The notes under the pieces are model-generated. The model was not told the origin of the DNA, searched no databases, and was given only the letters and a program-made list of their open reading frames with translations. A stretch of 61,551 nucleotides of DNA, filler included. It is 5 parts of 5 records of this genome, joined end to end, with 100 filler letters (N's around TTAATTAATTAA, not from the genome) between each part and the next. Parts side by side here need not be neighbours in the genome. Positions count along the whole stretch, not along the records: positions 12,701 to 27,913 come from SRR20825006_2165; 4 more parts are not named here. One strand, written 5' to 3'. The position numbers were made by a program, and so were the translations under genes. Shown here one piece after another: positions 1-61,551 of the stretch (position 1 is its first letter; every line of letters begins with the position of its first letter).

Positions 1-66
1 GGTAGAGACCGTTGTCGAGACAACCGAGGAACTTCTGGAAACCGTAACTGCTCCGGTAGAGACCGT
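1..66 (+). repeat. Remnant of a 54-bp (18-aa) coding repeat
   Basis: GGTAGAGACCGT occurs at 1-12 and 55-66 (VETV...VETV). Confidence 0.55.
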
Positions 67-658
67 CATTGAAGACGTGACCAGTATCATCCCTTCCCTT
101 CTGGATGATGTGACCGGCGAAGACGGTTTGCTGACTGGCGACGACGGATTTCTTGATACGCTGATCGGCGGCGACAGCCTTTCGTTCCTTCCGGGCTTCG
201 GCGGCGCGAGCGTGGACGCACCCGAAACGTCTGTGTTTGATGGCTTGCTGGGTGAAGAGGACATCTTTGGCCTGGACGTGGTCGACACCGACCTTACTGC
301 CGATGATCTCTTTGCGGGTCTGAGTGGTGATGCCAGCCTGACCGGTACACTTGTCGACCAAGGCCTGTTCGAACTTGCGCCCACTGAAAACGGTGAGGCT
401 TCGGACCCCGAGATCGACGGCTTGCTCAACGACATTCTTGCCGGCGGCGTCGAGGACGTCCTTGGAGAACACAATACATTCGACGACTTGTTGAACGCCG
501 AGACAACCGGTGACGACGCAACTTCGTTCGAAGGCGGCTTGCTGGCAGACGACGCAATTGAAGATGCGATGAACACGCTCTTCAGTCAGGTCGATGATGC
601 CGGAACAACGCTCCTGGATAGTGTCTTCGACAACTCCACAGATTCCGACTCTGTCTAA
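2..658 (+). CDS. 5'-truncated, extremely acidic low-complexity protein, probable T1SS-secreted protein C-terminus
   Basis: Frame is open from position 2 (VETVVETTEELLETVTAPVETVIED...) into the 77..658 ORF. D/E/G/L/T-rich with no Lys, Arg or Cys. Lies upstream of a T1SS operon. Confidence 0.7.
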   Translation, partial: VETVVETTEELLETVTAPVETVIEDVTSIIPSLLDDVTGEDGLLTGDDGFLDTLIGGDSLSFLPGFGGASVDAPETSVFDGLLGEEDIFGLDVVDTDLTADDLFAGLSGDASLTGTLVDQGLFELAPTENGEASDPEIDGLLNDILAGGVEDVLGEHNTFDDLLNAETTGDDATSFEGGLLADDAIEDAMNTLFSQVDDAGTTLLDSVFDNSTDSDSV

Positions 659-824
659 ATCAAGGCACTCCGGCAACCTAGGGGTGACTAAATCTTAACT
701 TTTACAAGTTCCCCAAATCAGGGAGCCTTGCCCGTAATATTATTAATTTAAACGGTATTAGCGCCACAAAGGATTGAGTGGTGCCGAAAAATACAACCTA
801 AACCCTAACTCACGCTTGAAAGAG

Positions 825-841
825 GTTAACAATTGGTTAAC
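825..841. promoter_or_regulatory. CtrA-type binding site TTAA-N7-TTAAC
   Basis: GTTAACAATTGGTTAAC matches the consensus on both strands, in the AT-rich intergenic region about 130 nt upstream of the 969 start. Confidence 0.65.
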
Positions 842-968
842 AAATAAGGCTGTAGTATGTTGGCTGTCAAAAGACGCCCCGTCGGCCTTCGCGATGCACT
901 CGGCAACTTTTGGTTGAGTGAGCATCCAGCGCGGGGGCGAGTCAGGTAAAAACAATTTTTGTAGTGAG

Positions 969-1736
969 ATGGCAGTGACCGTTGGAGTAACCACACAGGC
1001 AAAGGACGCGGCACAAGCGCTTGCGGCACCTGTGATGTCCCGACGCATTCTGAGCGAACCCACAGATGTGTCGGTCAGCGTGTCCATTCTGGGCACTGAG
1101 AAATCAGGGCAGGATCTGGTGGTGCGCCTGTCCAATGGCGAAACCCTGAACATTGAAAATTTCTTTGTCATCGGACCAGACGGCGATTTCAGTCGCCTGC
1201 TGTCATCTGATGGGTCCCCTGTTGTGACCGGACTTATGGCGCCCGAACCTGATTTGGCGCAGGACACCGAATTTACCGAAGCCATGCAAACGACCGAAGG
1301 AGTGGCGCCGGTCGGTTCGGATCCTTCCGACATCGAAAGTGCGGATGCAGGCGATTGGGGCGACACGGCACTGTTTGCAGGCGCCGGTTTCTCGCTGGGC
1401 AGTGGCATCGGCTACCTGTCTGACGATGACAACGCGTCCGTTCCTGTCGCACAGAACCCCCAGCCTGAATCCCAAACGGATCTGGCGACAGCCATTGAGG
1501 AACTGACAGGTCCAGAGGATATGATTCTGGAACCATCGGACTTCGACACCGAAGCGGCAGAAACGCCCCCTCCCGAGGATGCAGAAACAGCTTCTTCAGA
1601 TTTTAGCGGCGAAAATGCCACTGAATTGCCAGAAACTTCAGGTTTTTTAGTATCAGATTCGCCAGACCCGAGCTTGCTGTACATCCCCGACCCGCAAGAT
1701 GGACTGTTCACTGACTTGATGACGGAGATCATTTGA
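969..1736 (+). CDS. Short BapA-prefix-like domain protein with acidic tail
   Basis: KSGQDLVVRLSNGETLNIENFF motif, Gly/Ala-rich hydrophobic segment, acidic tail. ATG at 969 preferred over GTG 918. Stop overlaps next start (TGATG). Confidence 0.7.
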   Translation: MAVTVGVTTQAKDAAQALAAPVMSRRILSEPTDVSVSVSILGTEKSGQDLVVRLSNGETLNIENFFVIGPDGDFSRLLSSDGSPVVTGLMAPEPDLAQDTEFTEAMQTTEGVAPVGSDPSDIESADAGDWGDTALFAGAGFSLGSGIGYLSDDDNASVPVAQNPQPESQTDLATAIEELTGPEDMILEPSDFDTEAAETPPPEDAETASSDFSGENATELPETSGFLVSDSPDPSLLYIPDPQDGLFTDLMTEII

Positions 1737-3028
1737 TGATCGCGCTGACACGGCCCAAACAAAACAAGCGCATGCAGCGCCCCGGCATCCGGTTCGCACC
1801 GCTGGCCGCTGCGCTGTTGACGGTGGCCATGTCACTGCCTGCCGCGGCACAAATGTCGTTAGAAGCCGCCGTTTTGCGTGCGACAGAGCGTGACGGAAAT
1901 GTGGCGGCACTTCGGCAGACGGTGGCGAGCCGTTCGATCGACATTCAGGCTGCGCGTGATGAATATTATCCCAGCATCAGCCTCTCCGGCGACAGCTCGA
2001 CCACGGATTCGAACGGAGCCGGCATCACTCTGACCGTGTCGCAGGTGCTGTACGACTGGGGCCTGATCCGCAGCAAGATCAACGCGGCCTCGCACGTGCG
2101 CGTTCAGGCTGTGTCCGATCTGAAAATGGAGGTAGAGGGTCTGTCGCTCCAGGTGGCGGAATTCTTCATTGATATCGAAACCATCGATCTCAAGATCGCC
2201 CGCACCCGGACCTATACCACCTTTGCGCGCAGGATTTCGGGGCAGGCACAGGACCGCGCCACCGCTGGCATCAGTGACAATGGCGAAGTGGCCCGCGCCC
2301 GGCTTGAGATCGCACGCGCCGAGGACCAGATGGCACAGTTGGTCGCGAACCGTCGCATTGCCCTGTCGCAAATCGAATTTCTGGTAGGGCAACCGGTTAC
2401 CGGCATCCAGTATCCGCCAGAGCTGGGCTTTGCCAGCCGCTATGCCCAGGCGGCAAAGGTGCGGTCTGCGGTCCATATCGCGCCCACCTATATCGCAGCG
2501 CGTGCCTCGGCCGATGAGGCCGCCGCTGGTGTACAAACCGCCAAGGCCGCGCGCCTGCCCACCATCAAGTTGCAGGCCCAGGGCCGCGCCGACCTGAATG
2601 GTGGCCGAAGCCGCACGGCAGTGGGCATCTCCACAGGCGTCGATCTCAGCTCGAGCGGGTTCGGCAAACGCGGCGTGCAATCCGCCGAGCTGAACTTGCA
2701 AGCGGCCAAATCTACCCTTGTTTCGGTTGAACGCGACCTGACCAACACCGCCTCGAGCGCCCGTCAGCAGATCACCATTCTGCGCACCACGGAAAACTCC
2801 AGAGCGCAGCAGTTGGCCGAAGCGCAACGAGTTTTGGACAACTATGAACAACAGTTTATCGGCGGTCAGCGCGAGCTGCTGGACCTGCTGACAACCGGCC
2901 GTGACCTTTACGACTCGCAAATCGACAAGATCGACACATACGACGAACGCAAACGCACCGAATACCGTGCGGCGCATGATCTGGGTGTGCTGGGCACGCT
3001 GATCATTTCCGCTTCACACACGCAATAG
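1736..3028 (+). CDS. TolC-family outer membrane efflux protein of T1SS
   Basis: Signal peptide ending AAAQ; YYPSISL and RLPTIKL strands; YEQQFIGGQRELLDLL C-terminal motif. Confidence 0.9.
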   Translation: MIALTRPKQNKRMQRPGIRFAPLAAALLTVAMSLPAAAQMSLEAAVLRATERDGNVAALRQTVASRSIDIQAARDEYYPSISLSGDSSTTDSNGAGITLTVSQVLYDWGLIRSKINAASHVRVQAVSDLKMEVEGLSLQVAEFFIDIETIDLKIARTRTYTTFARRISGQAQDRATAGISDNGEVARARLEIARAEDQMAQLVANRRIALSQIEFLVGQPVTGIQYPPELGFASRYAQAAKVRSAVHIAPTYIAARASADEAAAGVQTAKAARLPTIKLQAQGRADLNGGRSRTAVGISTGVDLSSSGFGKRGVQSAELNLQAAKSTLVSVERDLTNTASSARQQITILRTTENSRAQQLAEAQRVLDNYEQQFIGGQRELLDLLTTGRDLYDSQIDKIDTYDERKRTEYRAAHDLGVLGTLIISASHTQ

Positions 3029-3059
3029 CCTGGCCCCGTAGGTAAAACTGGAAATTCGC

Positions 3060-5195
3060 ATGAAAGATGCATCATCCTCAGACCCGCTTATCGAAGGCCT
3101 TGTCGAACTGTGCCGCGTGCAGGGTGTTGCGACGTCGTCCAGTCAGCTGATGGACGGGCTTCCCAAAGCCAAGGATGGCGCCGCGGGTGAGAGCCTTGCG
3201 ACACTGGCCCTGCGCCGCGTCAACATGAGCTGCCGGATCAGCCGCGAATCCATCGAAGATTTCCCCGACCACGGCCTGCCTGCCCTGCTGTTCCTGAAAA
3301 ACGGACGGACGGTCATTCTGGAGAGCCTGACCAAAACCCACGCCAAGGTGATCGTTCCCGAAGCGGGTGGCGGCCGCTGCATGTGGTCGCGCGCCGAGCT
3401 TGAAGCCGTGCACGACGGACGCATTCTGGTGTCCAAACCGATCGACATCGTTTCTGACCGGCTGGACGCGCAGAGCAAGGACAAACGCCACTGGATCCTG
3501 GGGCCTGTTCTGGGCAACTGGGTGATCTACCGCGATGTGGTTCTGGCCTCGTTTGCCGCGAACATTCTGGCGGTGGCGACGGCCCTGTTCTCGATGCAGG
3601 TCTATGACCGCGTGGTGCCCAGCAACGCCTTTGACACGCTCTGGATTCTGGCCAGCGGTGTCGGCATTGCGATCATTCTGGAACTGGTCCTGCGGTTGAT
3701 GCGCTCGACTTTGGTGGACGTATCGGGCCGCGATCTCGACTTGAGGTTGTCTGCGCAACTCTTTGATAAGGTTGCCAACATGCGGCTGAAGCATCAGCCA
3801 GCCTCTACAGGTGTCTTTGCCAACCAGGTCCGTGATTTCGCGACCGTGCGCGAGTTCTTTACCTCTGGCACCGTCACGGCGATTTGCGACCTGCCCTTCG
3901 TGCTGATCTTTGTCGGCGTGATCTGGTTCATTGGCGGCAATATCGCCTTTGTGGTGCTGGCAGGGGTGATCGCCACGATCCTGCCCGGCATCCTGATGCA
4001 AAAGAAACTGGCCCGTGCATCGCGTGAAAACACCCGCGAGGCGGCGGCCTTGAACGGGTTGTTGCTGGAAACCATTTCGAACCTTGAAACCGTCAAGGCA
4101 TCGCGCGCCGAAGGTCGGTTGCAGCGCGCCCACGCCCAGCTGTCGGCGACCATGGCGACGACTGCGATCAAGACGCGCAGCATCACCAACATCATGACGC
4201 AACTGGTCAGCACGGTTCAGAAACTGGCCTATGCCGGTGTGATCATCGCCGGTGTCTACCTGATCAGCGCGGGCGAACTGACCGTCGGCAGCCTGATAGC
4301 CTGTACCCTTCTGTCCAGCCGCACCATGTCCCCGATGGGTCAAGTTGCGGGCCTGCTTGCACGCTGGCAACAGGTGCGCGCCGCAATGGAAGGGCTGGAC
4401 GAGATCATGGCCCTGCCTGTCGAGCGCCCCGTGGACCGCCATTTCGTGCGCGCCTCCTCCCTCTCGGGCACCTACAAGATCGACGACGTGGTGTTCCGTC
4501 ACGATCCCGAAGCCCCGCCCGTGATCTCGATCCCCGATCTGTCCATCGGAGCGGGCGAACGCATCGCATTGCTGGGCGGCAACGGCGCGGGCAAATCCAC
4601 CCTGCTGCGCCTGATGGCCGGACTGACCGATCCGCAATCGGGCAGCGTGTTGATCGACAGCCTGTCGCTGTCCCAGATCGATCCCATCGACCGGCGTCGG
4701 CAGATCGGATATTTGCCGCAGAGCGTCGCTCTGTTCCAAGGCACATTGCGCGACAACCTTCTGCTGGACCACGGCCTGCACAGCGATGACGAATTGCTCG
4801 AGGCGCTGGATGCTGTCGGACTTGGCACATTCGTGCGGCGCCACGTGCGCGGGCTGGACCTGCAATTGCAAGGCAACGCCAACGTGTCAGGCGGCCAGCG
4901 CCAGTCGATCGGCCTCGCGCGGGTGCTGTTGCAGGACCCCAAGGTGGTTTTGCTGGACGAACCCACCGCCGCTTTTGACCACATCACCGAAAGCAAGGTT
5001 ATCAGCCACATGAAGGATTGGCTGGAAGGACGCACCACCGTCATCTCGACCCACAAGCGCGAATTGCTCGCCCTGACCGAACGGGCCATCGTTCTGAAAG
5101 ACGGGCGCGTGGCGCGCGACGGCGACCTGATGCAGATCCTGAATTCGGCGCGCGCCAATTCGGTTAAAACCCGACCAGTCCAAGCCGTCACATGA
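3060..5195 (+). CDS. T1SS ABC transporter (LapB/LssB type, N-terminal C39-like domain)
   Basis: MQVYDRVVP; Walker A GGNGAGKS; signature VSGGQ; Walker B LLDEPT; N-terminal DPLIEGLVELC C39-like domain. Confidence 0.93.
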   Translation: MKDASSSDPLIEGLVELCRVQGVATSSSQLMDGLPKAKDGAAGESLATLALRRVNMSCRISRESIEDFPDHGLPALLFLKNGRTVILESLTKTHAKVIVPEAGGGRCMWSRAELEAVHDGRILVSKPIDIVSDRLDAQSKDKRHWILGPVLGNWVIYRDVVLASFAANILAVATALFSMQVYDRVVPSNAFDTLWILASGVGIAIILELVLRLMRSTLVDVSGRDLDLRLSAQLFDKVANMRLKHQPASTGVFANQVRDFATVREFFTSGTVTAICDLPFVLIFVGVIWFIGGNIAFVVLAGVIATILPGILMQKKLARASRENTREAAALNGLLLETISNLETVKASRAEGRLQRAHAQLSATMATTAIKTRSITNIMTQLVSTVQKLAYAGVIIAGVYLISAGELTVGSLIACTLLSSRTMSPMGQVAGLLARWQQVRAAMEGLDEIMALPVERPVDRHFVRASSLSGTYKIDDVVFRHDPEAPPVISIPDLSIGAGERIALLGGNGAGKSTLLRLMAGLTDPQSGSVLIDSLSLSQIDPIDRRRQIGYLPQSVALFQGTLRDNLLLDHGLHSDDELLEALDAVGLGTFVRRHVRGLDLQLQGNANVSGGQRQSIGLARVLLQDPKVVLLDEPTAAFDHITESKVISHMKDWLEGRTTVISTHKRELLALTERAIVLKDGRVARDGDLMQILNSARANSVKTRPVQAVT

Positions 5196-6364
5196 GCAAC
5201 GCGGATGCCATGACATCCAGCCACATGGATGGCAGTTACCGACGCCAGACGCTGCGGGTGGCACGGTTGACCATTCAAACCATCATTCTGGCGCTGATCA
5301 TTGGCGTCACCTGGGCGGCACTTGCACAGATCAACGAAATCACACGCGGCGATGGACGCGTGATCCCCTTGCGGCGGATGCAGACCATCCAAAGCCTTGA
5401 GGGCGGTATCCTGTCCGAGCTTGCTGTCAGCGAAGGCGACATCGTCGAAGAAGGACAGGTGCTGGCCCGCCTCGACCCCACCCGGTCGCAATCGGCCTTT
5501 TTGTCGGCGCAATCCGAGATCACCGCGCTGACCGCCGAAGTGGCCCGCCTGCAGGCAGAGGTGCTGGAAAAACCCGAGCTGGACTTTGGCCCCGAACCGA
5601 ACGCCGCCGAGCAGACGGAACTGCGCCTGTTCACCGCCCGCCGCACCAAGCTTGAGGCTTCTCTTTCTGCGCTGGAAGCGGAACAGACCGCCATCCAGGA
5701 ACAGATCGACATCACCCGCCCGCTGACGGCATCCGGTTCGGTCAGCAAGATCAACCTGCTGCAACTGGAACAGAAAAAGGCCGAGATCGACGGCAAGATC
5801 AGCGAAACACGCAACGTCTATGTGCAGGATTCCTACAAGGATCTGGCGCAGCGCCGGGCCAAGCTGCTGATGATCCAGCAGGATCTGATCCAGAAAGAGG
5901 ACGAATTCCAGCGCACCGAAATCCGCTCGCCCGTGGCTGGACGGGTCAACAACATCGACATCACCACACTTGGCGGTGTTGTCCAGCCCGGCGAGCCGAT
6001 CATGGAAATCACCCCCACGGACGACCAGTTGATCATCGAGACCAAGGTGCAACCGCGCGACGTGGCCTTTATCGCCCCCGGCATGCCTGCCAGCGTCAAG
6101 ATCACCGCCTATGACTTTGCCACCTACGGCGACCTGCGCGGCACCGTTATTCAGATCTCGGAAGACACCGTCGAAGAGGACACGCCCCAGGGTCCGCAGG
6201 ATTTCTACCGCGTCATGGTCAAAACCGATCGCAGCTATCTGGAGCGCGGCGGCGAAGAGTTCGCGATCCGTCCCGGCATGATTGCCCAGGTCGACATCGA
6301 AAGCGGCAAACGGTCTGTCCTCAGCTATCTCACCCGCCCCCTTCTCAAAGCGCGGCTACAATAA
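5192..6364 (+). CDS. HlyD-family T1SS membrane fusion protein
   Basis: N-terminal TM; IQSLEGGI; IRSPVAGRV; PGMIAQVDI; SYLTRP. ATGA overlap with the ABC gene. Confidence 0.93.
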   Translation: MSNADAMTSSHMDGSYRRQTLRVARLTIQTIILALIIGVTWAALAQINEITRGDGRVIPLRRMQTIQSLEGGILSELAVSEGDIVEEGQVLARLDPTRSQSAFLSAQSEITALTAEVARLQAEVLEKPELDFGPEPNAAEQTELRLFTARRTKLEASLSALEAEQTAIQEQIDITRPLTASGSVSKINLLQLEQKKAEIDGKISETRNVYVQDSYKDLAQRRAKLLMIQQDLIQKEDEFQRTEIRSPVAGRVNNIDITTLGGVVQPGEPIMEITPTDDQLIIETKVQPRDVAFIAPGMPASVKITAYDFATYGDLRGTVIQISEDTVEEDTPQGPQDFYRVMVKTDRSYLERGGEEFAIRPGMIAQVDIESGKRSVLSYLTRPLLKARLQ

Positions 6365-6440
6365 TAACCTCCAATTCTGTTGCGGGTCGCTGCTGACCTG
6401 CTTGCTTGCGGTGATCAAAGATCAAGAAAGAGACTGCCCC

Positions 6441-7778
6441 TTGCCACAACTGCACTTTGCCGGCTGCCACGGCACATTGGATCTCACCAAAACCCTGCTG
6501 ACAGCGGGGACTTTCGGTCTCGCGCTGGCCACCGCGACGCCGGTCCAGTCGCAAATGGTCAACACAGTCGAAGTGCGCGGGGCGCAGTTCATTCCCGAGC
6601 AGGACATCAAGGCAACCTGCGGCGCCGAAGAGGGCATCGAATACATCGACCTTGAGCTGCGCGCGATTGAAGACTGTCTTATGTCCACGGGCGTTTTCGA
6701 AACGGTTACCCTGTCGCGTGAAGGCGACACATTGGTCATCGACGTACAGGAACTGGACACCCGCCCCGGCCGCATTGATGCAACGCTGGCCTATGCATCC
6801 CAGGACGGCGTCGTGGGCAGCCTGTCCTATGAACGCTACAACCTGTTTGACCGGACCTATGGCGCGGTCAACCTCGAGTACGGCGAAGAGGTGCAACGCT
6901 ACAGCCTGAACCTGTACCGCACCGAAGCTTTCGAGACGGATTTCGACCTCGGCTTTGAGCTGGCAGGCGGGCGCGACGATTATGACGACCGCAGCTACAC
7001 CCACGAATCCCTGCGCATCGAGACCTATCTGGGCTGGGCGCTGTCCCCATCGACAAAGCTGGAAGCCGGGATCGGCTACCGCGACCATCGGCTTTATGAT
7101 GTGGAACCGACCGCCAGCGCCCTGCTTTTGAAAGAACAGACCGACGGCATTTCGGCGCCTTACGTGCGGCTGGGCCTGCGTCACGAACGCACCGCAGAGG
7201 CGCAGGAGGGCAAGGAAGATTGGGACCAGTTCGGCTATCGCATCCGGCTGGACCAGTATTTCTGGAACATCGGCACGGATGACCCGATCTCGGACACGCG
7301 CCTTGAGACGCGCATGCAATTTCCTCTCGCGTCGAATCTGCGGTTGCTGTTCGGCTTTGACGCCGGGAACATCAATGGCACCAGCGGCAATGCCACCCGC
7401 GCCATCGACCGGTTTTATCCCGGTGCAGACACCTTTCGCGGCTTTGCCCCGCGCGGCATCGGCCCGCGTGACGGCAACGACGCGCTGGGGGGCAACACCT
7501 ATGCCAAAGTGTCCATCGAACTTCAGCGCGACTTTGGCGAGATTTACCGTACACCGTTCCGCGCAGGCATCTTTGTCGACAGCGGCGCAAGCTGGGATCT
7601 GGACGACACACTTGGTGGCACCATCGACGACAGCCTGCAACGGCGCAGCAGCGTTGGCCTGTCCGTGGTCTTTGACGTGGGCAACACCCCTGTTTCGCTC
7701 TACGTGGCCACGCCCATCGAGGACCAGCCCGGCGACGAACATCAGGTCTTTGGGCTAAGCCTGAGCACCCGTTTTTAG
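6441..7778 (+). CDS. Omp85 (BamA/TamA-like) protein with apparently one POTRA domain
   Basis: Signal-like LLTAGTFGLALATATPVQSQ; POTRA-like VEVRGAQF...LMSTGVFETV; Omp85 loop-6 motif FRGFAPRGIGPRD; terminal Phe. Start uncertain (TTG 6441 or 6477). Confidence 0.85.
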   Translation: MPQLHFAGCHGTLDLTKTLLTAGTFGLALATATPVQSQMVNTVEVRGAQFIPEQDIKATCGAEEGIEYIDLELRAIEDCLMSTGVFETVTLSREGDTLVIDVQELDTRPGRIDATLAYASQDGVVGSLSYERYNLFDRTYGAVNLEYGEEVQRYSLNLYRTEAFETDFDLGFELAGGRDDYDDRSYTHESLRIETYLGWALSPSTKLEAGIGYRDHRLYDVEPTASALLLKEQTDGISAPYVRLGLRHERTAEAQEGKEDWDQFGYRIRLDQYFWNIGTDDPISDTRLETRMQFPLASNLRLLFGFDAGNINGTSGNATRAIDRFYPGADTFRGFAPRGIGPRDGNDALGGNTYAKVSIELQRDFGEIYRTPFRAGIFVDSGASWDLDDTLGGTIDDSLQRRSSVGLSVVFDVGNTPVSLYVATPIEDQPGDEHQVFGLSLSTRF

Positions 7779-9010
7779 CCCGGAGCCCGCGCCGCGCGGT
7801 TCAACATCGCCTGCTTGAACAGCCCCATGTAACGCGGCGCGACCGCTGACAGATCATATTGCGCGCGCGCCATCGCGCGCGCCGCCTGACCATACCGCAG
7901 CCGACGGGACGGATCGTCTTTCAACGCCAGCGTCGCGGCAATCCATGCATCATCGTCATCGGGCAGAAGCTGGCCGTTGATGTCGTTCTGAATCAGTTCG
8001 GCGGCATAGCCACGGTCGGGCGCCAGCACACAGCCGCCACGGCCCAGGATCTCGACGAGTCCCCAGTTCGCTACGCCGAATTGCAGCGGGTAGTGGAACA
8101 GATCAACCTCGGCGACGCGTTTGGAAAATTCGTCATAGGGCAGCTTTCCCGAAAATTCGACGACCGATGCCGCGCGGGGGTATTTCAACAGCAAATGATC
8201 GCGGAAATTCGCGACCTTGCCGTCATGCAGCCGCTGCACGGCCTGATCTTCGTAGCCATAGGTCGCCACACCCGCACCGCCAAAGGCGACAAAACGGGCA
8301 TCCACGCCCTGCCCCACCAGCTTGTCAGTGATGCGCATGAATGTCTCAAACCCCTTGGCCGAGGACAAATCGCGCGATGCGAAACCGATGGTAAATGGGC
8401 GCGGCCCGGTCGCAACTTCGGCCTCGGGCATTGCGGCAAAGTCGAACCCTTCCAGCTGCACCTCGATATTCGACTGCAAAGCCTTGGGAAACATCTGCTT
8501 GGCATGGCGGCTGGGACAGATCACCAGATCGCTGCACAGTGCCTGATGGAAATTCAGCATCTCGGCGTTGCGATCGGTCATCCGCTGGGACTGGTCCGGC
8601 GGATAGGCCGGGTCCCAGCCATGGGCGCGAAAGCTGGGAAACTCGATATAACTGACAATGGCCGCGTCAATTTCATCGTACAGAAAATGCGGCGCGCCCC
8701 ATAATGAATGGCACACGACGAGGTCGATCTTGCGGTGCTTCTGAAACGCGGTCAGCGCGGACAGTACGCCGCGTGAAATCCGTGCGGACCGTTCCAACTT
8801 GGACGTATAATAATAGCTTTGCGCGCCAACGATATTGCCGTCCGGCTTGAACCCCAGGATATGCGCCCCGCGCTCGCGGTTGCGTTCCATATGGCCCGGC
8901 GTGGTCAGGAAATAGCTGTCCGCCATGCCTGTTTCGCGCAGGTAATCACACAACCGCCCGAACTGGCCGGGATAAACGGCGCCCACGAACACAATCACCG
9001 GTTTGGTCAA
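7775..9010 (-). CDS. GT4-family (GT-B) glycosyltransferase
   Basis: N-terminal VFVGAVYPGQF; HSLWG; C-terminal SAKGFETF and ELIQNDINGQL. Confidence 0.85.
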   Translation of the reverse strand: MTKPVIVFVGAVYPGQFGRLCDYLRETGMADSYFLTTPGHMERNRERGAHILGFKPDGNIVGAQSYYYTSKLERSARISRGVLSALTAFQKHRKIDLVVCHSLWGAPHFLYDEIDAAIVSYIEFPSFRAHGWDPAYPPDQSQRMTDRNAEMLNFHQALCSDLVICPSRHAKQMFPKALQSNIEVQLEGFDFAAMPEAEVATGPRPFTIGFASRDLSSAKGFETFMRITDKLVGQGVDARFVAFGGAGVATYGYEDQAVQRLHDGKVANFRDHLLLKYPRAASVVEFSGKLPYDEFSKRVAEVDLFHYPLQFGVANWGLVEILGRGGCVLAPDRGYAAELIQNDINGQLLPDDDDAWIAATLALKDDPSRRLRYGQAARAMARAQYDLSAVAPRYMGLFKQAMLNRAARAPG

Positions 9011-9124
9011 TCGCCCGACCCCCTTGCCAGACAGCCGCGTAGCGGCCCACAGCGATCAGCCTACATCACCCATACTTAGGGATGCAACTCGGGTCTGGAG
9101 ACCTGCGGACCGATGCAGGGGTAT

Positions 9125-9766
9125 TCAGAACAGGCCGTGATCGCGCGCCACAATCACCGCTTGCGTGCGGTTGTTCGCACCCAGTTTCGAACAGATGGAT
9201 TTGACATGCATCTTGACCGTGGCTTCGGCCAGTCCAAGGTCCGTGCCGATTTCGCGGTTCGGCTTGCCTTCGGCCAACAGCGCCAGCACGGTCATTTCGC
9301 GGTCCGACAATGACGCGCCGTTGCTTTCGCGCGGCTTGCTGACCCGTTGACGGTCGATCAGTTCGACGGGGACATACCGACCACCATTCGCCATGAAGCG
9401 TATTTCATTCGTGAGGTTGTTCAGGGATTCCGTTTTCAGAACGATACCCGCTCCGCCCATCGCAAGTGTCTCGGAAACCACATGAGGCGTCGGGTTGCTC
9501 GTGATAATGCCGACCGGTTTTCCACCATTGCGCTCGATCGCCTTGGCCAGCCCGGCAACGCCGTTCATTCCGGGCATATCCAGATCAACCAATACCAGAT
9601 CGAACGCACCGGAGTTGTCGATCTGTGCCAGCGCAGATTCAAGATCCGGCGCTGTCTGTGCCTCAAAATCGGGGAGCCCGGACAAGAATTGTTCGAACAT
9701 CTCCAAAATCATGGCATGATCGTCTGCGATGAGAACTCTTAGAATTTCGGGTTTTGAGGTATTCAT
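9125..9766 (-). CDS. NarL/LuxR-family response regulator
   Basis: REC domain (IADDH, VDLDMPG) plus HTH LSDRE...GKPNREIG...TVKMHVKSICSKLG. Start uncertain (9766 or 9799). Confidence 0.92.
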   Translation of the reverse strand: MNTSKPEILRVLIADDHAMILEMFEQFLSGLPDFEAQTAPDLESALAQIDNSGAFDLVLVDLDMPGMNGVAGLAKAIERNGGKPVGIITSNPTPHVVSETLAMGGAGIVLKTESLNNLTNEIRFMANGGRYVPVELIDRQRVSKPRESNGASLSDREMTVLALLAEGKPNREIGTDLGLAEATVKMHVKSICSKLGANNRTQAVIVARDHGLF

Positions 9767-9943
9767 AAGGTCCATTTCAGCTTGGTGAGGCTTTTGCACA
9801 GCTTAACGAACGATCGGAGCCCCCTTTTGGTTCCTCCGGATCACCCGCAAGACCTTCACAGTCCTGAGTGTTTGCCTGGGTTTCTAGTTCATAGGTGAAT
9901 TCCAAGTGTAGGTGAAGTGACATCAACAAGACGACGTCAAGCC

Positions 9944-11899
9944 TCAGCCCAAGTGTTCGATCGCCCTCCCGGTTGCGGCCAGCGTCGCCTTCAGATCGCC
10001 AAGTTGCGTCTCGGAAATCGGTTTTGACGCCTTTGCCAGAATTTCCAGTTCGCGCAAACTGCGCTCCAACAGCTTCAAACCTGTCAGCCCACAGGCACCT
10101 GTCGCCGCATGCAGCATCCGGCCCGTGTCCGCGTGCATGCCCTGATGCAGGATATCTTCGAACACCGCCTGCGCTTCGGATCGCGCCCGCAGCATAAAGC
10201 CGCGTGCGGTGTCCAGACCCAGCTGCGCGACAAGTTCTTTGACCATGCTTTCGGCCAACGGGTCCGCGCGCGAACAATCCGCTCCGCCCGCTGCCTTCTG
10301 GTCCGGCATGGGCGCGATATCGCATGACGACGCGCGCACCACATCCTGAACCGAACGGCACAGGTCGACGCTTCGGATCGGCTTTTCCAGCAGTTGCGCC
10401 ATTCCCAGCTTCAGGCAGGCCTTGCGCAAATCATCGTCCATATGGGCAGAAAGACCCAGGATCTTGCCGCGCCAGGCCAGCGCACCCGAAGTTTGCTGCG
10501 CGATAATCTGCTGCACCAGTTCAAGGCCGTTGATGTAAGGCAAAGTCATATCGGTCAGCAGCAAGTCGATGTTTGCGACCGCATCAGGACCTTGAAGCGC
10601 CTCCAGTGCGCGCAGGCCGTTTTCAACCGCAACCACCTGGGCGCCAGCAGCGCGCAGGCAATGAACGACCCAATCGCGGCTCGAGGGGCTGTCCTCGACC
10701 ACCAGCACGCCGATGCCGCGCAGAAGCTGGCTGTCTACAGCGACGGGATGCGGTGCCGTGGCCGGATGCGCGGACTCCTCTGCCACCGCCAGATCGAACC
10801 GCGCCCGCAGGATCGTACCCGCCACCTTGGCAGTCGAACCTTCTGCAATCGCTTCTCCGTCCTCGCCACGATCGAACACTTCCAGCGTCCCGCCAAGCTG
10901 GCTCAACGCATAGGCCAGCACGTTCAGCCCCGCAGAGGGCCGCCCCTCTGCCGGACCGGATGCAGCGCCGGATTGCCGCGCCAGGGAGATGTCGGCCAGG
11001 TCAATGGCACGCATCAATCGCGCCTTTTGTGCCTCGGGCAGGCCCCCGCCCAGATCGCTCACTTCGACCAAGATGTTTCTCTTGGCGGCCGTTTCCGCAG
11101 TACTTTCGCTGGTGACGCGCACCTCGACCTTTGTCCCGCCATGTTTGACCGAATTGTCGAACATGTTCTGCAACAACGCCCTGACAAACCGCACCGGTCC
11201 GTTCACCCGCTCCTCGGCTGGCGGGTCAATCGTCAACGCCACAGATGTGCCACGTGTCCCCGCAATGGGCCGGATCATGTCCAAAGTCGCCCGCACCTCT
11301 TCCGCGAGACTGAAATCCTCGTCCGACTGGATGTCCGCGGTTGTCAGTTCGCCCCGGATCACCTTGATGACATTGTCGATATGGCTCAGCGCCAGCTGCG
11401 CCGACCGCTGCATCTGGTCCCGGCGCGTATCGGCCGTGCCGGTATCTTTCGAATTCAGCATTGCATCGGTTGCGGCCAACAAGGATTGGATCGGGGTTCT
11501 CAGATCATGCGAAACCCGAAGCAGCGTCGCCGTGCGGGTGCGGTTGCGCAAAACCGCCGCTTCCTGATCCGTCTCGGCCAGACGCAGCATGAAACTGTCT
11601 GCCGCCCCCAAGGGCACATAAACCAGCTCGCCCTCAAGCTCGGTGTTCCGGAAGTTTTTTGAAACCGCGATGCTGCCGGCGCGGCGCGCCCGGGCACATA
11701 GAACAGGCCAGTCAAAAGCGGTGCTCAACCCTTCGGTGTCCATCCCGACCCGTGTGGCGGGGGCGTTGGACAACAACACCTCGGCCTTGTCCGTTGCGAG
11801 AATCACAGCGCGCCGGTCAGTCGAGATCAGACGCGCAATAGCCTGAAGAACGGGCCTTACCGTGGTCGCGTCTTTCGAAAGATCTGCTTTTCGTGTCAT
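9944..11899 (-). CDS. Soluble unorthodox hybrid histidine kinase (HisKA-HATPase-REC-HPt)
   Basis: H-box VSHDLRTP; N-box NMFDNSVKHG; G1 DLGGGL; REC VEDS...TDMTLP...KP; HPt LHAATGACG. GGGAGAG RBS before ATG 11899. No TM segment seen. Confidence 0.88.
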   Translation of the reverse strand: MTRKADLSKDATTVRPVLQAIARLISTDRRAVILATDKAEVLLSNAPATRVGMDTEGLSTAFDWPVLCARARRAGSIAVSKNFRNTELEGELVYVPLGAADSFMLRLAETDQEAAVLRNRTRTATLLRVSHDLRTPIQSLLAATDAMLNSKDTGTADTRRDQMQRSAQLALSHIDNVIKVIRGELTTADIQSDEDFSLAEEVRATLDMIRPIAGTRGTSVALTIDPPAEERVNGPVRFVRALLQNMFDNSVKHGGTKVEVRVTSESTAETAAKRNILVEVSDLGGGLPEAQKARLMRAIDLADISLARQSGAASGPAEGRPSAGLNVLAYALSQLGGTLEVFDRGEDGEAIAEGSTAKVAGTILRARFDLAVAEESAHPATAPHPVAVDSQLLRGIGVLVVEDSPSSRDWVVHCLRAAGAQVVAVENGLRALEALQGPDAVANIDLLLTDMTLPYINGLELVQQIIAQQTSGALAWRGKILGLSAHMDDDLRKACLKLGMAQLLEKPIRSVDLCRSVQDVVRASSCDIAPMPDQKAAGGADCSRADPLAESMVKELVAQLGLDTARGFMLRARSEAQAVFEDILHQGMHADTGRMLHAATGACGLTGLKLLERSLRELEILAKASKPISETQLGDLKATLAATGRAIEHLG

Positions 11900-12192
11900 T
11901 GCGCTCTCCCAATTCGGATCGTTTCCCGAACGCATACATTCTGATGCCTGAATACACCTTAAGAGGGTATTTTCCTTATATAAAACCCTGTATTCCAATC
12001 TCCCGCCTGTCAACTGCGGCACCACGAAGCGCCATTATTATATGCTTAGAAAACAATCGAGTGCCACATTTCTCAAAAGCGGCGCCCTCAACGCGCGAGT
12101 CGTATTGACTGCAACTTTAGTATGTGTTTTTTCTATTAAGTATGTAAACACAAACTTTAGATAGTGCGATCTTCCGCACAGAGGATGTTGAG

Positions 12193-12600
12193 ATGGCTAC
12201 CACAAAAATCCAAGCTGGGGCGGCAGCGAACGTAACCATACCCGCCACAAAGGCTGACGTCGCCCGCTACGTTAAATCCGGGGACAACTTGGTCGTCGAA
12301 ATGACCAATGGTCAAAGCATCACGGTCACGGATTTCTACGACCGCGCAGCCGGTGGCGCAGCACACAAGCTGATGTTCTCTGACGGAAGCTTCAGCGGTG
12401 TCGAAGGCATTGCAGATGAAACTGAAGAAGTCGCAGGCCTTGGCATGAATATGGAAGAGATCGGCGCAGGTCTTGCCGCTCTCGCAACCGGCCTGGTGGC
12501 CGCCAATGGTGGCGATGACGACCCCACAGATCCGACGGACCCAACCGAGCCGACCGATCCCACGGACCCGACCGATCCAACGGACCCGACCGATCCAACA
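12193..12600 (+). CDS. 3'-truncated BapA-prefix-like adhesin with (D/E)PT repeats
   Basis: KSGDNLVVEMTNGQSITVTDFY motif, GAGLAALATGLVAANGG segment, then repeats running into the gap. GAGG RBS. Confidence 0.8.
12520..12600 (+). repeat. Nine tandem 9-bp units encoding (D/E)PT
   Basis: DPT DPT DPT EPT DPT DPT DPT DPT DPT with varied synonymous codons, cut by the contig end. Confidence 0.95.
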
Positions 12601-12700
12601 NNNNNNNNNNNNNNNNNNNNNNNNNNNNNNNNNNNNNNNNNNNNTTAATTAATTAANNNNNNNNNNNNNNNNNNNNNNNNNNNNNNNNNNNNNNNNNNNN
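12601..12700. other. Artificial contig linker
   Basis: 44 N + TTAATTAATTAA + 44 N. Confidence 0.98.
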
Positions 12701-13223
12701 CGTTGTTGGTGGTCAGCCCGTATTTCAGGCTGTGCACGCCACCGGAATTCTCCGCGATATTGCCACCGATCGAACAGGCGATCTGGCTGGATGGATCCGG
12801 CGCGTAATAGAAGCCATCATCCTGCACGGCGTGAGTGATGCCGAGATTGGTCACGCCCGGCTGGGTCACCACGGCGCGGTTGTCGTAATCGATCTCGAGA
12901 ATCCGGTTGAACTTGCCAAGGCCGAGCAGGACACCATCGGCCAGCGGCAAGGCGCCGCCGGACAGACCTGTCCCCGCACCGCGCGGCACGACCTTCACGC
13001 CCTCTTCCTTGCAGTAGCGCAGGATATCCGCCACCTGCTGCGTGGTTTCCGGCAGCACAACAATCATCGGCAACTGACGATAGGCGGAGAGACCGTCGGT
13101 CTCGTAGACACGCATGGAATCGGTCTCGGTGATCACTCCCTCACCGGGAACGATAGACCTGAGCGCGGCCGCGATTTTCTCGCGGCGGCCGATAATGGCC
13201 TGATCCGGCTCCGGCATCTGCAT
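12701..13223 (-). CDS. glcD: Glycolate oxidase FAD-binding subunit, 3'-truncated
   Basis: VVPRGAGTGLSGGALP; YAPDPSSQIACSIGGNIAENSGGVHSLKYG. Confidence 0.88.
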
Positions 13224-13344
13224 AGCGCTCTCCCATGTTCTTTTCCGGCCACAATAGGGCCGTCGGACATTGGGGGCAATCTGACGCCGTGATTTCGGAT
13301 CGCAAGATCAGATCCCACGATACGGAACAACTGGTTTGAACATG

Positions 13345-13377
13345 AAAAAGGCGACGGTCCTTACGGACAGCCGCCTT
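13345..13377 (-). terminator. Rho-independent terminator after rpmJ
   Basis: Minus strand AAGGCGGCTGTCC-GTAA-GGACCGTCGCC followed by TTTTT. Confidence 0.75.
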
Positions 13378-13398
13378 GATCGGATCAGGCCGGAGCGA

Positions 13399-13524
13399 TT
13401 AGCCCTGGCGTGCCTTGAAGCGCGGATTCTGTTTATTGATCACGTAAGTCCGGCCCTTGCGGCGAACAACGCGACAATTACGGTCCCGCTTCTTCAGCGT
13501 TTTGATCGAATTCGCGATTTTCAT
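13399..13524 (-). CDS. rpmJ: 50S ribosomal protein L36, type B (non-zinc-ribbon), 41 aa; absent from the ORF track
   Basis: Manual translation [41 protein letters not shown], the typical alphaproteobacterial L36 pattern. Confidence 0.97.
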
Positions 13525-13652
13525 GACACGAGTCCAAATAATTCCGTCGGAAAGGCTAGCTGCCTTCGAGAAGCGCGGAACATATGGTGGAGGATGGGGG
13601 TTGTCAACGCTTGATGCCTGAAAAAACGCTCAGCCCGGGAACCGCTTCCCGG

Positions 13653-14579
13653 TCAGGCCTTTACGGGCTTCAGGGCAAAATAGCGATGCAGGCGAACCTC
13701 TCCTGCTTCGAGCAGCGCCGCAAGCCGCGCCCAGCGCTCCACCTCGCCCATCAAAATCTCAAGCTGCCCCGGCGTGGCTTTGATCCGGCCGTCCTGATAA
13801 CGGTCGATAAAGCTCTGGAAGGCCCGGGTCATATAGCTGTGATAATCCTTGCTGATATTCTCGGACACCCGGACATCCATTTCCAACGCCGCCATTTCCG
13901 CGTCGTAACGATCCATGGACCAGAGATGAATCGGGAAAGGGTCGTTCTTGATCCATTTCTGAACGGCGGCGGACGGCTCCTTGCCCGGCGGCAGCACAAA
14001 ATCAGTCAGCGACAATTGCCCGTACATGCGCAGCGCCCGCTTCAGGGTGCGCAGCATGCGGGTCTTGTCCTCGGTTCTGAACAGGAATTCCCGGGTCAGG
14101 ATACAGTCGAAACTGTTCGCCTTGAGCGTGATCTTTGCCGGATCGTATTCCTGCAATTTGATCTTCGCGCGGGTCTGCGACATGTCGATATTGCGCTTGG
14201 AGATCTCCGCCAGCTCCGGCACGTTCTCAAGCAGAGTGGCATAGCAGCCGAACTGGCTGGTCACTGCGATCGTGCCGCCGGCCATGCCGCTGCTCAGGTC
14301 AAGCAGGTTCATTTGATTGTCGAGGGCGAACGGCTTTGCCAGGGTCAGGACGTGCTGTGCACCGCCTGGCATGTTGAAGCCCTTGCCCCAGATAGCCTCG
14401 ATCATTTCGATGGTCTTCGGATGCCAGGGACCGAGGACTTCTTCCTCCTCGGGTTCCTCCTCCTCGATCTCGAAATCGATTTCAAGCTTTGTCTCGTCGA
14501 CGGAAAGTGTGCGCAGAAAAGCGAACCAGAAGCGCCTTACGCGCTTCACCACTTTGTTCTGTCGCCAGCTAATCGCCAA
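13653..14579 (-). CDS. Class I SAM-dependent methyltransferase-like protein
   Basis: IWGKGFNMPGG; degenerate motif I LLDLSSGMAGG; NSFDCIL; GQLSLTDF. Start uncertain. Confidence 0.75.
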   Translation of the reverse strand: MAISWRQNKVVKRVRRFWFAFLRTLSVDETKLEIDFEIEEEEPEEEEVLGPWHPKTIEMIEAIWGKGFNMPGGAQHVLTLAKPFALDNQMNLLDLSSGMAGGTIAVTSQFGCYATLLENVPELAEISKRNIDMSQTRAKIKLQEYDPAKITLKANSFDCILTREFLFRTEDKTRMLRTLKRALRMYGQLSLTDFVLPPGKEPSAAVQKWIKNDPFPIHLWSMDRYDAEMAALEMDVRVSENISKDYHSYMTRAFQSFIDRYQDGRIKATPGQLEILMGEVERWARLAALLEAGEVRLHRYFALKPVKA

Positions 14580-14858
14580 ACTATCCCCCCGCGAGCCCGC
14601 ATGAAAAAATAATAGAATTTATTTTAACCATGACTTTATTAACCGTTTACTGAAATTTACCCAGCCTCTCAATTCTATCTATCTTTAATTTTCAGCAAAA
14701 TTTATCGATTGCCGAGAACGTAAGACTTTGGCGTATCGCCCGGTTTTCCATTTTTTTCAAGTAATAGAAGCACAGCATCGCAGAATTTGGGGAATTGACG
14801 ATCATTGAGTGGAACGGCCTATAGTCACGCTCCGATTCTGCAAAGCTGGAAAGTGGAT

Positions 14859-15668
14859 ATGAGTTCTGGATTCTCCGAAACCTTTCGGGGCGACGTCAAA
14901 GCCTGGGAATGCGACGTCGTCGAACATTTCACCGTCGCCTATTACTATGAAAAATTCGAAGCGGCCGGCTGGCGCTTCCTGCGCGACCATGGCGTCGACC
15001 CGAGCAAGGCGCGCACGACGGACTGCTATACGCGCTATCACGCCGAACTCCGGAAGGGCGACCTGTTCCATATCGAGACAGGTCTGATCGAAACCGGCTT
15101 CCGGCCCGTCATCGCCCACAAGCTGTTCAATTCCGAGAACGGAAAACTCTGCACCACAATGGAGCAGACCCTGGACGGCGCCGCATTGACCGGCTCCGCC
15201 GCCGAGTGGGACGGCCCGGCGAAGGAAGAGCGGGCGCCCGCAGCGGCCTCAGCGAAATGGGTCCGCGCCGGGATGGACGTGGTGCGGCCAAGCGATCTCG
15301 ACTGGACAGGCAAACTCGGTCTGGGTGGGTTGATTCACCAGTTCTCCGGCTCCGGCTTCCATGCCCTCGCCACCATCGGCATGAGCCCCGCGTATCTGCG
15401 TGAAAACCGGCGCGGCTTCTCGACCTTCGAATTCCAGATCGAGATGGACCATTGGCCGGACAGCGGCGATCTCGTGCATATCGACAGCACAGTCGCTCAT
15501 GTCGGCTCCTCGTCAATCCGGATGGTGCATCGCCTGATGGATACGACGAAAAACATCCGGCTGGCCGAACTCAGCCAGTTCGGCGTGCATCTCGACCTCG
15601 ACGCGCGCAAACCGACGCGGCTGCCGGAGCCGATTCTCGAGAAGGCTAAAGAGCTGCTCGGCGGCTAA
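14859..15668 (+). CDS. Double hot-dog acyl-CoA thioesterase-like protein
   Basis: Two similar halves (VKAWECDVVEHF; VRPSDLDWTG). Confidence 0.75.
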   Translation: MSSGFSETFRGDVKAWECDVVEHFTVAYYYEKFEAAGWRFLRDHGVDPSKARTTDCYTRYHAELRKGDLFHIETGLIETGFRPVIAHKLFNSENGKLCTTMEQTLDGAALTGSAAEWDGPAKEERAPAAASAKWVRAGMDVVRPSDLDWTGKLGLGGLIHQFSGSGFHALATIGMSPAYLRENRRGFSTFEFQIEMDHWPDSGDLVHIDSTVAHVGSSSIRMVHRLMDTTKNIRLAELSQFGVHLDLDARKPTRLPEPILEKAKELLGG

Positions 15669-15670
15669 CC

Positions 15671-17275
15671 TCACGCATTCAGAAACGCGGCGTCCGACCT
15701 GAGTTCGATCAGGGTCGGACCCGCTGCCGCGAAGGCTTCGGCGAGTGCATTGCCGAAGCCTTCCGCGCTTTCGGGCCGGGCATAACCGCAATGGTAGGCC
15801 GCCGCGAGCGCGGAGAAGTCCGGCACAAGCAGGTCCGTGCCCAGCGGCTGCACACCCGCATTGATCATGTGATCCCGGATCTCGCCATAACCGCCATTGT
15901 TCCAGACCACCACAGGCAAGGGCATACGCAGCTCCGCCGCAACAATCAGCTCCTCCGCCGTGAACAGCAACCCGCCATCGCCGGCAATCACCATGGCCGG
16001 CCGCTCCGGCGCGCCAAGCTTCGCGCCGATCGCCGTCGGCACCCCGGTGCCGAGCGTTCCGAAGCCGTTCGGGAAATGCCAGCCATTGGGATGATCGATC
16101 CGGAAGTAGGAAGCGCCGGTATAGGCGACCTGCGTCGAATCGAGAGAGATGAAGCAATTCTCCGGCAGATACTCGGCCAGCATATTAAGCATGCGGCAAC
16201 GGTTCATCGTCTCGGGCACCTCATGCTCCGCACGGTTCTCACCCCAGAGCCGCGCCGCGCGCTCTTCGGCGCCTGTGACAGGTGTGCCTGCAAGGCATTC
16301 GGTCAGGGCGGCCATGGTCAGCGCTGCATCCCCCAGGATCGCAAGGTCGGGCCGGAAGCTGCGCACGAGCTGCGCCGGATCGATATCCACGCGGATCAGT
16401 TGGTCTCCAAGCCGGATACTGGCAGCACTCGTCCAGAAACTGGTCTCCGCCAACTCGGAGCCGACAGCGAGCACGATATCGGCAGCCGCAAGCACCCGCT
16501 GGGTCGGCTCAAGCTCCAGCGTCGCCCCGGCGCTGAGGGGATGGGTTTCCGGGATCGCTCCCTTGGCGGCCGTGGTTGTCACGACCAGTGCACCGAGTCG
16601 TTCAGCCAGAGCCAGCGCTTCCGCCCCGGCCCATTTCGCCCCGCCGCCGAGCAACAGGACCGGCCTTTCGGCCCCGGACAAGAGTGCCGCAGCCTCAGTT
16701 ACAGCACCGGCTTCAGGCCCTGGCTTTGGCGTTCCTGGCCATGCGGCTGCATCGACATTGGCGCCCAGGTCAAACAGATCGCGCGGCACCTCCAGCCCAA
16801 CCGGGCGGGGACGTCCGCTATTGAACTGGGCAAAGGCCTGCGCAAACACTTCCGGCAGGTTTTCCGGAGCCCGCAGTTGGTGATTGAAGGCGGTGACGGT
16901 CCGCGCCGCGTCATGCTGGTTCGGCATTTCGTGCAGGAAGCCCTGCCCCATGCCGAGCTCGTTGCTCTTGTTCGCCGCGGCAACAACCAGCATCGGCACG
17001 GAATCCGAATAGGCCTGGCCGATCCCCGTCGCGGCATTCAGCAGGCCCGGGCCGGTGATGACGGAACAGGCGGCGGGGCGGCCGGTTGCAAGGCCGTATC
17101 CATAGGCCATCAGCGCCGCACCCTGCTCATGCCGGGGCGTCACATGACGCAAACCACTTGAGACCAGCCCCCGGTAGAAAGCCACGGTATGCACACCCGG
17201 AATTCCGAAGATCGTATCGATCCCGTAGCTTTCCATCAGCCCGACAATCGCGTCAGCGCAGCTTTTCTCGGCCAT
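15671..17275 (-). CDS. ThDP-dependent decarboxylase (5-guanidino-2-oxopentanoate decarboxylase / AruI-like)
   Basis: FGIPGVHT; TPRHEQGA; ThDP motif GDGGLLF...WNN; GFGTLG. Confidence 0.82.
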   Translation of the reverse strand: MAEKSCADAIVGLMESYGIDTIFGIPGVHTVAFYRGLVSSGLRHVTPRHEQGAALMAYGYGLATGRPAACSVITGPGLLNAATGIGQAYSDSVPMLVVAAANKSNELGMGQGFLHEMPNQHDAARTVTAFNHQLRAPENLPEVFAQAFAQFNSGRPRPVGLEVPRDLFDLGANVDAAAWPGTPKPGPEAGAVTEAAALLSGAERPVLLLGGGAKWAGAEALALAERLGALVVTTTAAKGAIPETHPLSAGATLELEPTQRVLAAADIVLAVGSELAETSFWTSAASIRLGDQLIRVDIDPAQLVRSFRPDLAILGDAALTMAALTECLAGTPVTGAEERAARLWGENRAEHEVPETMNRCRMLNMLAEYLPENCFISLDSTQVAYTGASYFRIDHPNGWHFPNGFGTLGTGVPTAIGAKLGAPERPAMVIAGDGGLLFTAEELIVAAELRMPLPVVVWNNGGYGEIRDHMINAGVQPLGTDLLVPDFSALAAAYHCGYARPESAEGFGNALAEAFAAAGPTLIELRSDAAFLNA

Positions 17276-17423
17276 TCCGCCCCCGTTACTTTCTGAAATT
17301 GACGCCGGCCCGGGCCGGTACCGTGCACCGCTTGGCACTTCACGGGACCCTAACGCCCGGTCTATCGTCGGCAAAACAACAAATTCTTACCCATTGATAA
17401 GCTCGCCTGGAGGGAGACCAGCC

Positions 17424-18170
17424 ATGACCACGGACATTCAGCAAGCCCGCATCGATCTCGCCTGTTCACTGCGCTGGTCCGCCCGCATGGGCCTCAATGA
17501 AGGCGTCGACAATCACTTCTCGCTGGCTCTGCCCGACGATGACGGCGTGATGCGCGGCAACCGGTTCCTGATCAACCCGTTCGGCTGGCACTGGTCTGAA
17601 GTCACAGCCTCCTCGATGGTGCTCTGCGACGGTGACGGCACTGTCCTTGAAGGATCGGAGACGGTTGAGGACACGGCCTTCTTCATTCACAGCCAGATGC
17701 ACAAACACGTGCCGAGTGCCGTCTGCATCATGCACACGCATATGCCCTATGCCACCGCCCTCACCCTGCTGGAAGGCGGCCGGCTGGAGATGTGCGAGCA
17801 GAACGCGCTGATGTTCGATGGCCGCATCGCCTATGACGATGAATATGAAGGTCTGGCGCTGGACGAGGATGAAGGCGCGCGGATGGCGAGCAAGATGGGC
17901 AATAACGCGATCCTGTTCCTCGCCTGCCATGGTGTCATCACCACCGGCGCCACGGTGCAGGATACTTTCAACGATCTTTATTATCTGGAACGGGCCGCCA
18001 AGGTGCAGGTGCTGGCGAAATCCACCGGCCAGAAAATGCGCACGATTTCGGACCGGGTCCGCTCCCACACCCGCCAGCAAGCCTCAACCGAAAACGCCCG
18101 GGTCGCGGACCGGCATTTCAAGGCACTGCGCCGGATGCTGGAGAAAGAAGAGCCAGATTTCCTGAACTAA
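17424..18170 (+). CDS. Class II aldolase/adducin-family protein
   Basis: NHFS; FFIHSQMH; HTHMPYATAL; CHGV. GGAGGGAG RBS. Confidence 0.87.
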   Translation: MTTDIQQARIDLACSLRWSARMGLNEGVDNHFSLALPDDDGVMRGNRFLINPFGWHWSEVTASSMVLCDGDGTVLEGSETVEDTAFFIHSQMHKHVPSAVCIMHTHMPYATALTLLEGGRLEMCEQNALMFDGRIAYDDEYEGLALDEDEGARMASKMGNNAILFLACHGVITTGATVQDTFNDLYYLERAAKVQVLAKSTGQKMRTISDRVRSHTRQQASTENARVADRHFKALRRMLEKEEPDFLN

Positions 18171-18319
18171 CGCGCCAATATTTGCATGCCGGGACCATCC
18201 TGAATATACCTTTATGGAGAATAACCCGGCATGCAAAATAATCTTTAATTGCAATTGGATTGCTGGCACGATCCCCAGCATCGGGAGCAAAGGCGCTCTA
18301 CGATGCAGGACCGGGATCG

Positions 18320-19237
18320 ATGGACAGGCACGGGAAAATCGATAGCGGCGCCGGGCGTAATAGCTATGCGCCAATTGGCCAAGAAATGGCCCCGTCTCTC
18401 GCCAGATTGATCGCGAGCGCGAACCTGCGCACCTTTTACGAGGATCCTGAAAATCTTTGCGAAATCCTCGATCTGATCAGCCAGATTATCACGGCAAAAT
18501 CGATCGAGCTGCTGTCGATCGATGTTTTCGATACGGCCCTTCTCCGCGCAACATCGCCGGAACTTGACCGTTTCTGGACACACTCGAAACTCTTCCAGCA
18601 AATCATATCCGGCTCTGACGCCGGAGCGAATATCGACCCGGAAGACATACTGCTCGCCCGGCTCATCACCGCACGCGCCGCCTATGGAATGCAGCGGGAT
18701 CCCGAAGCTGAAGGCGATCCGTCACTCAACGCCATCGCCAACGCCGTTTGCACGCTCCTCAACCGGCCGGATCTGGCCGCGCGCTATATCCAGACCGAGC
18801 TGGAATGCGAGATCGAGAATGTTTCCCTCAATCCGCTTGTTACAGCGCTTGAAGAACGGTTCCCGTCACTGCCGATCGTCTTCCTGTCGGATATGTATCT
18901 GGACAGCAGTCAGATCGGACGCATCTTTTCCGCCCTGAAGACGAGCGAGAAACGTCCACGGATTTTCTCTTCGGCGGATGGTCACGGCAGTAAAGCGGCA
19001 GGCGCATTGTTCAGCCATGTTGCCCGGACCATGCGTGTCGCCCCGGGCCACGCGCTGCATATCGGCGACAATCTGGAAGATGATTATCGCAGCGCGAAGC
19101 GCTCTGGCTGGAACGCTCTCTATCTGCCGCTTCCCGGCGAAGAGCTGGATACACGCCGGGATTGCTTCGCCGACACCCTCGCGCGGATCCCTGTTCTGGA
19201 GAGCGGCTTCAGGCTGGAATGCAGGTTCACGCCATGA
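18320..19237 (+). CDS. HAD-superfamily phosphatase of the phosphoribose-phosphatase type
   Basis: SIDVFDTALLR; FLSDMYL; GSKAAGALF; HIGDNLEDD. Start uncertain (18260, 18320 or 18386). Confidence 0.8.
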   Translation: MDRHGKIDSGAGRNSYAPIGQEMAPSLARLIASANLRTFYEDPENLCEILDLISQIITAKSIELLSIDVFDTALLRATSPELDRFWTHSKLFQQIISGSDAGANIDPEDILLARLITARAAYGMQRDPEAEGDPSLNAIANAVCTLLNRPDLAARYIQTELECEIENVSLNPLVTALEERFPSLPIVFLSDMYLDSSQIGRIFSALKTSEKRPRIFSSADGHGSKAAGALFSHVARTMRVAPGHALHIGDNLEDDYRSAKRSGWNALYLPLPGEELDTRRDCFADTLARIPVLESGFRLECRFTP

Positions 19238-21681
19238 CACGGCAAAAAACCGAACCGAGGACCCTCGGGGAGATCGGCCGGGATCTGCTTGGCCCGCTCC
19301 TCAATCTCTATTTACTGAAACTGCACGCACATCTCATGCAAACGGACCCGCGCCGTGACCGCATCCTGTTCACCCTGCGCGCCGGTCTCCGAATTCAGAC
19401 TCTCTACGGCATCTGGCTGAAGCAGCGGGGCTTACCCTTTCCCGCCAATGCCGCGCTCTTCCGCGCCTCCCGCCTGATGGCCGTCAAGGCGGCTTACGGC
19501 CCCGTTCCGGATCTCGCTCTGACTGCTCTCGGCAGGGAGATGGAGGGGGAAACCCTGGAGAGCATCCTCCGCGCGCTGTTACGGTCACAGCCCCTTTACG
19601 GGAAGAACGGCGCTCTGCCACCAATCCCGCAACAGCCCCTTCACGAATTCCTGCGCACGGACTTGCCCATCGCAAAAAGCGTGCGCCTGCATCTGCAGCA
19701 GCAATCCCGTCTCTTTGCGGATTATCTCGATGCCCTCGCCGATGGCGCGGACCGGTTTATCCTGATCGACACCGGATGGCGCGGGACACAGCAGCTCTTG
19801 CTGGAACAGGCCTTTCCGGCGCGGGACTGGACAGGTCTCTATTTCGGCTGCACGGAACGGACGGAGATCCTTGGATATCGGCCACGGAAGATGTCCGGTC
19901 TGATGTTCGACAGCCCGCATTACGATCCCGACGAGCCCGTTACCGCCATCATTCTCCACCGTCACCTGATCGAGAGCCTGCTTGAGCCTGCACTCCCTTC
20001 CGTTGAGCGTATCGACCAGAACGATATCGAGGCGGCACGACAACCAGCCCCGCCGGATCACACCGCGCATGGCGCACACAGTCTGCCCGATCCGGCCTTT
20101 GAGGGCGTTGTCGCCCATATCAACGCGCACGCGGCGGACAGCCCCGGGAAAATTGCAGCCTCCTGCGCAATGGCCTTGACACTGCTCCCGGACATGATTG
20201 CCGCGCCGACAAGGGACGACCTGCACCTGCTGACCCTGAAGCCGCGCTCACTGGATCTTGGACGCGCCGGCTCCGTCTCCGTCATCCTGCCCGCGAAAGG
20301 TCGTTTTCCCGGCGACACACCACAACAACGGATCGACGATGCGCTCTGGCAGCCGGGACAAGCCGCCATCGAATTCGACGGGGAGCGGCGGCAACGGGCG
20401 CAGCGCATCTTGCGGGCGCAAGCAACGCGCCCGGCAAAACAGGACGAGCCCGGCGTCGCGATCATTACCCGCACCAAGGATCGTCCCCTGTTGCTTGAAA
20501 GGGCCGCCCGCAGCATCGCCAAACAGAGCTATCGAAACCTGTACTGGGTTATCGTCAATGATGGCGGCGACCCGGAGCCGGTGCGGGAAATCATCGAAAA
20601 ATCCCTCGTAGACCCGACACGCATCATCTTCCGCTCACATCCGGAAAGCGCCGGTATGGAAGCCGCTTCCAACGCCGGCATCCGCGCGTCCGCATCCGAC
20701 CTGATCGTCATTCACGACGACGATGATAGCTGGGAGCCGGATTACCTCGAACAATCCGTCGCTTTTCTGAACCGGCATGGGCCGCTGTATGACGGTGTCG
20801 TCTGCCACAGCATCCATGTTGAAGAGGTCCTCTCCGAAGGCAGGGTGCTTGAATGCGGCCGCCGCCCCTTCAACAGCTGGCTCCAGAATGTGCAAATCGC
20901 CGAGATGGCGGCCGGTAATGTGTTCCCGCCGATATCCTTCCTGTTCCGGCGCTCTTTATGGGAACGCCTTGGCGGGTTTGACGAAAGCCTCCCGGTGCTC
21001 GGGGACTGGGATTTCAATCTGCGCTTCCTGATGAATGCCGATATCGGTGTCCTGCCGCAGCCCCTGGCGAACTATCACCACCGCTCAAACGAAGGCCAGG
21101 AGAGCGTCGGCAGTTACGCGAATTCCGACAGCGGCAGCGAAAACCCGCATGTCGCCTTCAGCGCCATCTTGAGAAACCGCTATCTGCGGCGGGCGGCGCA
21201 TGAACCGCAATTTGCCACACTCGCGGGTCTGATGGGTCAGGCCTATGGGTTGGGGGACCTGAGATCCCGTCTTGAGACAACTCCCGCCGGAATGTCCCGC
21301 TCCATGCCCGAAGACTCCGAACTGGACAGGCTGAAAGCCCGCTGTGCGGCGCAGGAGAAGGAGCTCGACCGGCGCTGGGTTCTGCTGCAAATGACCGTCA
21401 CCGAGATTATCCGCACCCGCGGCCTTGCCGTCGAGGCGGGCGACCTGATCCCTCAGCTTTCCGGCCTGGCCGATCACTACATCCGGACAACCGTGATACA
21501 GCCGCCACCGGATTTCGACGAATTTGCATACCGGGCGGAGAACCCCGACATCGCCCGGGCGATTGCCGAGGGGCGCTTCAAGACTGCTTTTGACCACTTC
21601 ACCAAGTTCGGCCAACACCAGGGTCGGCAGCGGCCGCATGTGGAACCTGCCGACCAACAACAGGTGCCAGCCGATGACTGA
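19234..21681 (+). CDS. Multidomain glycosyltransferase: phosphoribosyltransferase-like N-domain + GT2 + C-terminal NPD repeat motif
   Basis: LLGPLL...FTLRAG...LIDTGWRGTQQ; GT2 motifs IITRTKDR, VNDGG, HDDDD, LGDWDF; C-terminal FDEFAYRAENPDI...DHFTKFGQHQGR. ATGA overlap with the HAD gene. Confidence 0.78.
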   Translation: MTRQKTEPRTLGEIGRDLLGPLLNLYLLKLHAHLMQTDPRRDRILFTLRAGLRIQTLYGIWLKQRGLPFPANAALFRASRLMAVKAAYGPVPDLALTALGREMEGETLESILRALLRSQPLYGKNGALPPIPQQPLHEFLRTDLPIAKSVRLHLQQQSRLFADYLDALADGADRFILIDTGWRGTQQLLLEQAFPARDWTGLYFGCTERTEILGYRPRKMSGLMFDSPHYDPDEPVTAIILHRHLIESLLEPALPSVERIDQNDIEAARQPAPPDHTAHGAHSLPDPAFEGVVAHINAHAADSPGKIAASCAMALTLLPDMIAAPTRDDLHLLTLKPRSLDLGRAGSVSVILPAKGRFPGDTPQQRIDDALWQPGQAAIEFDGERRQRAQRILRAQATRPAKQDEPGVAIITRTKDRPLLLERAARSIAKQSYRNLYWVIVNDGGDPEPVREIIEKSLVDPTRIIFRSHPESAGMEAASNAGIRASASDLIVIHDDDDSWEPDYLEQSVAFLNRHGPLYDGVVCHSIHVEEVLSEGRVLECGRRPFNSWLQNVQIAEMAAGNVFPPISFLFRRSLWERLGGFDESLPVLGDWDFNLRFLMNADIGVLPQPLANYHHRSNEGQESVGSYANSDSGSENPHVAFSAILRNRYLRRAAHEPQFATLAGLMGQAYGLGDLRSRLETTPAGMSRSMPEDSELDRLKARCAAQEKELDRRWVLLQMTVTEIIRTRGLAVEAGDLIPQLSGLADHYIRTTVIQPPPDFDEFAYRAENPDIARAIAEGRFKTAFDHFTKFGQHQGRQRPHVEPADQQQVPADD

Positions 21682-22546
21682 CGCTTTCCCCGCCGCCAGT
21701 GCCTATATCCAAACCTTGCAGTCAGAGGCCGAGGCTGCCGAGGCAAAGGCGCAACGGGTCCGGCAAACCATCGAGCGCTGTTGGTCCATGACGTCAGATG
21801 CACTGCCGCCACCGGCCATGATGAATATTGTCGGCAGCCCGGACGAAGCCCACTTCCGCGCCACGATGTGCGATCTGTTCGGTGAGCTGGTTCAGCGCGG
21901 CAGTGTCGAGCGGACGGCGACGATCCTCGATCTTGGCTGCGGATGCGGGCGGCTGGCGATCCCCTTCGCCGCCCACCTGGACGGCGGCTCCTATTACGGC
22001 ATCGACGTCTGGCAAGAAGGCCTCGACTGGTGCCGGAATAATGTCGTCTCCGACACAGGCAGCATCCGCTTCATTCAGAGAGAGGCGGTCAATAATTACT
22101 ATTTCGAGCCGCGCAATCCCGGCGCCGCGAACCGCTATCACCTCTCCGAGCTGCACCATGAAGAGGTCGATTTCGCCTTTGCCATATCCCTTTTCACCCA
22201 TCTCCAGAAGCAGGATTGCATCAGCTATTTCTCGGAGTTGTCGCGGGTATTGAAGCGCGGCGGATGCGCGTATCTGACCTGTTTCATCATTGATGAATTC
22301 TTTTTCGATTTCGTCCGCCGCACCGGGTTGCACCGGTCCGTCACGCAGGAAGAGCAGGGCTGTTACTACGCCTATCAGGGGCAGGATTTCTTTGCCGGCT
22401 ACACCCGCGCGACCTGGACCCGGATGCTGGAAGACAGCGGCCTCCGGATTGTCGGCTTCGACCCGGGGAAATGGGCGGAGAAGCCGGGTGCCCTGCATTA
22501 CCAGGACACATTCATGGTCGTTCCACAGGGCTACAGGAAGGACTGA
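21674..22546 (+). CDS. Class I SAM-dependent methyltransferase
   Basis: ILDLGCGCGRL; YYGIDV; FAISLFTHL; RVLKRGG. ATG 21674 overlaps the GT stop. Confidence 0.88.
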   Translation: MTDAFPAASAYIQTLQSEAEAAEAKAQRVRQTIERCWSMTSDALPPPAMMNIVGSPDEAHFRATMCDLFGELVQRGSVERTATILDLGCGCGRLAIPFAAHLDGGSYYGIDVWQEGLDWCRNNVVSDTGSIRFIQREAVNNYYFEPRNPGAANRYHLSELHHEEVDFAFAISLFTHLQKQDCISYFSELSRVLKRGGCAYLTCFIIDEFFFDFVRRTGLHRSVTQEEQGCYYAYQGQDFFAGYTRATWTRMLEDSGLRIVGFDPGKWAEKPGALHYQDTFMVVPQGYRKD

Positions 22547-22586
22547 ATATGCCGGGGCGAGACGCTGTCGCGCGGGAGAAAATCAT

Positions 22587-23567
22587 ATGGCATCTCTGGT
22601 AGGAGGGTTCGATCCGGTAGAGAACCGGAATATAGACGCGGAGCAAAGCACTCTCATTCGCGACTTTCTTGATTCGCTCGGCCTGGCTGAATCCTCCGTC
22701 GAGACCGTCACGGTTCAATCATTTGACAGCTCATCCGGTGGCGATAGTCCGGCGCCTTTTGTTCTGTCGGACACGATAACGGCCGCGACGGCCCTTGCTC
22801 CCGACGGGAAACAGATCTCGCTTTCCCTCAACCCCGACTCCGAAACCGGAAAGACCCTGATCATACAGGGCTCGGGAGATGCCCTGATCACAGGCAGCGG
22901 CAGCGGCGACAATATTCAGGCGGGCAGTGGTTCCGATACCATCGATGCGGGCATCGGCGACGACCTTGTGCGTGGCGGCATCGGCTCCGACAGTCTGATC
23001 GGAGGACTTGGTAACGATATTATCTACGGTAATACGGGAAGCGACACGCTTGCCGCGAATGAAGGCGCGAACAGTCTTTTCGGCGGTCAGGGAGAGGATC
23101 ATATATCCGGCGGTGCTGACGGCGATTTCCTGATGGGCAACCGGGACGCCGATATCGTCCATGGCAACGCGGGCTGGGATATCGTCTACGGAAATCAGCA
23201 GAACGACACGATCTTCGGCGGTGCCGGCGACGACACTCTCTATGGCGGCCAGAACGACGACATGCTGGAAGGCGGGAGCGGAGACGACGCCTTGCACGGT
23301 AATCTCGGTGGCGATCAGTTCGTCTTCCGGAGCAACAGCGGCGTCGATGTCATCCATGACTTCGTCGCGGGGACCGACACGATCGTTGTCTCAACGGGGA
23401 TCAATGGTCTGCCGGTTACCGAACCGGGCGATCTCACCACCCGCATCTCCAGCGATGCACTCGGCAATGCCGTGATCGATTTCGGAGGAGGCAATGTCGT
23501 CACCATCGACGGCCTGAACGCCCACGACCTGCTCAGCGACATCGGCTCTTACATCAGTATCGGCTGA
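22587..23567 (+). CDS. RTX calcium-binding T1SS substrate (326 aa)
   Basis: Multiple GGxGxD-type nonapeptides; C-terminal GGDQFVF...DVIHDF signal; no Sec signal; GGAGAA RBS. Confidence 0.9.
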   Translation: MASLVGGFDPVENRNIDAEQSTLIRDFLDSLGLAESSVETVTVQSFDSSSGGDSPAPFVLSDTITAATALAPDGKQISLSLNPDSETGKTLIIQGSGDALITGSGSGDNIQAGSGSDTIDAGIGDDLVRGGIGSDSLIGGLGNDIIYGNTGSDTLAANEGANSLFGGQGEDHISGGADGDFLMGNRDADIVHGNAGWDIVYGNQQNDTIFGGAGDDTLYGGQNDDMLEGGSGDDALHGNLGGDQFVFRSNSGVDVIHDFVAGTDTIVVSTGINGLPVTEPGDLTTRISSDALGNAVIDFGGGNVVTIDGLNAHDLLSDIGSYISIG

Positions 23568-23612
23568 CCAAGAGTCCGTCGATGACCAAAGATAAGCGCG
23601 TTCTTCAAATAC

Positions 23613-25346
23613 ATGAATCGAGAAATGATGCCGAAGCAAAATGATGCAGATCCGTCACCTCCCCTGCATCTTCAATCGGTCCTGGCAAAATGCGTCCCGG
23701 GCTTGATGCTTTGCATTCTTTTGAGCTTCGTCATTTCACTCACGATGTTCATTCCTCCCCTGTATATGTTGAAACTTTTCTCCGGCGTGACGGAAAGCGG
23801 CAGCGTTGCGACGATTGCAGGCCTGTCGCTCCTCGCGGGCGGAGCAATCCTGCTCTATTCCATCCTCGATTATTTGCGCAGCCTGACCTACCACCGCCTT
23901 TCCAGCTGGCTCGCGGAGCGGCTGGGCGAGGTTGTCATTGCGCCAATCTCGGCGCTTTCTCTCAGTGACGGAGAAAGGCCGGCGGAACTGCTGAAGGATA
24001 TCGGACTGCTGCGTGATTTCGTTTCAGGCGGCTCGCTCACCGCCGGGCTGGAAATGATCTGGGCACCGATGTTCTTCGCGACACTCTTCATCCTGCATCC
24101 CTATTTCGGCTGGCTCGGTCTCGGAGCAGGGACAGTTCTCCTGGCGCTGGCCGTGGCGAACGATCTCCTGACCAGAACACCGGTCCGGCAAAGCAGCGAA
24201 CGCGCAGAAGCAGCCTACCGGGAAATCGGCGATACCCTGCGCTGCGGCGAAGTTATCGATGCCATGGGCATGCTTGCCGGTATTGCCCGGCGATGGCGCG
24301 CCCATAACGCGGCAATGATCGCGGCCAACATGCGCGGGGCACAGCGTCAGGCCTTGGTTCTAAGCGCGGCGAAGGGTATCCGCCTTGCGGTACAGTTGGC
24401 CGTGTTTGGTGGCGGCACCCTGCTGGTGCTGGAGCAGGCCGCGGATTTCGGCACGCTGCTCGCCAGCTCCATCATCCTTGTGCGCGCCCTCGCGCCGCTG
24501 GAGCAATTGCTTGACCGTTGGCGGCACTGGAACGCGGCGGCATCCGCGCTCCGGCGCATTGCAGCCATCCTTGCCGAACCCGTGCGCCTGCAGCGCTCTT
24601 CGATGCCACAGCCCCGTCCCTGCACCAGACTGAGGCTTGAGCGTGTCTCTTTCGTCCCCCCCGGTGCCCCGCGGCCAACCGTGAAAGGCGTCAGTTTCGA
24701 TGTCGGCAGCGGAGAGTTCATCTGCATCGCGGGAGCGGCGGCATCAGGGAAAACCACACTTCTGCAACTGATGACCGGCCTTTGGAAGCCGACCGTAGGT
24801 TTCGTCACACTGGACGGGCACGACACCCACAGCTGGAGCCGGGAGGATTTTGGCAGCCATATCGGCTATCTGCCGCAATCGGTTCAGCTCATTGGCGGCA
24901 CAGTGCGCACGGTCATCTCCCGGATGTCGAACTGCGATCCCTACGCCACGGTCAAGGCCGCCAAACTTGCCGGGATTCACGATTTGATCGGGAAACTGCC
25001 AAACGGGTATGACAGCCCTATGGAAGGCAGTGGTGCGCAACTGACCGGAGGTCAGCGGCAGCAAGTCGGTATCGCCCGCGCCCTTTACGGAGATCCCGTA
25101 CTGATCCTTCTGGATGAACCAGACAGCAATCTGGACAAGAATGCGCTCAACACCCTGATTGCCACGCTCAAATGGCTGAAAGAGCGGGGCCGGATGATTG
25201 TCGTCACCAGTCATCGCCAGGAAATGCTGCGCAGCGCGGACCGGGTGATCCTGCTCGATCAGGGCGCCGTTATAAAAATCGCCATACCGGCTCCAGCCCC
25301 CTCAACCGCCCTTCCCCCTCACCTGCCTGAGCCAGCCGCATCATGA
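23613..25346 (+). CDS. PrtD/AprD-family T1SS ABC transporter
   Basis: PPLYML; Walker A GAAASGKT; HIGYLPQ; LTGGQRQ; LLDEPDSNLD. No C39 domain. Confidence 0.9.
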   Translation: MNREMMPKQNDADPSPPLHLQSVLAKCVPGLMLCILLSFVISLTMFIPPLYMLKLFSGVTESGSVATIAGLSLLAGGAILLYSILDYLRSLTYHRLSSWLAERLGEVVIAPISALSLSDGERPAELLKDIGLLRDFVSGGSLTAGLEMIWAPMFFATLFILHPYFGWLGLGAGTVLLALAVANDLLTRTPVRQSSERAEAAYREIGDTLRCGEVIDAMGMLAGIARRWRAHNAAMIAANMRGAQRQALVLSAAKGIRLAVQLAVFGGGTLLVLEQAADFGTLLASSIILVRALAPLEQLLDRWRHWNAAASALRRIAAILAEPVRLQRSSMPQPRPCTRLRLERVSFVPPGAPRPTVKGVSFDVGSGEFICIAGAAASGKTTLLQLMTGLWKPTVGFVTLDGHDTHSWSREDFGSHIGYLPQSVQLIGGTVRTVISRMSNCDPYATVKAAKLAGIHDLIGKLPNGYDSPMEGSGAQLTGGQRQQVGIARALYGDPVLILLDEPDSNLDKNALNTLIATLKWLKERGRMIVVTSHRQEMLRSADRVILLDQGAVIKIAIPAPAPSTALPPHLPEPAAS

Positions 25347-26668
25347 GTGCTCTCACCGATTATCGAACCGAGGGCATTCCGCCCTCCCCCCGGATTGGCC
25401 CTATCGCCCTGTCTGCGCTTGCCGTGATTACGTTTTTTATTATCGGGATCGTGCTCTGGAGCTGGCTCGTACCGCTCAATGCCGCCGTGCTGGCCGAGGG
25501 CCGCGTTCTGGTCCAGTCATACAAAAAAACGGTTCAGAGCCGGGATGGCGGACGGATCATACGGCTTCTGGTGTCGGAAGGAGACAGTGTCGCCGCCGGG
25601 CAACCGCTACTGCGCTTCGACCCAACGGAAGCCTGGGCCGAACATGACATGATCCGCAATCGCTTCATCCAGGCCCTCGGACGGGAGGCTCGTCTGTCAG
25701 CCGCCTTGCGAGGCGCGAGCCAACCGGACTGGCCAGCAGCCCTGACCCGGGATGCTACGGATCCGACAGCCATGCGGGTGATGGAAATCGAGCAGACCCT
25801 TTTCGAGGCCGCACGCCGGGAACAGCATGGCAAAGAACTGGTTCTGGCCCGCCGGATCGCGGAAATAGAGGAGGAAGTCCGATCCCTGGAGGCACAACTC
25901 CGTTCCGCGGACAGGCAACTGCCGATGCTGGAAGAGGAAACAGCGGATGTTACAACCCTTTTGAACAAGGGGCTGGAGCGCAAGCCCCGACTACTCGCCC
26001 TCAAGCGCGCCCGCGAAACCCTTCTGGGAAAACGGGATACGCTCCGGAGCAACATCGCCCAGGCCGAGGAAAACCTGGCCGCCGCCAGGCTCAATCTCCT
26101 GGCCTTCAAAAACCAGAGCCAGACGGAACGCGCCGAAGCCCTGACCCAAACATCAAACGAGATCGCAGCACTGCGCCAGCAGTTGAAAAGCGCCCGCGAC
26201 CGCCTGCGCAACACGGAGATACGAGCGCCCGCGTCGGGGGAGGTTGTCGACCTCGCCTTCCATACCATTGGCGGTGTAGCCCGGCCGGGAGAAGAGATCC
26301 TGAGCATTATCCCCCGGCAGGACGAACTTGTTGTCGACGCACGCATCCGGGCGGCCGATATCGACGCGGTTTATCGCGGCCAACTGGCCGAAGTCCGCAT
26401 CAGAGCCTATCGCTGGAAAGACCGCCCGCCACTGCATGCGCGGGTCGTGCGCATTTCAGCGGACCTGCTGGAGGATGCGATAACCGGCCGGCCTTTCTAC
26501 GAGGCGAGACTGCGTTTCGATGTCGGCAGCGGCCAAACGGACGCGATATCCGACCTCAAAGTGGGAATGGCGGCGGACGTCGCGCTTCTGACAGAAACAC
26601 GAACCGCCGCCGACTATCTGCTCGGCCCCATTTATCAGCTCATGTTCCGCGGGTTCCGGGAACAGTGA
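25343..26668 (+). CDS. PrtE/HlyD-family membrane fusion protein
   Basis: N-terminal TM; VQSRDGG; IRAPASG; DYLLGPI. ATGA overlap. Confidence 0.92.
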   Translation: MSALTDYRTEGIPPSPRIGPIALSALAVITFFIIGIVLWSWLVPLNAAVLAEGRVLVQSYKKTVQSRDGGRIIRLLVSEGDSVAAGQPLLRFDPTEAWAEHDMIRNRFIQALGREARLSAALRGASQPDWPAALTRDATDPTAMRVMEIEQTLFEAARREQHGKELVLARRIAEIEEEVRSLEAQLRSADRQLPMLEEETADVTTLLNKGLERKPRLLALKRARETLLGKRDTLRSNIAQAEENLAAARLNLLAFKNQSQTERAEALTQTSNEIAALRQQLKSARDRLRNTEIRAPASGEVVDLAFHTIGGVARPGEEILSIIPRQDELVVDARIRAADIDAVYRGQLAEVRIRAYRWKDRPPLHARVVRISADLLEDAITGRPFYEARLRFDVGSGQTDAISDLKVGMAADVALLTETRTAADYLLGPIYQLMFRGFREQ

Positions 26669-26749
26669 GGCGCGCTTTTCGTCCCTCCGACCAGGGTTTC
26701 TTCATATCTCCCTCATTTGCAGGATATGCTTTTGGCCGGGGAGAACGGA

Positions 26750-27913
26750 ATGACGACGACACTGACGATAGTGCAATCACGTATCGCGCTTATTGATCCG
26801 CAGGACTGTACCGATAATTCGGACACACTCGCCTTGCTGGACGCCCTTTTCGACGCACTTGTACGGCGCGGTGCAGACGGGCGATTCGAGCCTGCTTTGG
26901 CAGAGAGCTGGGCATTAAGCGAAGATGCCCGTCGCTGGACCTTTAGCCTCCGGCCAGGGCTGCGCTTTCACGACGGCAGTACGCTGGATGCGGAAGCGAT
27001 GAAATACTCCGTCGAACGCATGCAACGTCCAGACATCGGCGCCACCCTCGGCGCACCGGCTGTCTGGGGCCAGTATCTCGGCGGCGCACGCATCACAGCC
27101 CAAGATCCCCTGACCCTGACGATCGAGACGGCCGAGCCGACTGCCGATCTGCTTGATATTCTGGTTTCCGGCTATGCTCTGCCGCCCCATCTGGCGGACC
27201 GCCCAGACTTTACGCAGCACCCGGTCGGCAGCGGGGCTTTCCAATTCGAAGGCGCGGAACCCGGCCGGGAAGTCCGTATGACGGCCAACCCTCATTGGTG
27301 GGGCGGTGCAAGGCCACAGAAAGAATTAATCTGGCACAGTGTGCCACTGTCCGAGGCCAGGGCAGAGGCCCTCGCAACCGGAAGGGCGCAGGTGGCAACC
27401 CACCTGTCCCCTGACGCCGCCGCTCTGCTTGGCGACGGTATCACGCAGCATGATTACTTCGACCCGACAGCGATCATCTACTTGCTGAATGCCGCATCGG
27501 GACCGTTCAGCGATCCCCGTGTCCGGCGCGCGATCACGCTGGCCGTCGACAGGCAGGCCTTGATTGACGAGGTACTCAACTGCGCCGGAACGCCGCTCGG
27601 TGGTTTCGTCAGCAGTGCCCATATCGGCGCCGCGCCGGAGCCGACAGACATAAAACCCGATCCCAAGACCGCTCGGGCCCTTCTCGCCGAAGCGGGCTAT
27701 GGCGAGGGCCTTGAGCTTGGCATCGACTGCCCAACCAGACTGCCCGACGAAGCCCAGGCCCTGACCAGCGCCCTCGCCCGCCAACTCGCAACGGTCGGGA
27801 TTTCAGTCACGGTGCGCACGATTGAAGATCGGGTCGCCTACGCGGAGCAGATCCGGGACAAGAAAATCCAGGACATGTGCGTCTTCGACTCCAGCCCGAT
27901 GAGCACGTTCCGC
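26750..27913 (+). CDS. Family 5 (DppA-like) solute-binding protein, 3'-truncated, no obvious signal peptide
   Basis: PALAESW; LRPGLRFHDG; PVGSGAF; DPRVRRAI. GGAG RBS before ATG 26750. Confidence 0.85.
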
Positions 27914-28013
27914 NNNNNNNNNNNNNNNNNNNNNNNNNNNNNNNNNNNNNNNNNNNNTTAATTAATTAANNNNNNNNNNNNNNNNNNNNNNNNNNNNNNN
28001 NNNNNNNNNNNNN
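27914..28013. other. Artificial contig linker
   Basis: 44 N + TTAATTAATTAA + 44 N. Confidence 0.98.
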
Positions 28014-28037
28014 GCGATTCTCCCACTCCCATTCTCG

Positions 28038-28070
28038 CCCCGGACCCGGAAAGGTTCGGGGTTTTTTTTT
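28038..28070 (+). terminator. Rho-independent terminator
   Basis: CCCCGGACC-CGGAAA-GGTTCGGGG followed by 9 T. Confidence 0.88.
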
Positions 28071-28193
28071 CGCTTGAATACCCGACCCAAAATGCGCCTT
28101 GCACAACTGTATGCTTTAAAGCGCAGCCAGAACCCTTTAATGTCTTCAAACGGTTATCTGAACAGCACATCCTAGGCGGAGAGACGCACCCAC

Positions 28194-30263
28194 ATGTCCG
28201 ACCAACTCAAGACACTGTTGCGACGCGGGTTGAGTGCGCATGAGGGCAATCGCCCGGAAGAAGCCGAAAAGATCTATCGCCAAATCCTTGATATTTCCCC
28301 GGCCAATGCCGAGGCCGAACATCTTCTGGCAACGCTTTTAACCAGTCAGGGCCGCAATGGCGAAGCCATAGATCTGTTTGAAAGCTGTCTTTCAAGTGTC
28401 GGGGCCAATCCGGCAGCGCGGTGCAATTATGCCATTGCGCTTGAAAGTTCGGGCCAGATTGAAAAGGCAATTGATCAGTTTAAACAAGCGATTAGTTACC
28501 ATGGGGATTTTCCGACCGCGCTTTATCACCTTGCCCGACTTGAAATACCGCGAGGGCATTTGGGGCAAGCGGTTGATCTTCTGGGGCGACTTCTTGGACT
28601 GAAGCCGGATCATTTCGAAGGCCTGTTACTGTTTGGCAATGCGCTTCATGCCTTGGGGCAGGAAAAAGCCGCCCTGATGTCACTTGATCATGCCGCCGAG
28701 GCCGCAGGGATTACCCCGGACATGATTTGCCGGGTTGCAACGGCACATCTGCGTCTTGGCTATCCCGCGCCAGCACAGGGACTTTATCAACGTGCACTCA
28801 GCATTGATGCCAAGTTTGTTCCGGGCCTGCGCGGACTTGGCCAATCTCTTGCCCATCAAGGTCAGTATGCCAAGGCGATTGCGTTGCTGAAGACCGCCCG
28901 GCAACTTGCCAAAAACACCGATGACATTGATCTTGTTCTGGCCGATATCACGCTTAAATGCGGGGACGTTTTTGGCACCATCGAGATCCTTGAAGCGGTT
29001 CTGAAAGCAAATCCGGACAATGCGATGGCCGATGCCCTGTTGTTGCGCAGCAAGGCGAAACTGGCATCGGGCGACGGTACGGAATTTGCAAAAGAAGCCA
29101 AGAACTGGGCAAAGCATCACATGCCGATCGCCGCAAAGCCGGTATTTGCCAATACGCGGCAATCGGACAAGCGATTGCGGGTCGGCTGGATATCGCCGTT
29201 TTTCTGTGAACATCCATCCTTTAAACTTCTGGGATCGCTTGCCCGCAACCTGAACCGGCATGAAGTTGAACTGTTCCTGTATTCCGCTACACCGCGCCCG
29301 GATGACGTGACAAGATCCTGGCAGGTTATGGCCGATGGCTGGCGCGAAGTTTTCGGGCAGGACCCGATGCAGATCGCTGATCGCATCCGCAAGGACAAGA
29401 TCGATATTCTGATTGATCTTTGCGGCGCCCATCCGACCCAACCGATTGAAGTGTTCGCCCTGCATGCCGCCCCGGTTCAGGCAAGCCTTTCCCCCACCAC
29501 GACCGGCATGACGCAGATCGATTATCTGATCGGTCACAAGGAAGTTTTCAGCGGGAAGCTTGCCAATAACAAGGGCCTTTCGGAACATCCGCAGAAACTT
29601 GAACTTGGTCCGTATCTGCCCGGTGAACTTGATGATACATTTCCGGTCAGTCCGCTTCCGGCCGCCTTTAACGATGATATCGTCCGGTTTGGCTGCATTG
29701 ATAAGCTGGCCAATATCAGTGATGAAACGCTTATGTGTTTTGCCCGGATTCTTAACAAGATCACGAACAGTCGCATTGTTATTCAAGATGATGTTCTTGA
29801 GGATTCCTATGCGGCGAAAACGTTCCTTGATCGCACCCGACAGGCCGGGATCAATCGCGACCGACTTGATCTTGCAGGAACCGTTGCACCAGAAGACCGC
29901 CCAGCCCTTTTCGCCCAGATCGATATCGGGCTGGCACCATTTCCGGCCATTTGCCTTGAAAACCATTTTGAAATGCTGTGGGCGGGTGTGCCATTTGTGT
30001 CGCTTGCCAGTGACCTGCCCGGATCACGATTGGGCCTGGCGATTTTGGCCGATATTGGTCTTGGTGCTTTATGTGCCCATACCGAAAAGGGCTATGTCGA
30101 TAAATGCATCATGCTGAGCACCGATCTTAAAGCATTGGCCAGTATTCGCGAAAACATGCGCGACCGCATACGCAACGCCAAAGCATTCCATGCGCCCGCC
30201 GTCGCACGCGAATTCGAAGAATCCTGTCGCGAGATGTGGCAGAACTGGTGCCTTCGGAAATAG
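28194..30263 (+). CDS. TPR + OGT/SPINDLY (GT41)-like protein with degenerate catalytic motifs
   Basis: N-terminal TPRs; RLRVGWIS; DKIDILIDL; APVQ; LWAGVPFVSL. GGAGA RBS. Confidence 0.82.
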   Translation: MSDQLKTLLRRGLSAHEGNRPEEAEKIYRQILDISPANAEAEHLLATLLTSQGRNGEAIDLFESCLSSVGANPAARCNYAIALESSGQIEKAIDQFKQAISYHGDFPTALYHLARLEIPRGHLGQAVDLLGRLLGLKPDHFEGLLLFGNALHALGQEKAALMSLDHAAEAAGITPDMICRVATAHLRLGYPAPAQGLYQRALSIDAKFVPGLRGLGQSLAHQGQYAKAIALLKTARQLAKNTDDIDLVLADITLKCGDVFGTIEILEAVLKANPDNAMADALLLRSKAKLASGDGTEFAKEAKNWAKHHMPIAAKPVFANTRQSDKRLRVGWISPFFCEHPSFKLLGSLARNLNRHEVELFLYSATPRPDDVTRSWQVMADGWREVFGQDPMQIADRIRKDKIDILIDLCGAHPTQPIEVFALHAAPVQASLSPTTTGMTQIDYLIGHKEVFSGKLANNKGLSEHPQKLELGPYLPGELDDTFPVSPLPAAFNDDIVRFGCIDKLANISDETLMCFARILNKITNSRIVIQDDVLEDSYAAKTFLDRTRQAGINRDRLDLAGTVAPEDRPALFAQIDIGLAPFPAICLENHFEMLWAGVPFVSLASDLPGSRLGLAILADIGLGALCAHTEKGYVDKCIMLSTDLKALASIRENMRDRIRNAKAFHAPAVAREFEESCREMWQNWCLRK

Positions 30264-30277
30264 GCACCAAAACGTTT

Positions 30278-30922
30278 CTAGCGTGTGATCAAGGTGCCAA
30301 GGATATGGTCAACGGCCGATGCCAAATCATCGGCAATGAAATCCGCCTCGGACGCATCAGGCAATTGGGTTTCCTTGGCCCCGTGGCCGGTTCGAACCAT
30401 GATCGCGCGGGCTTGAACGCCATGTGCGGCACGGACGTCATTGATCCGATCCCCGACCAGAACACTTTCATTCAACGAAATCGCAAATTCGGACGCGGCG
30501 GAAACAAGCATTCCTGATCCGGGCTTGCGACAATCGCTTTCGCGGCGATATTCGCCCTCGCCCTTCATATGGAAGGGGGAATAATAAATGCCCTGCACAG
30601 ATGCCTTTTCGCGGCCCAGCATGGCGACCAGCGCCTTATGAATTTCAAGCAACTGATCTTCGTTTAGATACCCGCGCGCGACACCGGACTGGTTGGTCAC
30701 GATAATGACGGGAATGTCCGCGTCATTCAGACGTCGAATGGCGGATGCAGCCCCGTCGATCAGTTTTAGTTCTTCTACACGCGACAGATAGTGGACTTCT
30801 TCATTGATCACACCGTCGCGGTCCAGAAAAACCGCCGGCAGCAGATTGCGGCGGTCCCGAAAACGTGGGGCCGGATCAATCAAATGACGTCTGACGGTTT
30901 CTTTAGCCTGTCCGCTCATCAC
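30278..30922 (-). CDS. gmhB: D-glycero-D-manno-heptose 1,7-bisphosphate phosphatase-like HAD enzyme
   Basis: FLDRDGVIN; VTNQSG; CRKP; VGDRIND. Confidence 0.8.
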   Translation of the reverse strand: MMSGQAKETVRRHLIDPAPRFRDRRNLLPAVFLDRDGVINEEVHYLSRVEELKLIDGAASAIRRLNDADIPVIIVTNQSGVARGYLNEDQLLEIHKALVAMLGREKASVQGIYYSPFHMKGEGEYRRESDCRKPGSGMLVSAASEFAISLNESVLVGDRINDVRAAHGVQARAIMVRTGHGAKETQLPDASEADFIADDLASAVDHILGTLITR

Positions 30923-31109
30923 TGACCTTTGTTCAATTCAATTTGGGCAACAATGCCGATGCCTGCCCAAGATGACAAGATGATCTGACATACACATTGC
31001 CATTCCGCACTGCGGAAAACAAATTGGTATTACCATTATTCGCTTGCAGGAGAAGTGCCCGCCGTGACATTTTCGGGTTAAAAGCACCTGATTGAGGAAT
31101 ACGTAATCA

Positions 31110-31985
31110 ATGTTTGCCGATATTTTTGCAATTCTGGCACCGGTTTTCGTCACAACGGGACTGGGCTATTTCTGGTCGCGTGCTGGCAAACATTTCGATA
31201 CCAATCTTGTCACCTCGATTGTCACGTATTTTGCGACCCCATGCCTGACCTTTGCCGCCCTTGCCACGGTTAAGCTTGGCGGTGACACCCTGATATTGAT
31301 GGGCACAGCAGCTATTGCAGCGAATATCATCTTTGCACTGATCGGCTGGCCGATATTAAAGGTGTTTAACCTGTCGCCCCGCACATATTTGCAATCGCTG
31401 ACCTGGCCAAATGTCGGCAATGTCGGCTTGCCACTTTGCATGCTGGCCTATGGGCAGGAAGGGTTGGCTCTTTCGGTTGCGTTCTTTGCAGCATATGTTG
31501 TCATACAGCTGACCGTCGGTGTTGCCTTTGTCTCTGGTAGTTTTTCGCTTAAATCGTTGGCGAAAATGCCGATCATTCCAGCAACCCTGATCGCCATCGC
31601 CTTTTTGGCAACCGATACGGCGGTTCCGGCCTGGCTTTACAACACCACCAACCTGATTGGTCAGTTGACCATTCCTTTGATGCTGTTCACCCTTGGTGTG
31701 TCCTTGGCGAAACTGCGCCCGGTAAGCCTTGCACGCAGCACGGCGTTAAGCGTTCTGCGTCTTGCCATGGGCTTTGGCGTTGGTCTTGGCCTGTCTGAAG
31801 TTCTTGGCCTGACCGGGGTTGAACGCGGTGTGGTGATTTTGCAGTGTTCGATGCCGGTTGCAGTGTTCTGCTATTTGTTCGCACAGCTTTACAATCGCGA
31901 ACCGGAAGAAGTGGCAGGTGTCGTAATCAGTTCAAGCTTCCTTGCCGCCATCGCCCTGCCCGCACTTCTTTGGTATGTGCTTTAG
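31110..31985 (+). CDS. AEC (auxin efflux carrier) family transporter
   Basis: Multi-TM; PNVGNVGLP; PLMLFTLG; SMPVAV. Confidence 0.87.
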   Translation: MFADIFAILAPVFVTTGLGYFWSRAGKHFDTNLVTSIVTYFATPCLTFAALATVKLGGDTLILMGTAAIAANIIFALIGWPILKVFNLSPRTYLQSLTWPNVGNVGLPLCMLAYGQEGLALSVAFFAAYVVIQLTVGVAFVSGSFSLKSLAKMPIIPATLIAIAFLATDTAVPAWLYNTTNLIGQLTIPLMLFTLGVSLAKLRPVSLARSTALSVLRLAMGFGVGLGLSEVLGLTGVERGVVILQCSMPVAVFCYLFAQLYNREPEEVAGVVISSSFLAAIALPALLWYVL

Positions 31986-31994
31986 GCATCAGAC

Positions 31995-32354
31995 TTATTT
32001 CAAAATCAGACGATATGCCCCGCCATCCGGGGCATTATCGGGGCCCTTTGTCGGGTAAAAGCCGATTGCGCATTCAAAGGTCCCCTTTTTAAGGTCGGGG
32101 TCACCGTTTTCGGTTGCGCGTTCATGCACATATGCCCGACAGGCGGCAATATCTGAAAATTCTGCTTCTGAAATTTCAAGATCATTGGGTTTGGTTGCAT
32201 CTGGGGTATAGACCGCAGTGACCTTTTCCCAAGGAGCCGCATCATCTGTCCAAATCAGATCGGCAATATAGCGTTCCGGGTTGCCATAACTGACAGCGGC
32301 CAGAACCGCAATCCCGGTCGCAAGAATGGCACGGCGCCACATTCGTTTGTTCAT
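31995..32354 (-). CDS. Small exported or membrane-anchored hypothetical protein
   Basis: N-terminal basic + hydrophobic segment, two Cys, AAGGA RBS, co-oriented with dinB and thiD. Confidence 0.6.
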   Translation of the reverse strand: MNKRMWRRAILATGIAVLAAVSYGNPERYIADLIWTDDAAPWEKVTAVYTPDATKPNDLEISEAEFSDIAACRAYVHERATENGDPDLKKGTFECAIGFYPTKGPDNAPDGGAYRLILK

Positions 32355-32363
32355 TTTATTCCT

Positions 32364-32906
32364 TTAGATCCCTTTTCCGCCAAGTCCTGAAAAATCAAAA
32401 TTGCGAAAAGGTACATCAAATTCAAGATGATATTCTTCAAGTGGCGGCGGTGACTGGGCTGTGTTGCCCAGCATGACATGAACCTGCCCGCGATGGTGGG
32501 TTTGATAGACAAAAAGATGCGACAGGATGTCTGCAACGGCCTCATAGCCAACCGTGCCATCCGTCCGTTTGAGTTCAACTTCGCGAACGGCATCCTTGTC
32601 ATTAAGCTGGTCACAAAATGCCATCAATTTAAAATCGGCATCGCGCTGGGCTGCTGCCAGTTTGGCGATGTCGATATAGGGCATTTCATTGGCAAAGCAG
32701 TCTTGTCCTCGCCTGCCATTGACCAACGCATCAAGATAATACCAATCAACGGTCAATGCGTGGTTCAAGGATTCAAGGAGTGTCGGAGAAAACGCTGCCC
32801 GTTTGGTGCTGAGCTCGTGTTTGGTCAGTTTCTGACAAACATCAAACAGACGGTGATTTGACCAGGCATTGTTACGGGCCTGATGGAAGAACGAAGTTCC
32901 CGGCAT
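32364..32906 (-). CDS. DinB-family protein
   Basis: NNAWSN; SLNH; QTHHRGQ. Confidence 0.82.
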   Translation of the reverse strand: MPGTSFFHQARNNAWSNHRLFDVCQKLTKHELSTKRAAFSPTLLESLNHALTVDWYYLDALVNGRRGQDCFANEMPYIDIAKLAAAQRDADFKLMAFCDQLNDKDAVREVELKRTDGTVGYEAVADILSHLFVYQTHHRGQVHVMLGNTAQSPPPLEEYHLEFDVPFRNFDFSGLGGKGI

Positions 32907-32956
32907 GCCGCAATTATCCCAACGTTTAGCGCCCTGTCACATTCCGTCGAAGGTTT

Positions 32957-33754
32957 TCAACCGGTTACAGGATGCGCATGATTTAGCGGACCGTTTCCTT
33001 TGCCGTAATTTGGTGCGGTTCGGATGGCTTCGCGGACATATGCCCGCGCCCGTGCAACAGAATCACTTAACTCCATGCCCTGTGCCAGCCCGGTTGCAAT
33101 CGAGCTTGCAAGCGAGCAGCCCGTACCATGATTATTTTCAGACGGAATGCGAGATCCTTCAAAGCCCTCAACATCACCATCCCGACGCCACAAGATATCG
33201 ACGATTTTGGCACCCTCGGCGTGACCACCTTTTATCAGAACAGCTTTTGCACCGAGCTCGCCAATTTTGTGCGCTGCAGCAATCATATCACCTTCGTCGG
33301 TGATTTTCATACCTGATAGTACTTCGGCCTCGGGAATATTTGGTGTCAGGACCGTTGCAAGCGGGATCATGTTGTCGATCAGAGCCTGAACTGCGTCTTC
33401 CTGCAGCAACCGTGAACCGCTTTGCGATACCATCACAGGATCGACAACAATTGGAATACCTGTTGCTTTTGCCTTGATGAATTCCGCCACCGCGTTAATC
33501 ACCGGCACGCTGTGCAGCATGCCGGTTTTAATCGCGTCTGCACCGATATCATCAATTGTTACCGTCGCCTGATGGACGATCATTTCCGGGGAAATGCCCA
33601 AAACGTCAAAGACTCCGGTGGTATTTTGCACCGTCAAGGCCGTGATCGCAGTTGCAGCATATCCGCCAAGGGCCGTAACCGATTTAATATCGGCCTGAAT
33701 ACCCGCCCCGCCCGAACAATCGGACCCGGCAATAATCAAGACACGCCCCTTCAT
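32957..33754 (-). CDS. thiD: Hydroxymethylpyrimidine/phosphomethylpyrimidine kinase
   Basis: IAGSDCSGGAGIQADIK; VVDPVM; TPNIPEA; HGTGCSLA. Confidence 0.95.
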   Translation of the reverse strand: MKGRVLIIAGSDCSGGAGIQADIKSVTALGGYAATAITALTVQNTTGVFDVLGISPEMIVHQATVTIDDIGADAIKTGMLHSVPVINAVAEFIKAKATGIPIVVDPVMVSQSGSRLLQEDAVQALIDNMIPLATVLTPNIPEAEVLSGMKITDEGDMIAAAHKIGELGAKAVLIKGGHAEGAKIVDILWRRDGDVEGFEGSRIPSENNHGTGCSLASSIATGLAQGMELSDSVARARAYVREAIRTAPNYGKGNGPLNHAHPVTG

Positions 33755-33819
33755 GATCGACTTCCTTCACACTCGTACAATTTCGTTATTTTCCGGCGAC
33801 CAGTTCACTGATCAGCTGA

Positions 33820-34219
33820 TCAGCCCGCAACAGCAATGATTTCAGCGACGATGCTATCGACAATCTGTTCAACCTTGATCGCATCATCGCCTTCGGCCAT
33901 GACACGGATCAATGGTTCGGTTCCCGATTTACGGATCAGAACACGGCCATCACCATTAAAGGCCTTCTCAGCACTTGAAATGGCGTCAATCACGCTGTTT
34001 TGCGACAAGGGATCAGAGCCCGCCGCATAACGGACATTTTTCAAAATCTGCGGCAGCGGTTCAAACACGCGACTCATTTCTGAAACCCGGCCTTCGCGGC
34101 TGGACAGAACGGCAAGAACCTGCAAAGCCGCCAAAAGGCCATCACCGGTTGATGCAAAGTCAGACAAAACGATATGGCCTGATTGTTCACCGCCGACATT
34201 GCAATCAAGGGCGCGCATC
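33820..34219 (-). CDS. glmM: Phosphoglucosamine mutase C-terminal part (5'-truncated)
   Basis: [34 protein letters not shown]. Confidence 0.92.
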
Positions 34220-34319
34220 NNNNNNNNNNNNNNNNNNNNNNNNNNNNNNNNNNNNNNNNNNNNTTAATTAATTAANNNNNNNNNNNNNNNNNNNNNNNNN
34301 NNNNNNNNNNNNNNNNNNN
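34220..34319. other. Artificial contig linker
   Basis: 44 N + TTAATTAATTAA + 44 N. Confidence 0.98.
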
Positions 34320-34954
34320 CAGCACAGCAGAAATGTATAGACTGATGTGGCGACGATTCCCGGCAGCGAGATCGGCACGATCACACGCCAGAGCGCCGTC
34401 CAGCTCGAACCGCCATCGACGGCCACCGCCTCGTCCAGATCGCGCGGCAGTGTATTGAGATAGCCAGTCATCAGAAGAATGGCATAGGGCAAGGTGAACA
34501 CCAGATAGGTCAACACAAGCGCCGCATAGGTGTTGAACAGCCCGTAGGATACGACCAGTCCGAAGAACGGGATCAAAAGCGTAATCGGCGGCAGGGTCTG
34601 GGTGCTGATGAACAATGTGCTCAACACGCCCTTGCCGCGGAAATTGAAGCGGCTGAAGCCATAGGCTGCCAGAAGCGCGAAAAACACGGTGAAGATCGTG
34701 ACCAGCATGGCGACGAGGTAGCTGTTGAAGAAGAAGCGCAGCTTGACCGGATCGGTCAGGATCGCGGTATAGGCCTCGAGCGTAAACGCGCGCGGCAGGA
34801 TTGTCGGCGGCAGCGCGAAAATCTCGCTGTTGGGTTTCAGCGAACTGCCCAGCATCCAGTAAATCGGGAAAGCGGCAAAGAACAGGCCGGCGGCAAGTCC
34901 CAGATAGAGCGCCAGGGTGATCAGCTTTTCGCGTCTGCTGTTTCGTCTGCGCAT
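34320..34954 (-). CDS. Carbohydrate ABC permease (MalG-like), 3'-truncated
   Basis: FPIYWM; AAYGFSRF; EAA-loop variant LDEAVAVDG. GAGGT RBS. Confidence 0.88.
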
Positions 34955-34959
34955 CGCAC

Positions 34960-35871
34960 CTACCTCGCTTTCTGATGACGGATATAGAACAGGGTGAGGC
35001 CGATCGAGAGCAGCAGGATGGTGACGGCGCTGGCCGCGGCCTGGGATAGATCGTATTGAGCGAAGGCCAGCTTGTAGGTGTATGTGCTGAGCACTTCGGT
35101 CGCGTAGATCGGACCGCCGCCGGTGGTCAGCCAGATCAGCGGGAAAACCTGCATCGTCCAGATGAAATCCAAGAGAGAGATGCTGACAATGATCGGCATG
35201 AGCTGCGGGATGGTGATGAAAAACAGTTTCTGCGGCCCCGTCGCGCCATCGATGTCGGCGGCTTCGTAAAGGTCTTTCGGTATGCCCTGAAGCCCGGCCA
35301 GAAGGCTGACCATGAATAGCGGATAACCCGCCCAGATATTGGCGAAGGTTACAGCCTGGAGCGCGGTTTCCGTTGACGAAAACCACTGAATCTTGGAACC
35401 GATGATGCCGAGATTCATCAACACGCTGTTGACCACACCGTTCGGCTCCAACAGCAGCCGCCAGATCACCGCGATAATGACCTGAGTGAACAGCCAGGGC
35501 AGGATGTACAGCACACGCAACAGGCTTCGCAGCCATGGGCTGACCCGATCGCTATTCAGCATCAACGCGAATGTAAGGCCGAGGATCATGTGCATGATGA
35601 CGCTGACAATGGTGAAATACAGCGTGTGCCAAAGCGCTGCCCAGTAAACGTTGTCGCTGAAGATTTCTCGGTAATGCTTGAGACCCGCAAAGCGCGCGTC
35701 CGGGCGCAGCACGGCGCTTTCCTGAAAGGAATAGGCGATTACCATGCACATCGGCAGCAGCATGAGAAGCGCCACGACAACGAGCGAGGGGGACAGATAA
35801 AGATAGGGCGCTGCCTTCCGTTTGAGTTTGTAGCTCGCCATCGAAGTCGGGTTGATCATGGGCACGCTCAT
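34960..35871 (-). CDS. Carbohydrate ABC permease (MalF-like)
   Basis: LAGLQGIPKDLYEAADIDGA. Confidence 0.9.
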   Translation of the reverse strand: MSVPMINPTSMASYKLKRKAAPYLYLSPSLVVVALLMLLPMCMVIAYSFQESAVLRPDARFAGLKHYREIFSDNVYWAALWHTLYFTIVSVIMHMILGLTFALMLNSDRVSPWLRSLLRVLYILPWLFTQVIIAVIWRLLLEPNGVVNSVLMNLGIIGSKIQWFSSTETALQAVTFANIWAGYPLFMVSLLAGLQGIPKDLYEAADIDGATGPQKLFFITIPQLMPIIVSISLLDFIWTMQVFPLIWLTTGGGPIYATEVLSTYTYKLAFAQYDLSQAAASAVTILLLSIGLTLFYIRHQKAR

Positions 35872-35905
35872 CGATTTCCGGGTTTGGAGATACGCTCGGG
35901 TTTGA

Positions 35906-35933
35906 TCGGGGGCACAGTTTCATGCGCCCCCGA
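35906..35933. terminator. Intercistronic stem-loop after the SBP gene
   Basis: TCGGGGGC...GCCCCCGA inverted repeat without a strong U-tract. Confidence 0.5.
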
Positions 35934-35959
35934 ACAATCTGAAAATCAGAGTGCGGACA

Positions 35960-37207
35960 TCAGAACTCTTTGACCCAGTCGGCCTGTGCGGCCTCAGCGG
36001 TCTGTTCCGGCGTTTGCTGGCCGGCGAGCATTTTCTGGCTCTCGACTGCAAACTGGCGCATCAGGTCAACGGCGACCGGAAGCCCGGTAAATTCGTTTGC
36101 CAGATAGCCTTCCTGGAAAATTTCGAATGCCTTGGCGTAGACCTTGTCCGAGGTCACGAAATCAGGTTTTGCGTTGACGTTGCCCGGGAAAGCGTTGGCG
36201 AGAGATACAAGGCGGGCATTTACGTCTGCGCGCATCATGTATTCCACCAGCTTCCAGGCTTCTTCCTGGTTTTCGGTGGATTCGGAAATTCCGATACCCC
36301 AGGATGCATAGGGCAGGCCGCGCTTGCCTTCATACCCCTCAACCACCGGGATCGGTGCCACATCGAAGTTCAGATCGGGGTTGCGCTCGCGGATCAGGTT
36401 CACATGCGCCAGGGTGTCGACCATCATGCCGATACGCCCGTTGACGAATTCCTCGACCTTTTCCTGTTCGGTCTTGGTGGCGATGCCGGGCGAGATGACG
36501 CCAGCATCGTTCAGCGCGTTGATATAGGCGAGCATGTCGATGACCGGTGGCTGGTCAAGCGCGGGCTGTCCATTGTCGAGCATGCTTTCGCCGGATCCCC
36601 AGACCCATGACATCATGTCGTTGAGAACGCTTGACGGCGATTGCAGCGAAAGCGGCAGCGCCCAGCCGTATTTATTTTCATCGGCATTCGTCATCTTCTG
36701 CGCGGCTTCGAGAAATTCCTGCCGGGTCGACGGCAGTTCGGTGACGCCGGCTTCTTTGGCGAAGTCCAGGTTCACGAAAATCGGATAGACGAACGACGCT
36801 ACAGGCATCATGACAGACTTGCCGTCGATCTTGATGATGTCGGCAACTTCGCTTCTGTCGAAGTCGGTACTGTCCATAAGCGGTGCCATATCGGCAATCG
36901 CACCTTGCGCGGTGAGGCTGTTCACCCATGCACCGTCGAGGCCGACGACATCGCTCATCGTGCCGCTTGCAGCGCCGATCGCGATCTGATCGCGGGTCGT
37001 TGCGTAAGGGCCACTGATCAGTGTGACCTTGATGTCCGGATTTTCGGCCTCGAAATCATCCATGATGGCCCGCAGCGATCCCGGCGGAAGCTCCGGCTCC
37101 CACCATTGCGAGAACTCGAGTTCCGTTTGCGCGAGGGCGCTTGTGGTGCCAAGCAGCCATATGGCGGTCACGCCCTTCAAAAGGCTCATTTTCCCAAAGT
37201 GTTTCAT
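35960..37207 (-). CDS. Sugar ABC substrate-binding protein (family 1)
   Basis: Signal peptide ending ALAQ; DFEAENPDIKV; GGAGGAG RBS before ATG 37207. Confidence 0.9.
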   Translation of the reverse strand: MKHFGKMSLLKGVTAIWLLGTTSALAQTELEFSQWWEPELPPGSLRAIMDDFEAENPDIKVTLISGPYATTRDQIAIGAASGTMSDVVGLDGAWVNSLTAQGAIADMAPLMDSTDFDRSEVADIIKIDGKSVMMPVASFVYPIFVNLDFAKEAGVTELPSTRQEFLEAAQKMTNADENKYGWALPLSLQSPSSVLNDMMSWVWGSGESMLDNGQPALDQPPVIDMLAYINALNDAGVISPGIATKTEQEKVEEFVNGRIGMMVDTLAHVNLIRERNPDLNFDVAPIPVVEGYEGKRGLPYASWGIGISESTENQEEAWKLVEYMMRADVNARLVSLANAFPGNVNAKPDFVTSDKVYAKAFEIFQEGYLANEFTGLPVAVDLMRQFAVESQKMLAGQQTPEQTAEAAQADWVKEF

Positions 37208-37397
37208 AGTCTCTCCTCCCTTGCTGAAATAGGCCTTGCTGGCCTCGTGAATTGTGGTCCCTGGCCCTGCATCCTCCCAAATGCCCGGACTTCGACCGTT
37301 GATTGTACGCACCTCGTTTATCTTGATTTGACGGGACACTTTCAGTGTCGTTGATGTTGGCCTTTGAACCGGTTCATCATCCTGCCGGACAGAAACG

Positions 37398-38546
37398 TCA
37401 GCGAATGACGATATGGGTCTCGGGATCGAAAAAATGCAGCTTCGCGCAGTCGACGGCCACCTCGATCGAAGCGCCGGCCCTGACGTCGCTCGACGGACCG
37501 AACCGCGCGACAGCGTTCGCAAGACCTGAAAGATCGGCAACGACGTCCGGGTCACCTGAATCAACATGTATGGCATCCAGCCGCAGGTGGACCATATGCT
37601 CGGAGCCGAGCTCCTCGACATTGACAACCTCCGCCGGAATGGTCTGATAGCCGCGGCCGGTTTCCAACGTGCTGTCGTACAGATCCTCCGGGCGGATACC
37701 GAAAACGACCTTCTTTCCGTTGTAGCGCTCCAGCAATGGCAGGCGCGACAAAAGGCTTTCAGGCAGTCGCAATTCAAAGCCTGGCGTCTTCAGGACTCCG
37801 GCGTCCAGACCCGCTTCGAACAGGTTCATCGAAGGTGATCCGATAAAGCCGGCGACGAAGGCGTTGACCGGCTCGTCATAAAGGCGCTTCGGCACATCGG
37901 CCTGCTGCAATATCCCGCCCTTCATGACAGCGACGCGGTCGCCCATGGTCATCGCTTCTGTCTGGTCGTGGGTAACGTAGATGGTCGTGACCCCGAGCTG
38001 GCGCTGAAGGCTGGCGATTTCCGCCCGCATCTGCACGCGCAGTTTTGCATCGAGGTTCGACAGTGGCTCATCCATCAGGAAGGCGGCCGGCTCGCGCACC
38101 ATGGCGCGTCCCATTGCCACGCGCTGCCTCTGGCCACCGGAGAGATTGGCCGGTTTGCTGTCCAGCAGTTCCGTGAGTTGGAGGGTATTGGCGATTTCGG
38201 CGACCCGCGCCGTGCGCTCGGCCTTGCTTTTGCCGGCAAGCCGCATCGAAAACGCGATATTTTCCGAAACGGTCATATGCGGGTAAAGCGCGTAGGACTG
38301 GAAAACCATCGCGATATCGCGATCTTTCGGAGCCATGTCCACAACGTCGCGACCGCCGATATACAGGTGCCCGCTGGTGGTATCTTCCAGCCCTGCAATC
38401 ATCCTCAAAGCTGTCGATTTGCCACAGCCCGAAGGGCCGACCAGAATAAGAAATTCGCCGTCAGCGATCGATAGATTGAGATCCTGTATCGCGCGAAAAC
38501 TGTTTCCATATGTCTTGCAGATGTTGTCAAGAACGACCTCTGCCAT
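37398..38546 (-). CDS. Sugar ABC ATPase (MalK/UgpC-like)
   Basis: GPSGCGKS; LSGGQRQR; MDEPLSNLD; FIGSPSMN. Confidence 0.94.
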   Translation of the reverse strand: MAEVVLDNICKTYGNSFRAIQDLNLSIADGEFLILVGPSGCGKSTALRMIAGLEDTTSGHLYIGGRDVVDMAPKDRDIAMVFQSYALYPHMTVSENIAFSMRLAGKSKAERTARVAEIANTLQLTELLDSKPANLSGGQRQRVAMGRAMVREPAAFLMDEPLSNLDAKLRVQMRAEIASLQRQLGVTTIYVTHDQTEAMTMGDRVAVMKGGILQQADVPKRLYDEPVNAFVAGFIGSPSMNLFEAGLDAGVLKTPGFELRLPESLLSRLPLLERYNGKKVVFGIRPEDLYDSTLETGRGYQTIPAEVVNVEELGSEHMVHLRLDAIHVDSGDPDVVADLSGLANAVARFGPSSDVRAGASIEVAVDCAKLHFFDPETHIVIR

Positions 38547-38717
38547 TTCTTTCCTCCCGATACCGCAAGCGTCGCTGCGAAGCGCGGCATTTTTCGCGAT
38601 CTGTTCACAGTGTTTGCCTGCTCTGATCACGATCTCCTCGAAAAAACTATACGGTAAAAATTACAAATAGCAAAATATAAAATTACTTAATGTAAAAAAA
38701 TAAAGTCTCGAAATTCC

Positions 38718-39638
38718 TCAAAGGGTCTGAAAATCCGGAGCGCTTGCTGCTTCAAGCAGCGCGTTAACGGTGGGTTTTGTCGGAAGCGCCTCCCTTCCGC
38801 CGCGACCCGCGATCGATAAGGCGGCTGCCGCTGCGGCAAACCTGACGCAGTCGCCAATGCCATGTCCCCGAACGAGCGCGGCGGCATAGGCGCCGTGAAA
38901 GCAATCGCCGGCCCCCGTGGTGTCGACAACCTTGACGGAATGGGACGGCAGATGGCGCGGACGGCGATCGGCCTCCAAAAGATACGCGCCATTCGGGCCG
39001 TCTGTCAGAACCACAGCGCTGCGCCGATCGTTCCACAATGCGTGGAGCACGTCCTGAGGCCGTTTTTGTCCTGTATAGCGTTGCGCGAAACCGCAGGGCA
39101 GCACCAGATGATCGCAAGCATCGAGCAGCAGGTCGGTCGTCTCGCCCTCGCTCCACTCGATATCCGCGATGACCGGCAGGCCGAGGCTAAGCGCCCGCAA
39201 CACGGCCTCCGGCGAACGTGTTGCATAGCCGTCGATCAGCAGTGCGCCGGCCGATGTCAGGACTGTGTCCGGCAGGTCCGGTGCAGTGCCGAGCCGGACG
39301 TCATCGTCGAAGGCGATGAACCTGTCGCCGTCCGAGCCGACCGTGATGGTGGAGCGGACCGGCCGGCAACCGGCCGCGCGTGGCGCGTCATCCGTGCATA
39401 CGCCTTCGGTCTTCAGCGCCGTCACGACCGGATCGTCGGGGTTCTCATCGAGCCAGCCGATGAAGCTCACCTCTCCGCCGAGACGGGCTGCGGCGACCAG
39501 AGCGGTCGCCACATTGCCGCCGAAGGCGCTGGCGCGGCGCACCACGCGGCCCTTGCCGGCCTGCAACGGCGCATCCACATAGTAGATGTCATCAACCGAC
39601 AGGGCGCCGAAGCCGATGATCGTGGCTGGCCGCGGCAT
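38718..39638 (-). CDS. PfkB/ribokinase-family sugar kinase
   Basis: GGNVATAL; VVDTTGAGDCFHG. Confidence 0.9.
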   Translation of the reverse strand: MPRPATIIGFGALSVDDIYYVDAPLQAGKGRVVRRASAFGGNVATALVAAARLGGEVSFIGWLDENPDDPVVTALKTEGVCTDDAPRAAGCRPVRSTITVGSDGDRFIAFDDDVRLGTAPDLPDTVLTSAGALLIDGYATRSPEAVLRALSLGLPVIADIEWSEGETTDLLLDACDHLVLPCGFAQRYTGQKRPQDVLHALWNDRRSAVVLTDGPNGAYLLEADRRPRHLPSHSVKVVDTTGAGDCFHGAYAAALVRGHGIGDCVRFAAAAAALSIAGRGGREALPTKPTVNALLEAASAPDFQTL

Positions 39639-39640
39639 GG

Positions 39641-40441
39641 TCAGCCCTGAGCCTTTTTCAGGGCATCCTCAGCGGCAAGTCCGTCATGAATGACGCCGCG
39701 GAAGGCACGCGCCGCCATGACGGGGTCTCCGTGTCCCCAGAGGTTCCGGCCGACAACGGCGCCGCGGGCGCCGGCCTGAATCGCCTCGGCGGTCTGTTCC
39801 AGCGCGCCGAGAAGGTTGTCCGCCTTGGGGCCGCCGGCGATCACGACCGGAACCGGGCTGGTGCGGACGATTTCCTTGTAGCCGTCGAAATCGCCGGTGT
39901 AGCCGATCTTGATCACATCAACGCCGGTTTCGATGCCGATGCGCGCGGCATAGGCGATCTCTTCCGGGGTGAAGACGATCTTTGCGCCGTCGGTGAAATC
40001 GCGCGGATAGATATGGGCGACAATCGGCATGCCGAAGCGGGCTGCGGCGTTGACGGAGTCGGTGAGCCAGCGGATATAGTGGCCCTCCGTTGCGCCGCGC
40101 ACCGGAATGGCAACGGCAAGCGCATCAGCACCTGCCCGCACGGCATCTTCCGGCGTCGCGATCAACTGGCTGATCCGGTCGTCCGGTGTAAAGCAGCCCG
40201 CCTGGATGACCAGGGACGCCTGACCGGCATAGCGCGCCCATAACAACCGCGCTGCGCCCGGCTGAATGCTGACATAATCAGGCTTACCCTTCATGACGCG
40301 CTCGAGCGCGCCGGGCAGATCGGCCAGACCGCCCTGACGGACGTCGCCATAGCCGACGAAGTGGTCTACCGCTCCGCCGAAAAGGTTTCCCGAAGGGTGT
40401 GAAAACAGGCGCGCCAGACGCACCGTGGTACCCAGTGTCAT
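39641..40441 (-). CDS. Class I (DhnA/LsrF-like) aldolase
   Basis: AVDH; HIYPR; Schiff-base Lys in DVIKIGY; IAGGPK; GRNLW. Confidence 0.85.
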   Translation of the reverse strand: MTLGTTVRLARLFSHPSGNLFGGAVDHFVGYGDVRQGGLADLPGALERVMKGKPDYVSIQPGAARLLWARYAGQASLVIQAGCFTPDDRISQLIATPEDAVRAGADALAVAIPVRGATEGHYIRWLTDSVNAAARFGMPIVAHIYPRDFTDGAKIVFTPEEIAYAARIGIETGVDVIKIGYTGDFDGYKEIVRTSPVPVVIAGGPKADNLLGALEQTAEAIQAGARGAVVGRNLWGHGDPVMAARAFRGVIHDGLAAEDALKKAQG

Positions 40442-40474
40442 TTCAGTTTCCTCCTGTGATTGTTGGGGACTTGC

Positions 40475-40870
40475 TCAGCTCTGCCCCAGAGCGTTGATCG
40501 TGCCGAAATTACGCCGCACGGCGGCGGCGGGGTCTTTGCCGGCCTCCTCAGATTCCTCCTCGACCACGACCCAGCCATTGAAGCGCGGCGCCTTTTCGAC
40601 GGTTGCGAGCACGGCGGTGAGGTCGCAGATGCCTTCGCCCAGCATCGCCCAGTTGCCATCGGCATCGACGTCCTTGAGATGAAGGTAGCGAATGCGATCG
40701 CCGAAATCGCGAAGCGTCAGATCAATGTCCTGTCCGGCCCTCAGAATATGCCCGGTGTCGGGAACCCAGCCGATATCCTTGTCGAGCAGGCCGAAGATCG
40801 AATCGTAATCGGCCTTGTCGAACAGCAGCGTGTTCTTGTGTGAAGACGGGTGCAGGGCCAGCGGAATGCC
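40475..40870 (-). CDS. Sugar-phosphate isomerase/epimerase (IolE/xylose-isomerase-like TIM barrel), 5'-truncated; this frame is not in the ORF track
   Basis: Manual translation ...LALHP...WVPDTGHI...YLHLKD...LGEG...GWVVVEEE...LGQS*. Confidence 0.85.
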   Translation of the reverse strand, partial: GIPLALHPSSHKNTLLFDKADYDSIFGLLDKDIGWVPDTGHILRAGQDIDLTLRDFGDRIRYLHLKDVDADGNWAMLGEGICDLTAVLATVEKAPRFNGWVVVEEESEEAGKDPAAAVRRNFGTINALGQS

Positions 40871-40871
40871 G

Positions 40872-40971
40872 NNNNNNNNNNNNNNNNNNNNNNNNNNNNN
40901 NNNNNNNNNNNNNNNTTAATTAATTAANNNNNNNNNNNNNNNNNNNNNNNNNNNNNNNNNNNNNNNNNNNN
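40872..40971. other. Artificial contig linker
   Basis: 44 N + TTAATTAATTAA + 44 N. Confidence 0.98.
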
Positions 40972-41760
40972 TCGGTGCGTGACAACGTGGCCTTTGGGCT
41001 GAAGATCGCGGGGATGCCACGCGCCGAGATCGACACACGCGTGGCCGAGATGCTCGATCTGATCTCGCTTGGCTCACTGGCCGATCGTTACCCCTACCAA
41101 ATGTCGGGTGGTCAGCAACAGCGCGTGGCCCTCGCGCGCGCTCTTGCGCCGCGTCCGAATCTTTTGTTGCTGGACGAACCCCTCTCCGCCCTTGACGCGC
41201 AAATCCGCACCTCGCTGCGTGATGACATTCGGCGCATCCAACAAGAACTGGGGATCACCACCGTTTTTGTGACCCATGATCAGGAAGAGGCGTTGTCGAT
41301 CTCTGACCGGGTCGTCGTGATGCACAAGGGTCGCGCGGATCAGATCGGCACGCCTGCACAGATTTATAACCGGCCCACGACACGGTTCGTGGCGGATTTT
41401 GTCGGCAAGCTGAACACGTTTGAAGCGCGGGTCGAGAGCCCTCAGTCGATCTTTTTTGCCGGGCAAAACATCCACGATCCGCGTCACACGGACCTGACGC
41501 CCGGTGCGCCGATCACCGTCGCGTTGCGGCCAGAGGCGTTGTCACTGCGCCCACGTCCGGGGGATGATCTGTCCCTGCCGGGGCGCGTGTTGCACAGCAC
41601 CTTTTTGGGCTCCGTGATCCGTGCCCAGATCGAAGTCGCAGGCCAGCAGGTCAGCGTCGACATGTTCAACCGGGCCGATGCGACCCTGCCGGTGGCGGGG
41701 GATATGGCCGAGGTTTGGTTCACACGTGGCGATGTTTTGGTCCTGCCGAGCGTGATGTGA
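40972..41760 (+). CDS. PotA/FbpC-like ABC ATPase with TOBE domain, 5'-truncated
   Basis: MSGGQQQRVALARAL; LLDEPLSALD; VTHDQEEA. Confidence 0.9.
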   Translation, partial: SVRDNVAFGLKIAGMPRAEIDTRVAEMLDLISLGSLADRYPYQMSGGQQQRVALARALAPRPNLLLLDEPLSALDAQIRTSLRDDIRRIQQELGITTVFVTHDQEEALSISDRVVVMHKGRADQIGTPAQIYNRPTTRFVADFVGKLNTFEARVESPQSIFFAGQNIHDPRHTDLTPGAPITVALRPEALSLRPRPGDDLSLPGRVLHSTFLGSVIRAQIEVAGQQVSVDMFNRADATLPVAGDMAEVWFTRGDVLVLPSVM

Positions 41761-41797
41761 GGGCATCAGAGGGGGCGCGACCCGTTCAGGCGCGTGC

Positions 41798-42793
41798 TCA
41801 GGGCTCAAACCAGCGTGTTGTTTTGAACAGAACCGGGACGCCGCGGCTTTTAAGAATGCTCCACATTCCCTGACGATCCACCAGCATCACCCCAATCGCC
41901 AGTGCGCCCAGAGTGATCAGATACCAGCTGCCCCAATCTGCGGCAAAGCTGCGCAGCGTAAAGAACAGAATGACCCCCAAAATAGGTCCTTCGATGGAGC
42001 CAATCCCGCCGATCACCACGATAAAGATGATGAAGGCGGACCATTCGTTGACCGAAAACGCAGCGTCCGGGGTGATGCGCAGTTTTTGCAAAAAGATGAA
42101 CCCGCCAGTCAGGGCCGTGCTTGCGGCTGTGGCGATATAGACCATGAATTTGACCCGCCGAATGCGGATGCCGATGCTTTCAGAGGCCGGTTCAGAATCG
42201 CGGATGCCGGTAAAGGCGAGGCCCCATTTGGAGCGCAGCATCAGCCAGACGATCATCACCGATCCAATCCCAAGGCCAAAAGCGATGTAATACATCACCA
42301 TGTCGCGTGCGCCGCGCGAGGTGGCGAGAGATTTGACCACATCAATCGGCAACGAGATGCCCGAACCGCCGCCAAGCGCCGAAAACTGCGCTGCAATCAG
42401 GCGAAACACCTCGGCGATGACCCATGTGCCAATGGCGAAATAGGCGCCTTGCAGGCGAAAGGCGATCCAGCCGATGGGAAAGGCGATGAGGCCCGACAGG
42501 AGGGCGGCGACGGGCAGGGCGATCAGCAAAGGCAGCCCGGAGAACATGGCGAGCGCGAAGAACAGATAGCCGCCAAGACCGACCCAGGCCTGTTGCCCCA
42601 CCGAGATCAACCCGGTGTATCCCGCCAAAAGGTTCCACATCTGTGCAAGCGCCAAAAACGCCAGCGCTTCCATCAACATATTGAGCGTGCCGCGTGAGGC
42701 CCAAAACGGGGCGGCGGCCAAAAAGACGATGGTCACAAAAATGGCGATGAGCGAGACGGGGGCTTTGCGGCGGGTCAGGGGTACTGTCGTCAT
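41798..42793 (-). CDS. Branched-chain-amino-acid-type ABC permease (LivM-like)
   Basis: WNLLAGYTG; GAYFAIGT; IGGIGSIEGP. Confidence 0.9.
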   Translation of the reverse strand: MTTVPLTRRKAPVSLIAIFVTIVFLAAAPFWASRGTLNMLMEALAFLALAQMWNLLAGYTGLISVGQQAWVGLGGYLFFALAMFSGLPLLIALPVAALLSGLIAFPIGWIAFRLQGAYFAIGTWVIAEVFRLIAAQFSALGGGSGISLPIDVVKSLATSRGARDMVMYYIAFGLGIGSVMIVWLMLRSKWGLAFTGIRDSEPASESIGIRIRRVKFMVYIATAASTALTGGFIFLQKLRITPDAAFSVNEWSAFIIFIVVIGGIGSIEGPILGVILFFTLRSFAADWGSWYLITLGALAIGVMLVDRQGMWSILKSRGVPVLFKTTRWFEP

Positions 42794-42797
42794 GGGA

Positions 42798-43664
42798 TCA
42801 TCCTTTCATGCGGGCAAACAGGCCCTGCGGTCGTACGACCAGGATCAAGAGGAAAACCAGATGGCCTGCGAGGATTTGAAATCCCGCATCAATTTGTGCG
42901 CCGACGACCTGTGCCACACCCAAAACGACCCCGCCAGCCAAGGTGCCCCAAAGCGAGCCAAGCCCGCCGATGATCACCGCCTCAAAGGCAAACAAAAGCC
43001 GCGATGGGCCTGCACTCGGGTCAAAATTGGTCTTCATCGCCAACATGATCCCCGCCACAGCGACAACGCCGGAGGCAATCATCGTGGCCAAGGCAAAGAT
43101 ATGGGCTTTGTTGCCCCCCATGAGCGGCACCATTTCCGCATCATCTGATGTGGCGCGCAACAGGCGACCCAGCGCGGTGTGGAAAAACAAAACATGCAGA
43201 CCTGCCAAAACGCCAAGCGCGACCACGAACATCAGCAAAGGCATGGCACCAATCGCCAAATCTCCCGGCAGGGAAATGGACGCGACATCCAGCGCACCGC
43301 TTGAAACGCGGCGACTGTCGGCGGAGAACACTTCCATCATGCCGTTTTGCAAGATGATCGACAGACCAAAGGTGACCAGAATCGGCGGCAGAATATCCTT
43401 GCCCAACACCCGGTTGAGCAGGATGCGTTGCCCCAGATAGCCGATCACTCCCATCACCAAAACCACCGCCACAATGCCAAGCGCCGGATGCCATCCCATA
43501 AAGGTTACAAAGGACAACATCAGATAGGCCGCCAACACGATGAAATCGCCATGGGCGATGTTCACAAAGCGCATGACGCCGAACATCAGCGATAATCCGG
43601 CCGCGAACAACGCGTAAAGACCGCCCAAAAGCACGCCTTGAATCAGTACATTGACCCATTCCAT
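42798..43664 (-). CDS. Branched-chain-amino-acid-type ABC permease (LivH-like)
   Basis: GLSLMFGVMRFVNIAHG; IIGGLGSLWG. Confidence 0.9.
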   Translation of the reverse strand: MEWVNVLIQGVLLGGLYALFAAGLSLMFGVMRFVNIAHGDFIVLAAYLMLSFVTFMGWHPALGIVAVVLVMGVIGYLGQRILLNRVLGKDILPPILVTFGLSIILQNGMMEVFSADSRRVSSGALDVASISLPGDLAIGAMPLLMFVVALGVLAGLHVLFFHTALGRLLRATSDDAEMVPLMGGNKAHIFALATMIASGVVAVAGIMLAMKTNFDPSAGPSRLLFAFEAVIIGGLGSLWGTLAGGVVLGVAQVVGAQIDAGFQILAGHLVFLLILVVRPQGLFARMKG

Positions 43665-44428
43665 CAGAGCATCTCCCGTGCCGGTTCATTGGTGTCCGGT
43701 TCGTCGGCTTCAAATCCGAAATAGGCGCGGGTGATCTCCGCGCGGCTGAGGTCCTCGGGGCGCCCAGACAGCGACACGCGGCCCTCTTGCAGACAGATCA
43801 CGCGGGTGGCCACGGCCATGGCTTGGGCGATGTCCTGTTCGATCACCAACATCGACGTGCCCCGCGCACGGATGAGTGGCACGGCGGTGTAAATGTCTTT
43901 GATCACCTTTGGCGACAGGCCCAGACTGATTTCATCACATAAAAGCAACCTCGGGTTGGACATCAGGGCACGACCAATCGCGACCATCTGTTGCTGACCG
44001 CCTGAAAGCGCGGTTCCGCCATGGTGGCGTCTGTCATGCAGGTCGGGAAACAACTCATAGATCGCCGCAAGTGACCACGGGCCTTTGCGTTTGCCACTTG
44101 CCCCGATGCTCAGATTTTCTTCGACCGTCAAAGAGGGAAACAACCGCCGTCCCTCGGGCACCATGGCGATGCCGGCCTTGTGAATCAGATGCGCGGGCTG
44201 GCCAGCGATGGCCGCGCCTGCAAAGCGGATGTTCTGGCCTTTCGAGGGCAAAAGCCCGGTGAGCGTGCGCAGCATGGTGGATTTACCGGCCCCGTTGGCC
44301 CCGATCACCGCCATCGTGTCGCCCTCATCCATAGTCAGATCAATGCCAAACAGCGCTTGGAAATCGCCATAGAACGCGGTGAGATTCCTGATTTCGAGAA
44401 AAGCGTTATGCGGCGTCATCGGCATCAA
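43664..44428 (-). CDS. ABC ATPase (LivF-like)
   Basis: GANGAGKS; VPEGRRLF; LSGGQQQM. Confidence 0.9.
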   Translation of the reverse strand: MMPMTPHNAFLEIRNLTAFYGDFQALFGIDLTMDEGDTMAVIGANGAGKSTMLRTLTGLLPSKGQNIRFAGAAIAGQPAHLIHKAGIAMVPEGRRLFPSLTVEENLSIGASGKRKGPWSLAAIYELFPDLHDRRHHGGTALSGGQQQMVAIGRALMSNPRLLLCDEISLGLSPKVIKDIYTAVPLIRARGTSMLVIEQDIAQAMAVATRVICLQEGRVSLSGRPEDLSRAEITRAYFGFEADEPDTNEPAREML

Positions 44429-45134
44429 TCCCCAAATAGAGTTGTTGCACCATCGGGTCGGCCATCACCGCTTTGGGATCGCCCTGCGCGACCAAAGCCC
44501 CGCGATCAATCACGACCAAGCGCTCGACCACGGCCAAAAGCGCGTGAACCACATGTTCGATCCAAATGACGGCCATGCCGCTGGCGTGAATGTCGCGTAT
44601 GGTGGCGACCAATGCGTGACACTCGGCTTCCGTCAAACCGCCTGCGATCTCATCCAGCAAAAGGACCTTGGGTGAAGTGGCCAAAGCGCGCGCCATTTCA
44701 AGTCTTTTGCGCTCCAAAAGCCCCAGACTCCCGGCCTGAAGATTGGCTTTTGGCATCAATCCGGTCAGTTCCAAAACCCTGCGACAGGTCTGCGGAGCGC
44801 TCTGCGCATCGCCGCCAAAAATCGCCGCTGTCAGAAGGTTTTCATAGACCGTCATGCCGACAAAGGGATGTGGGATTTGAAACGAGCGCCCGATGCCAAG
44901 ACGACAGCGCTGGGCTGCGGGCAGGTCGGTGATGTCGCGGTCTTGCCAATAAATCCGCCCCTCAGACGGTTGGAGCGCACCGCCAATCAAATTGAACAAG
45001 GTCGATTTTCCGGCTCCGTTCGGCCCTATGATGCCAAGCGCCTCGCCGCTCTCCACGGCAAGATCGACAGCATCGGTGACCGTAAGCGCGCCGAAAGATT
45101 TCGACACGCCCTTCAGCGTAACGATCTGTGTCAA
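44406..45134 (-). CDS. ABC ATPase (LivG-like)
   Basis: GPNGAGKS; RSFQ; LLDEIAGGL; IEH. TTG start after GGGGAGG. Confidence 0.88.
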   Translation of the reverse strand: MTQIVTLKGVSKSFGALTVTDAVDLAVESGEALGIIGPNGAGKSTLFNLIGGALQPSEGRIYWQDRDITDLPAAQRCRLGIGRSFQIPHPFVGMTVYENLLTAAIFGGDAQSAPQTCRRVLELTGLMPKANLQAGSLGLLERKRLEMARALATSPKVLLLDEIAGGLTEAECHALVATIRDIHASGMAVIWIEHVVHALLAVVERLVVIDRGALVAQGDPKAVMADPMVQQLYLGIDADDAA

Positions 45135-45236
45135 GGTGTCCTCCCCTTTTGTGGAAGGGTGGCAAGGAGGAGGGCAGGTGCCAATGCCGCATGAGGTGTT
45201 CTTCAATACCTTTAAAGGCGCATACTTTTTCTGATG

Positions 45237-45273
45237 ATACTCTGTTGGTATTGGTGGATACCAGCACAGGCAT
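45237..45273. promoter_or_regulatory. LysR (BenM/CatM/CbnR-type) operator
   Basis: Perfect ATAC-N7-GTAT at 45237-45251 and a second ATAC half-site 21 bp downstream (45258), in the divergent livG / dioxygenase intergenic region. Confidence 0.7.
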
Positions 45274-45337
45274 TGATTGAAACCTGTTCAAGGGCGAGTT
45301 TCGCCGCAAGAATTGCCATTACACGGAGGAGTAGGTT

Positions 45338-46207
45338 ATGCGCAATATCACACTGGAAAACGTTACGGATGCCGTCATCAACGCGATGAGCGGGGATATC
45401 CCTGCACGCAACCGGGAAATCATGTCGGCGGCCATCAAGCACATCCACGCCTTCTGCAAAGAGGTCGATCTAAGCTATGATGAATGGCTTGAGGCGATGA
45501 AATGGTTCGTCCGCGCCGGTCACATTTCCAATGAAGCGCGCAACGAATTCATCCTGATTTCTGACATCATCGGCGTTGAAGTGCTTGTCGACATGCTCGA
45601 CAAAAAGCCGACCCATGGCGAAACGATTACCACCGTGCTTGGGCCGTTTTACCGCGAAAATTCACCGGTTCTGCCGAAAGGCGCGTCGATCATTCAAAAA
45701 GAATATCCGGGCACCGAAACCCTGCGCATCACCGGGACCATTCGCGACACCGATGGCGCACCTGTGCCCAATGTGATCCTTGATGTATGGCATGATGCTC
45801 CGAACGGCCTCTATGACCTTCAGGACCCGGAACAGCCGGACATGAACTTCCGCGGTCGGTTTGAAACCGATGAAAATGGCGAATATGATCTCGTGTGCTA
45901 TCGCCCCGCGCCTTACCCGATCCCCTATGATGGGGCAGCGGGCGAGTTGCTCAACTACATGGGGCACCACCCGTGGCGTCCGGGTCATGTCCATTTCATG
46001 ATCATGAAAGAAGGCTACAAAACCCTCATCTCGCAAATCTACGACAGCGAGACGGAATACCTCGACAATGACTCTGTGTTTGCCGTGAAAGAAGACCTCG
46101 TGGGGCGTTTGGAAAAAGCGCCTGAGGGGGCCGATACGGACCTCGCGATGGAGTTCAATTTCGTGATCCGCAACAATGCCAAACTCGGCGCTGTTGCCGC
46201 AGAGTAA
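45338..46207 (+). CDS. Intradiol ring-cleavage dioxygenase (catechol/hydroxyquinol 1,2-dioxygenase family)
   Basis: EFILISD; LGPFY; iron ligands in GLYD, PYPIP and RPGHVH. Confidence 0.92.
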   Translation: MRNITLENVTDAVINAMSGDIPARNREIMSAAIKHIHAFCKEVDLSYDEWLEAMKWFVRAGHISNEARNEFILISDIIGVEVLVDMLDKKPTHGETITTVLGPFYRENSPVLPKGASIIQKEYPGTETLRITGTIRDTDGAPVPNVILDVWHDAPNGLYDLQDPEQPDMNFRGRFETDENGEYDLVCYRPAPYPIPYDGAAGELLNYMGHHPWRPGHVHFMIMKEGYKTLISQIYDSETEYLDNDSVFAVKEDLVGRLEKAPEGADTDLAMEFNFVIRNNAKLGAVAAE

Positions 46208-46221
46208 GCACAACATTGACA

Positions 46222-46258
46222 GGGTGGAGCGCAGCGTCCCGTCGCTCCACCCCCTTTC
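46222..46258 (+). terminator. Stem-loop after the dioxygenase (stabiliser or weak terminator)
   Basis: GGGTGGAGCG...CGCTCCACCC followed by a short T run. Confidence 0.5.
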
Positions 46259-46274
46259 TGGCGTCGGAAATGAT

Positions 46275-47468
46275 ATGAATACCCCCTTCTCTGCAATGCC
46301 CACAATGACTCGCATGTCTGACGACGCTGCGACGATGGATCTGGCCCAAGCGACGGCGATCCGTTCGGTCTCTGCACGCATTATCGAGGCCCCGACCCGA
46401 CGCAAACATAAGCTTTCGAACACCTCTTTGAGCCACCAAGGCTATATTTTTGTTGAGGTTGTGCTGGAGAATGGTGTTGTCGGTTTTGGAGAGGGCTCCA
46501 CCCTGGGCGGGCCGCGCTGGGCCGAGGAGAGTGTTGAGGCGATGAAGGTCAATATCGACACCTACCTCGCGCCCGCGCTGATCGGTCATCCTGCCTGTTT
46601 CCTTGAGGCCGCTGCCACCAAAATGGCGCAGGCCGCCAAGCGCAATTACACTGCCAAATCCGCTCTCGACATGGCCATGTTGGACGCCGTTGGGAAAACG
46701 CTGAACGTGCCCGCCCATGTGCTTTTGGGCGGGGCGCAGCGCGCGTCTTTTTCCGCCATTTGGGCCTTGGCGTCTGGCGATGCGGGCCAGGAGGTCGAAG
46801 AGGCCAAGGGCATGATCGAAAAGGGGTGGTTCAACCGCTTTAAAATCAAACTCGGCTTTGCTGACCCGTTGACCGATCTGGCGCGTCTGACCGCCTTGAA
46901 AGTGGCATTGCCCGAGGGCACGGATATGATCGCGGATGTGAATCAAGGCTGGTCGGAGGCCGATTTTATCCGTTATGTGCCACATCTTGTGGACCTTGGG
47001 GTGAGTTTGATCGAACAACCGCTTCCCGCCGCCCAAATGCCTGCCATGGCGCGCATTGCCGCGCGTTCTCCGATCCCGATCATGCTGGACGAGGGCGTGT
47101 CCACCCTTGGCGAAGCCATGGACGGCTGTGGCTCAGGTGCGGGCTCAGTCCTGTCACTCAAACTGTGTAAACACGGTGGGGTGCATCAATTGAAACGGGT
47201 CGCGGGCATCGCGCAGGCGGCGGGTGTTCAGCTTTACGGTGGGTGTCTTTTGGAAAGCTCCTTGGGTGCTGCGGGGCATTTGCACGCTTTCGCCACCTTG
47301 CCGAATTTGGACTGGGGCACCGAACATTTCGGTCCGAAAATTCTGGTCGAGGATCTGTGTTCCGACGGGCTGCGCTATGAGAATTTTGAAGTGCATCTGC
47401 CGACAGGTCCGGGACTTGGGGTCACGCCTGACCCAGACTGTATCAATCGTTATGCCCGCAAAGACTAA
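46275..47468 (+). CDS. catB: Muconate/chloromuconate cycloisomerase
   Basis: GGPRWAEESVE; FKIKLG; DVNQ; IEQP; LDE; LKLCK; WGTEHFGP. Start uncertain (46275 or 46335). Confidence 0.87.
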   Translation: MNTPFSAMPTMTRMSDDAATMDLAQATAIRSVSARIIEAPTRRKHKLSNTSLSHQGYIFVEVVLENGVVGFGEGSTLGGPRWAEESVEAMKVNIDTYLAPALIGHPACFLEAAATKMAQAAKRNYTAKSALDMAMLDAVGKTLNVPAHVLLGGAQRASFSAIWALASGDAGQEVEEAKGMIEKGWFNRFKIKLGFADPLTDLARLTALKVALPEGTDMIADVNQGWSEADFIRYVPHLVDLGVSLIEQPLPAAQMPAMARIAARSPIPIMLDEGVSTLGEAMDGCGSGAGSVLSLKLCKHGGVHQLKRVAGIAQAAGVQLYGGCLLESSLGAAGHLHAFATLPNLDWGTEHFGPKILVEDLCSDGLRYENFEVHLPTGPGLGVTPDPDCINRYARKD

Positions 47469-47479
47469 AGGAAGTTCCC

Positions 47480-47869
47480 ATGCAAACCGCATCTCTGCGC
47501 GCCCGTTTTGAAGAGATGGGCACGGCGCTCACGCAAAAGCCGCATCTCAAACGCCTCGGGCAGTTGTTTTCCGAGACGGTTTTGATCGAGGTCGATGATC
47601 AGCAGATCTATCTGTACTTTCATCGTGGCCTGCTTGAGCGGGTCGAAGAAGGCCCGAGCAGCAAAATCCCGTGGCGGTTTGCCTTGCGTGTGGATGGTGA
47701 GGCGCTGGATGCCTTTTGGCACCCCATGCCAGCGCCACGGTTTCACGACATTTTCGGCTTTGTCAAAACCGGTCGTGGGCGGATTGATGGCGACATTCTT
47801 GCCCTTGTCAAAAACCTGAGGTTTTTCAAAGAATTTATGGCGCTGGGCCGTCAAAAGGAGGCGGCATAA
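47480..47869 (+). CDS. Small hypothetical protein, possibly SCP2-like
   Basis: AAGGAAG RBS; TAATG coupling to the hydrolase; GRIDGD tail reminiscent of SCP2 folds. Confidence 0.6.
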   Translation: MQTASLRARFEEMGTALTQKPHLKRLGQLFSETVLIEVDDQQIYLYFHRGLLERVEEGPSSKIPWRFALRVDGEALDAFWHPMPAPRFHDIFGFVKTGRGRIDGDILALVKNLRFFKEFMALGRQKEAA

Positions 47870-48705
47870 TGGCGCTTGAACAGATCATTGGCCGCTATGT
47901 GACGATTGAGGTCCAAGGCCGCAAAAACCGCATCTATTTTGAAGAAGCGGGCAGCGGGCAGCCGGTTCTGTGTTTCCACACGGCGGGCGCAGACAGCCGC
48001 CAGTGGCGGCATATCCTGAACGATCCCGAGTTGACCAAAGCCTATCGTTTCATCGCACCGGACATGCCGTGGCATGGCAAATCTTTGCCGCCTGAGGGGT
48101 TTCATGAGGAAGAATACCTTTTGACCACCGAAGCCTATATGGAAACAGTGCTCAAACTGGTCGAGGCGCTCACTCTGGAGAATCCGATCTATGCCGGATG
48201 TTCCATGGGCGGTCGGATCGCGCTGCAACTGGCGCTCAAGACGCCGGACCCGTTCAAAGGGTTTATTGCCATCGAGGCCTCGGATTTTCAACCGGCGTGG
48301 TATGACATCGACTGGTTCCACCGCCCGGATGCCCATGGTGGCGAAATGGGTGCGGCTTTGGTCAGCGCCAATATCGCGCCGCAATCCCCCGAGGCCGAGC
48401 GTTGGAACACCCAATGGATGTTTATGCAATCAGGCCCAGGCGTGTTTCGCGGGGATTTGAGTTTTTACACCCAAGACGACAGTCTCGTCGGGCAACTGGG
48501 TCGCATTGACACAGGCGCGCGCCCTGTGCATCTCATGGTGGGCACATATGATATGACCTGTACCCCAGAGGACGCCAAACGCACCGCCGATGCCATTCCC
48601 GGTGCCAGCCTTGTGGTGATGGATGGGATCGGGCATTTTCCGATGAGCGAGAACCCCGATGTATTCCGGCCCTATTTTGTCGATGCCCTCGCGAAAATGG
48701 GGTGA
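47869..48705 (+). CDS. Alpha/beta hydrolase
   Basis: FHTAG; DMPWHG; nucleophile elbow GCSMGG; GHFP. Confidence 0.9.
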   Translation: MALEQIIGRYVTIEVQGRKNRIYFEEAGSGQPVLCFHTAGADSRQWRHILNDPELTKAYRFIAPDMPWHGKSLPPEGFHEEEYLLTTEAYMETVLKLVEALTLENPIYAGCSMGGRIALQLALKTPDPFKGFIAIEASDFQPAWYDIDWFHRPDAHGGEMGAALVSANIAPQSPEAERWNTQWMFMQSGPGVFRGDLSFYTQDDSLVGQLGRIDTGARPVHLMVGTYDMTCTPEDAKRTADAIPGASLVVMDGIGHFPMSENPDVFRPYFVDALAKMG

Positions 48706-48719
48706 ATGCGTAAAATCGG

Positions 48720-49643
48720 GTGATGAAAAAGGGGCTGGGGAGGGCCACTTTGGAATTCAAACGTCTGAAATATTTTATTGCCGTGGCCGAGGAATTGCAT
48801 TTTGGCCGCGCGGCGGCGCGTTTGGAAATGGCCCAGCCACCCTTGTCGCGCCAAATCGCGACGCTTGAAAAAGAGATCGGCGCGCAATTGTTTGATCGCG
48901 CCCGAAGCCAAATCCGGCTCACCGAGGCGGGTGCGGTTTTGTTGGATCGGGCGCGCGATATTTTGGACGATCTCGACAGCGCCTACCGTGAAGTGGAACT
49001 CATCGGGCGCGGTGGTGCGGGGCGGTTGCGCGTGGCCTTTGTTGGCTCTGCGACCCATGGGGTTTTGCCGTCGTTGATCAAATCCTATCGGTCGCATTAC
49101 CCGCATGTCGATCTGTCGCTCAGCTCAATGAACAACGCCGAATTGGAACGCGGTCTGATCCAACGCGATATCGACATCGCGGTGGCGCGGCCAAGCCTTC
49201 AAGGCGATGAATTCCGCTCCATGGCCTTGCATCACGAGCCTCTCATTCTTGCCCTGCCCGACAACTCGGCTCTGGCCGGTCAGAGCTTACCGATCAAGCT
49301 GGCGGATTTGGATAAAGAGACCTTTGTACTCTACCCGCGACGCCCGCGCCCGTCGTTTGCCGATCATATTTTGAAAGTCTGTGAGGGCGAAGGCTTTACA
49401 CCTGCGGATCAGATCTTTGCCCAAGATTACCAAACCGCCATTTCGCTTGTCTCAGTTGGGGTCGGCTTGGCGATGGTGCCCAAATCGGTGTCAAATTCGC
49501 CACGTGCGGGGGTGTTGTATCGCTCTTATGAGGGCAACAATCCCGGCACCTCTTTGACGGTGCATGCCCGGCGCGACAATCGCAAGCCGCAGGTGCTCCA
49601 ATTCTTTGACATCATTGAAAAATACACACGAAAGCGCACCTGA
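48720..49643 (+). CDS. LysR-family regulator (CatR/BenM-like)
   Basis: LKYFIAVAEELHFGRAAARL...QPPLSRQI; YPRRPRPSFADH. Confidence 0.92.
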   Translation: MMKKGLGRATLEFKRLKYFIAVAEELHFGRAAARLEMAQPPLSRQIATLEKEIGAQLFDRARSQIRLTEAGAVLLDRARDILDDLDSAYREVELIGRGGAGRLRVAFVGSATHGVLPSLIKSYRSHYPHVDLSLSSMNNAELERGLIQRDIDIAVARPSLQGDEFRSMALHHEPLILALPDNSALAGQSLPIKLADLDKETFVLYPRRPRPSFADHILKVCEGEGFTPADQIFAQDYQTAISLVSVGVGLAMVPKSVSNSPRAGVLYRSYEGNNPGTSLTVHARRDNRKPQVLQFFDIIEKYTRKRT

Positions 49644-49654
49644 TTTGATGACAA

Positions 49655-49698
49655 AAGGGCCTCACTAAAGCGTCACGCTTTAAACGGGGAGGCCCCTT
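49655..49698. terminator. Hairpin between convergent LysR and SBP genes
   Basis: AAGGGCCTC...GAGGCCCCTT enclosing TAAAGCG-TCA-CGCTTTA. Confidence 0.65.
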
Positions 49699-49702
49699 GT
49701 CT

Positions 49703-50980
49703 TTAGCCGATCGGACGCATTTGCGCACTCAGCGGGATGTCCGGTGCGTTGGTGTTGTCGACGATGTCGAGCACCGGTTTGCCATCGCGTACCGACCATT
49801 GGCCGCCGACCAGCGGCGTTTTGGCAATGTTCGGCACAGGGCCCGCACCAAAGTTGATCGTGCCGGTGATCGTGTTCAGATTGGTGGCACGGATCGCCGT
49901 GGCGATGCTGTCGGGGTCGGTGGGGTCCTCGGTCCGGGATAGCGCATCCAAAGCCACTTCAAACAGCGAGTGTTTAAAACCAAGCGGCATGGTCCAGAGG
50001 TTGCCGGTCTCGGCCTCATAAGCGCTGGCAAGATCGGTCGAGCTTTGCCCGGTCAGCGAAGAGTTGAACGGGTGATGCGGCGACCACCACACTTCGACCG
50101 AAAGCCCGTCTGCGCGGGGGCCAAGGGCGGCCATGGCCTGAGGAAATTCGCTGGCCTTGGCGACATTGATAACCTTGGGGGCAAAGCCTTGCTGAGCCGA
50201 TTGACTGAGGAACGTGGTGAAATCTGGCGGGATCACGACGCCGGTGACGATCTCGACCCCCGCGGCTTTGAAGGCCGAAATCTGTGCCGAGAAATCGTCG
50301 GTCATGGACTGAAACCGGCCCGTGTCGACCAAGGAATAGCCTTTGTCCGCCATCGGTTTTGGGAAGCCAAGCGCAGGATCACCCCAGGCATTGCCGTCCG
50401 GGTCATTGGGCCAAAGTGCACCGACCACCTTATTGGTGGCGACTTGATCCCATTGCGACATGAACGTGCTGATCACGTCTTCAAGGCCCCAGAAATAGTG
50501 GAACGTGTAATCAAACCCCTTGGCCGGATCGCCCTGACGGCCAAAGAAATGCGGTTGCCATGGCGTGTCATTGCTAATGCAAGGCACACCGTTCAACTCG
50601 GCCTGATCCGCCACCGGGTTGGTCGTGTCCGGCGTCGATGTGGTCAGGAGCATGTCCACCTCATCGTTGAGGATCAATTCCTGAGCAACGGAAGAGGCGC
50701 GGTTGGAGTTGGATTGACTGTCTTTCAGGATGATTTCGACCGGATGTTTGGTGCCTTGGATCATCACGCTGTCGCCGATTTGGGCGCGCACGGCGTCGAT
50801 CACAAATTGCGTTGGCTCGGCAAAAATGGCGAGCGGTCCGGTCACGGGCTGAACAAGACCAAGTTTGATGGTTTTGGTTTTGGCGAGTGCAGGCAAGGGA
50901 AATTGCGACAGCGCGGCACCGGAGGCCACCGCCCCCACGCCGCGCAAAAAGCCACGGCGGTTCACTGGTGTAGGTTTCAT
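49703..50980 (-). CDS. Branched-chain-type ABC substrate-binding protein with Tat signal
   Basis: NRRGFL twin-arginine motif; IKLGLVQPVTGPLA; GGAGGAG RBS. Confidence 0.9.
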   Translation of the reverse strand: MKPTPVNRRGFLRGVGAVASGAALSQFPLPALAKTKTIKLGLVQPVTGPLAIFAEPTQFVIDAVRAQIGDSVMIQGTKHPVEIILKDSQSNSNRASSVAQELILNDEVDMLLTTSTPDTTNPVADQAELNGVPCISNDTPWQPHFFGRQGDPAKGFDYTFHYFWGLEDVISTFMSQWDQVATNKVVGALWPNDPDGNAWGDPALGFPKPMADKGYSLVDTGRFQSMTDDFSAQISAFKAAGVEIVTGVVIPPDFTTFLSQSAQQGFAPKVINVAKASEFPQAMAALGPRADGLSVEVWWSPHHPFNSSLTGQSSTDLASAYEAETGNLWTMPLGFKHSLFEVALDALSRTEDPTDPDSIATAIRATNLNTITGTINFGAGPVPNIAKTPLVGGQWSVRDGKPVLDIVDNTNAPDIPLSAQMRPIG

Positions 50981-51271
50981 TTTTTCTCCTCCCATAGAGT
51001 GGTTGGAGTATCCCCCGTGGCGTGTGATGTGCCTATGCTGTGGCCAGTATTGGATGATACGGGCGGTGACAGGCCCTTGTTTGAGTTGGCTTGGAGCTGT
51101 CCGCTTGGCGGACACCTCTTCGGCGAGCCTGTTTTCCCACATCCGCGAGCCATATAGTTTTTGATGATTTAGCGTTGGGAGGAACGCCATGAAAACGCAC
51201 AGGTTTCCCTTTGCGCGACAGCGTAGGGGGCGGTTTTTTGCCGCGCATAAAAGCTCTGAAGGGCGCGCAGC

Positions 51272-51757
51272 ATGATCGACGGAAAATATAAAAAACGCAT
51301 ATCAAATACCTTCTTGGCTGCCGCTGCATCCTGCTTTCTGTTTGGAGCCGGGGTGACCGTGATGGATGTGATTTTGCGGGCGGTTGCGGGTATGAATGTG
51401 CCCGCCGCCATTGAACTGACATCCCTGTCCATTGGTTTGGGTGCGCTGCTGTCGATGCCGGTCTGTTACGCGAAACGGACCCATGTGACGGCCAAGCTGT
51501 TGTCCGAACTGTCGCCAAACCGCTTCACCCGGCCTTTGGGTGTGTTGGGCAGCATTGCCTCGCTGATCTTTGCCGGGCTTTTGTTTTGGATCTTGGCCGA
51601 AAACACCCTGTCCAAACTGGGCTCACCCGAAACCACAGCCGATTTGGGCGTGCCGGTGTCGGTGGCGCTGATGGTAGTGACGCTCACCCTCTTGGCCGCT
51701 CTTGTCGCCGCGCTCGCGGCACTCTGGTTCTCCGTGAAAAATGAGAAGGATTGGTGA
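51272..51757 (+). CDS. dctQ: TRAP transporter small permease
   Basis: Four TM segments; DVILR; HVTAKLL. Confidence 0.82.
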   Translation: MIDGKYKKRISNTFLAAAASCFLFGAGVTVMDVILRAVAGMNVPAAIELTSLSIGLGALLSMPVCYAKRTHVTAKLLSELSPNRFTRPLGVLGSIASLIFAGLLFWILAENTLSKLGSPETTADLGVPVSVALMVVTLTLLAALVAALAALWFSVKNEKDW

Positions 51758-53058
51758 TGAGCGGGATGCTTTTGGGTGGCATGGGGTTCTTTGCCGCAAT
51801 CGTGATGATCTTTCTAGAAGTGCCGGTTGCTGTCGCCCTTGGTCTTGTCGGCGTGCTTGGATCGGCGATGATCATCGGCTTGCCCGGTGCCATGGCGATT
51901 GGCGCGACAACGACATGGGACAGTCTGACCAACTACACGCTGACCATGTTGCCGCTGTTTGTGATGATGGGCAATTTGGCCGCGCGCAGCGGGCTTTCGA
52001 CCAAGCTCTATCAATCCATGTCGGTGCTGATCGGTCACCGCCGGGGCGGGCTTGCGCTTGCGACGATTGGCGCGTCGGCGGGGTTTGGGATGATCTCCGG
52101 GTCGTCCTTGGCCACCACCGCCACCATGGGCCGGATTGCCTTGCCGGAAATGAAAGCCGCCGGGTATTCGCGCTCGCTCTCTGCCGGGTCGGTGGCTGCG
52201 GGTGGCACGCTTGGTATTCTGATCCCGCCGTCAACGGTCCTGGTGATCTATGCCTTCATCGCCGAGCAATCCATTCGTGACCTGCTTTTGGCCACGGCCG
52301 GACCGATCTTTTTGGCTGTTCTGCTGTACTGTCTGGCGATCTGGGTGCCGATCTGGATGGGGTGGTCTGTGGCACCACAGCGGGTGCGAGCCGAAGGTCC
52401 GGAACGGCGCAGCGCGATCAAGGAATTGCTGCCCCCGGTCGGTATTTTTGGCCTGATCATGGGCGGGCTTTATTCGGGCGTGTTCACCGCCAACGAAACC
52501 GCCGCCATCGGGGCCGCCGTGGTTTTGGCCTATGGTTTGCTGGCGCGGCGTTTGTCCTTTGAGGGCTTCATGTCCGCGATCATGGACACGGCGATGACTT
52601 GTGGTGCGCTCTATCTGGTGTTGATCGGCGCGAACTTGTTTAACTTTTTCCTCGCCCTCTCGGGTCTGCCGTTTTCCCTCACCGGTTTGTTTTCCGGCAT
52701 CTTGGATCAGCCGCTTCTGGTGATCTTGTTGATGCTGGCGATCTATCTGGTCTTGGGCACGTTGATGGACAGCCTGGCGATGCTGTTGCTCACCGTGCCA
52801 CTGTTCGTGCCGGTGGCGCAGGCGGCGGGGATCGACCTTGTGTGGTTCGGGATTTTTGCCGTGATGGTGGTGGAAATGGGACTGATTACCCCGCCCGTCG
52901 GCATGAATCTTTTTGTCCTTAAAACCGTCGCACCGGACGTCAAGCTCACTGAGCTTTGGAAAGGGGCGGCCCCTTTTGTCATCGCCGATTTCATCCGCGT
53001 GGGGATCATTATCGCTCTGCCCGCGCTTGTCATTTGGCTGCCCTACCATGCGATCTGA
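51757..53058 (+). CDS. dctM: TRAP transporter large permease
   Basis: SGSSLAT; GTLGILIPPS; GLITPPVGMNLF. Confidence 0.93.
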   Translation: MSGMLLGGMGFFAAIVMIFLEVPVAVALGLVGVLGSAMIIGLPGAMAIGATTTWDSLTNYTLTMLPLFVMMGNLAARSGLSTKLYQSMSVLIGHRRGGLALATIGASAGFGMISGSSLATTATMGRIALPEMKAAGYSRSLSAGSVAAGGTLGILIPPSTVLVIYAFIAEQSIRDLLLATAGPIFLAVLLYCLAIWVPIWMGWSVAPQRVRAEGPERRSAIKELLPPVGIFGLIMGGLYSGVFTANETAAIGAAVVLAYGLLARRLSFEGFMSAIMDTAMTCGALYLVLIGANLFNFFLALSGLPFSLTGLFSGILDQPLLVILLMLAIYLVLGTLMDSLAMLLLTVPLFVPVAQAAGIDLVWFGIFAVMVVEMGLITPPVGMNLFVLKTVAPDVKLTELWKGAAPFVIADFIRVGIIIALPALVIWLPYHAI

Positions 53059-53079
53059 TCAGAAAAACGGGAGGAAACT

Positions 53080-54090
53080 ATGATCAATACTCTACTCAAA
53101 GCCACCACTGTGGCACTTGCCTTGGGTCTGTCTTTTACCGCGTCTATGGCAGAGGCGCGCGAAATGCGCGTGTCGTCTTTTGAGCCTGCACAAGGGTTCT
53201 ATTCGTCGAAGGTGCTGCAAGCCTGGATCGACGAGGTCAACCCGAAGCTGTCCAAAGGCGCGTCCTTTAAACTCTACCCCGGCTCCATCCTTGGCGCACC
53301 GCCCGCACAGGCGGAATTGGTCAAAGCGGGTGTGGCCGATGTCGCGCTGGTTGTGCCGACCTATACGCCGGGTCTGTTCCCGATGTCAGGTGTGGTCGAA
53401 GTGCCGGGTCTGGTTGCAACATCGGCGCAGGGCACCGCGATCCTCAATGCGCTGGACGAAGACGGTGCGTTGAGCGCGGAATATGCCGATTACAAAGTGA
53501 TCGCCCTGTTCACCACGCCGGGCTACCGCTTTTTCATGACGGACGCCGCCGCCGCCACGCCTGCCGATCTCAACGGTTTGAAACTGCGCACCCCGTCGAA
53601 ATTTGGCTCGACCCTGTTTGATCTTCTGGGCGCGTCAGGCGTGTCTATTCCAGCACCACAGGTCTATGAAAACCTTGAACGCGGTGTGGTCTCGGGTGCG
53701 GTTTGGGTGATGGATGCCTATCGCACCTTCCGCCTCAATGAAGTCGCCCCCTATATCACCACCGCGCGTTTCACCTCTTCGCCCATGGCCGTTTTGATGA
53801 ACAAACGCACCTATGAGGGCCTGTCGGAGGCGGACAAAGCCGTGTTGGATGAGATGTCCGGTCGGGCCACGGCCGAATGGATCGCCTCCGTTGTCGATCA
53901 AACCGATGCCGAGGTCGAAGCGGCGTTTCGCGCGGCGGGTGAGGTGACCTTTGTCGAACTCGATGAGGCAGGTCATGCGGCATGGGATGCGGCATTGGCG
54001 GAGGCTCCGGCCAAATGGGTGGCCGAGCAGGCTGACCCGGACGTGGCCGAAACCGTGCTGACCCGTGCGCGCGAGGTCTCTGCACGCTGA
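53080..54090 (+). CDS. dctP: TRAP substrate-binding protein
   Basis: Signal peptide; DLNGLKLR; QVYENLERGVV. Confidence 0.9.
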   Translation: MINTLLKATTVALALGLSFTASMAEAREMRVSSFEPAQGFYSSKVLQAWIDEVNPKLSKGASFKLYPGSILGAPPAQAELVKAGVADVALVVPTYTPGLFPMSGVVEVPGLVATSAQGTAILNALDEDGALSAEYADYKVIALFTTPGYRFFMTDAAAATPADLNGLKLRTPSKFGSTLFDLLGASGVSIPAPQVYENLERGVVSGAVWVMDAYRTFRLNEVAPYITTARFTSSPMAVLMNKRTYEGLSEADKAVLDEMSGRATAEWIASVVDQTDAEVEAAFRAAGEVTFVELDEAGHAAWDAALAEAPAKWVAEQADPDVAETVLTRAREVSAR

Positions 54091-54095
54091 TCTTC

Positions 54096-54133
54096 TCTCC
54101 GCCCGCCCTGTCCACAGCGCGGACGGGCGGAGA
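54096..54133. terminator. Intercistronic stem-loop after dctP
   Basis: TCTCCGCCCG...CGGGCGGAGA. Confidence 0.5.
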
Positions 54134-54201
54134 TGACGCCTCGAGATTGGGTCGTTTGGCCTGTAAAATGAGGCATTCCTGAACAAATGATGGAGAACAC
54201 C

Positions 54202-55182
54202 ATGGCAATCATTGCTCTGGGCTATCTCGGTGTGCGCTCTGACAAGCTCGATGACTGGGGAGATTTTGCTGGCAAACTGTTGGGCATGCAAAAAATCGAC
54301 CGTGGCGGCAAGGCGCTGGCGTTTCGCATGGATGACAAGGTCCAGCGGCTTTTGGTCTCTGACGAACCCGGTGAAACGCTGGCGTTTCTGGGCTTTGAGG
54401 TGGCTACCCGTGAGGATTTACAAGCCTACGCCGCCCGTCTTGATGCCGCGGGCGTGGCCGTCACGATGGCCACAAATGAGCTCGCGGATCGCCGGTTTGT
54501 CGAAGACATGATTTGGTTCAAAGATCCGGGTGGCAACCGGGTTGAGCTGTTTTACAAACCGATGATCGCCACCGATCCGTTTGTGCCGGGGCGGCCGATT
54601 GATGGCTTTATGACCGGACCTTTGGGCATGGGGCACGCGGTGCTTCACGTCAAAGACATCGACGTGATGATGCCGTTTTACCGCGATCTGTTGGACTTTC
54701 ACGTCTCGGACTACGGGTTGGAACCCTACGGGCTGTACTTTTTCCACCTCAACAATCGTCACCATTCCTTTGCCATGGTCGGCTCGGGACAGCTTGGGTT
54801 TCATCATTTCATGGTCGAATTCCAAAACCTTGATGATCTGGGCCAAGGCTATGATTTGGCGCAGATGGAGGAGGGCCGCGTCGCCTATACGCTGGGCCGC
54901 CACACCAATGATTACATGACCTCCTATTACGCCCATTCGCCCTCCGGCTTTTTTGTCGAAAACGGCTGGGGCGGGCGGTTGATCGAGCCCGAAACATGGG
55001 AGCCGCATGAGACCCATGATGGGCCGAGCTTCTGGGGCCATGAACGGCTTTATCTCACCGAAGAAAGCGGGCGCAAACGCCTGCGCGATATGCGTCTGGA
55101 TGCCGCCGCACGGGGGCGGCGTGCGCCACCCGTGGCCGACTGCCCATGGCTTTTCGGTGAACTGACCAAACAGGGAAAATAA
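54202..55182 (+). CDS. Type I (VOC) extradiol dioxygenase, BphC/HsaC-like
   Basis: LGYLG; DPGGNRVE; metal ligands in GHAVL, HHFMVE and FVENGW; GRHTND. Confidence 0.9.
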   Translation: MAIIALGYLGVRSDKLDDWGDFAGKLLGMQKIDRGGKALAFRMDDKVQRLLVSDEPGETLAFLGFEVATREDLQAYAARLDAAGVAVTMATNELADRRFVEDMIWFKDPGGNRVELFYKPMIATDPFVPGRPIDGFMTGPLGMGHAVLHVKDIDVMMPFYRDLLDFHVSDYGLEPYGLYFFHLNNRHHSFAMVGSGQLGFHHFMVEFQNLDDLGQGYDLAQMEEGRVAYTLGRHTNDYMTSYYAHSPSGFFVENGWGGRLIEPETWEPHETHDGPSFWGHERLYLTEESGRKRLRDMRLDAAARGRRAPPVADCPWLFGELTKQGK

Positions 55183-55184
55183 CT

Positions 55185-56678
55185 ATGGAACACTATGATG
55201 TCGCCATCGTGGGTTATGGCCCTGCGGGCGCAACTTTGGCTCATCTTTTGGGTCAATGCGGGGTAAAAACGCTTGTTTTGGATCGCGAAAGCGCGGCCTA
55301 TCACCTGCCACGCGCGGTGCATTTTGACGCCGAAGTAATGCGGGTGTTTCAGTGGATTGGCATCGCCGACGAGATGGAACCAAAAACGGCGCTGCATCCG
55401 GGGATGCAATTTGTCGATGCTGACGGCAAACTGTTGTTGGATTGGCCGCGCCCACAGGGCGAAGGGCCGCAAGGCTGGCGCTCGAATTTCCGCTTTCACC
55501 AACCCGATCTCGAAGAGGTGCTGCGCACCAACCTGACCGCCCGCAAAGAGGTCACCATTCGCACCCGCTGCGATGTGTTCAACATTGAGGATCAAGGCGA
55601 TGTGGTCGAGCTGCGGTTCGAAGACATGTCCTGTGGCAAGGTCGAGCGCGTCACCGCAAGCTATGTTGTCGGCTGTGACGGCGCGCGTTCGCTCGTGCGA
55701 CGCTATATCGAAACCGGGATGGAAGATTACGGCTTTCACGAACGCTGGCTGGTGGTCGATGCGATCCTGAAACGGGACAAGCCCGAGCTCGGCGATCATT
55801 CGATCCAATATTGCCGCCCCGACCGCCCCGCCACCTACGTGCGGGTGCCGGGGATGCGGCGGCGGTGGGAGATCACGGTCAAGCCCGATGAGGATACAAA
55901 TGAGATTTCCAAACCGGAACGGGTGTGGGAGTTGCTCGCCGATTGGTTGACACCAGATGAGGCCGATTTGGAGCGCACAGCGGTCTATGTGTTCCACTCT
56001 CTCGTTGCCAATGAGTGGCGCAAGGGGCGGCTTTTGTTGGCCGGTGATGCCTGTCACCAAACCCCGCCGTTCATGGGACAGGGCATGTGTGCGGGCACCC
56101 GCGACGTTGCCAATCTCTATTGGAAATTGGCGTTGATTTGTAAGGGCAAGGTGACGGGCAAAGCCGCAGAGGCATTGCTGGACAGCTACGAGAGCGAGCG
56201 CAAACCCAATGCCCGCGAATATATCCAAACCGCCGTGCGGTTGGGCGGGTTGATCAACACTGCGGGCACCGAAGCGGCCCTGCGCGCCGCCTTTCCAAGT
56301 GCCGATGGCTCGGCCCGAATGAACAGCATCGCGCCGCCTTTGGGCGAGGGGATCGGTGTTGGCGATCTCGCGGGGCGTTTGTTCGGTCAACCGCGCCTGA
56401 GCGACGGGCGGTTGATGGATGATGTCTATCGCCATCAATTCGTTGTCGTAGCCCAGGCCGATGTGGCGCAGGGTTTGAACCTGCCCGACGGTGTTGCTTT
56501 GGTCACAACGCACACATCAAACGCCGCGGATCACCTTGCGCACCTTGGTGCCCGCGCCACCGTGCTTCGCCCCGACCGTCACACGCTGGGCGGGGCCAAT
56601 ACAAAAGAGGAGCTTGCGGCACTTTTGGCCCTCGTGCTTCCAAATCCAATTGAAACGCAACAACCTGAACGGGTCTGA
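55185..56678 (+). CDS. FAD-dependent aromatic hydroxylase, MhpA-like
   Basis: IVGYGPAG; PRAVHFD; FHQPDLE; GCDGARS; LAGDACHQTPPFMGQG. Confidence 0.9.
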   Translation: MEHYDVAIVGYGPAGATLAHLLGQCGVKTLVLDRESAAYHLPRAVHFDAEVMRVFQWIGIADEMEPKTALHPGMQFVDADGKLLLDWPRPQGEGPQGWRSNFRFHQPDLEEVLRTNLTARKEVTIRTRCDVFNIEDQGDVVELRFEDMSCGKVERVTASYVVGCDGARSLVRRYIETGMEDYGFHERWLVVDAILKRDKPELGDHSIQYCRPDRPATYVRVPGMRRRWEITVKPDEDTNEISKPERVWELLADWLTPDEADLERTAVYVFHSLVANEWRKGRLLLAGDACHQTPPFMGQGMCAGTRDVANLYWKLALICKGKVTGKAAEALLDSYESERKPNAREYIQTAVRLGGLINTAGTEAALRAAFPSADGSARMNSIAPPLGEGIGVGDLAGRLFGQPRLSDGRLMDDVYRHQFVVVAQADVAQGLNLPDGVALVTTHTSNAADHLAHLGARATVLRPDRHTLGGANTKEELAALLALVLPNPIETQQPERV

Positions 56679-56682
56679 ACCA

Positions 56683-57525
56683 ATGAAACTTTGCTCTTTT
56701 ACCAAGGACGGCACGTCCTCTTATGGTCTCGTCACTGAGTTCGGCATCGTCGATCTCGGCAAACGTTTTGACGCGCCGACGCTGCGCGATTTTTTGGCCA
56801 CGGGCGACATGGCAGCCGCCGCAGCTCTGGTCTCTGCGGATGCCGATTATGCCTTTGACGATGTGGCCCATGATCCGGTCATTCCTAACCCGGATAAAAT
56901 CATCTGTGTGGGTCTGAATTATCACGCCCATATCGAGGAGACAGGCCGCGAAGAGACCCCGAACCCGGTGCTTTTTGCCCGCTATCAGGGCTCGCAGATC
57001 GGGCACAATGCGCCGCTGATCAAACCGCTTGAGTCGGATAAATTCGACTATGAGGGCGAGGTCGCCGTGATCATCGGCAAAGAGGGACGCCGCATTTCGG
57101 AAGCGGATGCGATGGATTATGTGGCGGGCTATGCCTGTTACAACGACGGGTCCGTGCGCGATTGGCAAAAGCACACGCATCAATTCATGCCGGGCAAAAC
57201 ATTTGCCGGGACGGGCGGTTTTGGCCCTTGGATGGTCACGGCGGATGAGATCGAAGATCACACCAAAATGCGGCTCCAAACCCGGTTGAACGGCGAAACG
57301 GTGCAAGACACCACGCTGGATATGCTGGTCTGTTCGATCCCGCGTTTGATTGCCTATTGTTCGACCATCTTGCCGCTGTTGCCGGGCGATGTGATCGTCT
57401 CCGGTACGCCGGGTGGGGTTGGCGCGCGTCGCACACCGCCGCTGTTCATGAAAGACGGGGATATTTGTGAGGTCGAAGTGTCGGGCGTCGGCATTTTGTC
57501 AAACCCGGTCAAAGCTGAAGTCTAA
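56683..57525 (+). CDS. Fumarylacetoacetate hydrolase-family protein
   Basis: CVGLNY; DYEGE; NDGSVRDWQ; GDVIVSGTPGGVG. Confidence 0.92.
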   Translation: MKLCSFTKDGTSSYGLVTEFGIVDLGKRFDAPTLRDFLATGDMAAAAALVSADADYAFDDVAHDPVIPNPDKIICVGLNYHAHIEETGREETPNPVLFARYQGSQIGHNAPLIKPLESDKFDYEGEVAVIIGKEGRRISEADAMDYVAGYACYNDGSVRDWQKHTHQFMPGKTFAGTGGFGPWMVTADEIEDHTKMRLQTRLNGETVQDTTLDMLVCSIPRLIAYCSTILPLLPGDVIVSGTPGGVGARRTPPLFMKDGDICEVEVSGVGILSNPVKAEV

Positions 57526-57563
57526 GGCTTACGCGCGGGGGCGGAGTGTGACAGTCTCAGCCT

Positions 57564-58361
57564 ATGATGGCTTTTGGTTCCGACACCCCTGCGACCGCTT
57601 CCGGTGGGTCCGTGCGCGCGCTTGCACGCGGGCTTGCCATTTTGCGCTATGTGAACCGGATGGGCGAGACCCGGCCCGGTGAAATTGCCAAGGCGCTGAA
57701 TCTACCGCGCCCGACCGTCTACCGGCTTTTGGAGACGCTGGAGGAACTGGGCTATGTCGCCTTTTCCGCCACCTCGAATTATGTGCGCGTGACGCGGTTT
57801 GCCGCCGCTTTGGGAGACGGCTATGCGCTGACCTCTGAACTGTCACAGGCGGCGGGGCCTTTGTTTGCCGAATATGGTCAACGGCTTGTCTGGCCGCTTG
57901 ATCTGACCATTTACAACAACGCGGCAATGGTCATTCAGGAGACCACCCATGGCCGGTCTCCGCTGTCGATCGACAGAGGCATGACCGGGTATAAATTGCC
58001 GGTGTTGCGCACCTCTGCGGGGCGGGCCTATCTGAGTTTTTGTTCGGATGAGGAACGGGGTTTGATCCTAGAGCATCTGCGTCGGCTCAATGATCCCGAG
58101 GATGTTCCGTTTTTGGAACAGCGCTGGTTGGAGCTCTTGTTTGAACAGACCCGCGCGCGCGGCATCGCCATTCGCGACAGTGGCGAATTTCGTGCGCAAA
58201 CGGCGTCGCTTGCGGTTCCGATCAGATCGGGCGGCAATGTTTTGGGCTGTGTCTCCATCATCTGGATTCGTAGCGCCATGAGCACCGGTAAGGCACTTGA
58301 AACCTTTGCCGGAGCTTTGCCGGAGCTTGCCGATAAAATCGCCGGGTCTTTGCCGGATTGA
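57564..58361 (+). CDS. IclR-family regulator (MhpR-like)
   Basis: VRALARGLAIL; LPRPTVYRLLETL; TSAGRAYL. Confidence 0.9.
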   Translation: MMAFGSDTPATASGGSVRALARGLAILRYVNRMGETRPGEIAKALNLPRPTVYRLLETLEELGYVAFSATSNYVRVTRFAAALGDGYALTSELSQAAGPLFAEYGQRLVWPLDLTIYNNAAMVIQETTHGRSPLSIDRGMTGYKLPVLRTSAGRAYLSFCSDEERGLILEHLRRLNDPEDVPFLEQRWLELLFEQTRARGIAIRDSGEFRAQTASLAVPIRSGGNVLGCVSIIWIRSAMSTGKALETFAGALPELADKIAGSLPD

Positions 58362-58370
58362 CGGCCAGCC

Positions 58371-58925
58371 CTAAATCGGGTTTCGCGCCATCTGGTCGGC
58401 GATGTCGTCGTCAATCGGTGTCTCATAGGTCATCAAGATCGACCCGAGAACGGAATAAAACCCCACAGTCGCGATCAAATCGAACACCGCTTCTCGGCCA
58501 AGACACGCCGCCAATTCCCGCTCAAGCGAGGTAGGGAGGCGGTGATCGTCCAACAGTGCATCAACGGTGCGCACGATCATCCCGTCTTCGCCCTCGGGCA
58601 TGGCTTTGATCGCCAAAATCCTCTCGTCAGAAAACCCAAGGGCGCGCGCCCGCGATACATGATGCGCCCATTCATAGGCCGACCCAAGCCGCACGCCGGT
58701 GCGCAAAATCACCACCTCGGAGCGCTCAAGCCCAAGCGCCGTGTCTTTGACGATATGCTGCCGCAAAGGTGCCCAGGCGCGCACCAGGGCCGGGTGATGT
58801 GCCATCGTGCGATAGACATTAAGTGCGCCAGCGAAACCGCCCCGCAGATCGGCGATGTCATTGGGCCATTGCGCATCGGTGAGCGGCGCAACCTGATCGG
58901 ATATGGTCTTTTGGGGTTTGGTCAT
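58371..58925 (-). CDS. Carboxymuconolactone decarboxylase/AhpD-like protein
   Basis: NVYRTMAHHP; EVVILR; YEWAHH. GGAG RBS favours ATG 58925. Confidence 0.82.
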   Translation of the reverse strand: MTKPQKTISDQVAPLTDAQWPNDIADLRGGFAGALNVYRTMAHHPALVRAWAPLRQHIVKDTALGLERSEVVILRTGVRLGSAYEWAHHVSRARALGFSDERILAIKAMPEGEDGMIVRTVDALLDDHRLPTSLERELAACLGREAVFDLIATVGFYSVLGSILMTYETPIDDDIADQMARNPI

Positions 58926-58936
58926 GAGTGGCTCCG

Positions 58937-58962
58937 TTTGCGCCATAAATTTGCGCCATAAA
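58937..58962. repeat. Exact 13-bp tandem duplication
   Basis: TTTGCGCCATAAA twice (58937-58949, 58950-58962). Confidence 0.9.
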
Positions 58963-59054
58963 GACGTGGACGGAATCCAAAGGCAATCACCGCGTTTGCA
59001 GGCATGATTGATGGACAGTGTTGCAAGTCTTGTGCAAGGCGCGTGCGTGTTGTT

Positions 59055-59960
59055 TCAAGACTCGCTAAAATGTTCCACCAACCCCTTTTCTCTCAAAAGC
59101 GAGGCAAGATATTTCCCGTATTCGGTCTTTTTGAACATTTCGGCATGTTTGCGCATTGTGTCATTGCTGATCCACCCTTGCGTATAGGCGATTTCTTCGG
59201 GACAGCCGGATTGCATACCTTGCCGCTTTGCAAGTGTGCGCACGAAATTGCCTGCGTCCAACAAAGAGCCGTGCGTGCCGGTGTCTAACCAGGCATAGCC
59301 CCGGCCCATAGGCTCAACATTCAATGTCCCATCTGCAAGATAGGTTTCCAGCAACGTGACGATTTCAAGCTCGCCGCGCTCAGAGGGCTTGATCTCCTTT
59401 GCGCGACGTGGGGCGTCACCGTCGAGGAAATAGAGCCCGGTCACCGCATAATGAGACGGCGGGACAGCCGGCTTTTCAATGATCTGCTCGACGGTGCCGT
59501 CGTCACGGAATTTGACCACGCCGTAGCGTTCGGGATCGGCCACATGATAGCCGAACACAGTTCCGCCAATCTCCTTACGATCGGCCGCCTCAAGCATTTC
59601 CGGAAGCCCATGACCAAAGAAAATATTGTCGCCTAAAACCAGCGCCGAGGGCGCGCCATCAAGAAAATCCTCGGACAAGGTAAAGGCCTGGGCCAGACCA
59701 TCGGGAGAGGGCTGTTCGATATAGGTGAAGGACAGGCCCCACTGAGATCCATCCCCCAAAAGGCGTTTGAATTGATCCTGATCGTGGGGCGTGGTGATGA
59801 TCGCGATCTCTTGAATGCCTGCCAGCATCAACACCGACAGCGGATAATAGATCATCGGTTTGTCATAGATAGGCATCAGTTGTTTTGAGATGGCCATGGT
59901 CAAGGGATACAGGCGCGTGCCCGATCCGCCCGCAAGAATGATGCCTTTACGTTTACTCAT
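59055..59960 (-). CDS. rfbA: Glucose-1-phosphate thymidylyltransferase (RmlA)
   Basis: GIILAGGSGTRL; YDKPMIYYP; LGDNIF; EKP; WLDTGT. Confidence 0.97.
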   Translation of the reverse strand: MSKRKGIILAGGSGTRLYPLTMAISKQLMPIYDKPMIYYPLSVLMLAGIQEIAIITTPHDQDQFKRLLGDGSQWGLSFTYIEQPSPDGLAQAFTLSEDFLDGAPSALVLGDNIFFGHGLPEMLEAADRKEIGGTVFGYHVADPERYGVVKFRDDGTVEQIIEKPAVPPSHYAVTGLYFLDGDAPRRAKEIKPSERGELEIVTLLETYLADGTLNVEPMGRGYAWLDTGTHGSLLDAGNFVRTLAKRQGMQSGCPEEIAYTQGWISNDTMRKHAEMFKKTEYGKYLASLLREKGLVEHFSES

Positions 59961-60807
59961 GAGACTCGTTTACCTCGTTAATTGTGGTGCGCACGGCGGC
60001 GCGCCAATCCGGACGATCCAGCCCGTAAGCCGTCTTCAAAGAGCGACAGTCCATCCGGCTGTTTCCCGGCCTTTGGGCCGGGGTTGGATAGGCCGAAGAG
60101 GGGATGTCTTCGACCGCACATGTGATCCCGGCCTCGGCAAAAATCGCACGGGCAAAATCGGCCCAGCTTACGTCCGGCGCGCCAGAGAAATGATAGGTTC
60201 CGGCTGTGTTCGGCTCTGTTTTAAGCCGATTGGCGATTTCGACACAGGCCTGAGCGATGGCACGGGCCGGTGTCGGCCCACCGATTTGATCCGCGACAAT
60301 GGTGAGTTTGTCGCGCTCTGCGCCAAGCCGGAGCATGGTTTTCACAAAATTGTTGCCATGGCTGGAGAACACCCATGATGTGCGCAAGATTGCGCATGTG
60401 CCACCCGCCGCGCGAATGCCATTTTCACCCAAAAGTTTGGTGCGGCCATAGGCGCCCAAAGGGGCGGTCGGATGATCGGGCGTAAACGGTGTCTCGCCGG
60501 ACCCATCAAACACATAATCGGTGGAAATATGGACAAAGGGAATGCCGAGCGCGGCACAGGCTTTGGCCATTTCCGTTGGCGCCGCGCCATTGACCAAAGC
60601 GGCGGTCTCTTCATCCGTCTCGGCCTTATCCACGGCCGTGTAGGCGGCGGCATTGATCACGGCACCCGGTTTGAGGAGGGCGATCTTTTGAGCGCAGAGG
60701 GCAGGATCGCTCAGGTCTGCCTCATCGCGTCCCAAAAACATGGCGTCCGGCAACAGTGCCTGCAGTTCCGTAGCGACCTGACCCGTTTTTCCAAAAACAA
60801 GGATCAT
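59953..60807 (-). CDS. rfbD: dTDP-4-dehydrorhamnose reductase (RmlD)
   Basis: [39 protein letters not shown]. Confidence 0.95.
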
Positions 60808-61551
60808 GTGGTCACCCCAAGCCGTTCGCCAACGCCATGCCGGTTTTGCAACGCGCGCCACCAGCGTTCATTCGCCAGATACCATTCCACGGTCAGGGCC
60901 AAACCTTCGTGGATGGTCACGGAGGGGCGCCAGCCAAGCTCGGTGCGAATGCGGGAGGGATCAATCGCATAACGCGCGTCATGGCCGGGACGGTCGGTCA
61001 CAAAGGTGATCTGATCGGCATAGATTCCACTGGATTTGGGTCGTTTTTCGTCCAGAATGGTGCAAAGGCTTTTTACCAGTTCAAGGTTGCTGCGCTCATT
61101 CTCACCGCCGATGTTGTAGCTGCGGCCCAACGCGCCTTTTTCAACGACCAGCAACAGCGCATCGGCGTGGTCTTCCACATAAAGCCAATCGCGGATGTTC
61201 GAGCCATCGCCATAAATCGGAAGATCTTTGCCGGCGAGGGCGTTGAGGATGATCACCGGGACCAGTTTTTCCGGGAAATGAAACGGGCCATAATTGTTTG
61301 AGCAATTCGTCAAAACCACCGGCAGCCCGTAGGTTTCGTGCCATGCGCGTACCAGGTGATCCGAACTGGCTTTCGAGGCGGAATAGGGCGAACGCGGGTC
61401 GTAGGGGGTTTCTTCGGTGAACATCACGGACGGATCATTTGGGAGAGAGCCAAAGACTTCGTCGGTGGAGATATGGTGGAACCGAAAGCCCTCCGGTTTG
61501 CCCGCCTCTACCCAATATTTGCGCGCCGCCTCAAGCATGTTGAAGGTGCCG
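60804..61551 (-). CDS. rfbB: dTDP-glucose 4,6-dehydratase (RmlB), 5'-truncated by window edge
   Basis: [36 protein letters not shown]. Confidence 0.96.

Follow-up and report, generated by a model that had tools for sequence, protein, structure and literature searches.

The seven co-oriented genes described here on balance probably form a polysaccharide module of the exp/wg (galactoglucan, EPS II) type whose large glycosyltransferase has given way to one that adds ribofuranose (Table 1). They lie in the window, i.e., the whole stretch of DNA analyzed (61,551 nt in five joined parts, filler included). The initial annotation of this DNA, prepared from the sequence alone, had proposed an undescribed system that glycosylates its own RTX protein. 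The first part of that proposal was not supported: a type I secretion system (T1SS), a small RTX protein, a large GT2 protein, and an overlapping methyltransferase gene make up the known exp/wg core. What sets the operon of this Nisaea-type marine bacterium apart is the glycosyltransferase itself, which appears to be one half of a naturally split ribofuranosyltransferase.

Table 1. Features of the operon and its flanks (positions in the window).
Feature	Position	Strand	Basis
PRP, stand-alone HAD phosphoribose phosphatase, 305 aa	18320..19237	+	Profile and motif alignment
Predicted glycan phosphoribosyltransferase (gPRT) domain, residues 1-400 of 815-aa protein	19234..20433	+	Profile, AF2 model, Foldseek
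GT2 (GT-A) domain and helical C-terminal region	20434..21681	+	Pfam, profile
Class I SAM methyltransferase, ExpE3 type	21674..22546	+	Pfam, exp-cluster identity
Small RTX protein, 326 aa	22587..23567	+	HemolysinCabind, AF2, Foldseek
T1SS ABC permease/ATPase, PrtD/ExpD1 type	23613..25346	+	TIGR01842
T1SS membrane-fusion protein, PrtE/HlyD/ExpD2 type	25343..26668	+	TIGR01843
Orphan family-5 solute-binding protein (SBP_bac_5)	26717..27961	+	Pfam
Promoter-like site 5' of PRP gene, weak consensus match	18215..18242	+	9/12 hexamer matches
Intrinsic-terminator-like hairpin, then T8	28037..28062	+	10-bp stem, 7 G-C pairs

Six tightly packed genes of one orientation at 18320-26668 had been described previously, and their open reading frames and domains agree with that description. 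The overlaps were verified base by base: ATGA at 19234-19237, ATG at 21674 with TGA at 21679-21681 (i.e., the methyltransferase start overlaps the glycosyltransferase stop by 8 bp), and ATGA at 25343-25346. Where genes do not overlap, the gaps span 40-49 bp; no terminators are predicted between the methyltransferase, RTX, and PrtD genes, and the RTX start codon at 22587 is 7 nt downstream of GGGAGAA. A seventh co-oriented gene, absent from the initial annotation, follows the PrtE gene and encodes SBP_bac_5 (Pfam E 7.8e-70). The transcription unit probably ends with this gene; the hairpin 3' of it is the strongest terminator-like site within 17000-31000 and the only strong one. The promoter-like site upstream of the PRP gene is not evidence on its own, since the region contains four such sites vs. 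4.9 expected from shuffled sequences. A class II aldolase gene (17394-18170) was considered as an operon member and rejected: it lies 150 bp away with the promoter-like site in between, and no pathway link was found. This gene is nevertheless kept upstream in all six Nisaea loci. Also absent from the initial annotation is a SPINDLY/OGT-like TPR-GT41 gene at 28194-30263.

Profile searches, joined by structure prediction for the gPRT domain (both routes had been named in the initial annotation), matched the HAD protein and the first 400 residues of the 815-aa protein to characterized Ribf-transferases (7SHG and Bcs3). For PRP, the annotated HAD motifs (DVFDT, SDMYL, K, and GDN..DD) are present, align with the matching motifs of PDB 7SHG, and are invariant (motifs I-IV) across 14 orthologues. 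The HAD matches in Pfam were all sub-threshold. As a single sequence, PRP had 7shg_A as its top PDB match (E 2.6e-4, motifs I-IV aligned). The profile of the 14 orthologues found residues 362-589 of Bcs3 (CrpP region) as the best PDB match (E 8.9e-18) and residues 26-249 of 7shg_A at E 4.7e-17; the next-best HAD was at E 1.4e-6, such that strong matches were limited to the phosphoribose phosphatases of Bcs3 and 7SHG.

Residues 1-400 of the 815-aa protein belong to no Pfam family. The string LIDTGWRGTQQ noted earlier is present in this domain, and DTGWRGTQQ pairs with VDVGWKGTIQ of 7SHG. One profile (A1) matched residues 300-585 of 7shg_A (E 2.2e-11), and 7shg_A was the sole match of another (A2; E 6.6e-15). 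The AF2 model of the domain (pLDDT 92.4, pTM 0.92) retrieved only 7SHG (E 6.7e-7, TMq 0.55) and Bcs3 (8A0M/8A0C) in Foldseek at E <= 0.001. Residues R49, G51, S79, R80, D179, G181, and E247, candidate active-site positions, are invariant in 55 sequences, and the invariant residues are identical in the 7SHG alignment, all but E251. As the profiles of both proteins and the gPRT model single out 7SHG and Bcs3, these sequence and model comparisons give good support to a PRPP-type glycan ribofuranosyltransferase divided between two polypeptides, with the HAD protein as one half and the N-terminal domain, fused to a GT2 domain, as the other (gPRT) half. The donor would be PRPP and the acceptor a glycan. 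A search of 41 relatives of genome G001 for the gPRT domain found it in none, which is uninformative because G001 itself resembles the window in its right-hand part only.

The GT2 domain was recognized by Pfam (Glycos_transf_2 at residues 410-529, E 1.5e-16) and carries a DDDD motif; among solved structures, PglI (9jma_A) is closest to it (profile E 1.9e-13). The region C-terminal to it is helical, may form a coiled coil as judged by eye from its sequence, and ends in a PDFDE...NPD...GR.RP motif. Conserved columns of the GT2 domain and this region are seen in the A1 profile alignment. The methyltransferase (Methyltransf_25, E 1.5e-13) has generic matches only in the PDB (E 5.8e-4). It shares 29% identity over 234 aa (E 2.7e-27) with the methyltransferase that follows the large GT2 gene in the S. 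meliloti exp cluster, and 31-33% with those of the exp-like clusters of Chelatococcus and Azospirillum. The family is also found in five related loci (L016, L017, L018, L020, and L069), with orthologues fused to (L016) or beside (L017) sulfotransferases. The methyl group would have its role on the glycan.

The remaining genes encode a secretion module resembling that of the exp cluster. The RTX protein (HemolysinCabind, E 5.9e-32) was modeled by AF2 (pLDDT 92.2) as one unbroken beta-roll plus a helix at the N-terminus and a loop rich in Ser, and this model matched only RTX beta-roll proteins in Foldseek, with no S-layer-like domain. Its residues 110-325 are ExpE1/WgeA-like. It shares 39% identity over 216 aa (E 2.8e-31) with the calcium-binding protein (219 aa) encoded in the S. 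meliloti exp cluster and 40-44% with calcium-binding proteins of Chelatococcus and Azospirillum; the likeness spans 216-258 aa and includes the C-terminal part. N-terminal residues 1-125 were found only in nine Nisaea-like protein clusters. The PrtD-like ABC protein (TIGR01842, E 3.6e-148) scores 494.5 bits, slightly below the cut-off of 510.15, and is 36% identical to the S. meliloti exp-cluster ABC (E 2.4e-126) and 40% to its Chelatococcus and Azospirillum counterparts. PrtD-class ABC proteins at 37-40% identity are numerous. Among its best plasmid matches, four of the five inspected are located in exp-like clusters; the one from Microvirga is not. The PrtE-like adaptor (TIGR01843, E 1.9e-98, 330.2 bits vs. 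a cut-off of 208.65) resembles the exp-cluster HlyD proteins of S. meliloti (31% identity, E 8.8e-64) and Chelatococcus/Azospirillum (33-37%), and SBP_bac_5 resembles the binding protein that ends the S. meliloti exp cluster (25%, E 1.8e-15). The operon holds the ABC, the membrane-fusion protein, and a predicted substrate with RTX repeats. It contains no TolC-type gene; the only such gene in the window (OEP, 1733-3028) belongs to a second T1SS cluster.

The initial annotation had suggested surveying other genomes for recurrence of this gene order. The order was indeed kept in all six Nisaea loci found, including that of N. denitrificans DSM 18348, across species with only 54-66% identity in the gPRT domain. 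SBP_bac_5 is at the same position in five of them, and the sixth (L005) ends before it. Most relatives are located in ABC-transporter glycan loci. The 150 best gPRT cluster representatives comprise 73 gPRT-GT2 fusions, 65 stand-alone gPRTs, 11 PRP-gPRT proteins, and one GT2-gPRT protein. PRP lies within 1.5 kb of the fused gPRT-GT2 gene in 31 of 34 loci, and this split arrangement, with the PRP gene immediately 5', is conserved; no T1SS is nearby in 28 of these loci, and RTX genes are adjacent in 13. We found no description of the split form in the literature searched, which did not include the founding 2022 paper. Among 13 annotated related loci, ABC-2/KpsT/Wzt-type exporters are present in nine, sulfotransferases in five, and pyruvyl transferases in three (annotation covered 91 of 110 listed ORFs, all but the 19 from L046 and L062). 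Two related loci (L017 and L027) have a ~1,100-aa RTX protein and a serralysin-like RTX protease beside glycan genes.

We favor the exp/wg-type reading given at the outset, which builds on fold and family identities, the split, and a gene order, all of them observed and conserved. In the cytoplasm, the gPRT domain would take ribose-5-phosphate from PRPP and place it on a carrier-linked glycan at the non-reducing end, PRP, as a protein of its own, would strip the 5-phosphate, and the fused GT2 domain would attach the next (hexose-type) sugar, so that the pair may add two sugars or polymerize a disaccharide repeat. Methylation of the glycan would fall to the ExpE3-like methyltransferase. The ExpD1/ExpD2-like ABC protein and adaptor would export the small RTX protein, which may serve outside the cell as a calcium-binding accessory factor for polysaccharide production, release, or organization, like ExpE1/WgeA. 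From these patterns, we infer that the glycan enzymes and the RTX protein are functionally coupled. Against this reading weigh the absence of most exp genes from the operon, of counterparts of gPRT, GT2, and PRP from the exp cluster, and of an initiating transferase or glycan exporter from the contig, as well as the abundance of similar PrtD-class ABC proteins and the 28 of 34 fused loci with no T1SS nearby. To our knowledge, why ExpE1 is needed for galactoglucan has been unexplained since 2000, and the exp analogy therefore carries a genetic dependence rather than a mechanism. This dependence comes from S. meliloti, in which secretion of the RTX protein ExpE1 (WgeA) by ExpD1/D2 (WgdA/B) is reported to be required for EPS II production (PMC1403797; PMC2912261).

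The glycan enzymes could instead serve to build or decorate a capsule or O-antigen whose priming and export are encoded elsewhere; the RTX protein and T1SS would then not be required for its synthesis and would be mere neighbors, or the RTX protein would bind the glycan at the surface, as RsaA does with O-antigen. We regard this as unlikely. The Nisaea genomes G042 and G043, which carry the operon, do contain a Wzm/Wzt(Wzt_C) pair as well as a Wzz/Poly_export/Bac_transf locus, both far from it, and recognition of a methyl cap by Wzt_C is established for ABC-transporter O-antigens. O-antigen termination is discussed in PMC11231755. The RTX pairs beside the glycan genes of L017 and L027 resemble Caulobacter RsaA and Sap (PMC3034196), and a chance RTX neighbor would not be rare in N. 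denitrificans, since it has 168 RTX sites. Against mere proximity stand the 40-49 bp gaps without predicted terminators between the methyltransferase, RTX, and PrtD genes, and the order kept across species at 54-66% gPRT identity. Furthermore, the set of methyltransferase, RTX, ABC, membrane-fusion, and solute-binding genes recurs in exp-like clusters of four other genera, and this co-occurrence favors one functional unit. A role of the PrtD/PrtE-like pair in exporting the polysaccharide or a lipid-linked form of it, with the RTX protein as co-substrate or plug, would fit the contig's having no other exporter, yet it is the least credible reading and we consider it highly improbable: the ABC protein scores as a PrtD-class protein exporter and adjoins a protein with RTX repeats and a C-terminal region typical of substrates, and the EPS II loss of an S. 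meliloti tolC mutant was attributed to lack of WgeA secretion (PMC2912261).

The initial annotation had instead suggested that the RTX protein may be the acceptor. In this reading, PRP, gPRT-GT2, and the methyltransferase would O-glycosylate its Ser/Thr-rich N-terminal part in the cytoplasm, and the T1SS would export the ribofuranose-bearing glycoprotein. We consider this quite improbable, and the variant in which the attached unit is a methylated hexose-ribofuranose is likewise very doubtful. The argument started from the T1SS as the only adjacent export route. In agreement with the annotation, no ABC-2 (wzm/kpsM), wzx/wzy, or initiating transferase gene was found among the 40 window ORFs scanned, nor was an ABC-transporter-dependent glycan locus around the operon. 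The argument is weak because nine of the 13 annotated related loci have such exporters, two Nisaea genomes have theirs elsewhere, and the operon set is the known exp/wg core, where the RTX protein is a secreted accessory factor. The tight operon conserved in all six Nisaea loci speaks for an RTX acceptor, as do the RTX genes that neighbor gPRT-GT2 at 13 of the 34 fused loci (some from Rhodobacteraceae with few RTX genes per genome) and residues 41-60, an exposed, lower-confidence Ser-rich loop in the AF2 model. HlyA is acylated in the cytoplasm before T1SS export, so modified substrates can pass. Glycosylated RTX proteins also exist (SwmA and oscillin; PMC3034196). However, loop 44-57 has no invariant Ser or Thr among 10 homologues, and the homologous ExpE1 lacks the N-terminal part. 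The Rhodobacteraceae RTX neighbor belongs to an unrelated ~1,000-aa family that is dissimilar to the Nisaea N-terminal part and lies beside KpsMT-like genes; no non-RTX domain common to the Nisaea and Rhodobacteraceae/Stella RTX proteins was found (best E 0.005, repeat-like stretches). A predicted complex of the 815-aa protein with RTX residues 1-130, computed with alignments unused, scored 0.05 vs. a mark of 0.34 and counts neither for nor against binding. Relatives of the enzymes neighbor glycan exporters, sulfotransferases, and pyruvyl transferases, mostly in ABC-transporter loci, and the RTX protein has counterparts in exp clusters. Moreover, the characterized gPRT/PRP enzymes described in the sources cited all use glycan acceptors, namely, those of K. 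pneumoniae O4/O7 (PMC11231755) and Salmonella T1 (STM0726; PMC11294581), Bcs3 (PMC10299916), and Cj1432 (PMC12096443).

These findings indicate that the PRPP-dependent ribofuranose machinery is commonly split into PRP and gPRT-GT2 (73 of the 150 nearest cluster representatives), and recognizing this form helps annotate surface-glycan loci in marine Alphaproteobacteria. They also broaden the range of the exp/wg module (a T1SS, a small RTX protein, and a methyltransferase), which here is combined with a different sugar chemistry in another bacterial order; this suggests that these parts are a portable accessory unit for polysaccharide production. Compared with the 22-gene exp cluster, the seven-gene Nisaea system offers a smaller setting for asking what the RTX protein does or whether it is modified. 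If it were the acceptor after all, PRPP-dependent glycosylation of a protein would be seen for the first time, and the making of an RTX glycoprotein would have its first defined route; by extension, this could account for the dependence of a polysaccharide on "its" ExpE1-class protein.

Among known systems, Caulobacter RsaA/RsaD/RsaE and Sap also functionally tie an RTX protein and its T1SS to a surface glycan, with RsaA reported to be anchored by smooth LPS (PMC3034196). The Rhodobacteraceae relatives, with a large RTX protein and a serralysin-like RTX protease beside glycan genes, resemble RsaA/Sap in this respect, whereas the Nisaea RTX protein, known here from sequence and model, is small and lacks an S-layer-like domain. 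SwmA of Synechococcus, which "appears to be glycosylated," and oscillin of Phormidium, a reported RTX glycoprotein (PMC3034196), are the sole precedent for an RTX acceptor.

The PRP-gPRT enzymes of Thermobacillus composti (7SHG), K. pneumoniae (ORF5(O4)/ORF7(O7)), and Salmonella (STM0726) are homologous to both halves found here. The DxFDT, SD.Y, K, GDN..D, and D.GW.GT motifs align, and the chemistry is likely the same (PRPP donor, transfer of Ribf-5-P, then dephosphorylation), and the partner is a GT-A enzyme here, as reported for ORF5/ORF7 and STM0726 (PMC11231755; PMC11294581). The known enzymes have an N-terminal PRP and a C-terminal gPRT in one chain with a separate partner glycosyltransferase, whereas in Nisaea PRP is separate, gPRT is N-terminal to GT2, and the locus lacks wzm/wzt. 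In Bcs3 (CroT-CrpP-CriT, H. influenzae b) and Cj1432 (GT4-PRP-gPRT, C. jejuni HS:2), the ribofuranose module is likewise fused to the enzyme responsible for the next unit, and the whole is a repeat-unit polymerase; a polymerase built from gPRT/PRP and a second glycosyltransferase is described as the rule in these systems, and the halves of Bcs3 cut between CrpP and CriT were active in trans (PMC10299916). These are capsule systems with KpsMT-type export. The Nisaea enzyme has another domain order and partner, with GT2 C-terminal to gPRT and the phosphatase encoded by its own gene.

Compared with the exp/wg cluster, the Nisaea operon has the order GT-MT-RTX-ABC-MFP rather than ABC-MFP-RTX-GT-MT, an RTX protein with about 105 extra N-terminal residues that ExpE1 lacks, and no counterparts of most GT4s, ExpE5/6/8, the pyruvyl transferases, or MarR. 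A tblastn search of 18 exp proteins against the window found only the methyltransferase, calcium-binding protein, ABC, HlyD, and a GT415-like gene, the sole exp-type GT4 in the window, 10 kb upstream of the operon. The large glycosyltransferase is not orthologous, and gPRT and PRP are additions; no counterparts of gPRT, the GT2 domain, or PRP were found in the exp cluster (HMM E > 1). The N-domain of ExpE2 was considered as a gPRT relative and rejected, as profile comparison found the two unrelated (hhalign E 0.16). ExpE2 (WgeB) nevertheless has the same layout, with an N-domain of ~460 aa followed by GT2. Both systems have a 750-815-aa protein of N-domain and GT2 with a methyltransferase gene overlapping its stop, together with a T1SS ABC protein, an adaptor, a small RTX protein, and a solute-binding protein at the end (pairwise E 2.4e-126 to 1.8e-15). 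The order of T1SS, calcium-binding protein, ~750-aa GT2 protein, and overlapping methyltransferase is also found on plasmids of Chelatococcus, Azospirillum, and Phyllobacterium.

The initial annotation had placed six co-oriented genes at 18320-26668, and ORF calls, Pfam/NCBIfam domains, and a base-by-base reading of the junctions bear this out (see table). The junctions are ATGA 19234-19237, an ATG at 21674 that overlaps the TGA at 21679-21681, and ATGA 25343-25346; GGGAGAA precedes the RTX start codon. Residues 1-400 of the 815-aa protein, here termed the glycan phosphoribosyltransferase (gPRT) domain, matched no Pfam or NCBIfam family. Because a binding-protein gene (SBP5) closely follows PrtE and the sole strong terminator-like hairpin comes after it, the transcription unit is probably 18320-27961.

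Features of the window and their counterparts in the Sinorhizobium meliloti cluster (pairwise blastp)
Feature	Position	Length	Description	S. meliloti counterpart
HAD-like protein (phosphoribose phosphatase, PRP)	18320-19237 (+)	305 aa	First gene of 18320-26668	
gPRT-GT2 protein	19234-21681 (+)	815 aa	Pfam GT2 at residues 410-529, E 1.5e-16	
Methyltransferase (MT)	ATG 21674 (+)		Class I SAM methyltransferase	Methyltransferase (281 aa): 29% over 234 aa, E 2.7e-27
RTX protein	ATG 22587 (+)	326 aa		Residues 110-325 vs. residues 4-218 of 219 of calcium-binding protein: 39%, E 2.8e-31
PrtD			PrtD-class ABC protein; TIGR01842, 494.5 bits (cut-off 510.15)	T1SS ABC: 36%, E 2.4e-126
PrtE			HlyD/PrtE-class adaptor; TIGR01843, 330.2 bits (cut-off 208.65)	HlyD adaptor: 31%, E 8.8e-64
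SBP5	26717-27961		Seventh gene; orphan family-5 solute-binding protein, 49 bp downstream of PrtE	Terminal binding protein: 25%, E 1.8e-15
Hairpin	28037-28062		Sole strong terminator-like hairpin of the region, downstream of SBP5	
TPR-GT41 protein	28194-30263 (+)	689 aa	Full-length, SPINDLY/OGT-like	
GT4	7775-9010			GT adjoining MarR: 27%, E 4.7e-19
Second T1SS cluster	918-7778		BapA_N prefix-like protein (272 aa), TolC-like OEP, 711-aa ABC, HlyD, Omp85-family protein	
Short ORF	12193-12648		BapA_N domain	
ABC ATPase gene	40975-41760		Truncated 5' end; Pfam match begins at profile position 80	

The HAD protein and the N-terminal domain form a split ribofuranosyltransferase, with PRP and gPRT on separate proteins. 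The initial annotation had called them so, and it was right: both halves match the enzyme kind of 7SHG (a Thermobacillus composti structure) and Bcs3 (the H. influenzae b capsule polymerase), by profile for each half and by structure prediction and Foldseek for the first ~400 aa. Among all PDB chains, the best match to the HAD protein was 7shg_A ("ribofuranosyl transferase," E 2.6e-4), with all four HAD motifs aligned. A profile of 14 PRP orthologues drawn from related loci (A4) matched Bcs3 in its CrpP part (E 8.9e-18) and 7SHG at residues 26-249 (E 4.7e-17), the next HAD enzyme following only at E 1.4e-6. Positions 26-307 of profile A1, built from 15 full-length homologues of the 815-aa protein, matched 7SHG residues 300-585 (E 2.2e-11), and 7SHG was the only PDB match (E 6.6e-15) to profile A2, which combines the window gPRT domain with 54 mostly stand-alone relatives. 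The motif LIDTGWRGTQQ of the window domain aligned with VDVGWKGTIQ of 7SHG. The AlphaFold2 model of residues 1-400 was confident (pLDDT 92.4, pTM 0.92); its Foldseek matches in the PDB were 7SHG (E 6.7e-7, TMq 0.55) and Bcs3 (8A0M/8A0C, E 1.8e-4 to 1.1e-3), with the next only at E 0.27.

Enzymes of this kind use PRPP as the donor to attach ribose-5-phosphate to a glycan, after which the HAD module removes the 5-phosphate (PMC11294581; PMC10299916; PMC11231755; PMC12096443). In the portions of these four papers available to us, the formats described are PRP-gPRT, CroT-CrpP-CriT, and GT4-PRP-gPRT, with phosphatase and transferase always on a single chain, whereas in the window they are encoded by separate genes. 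Bcs3 severed between CrpP and CriT retained its activity in trans, according to an excerpt of PMC10299916. For the window enzyme, PRPP would be the donor.

Searched exhaustively with HMMER, residues 1-400 yielded 318 cluster representatives at E ≤ 0.001. The best 150 of these, typed with HMMs built in this analysis, comprise 73 gPRT-GT2 proteins, 65 gPRT proteins without detectable PRP or this GT2, 11 PRP-gPRT proteins, and one GT2-gPRT protein. When one genome per species was scanned, 302 related stretches were confirmed, and the best 79 loci were taken on; 48 of them have a gPRT match of >150 residues. Among these 48, a PRP gene lies ≤1.5 kb away in 31 of the 34 fused gPRT-GT2 loci; in two of the others it is 4.5-4.8 kb distant, and the third is a 2.6-kb contig with a PRP fragment only. 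PRP plus gPRT-GT2 is a variant architecture, found widely, of an enzyme kind already known. No description of this format was found in the literature searched; the founding paper (Kelly et al., 2022) may mention it.

The operon locus shares 95% protein identity with that of an "uncultured Nisaea sp." genome (L005), and on the gPRT tree the window clusters with Nisaea (Thalassobaculaceae). Among Nisaea, PRP (47-58% identity) and gPRT (54-66%) are far more diverged than flanking genes (such as the aldolase, 86-99%). Compared with window 17394-27961, Nisaea loci L006, L007, L008, L012, and L026 show 47-66% identity in PRP and gPRT, against 58-81% in the GT2 domain, 76-88% in MT, and 86-98% in the aldolase; L012 and L026 have no methyltransferase gene at all. 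Across window 40972-50000, identity to contig C1 of genome G001 is 99%, and window 1-40971 has only scattered matches to that genome, at about 70% or less. The gPRT was absent from 41 of 41 genomes drawn around G001. The joint near 40972, at the truncated ABC ATPase gene, may be an assembly chimera or a recombination joint; the operon is unaffected. The second T1SS cluster has about 70% DNA identity to G001:C10. The TPR-GT41 protein matches Arabidopsis SPINDLY (7y4i, E 9.2e-56 over residues 17-687) and Pfam GT41 (E 4.5e-28). Its gene lies 230 bp past the operon terminator in a lower-GC stretch (0.53) and was absent by tblastn from all 79 related loci, including five Nisaea loci reaching past the binding-protein gene. 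It belongs to a family of protein O-glycosyltransferases and would be the more conventional candidate for any protein modification here.

Pfam annotation covered 13 related loci, leaving out 19 ORFs of L046 and L062. Exporter genes (ABC-2, KpsT-like, or Wzt with Wzt_C) lie within 10 kb in nine of them (L011, L014, L016, L017, L019, L023, L027, L058, and L030, the last with the ATPase only) and were not found within that distance in L009, L024, L034, and L036. Sulfotransferases occur in five of the 13, polysaccharide pyruvyl transferases in three, and further glycosyltransferases in most. Orthologues of MT (43-45% identity) are present in L016, L017, L018, and L020, fused to a sulfotransferase in L016 and adjoining one in L017. 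The nearest solved relative of the GT2 domain is PglI (profile E 1.9e-13), which acts on an undecaprenyl-diphosphate-linked glycan. The exporters, sulfotransferases, pyruvyl transferases, MT context, and PglI kinship together point to a glycan as the probable acceptor of the gPRT family. The L016 fusion (12428-14032; Nitrospirota), of an ExpE3-type methyltransferase and a Sulfotransfer_2 domain, immediately follows gPRT-GT2, and sulfotransferases also lie near the module in L009, L017, L034, and L058. Their presence suggests that these loci make sulfated, ribofuranose-containing polysaccharides.

RTX genes accompany 13 of the 34 fused loci, namely, all six from Nisaea and seven from Rhodobacteraceae. 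The window sits within a fully supported Nisaea clade on a maximum-likelihood tree built from 46 gPRT domains, and all seven rows of that clade have an RTX neighbor; the RTX label changes 7 times, compared with 13.4 in shuffles (0 of 500 as low), a measure of clustering only, as kin are not independent. The Rhodobacteraceae RTX is a different protein, with nothing in common with that of Nisaea except the repeats. It belongs to a family of ~1000-1100 aa, homologous over the first 350 residues in L019, L023, L017, and L027 (30-46% identity, E 1e-16 to 1e-96) and reduced to gene fragments in L025 (8534-8935). These genes sit between KpsMT-like genes and PRP, and a serralysin-like RTX protease adjoins the large RTX protein in L017 and L027. 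The matches listed for the Rhodobacteraceae genomes fall in only a few RTX reading frames (about 2-6 per genome). In L017, L018, L019, L020, L023, and L027, one orthologous family has stayed next to PRP/gPRT-GT2 and KpsMT-like genes despite several rearrangements. This combination of RTX, protease, and glycan genes recalls Caulobacter, in which RsaA has Sap as its protease and is anchored by O-antigen (as covered in part of PMC3034196); by analogy, the Rhodobacteraceae loci resemble a surface layer of the RsaA/Sap type linked to a glycan that contains ribofuranose. The N-terminal 125 residues of the Nisaea RTX recur in only nine protein clusters, all Nisaea-like.

In a tblastn search of plasmids with window PrtD, the best matches had 37-40% identity, and five neighborhoods were inspected. 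Four represent one cluster type (S. meliloti CP050512.1, Chelatococcus pCO-6, Azospirillum lipoferum 4B, and Phyllobacterium); the fifth, in Microvirga, has a large RTX gene and T1SS only. The shared order begins with a MarR regulator (in Azospirillum, a winged-helix regulator plus galE; in Phyllobacterium, none is annotated) and continues with T1SS ABC, HlyD adaptor, a calcium-binding protein of 219-273 aa, and a glycosyltransferase (about 750 aa) whose stop is overlapped by the gene for a class I SAM methyltransferase. GT4 and hypothetical genes follow and, where the stretch is longer, more GT4 genes and pyruvyl transferase genes. The S. meliloti stretch is a 95.7% match to pSymB of strain 1021 (NC_003078.1, 975651-984649), and its methyltransferase we take, from its position, to be ExpE3. 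By content, this stretch is the exp/wg galactoglucan (EPS II) cluster, including ExpG/WggR, ExpD1/D2, ExpE1/WgeA, ExpE2/WgeB, and ExpE3 (names after parts of PMC1403797 and PMC3233446). Identities to the window proteins are somewhat higher for the Chelatococcus and Azospirillum counterparts than for S. meliloti. As far as the available text of PMC1403797 goes, S. meliloti ExpE1 binds calcium and is secreted via ExpD1/D2, and EPS II is blocked in expD mutants; a passage of PMC2912261 attributes galactoglucan loss in a tolC mutant to missing WgeA secretion.

On balance, we consider it more likely than not that PRP, gPRT-GT2, and MT build or lengthen a ribofuranose-hexose glycan held on a carrier in the cytoplasm, and that the RTX protein, leaving through the ExpD-like T1SS, is required extracellularly for the ribofuranose-containing polysaccharide. 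Alternatively, the enzymes might contribute to an O-antigen or capsule that is produced elsewhere, RTX/T1SS being uncoupled or serving surface binding only. Far from the operon locus, the genomes of L006 (Nisaea denitrificans DSM 18348) and L012 carry a Wzm/Wzt pair, its Wzt with Wzt_C, and a Wzz/Poly_export/Bac_transf locus. The T1SS had been proposed as the only adjacent export route; the 40 window ORFs scanned indeed include no ABC-2 transporter, flippase, polymerase, or initiating transferase, but given these loci in two locus-bearing Nisaea genomes, the T1SS is not left as the sole route. The RTX-enzyme neighborhood is not chance and looks like co-function with a glycan. We regard the O-antigen or capsule alternative as unlikely.

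The initial annotation had instead suggested that the RTX protein itself may be the acceptor. In its model (pLDDT 92.2), the RTX protein forms one unbroken beta-roll, with a helix at the N-terminus and, at residues 41-60, a Ser-rich loop of lower confidence; Foldseek retrieved other beta-rolls only, and no Ser/Thr in loop 44-57 is invariant among 10 homologues. A secreted ribofuranosylated glycoprotein finds no support, since the context of the relatives points to a glycan acceptor and MT, RTX, and T1SS have exp-cluster counterparts; we hold it to be very unlikely. Still less probable is that the ABC/adaptor pair exports the glycan.

Like the window 815-aa protein, ExpE2 of S. meliloti has a family-less N-terminal part (about 460 aa) followed by GT2 (467-694). 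However, the two are not orthologous (no HMM match; hhalign E 0.16), and the S. meliloti exp cluster has no PRP or gPRT counterpart. In this S. meliloti cluster (L087), the ExpE2/WgeB position (14198-16447) holds the 749-aa "GT2" protein whose N-terminal ~460 aa lack a Pfam family, as do its 738-, 325-, and 234-aa neighbors. Large proteins of L011, L016, and L024 (700-740 aa, GT2 from about residue 400-470) share the ExpE2-like layout. What is new in this operon is that it brings together a split ribofuranosyltransferase and a module of RTX, T1SS, and MT of the exp type, each of a kind already known.
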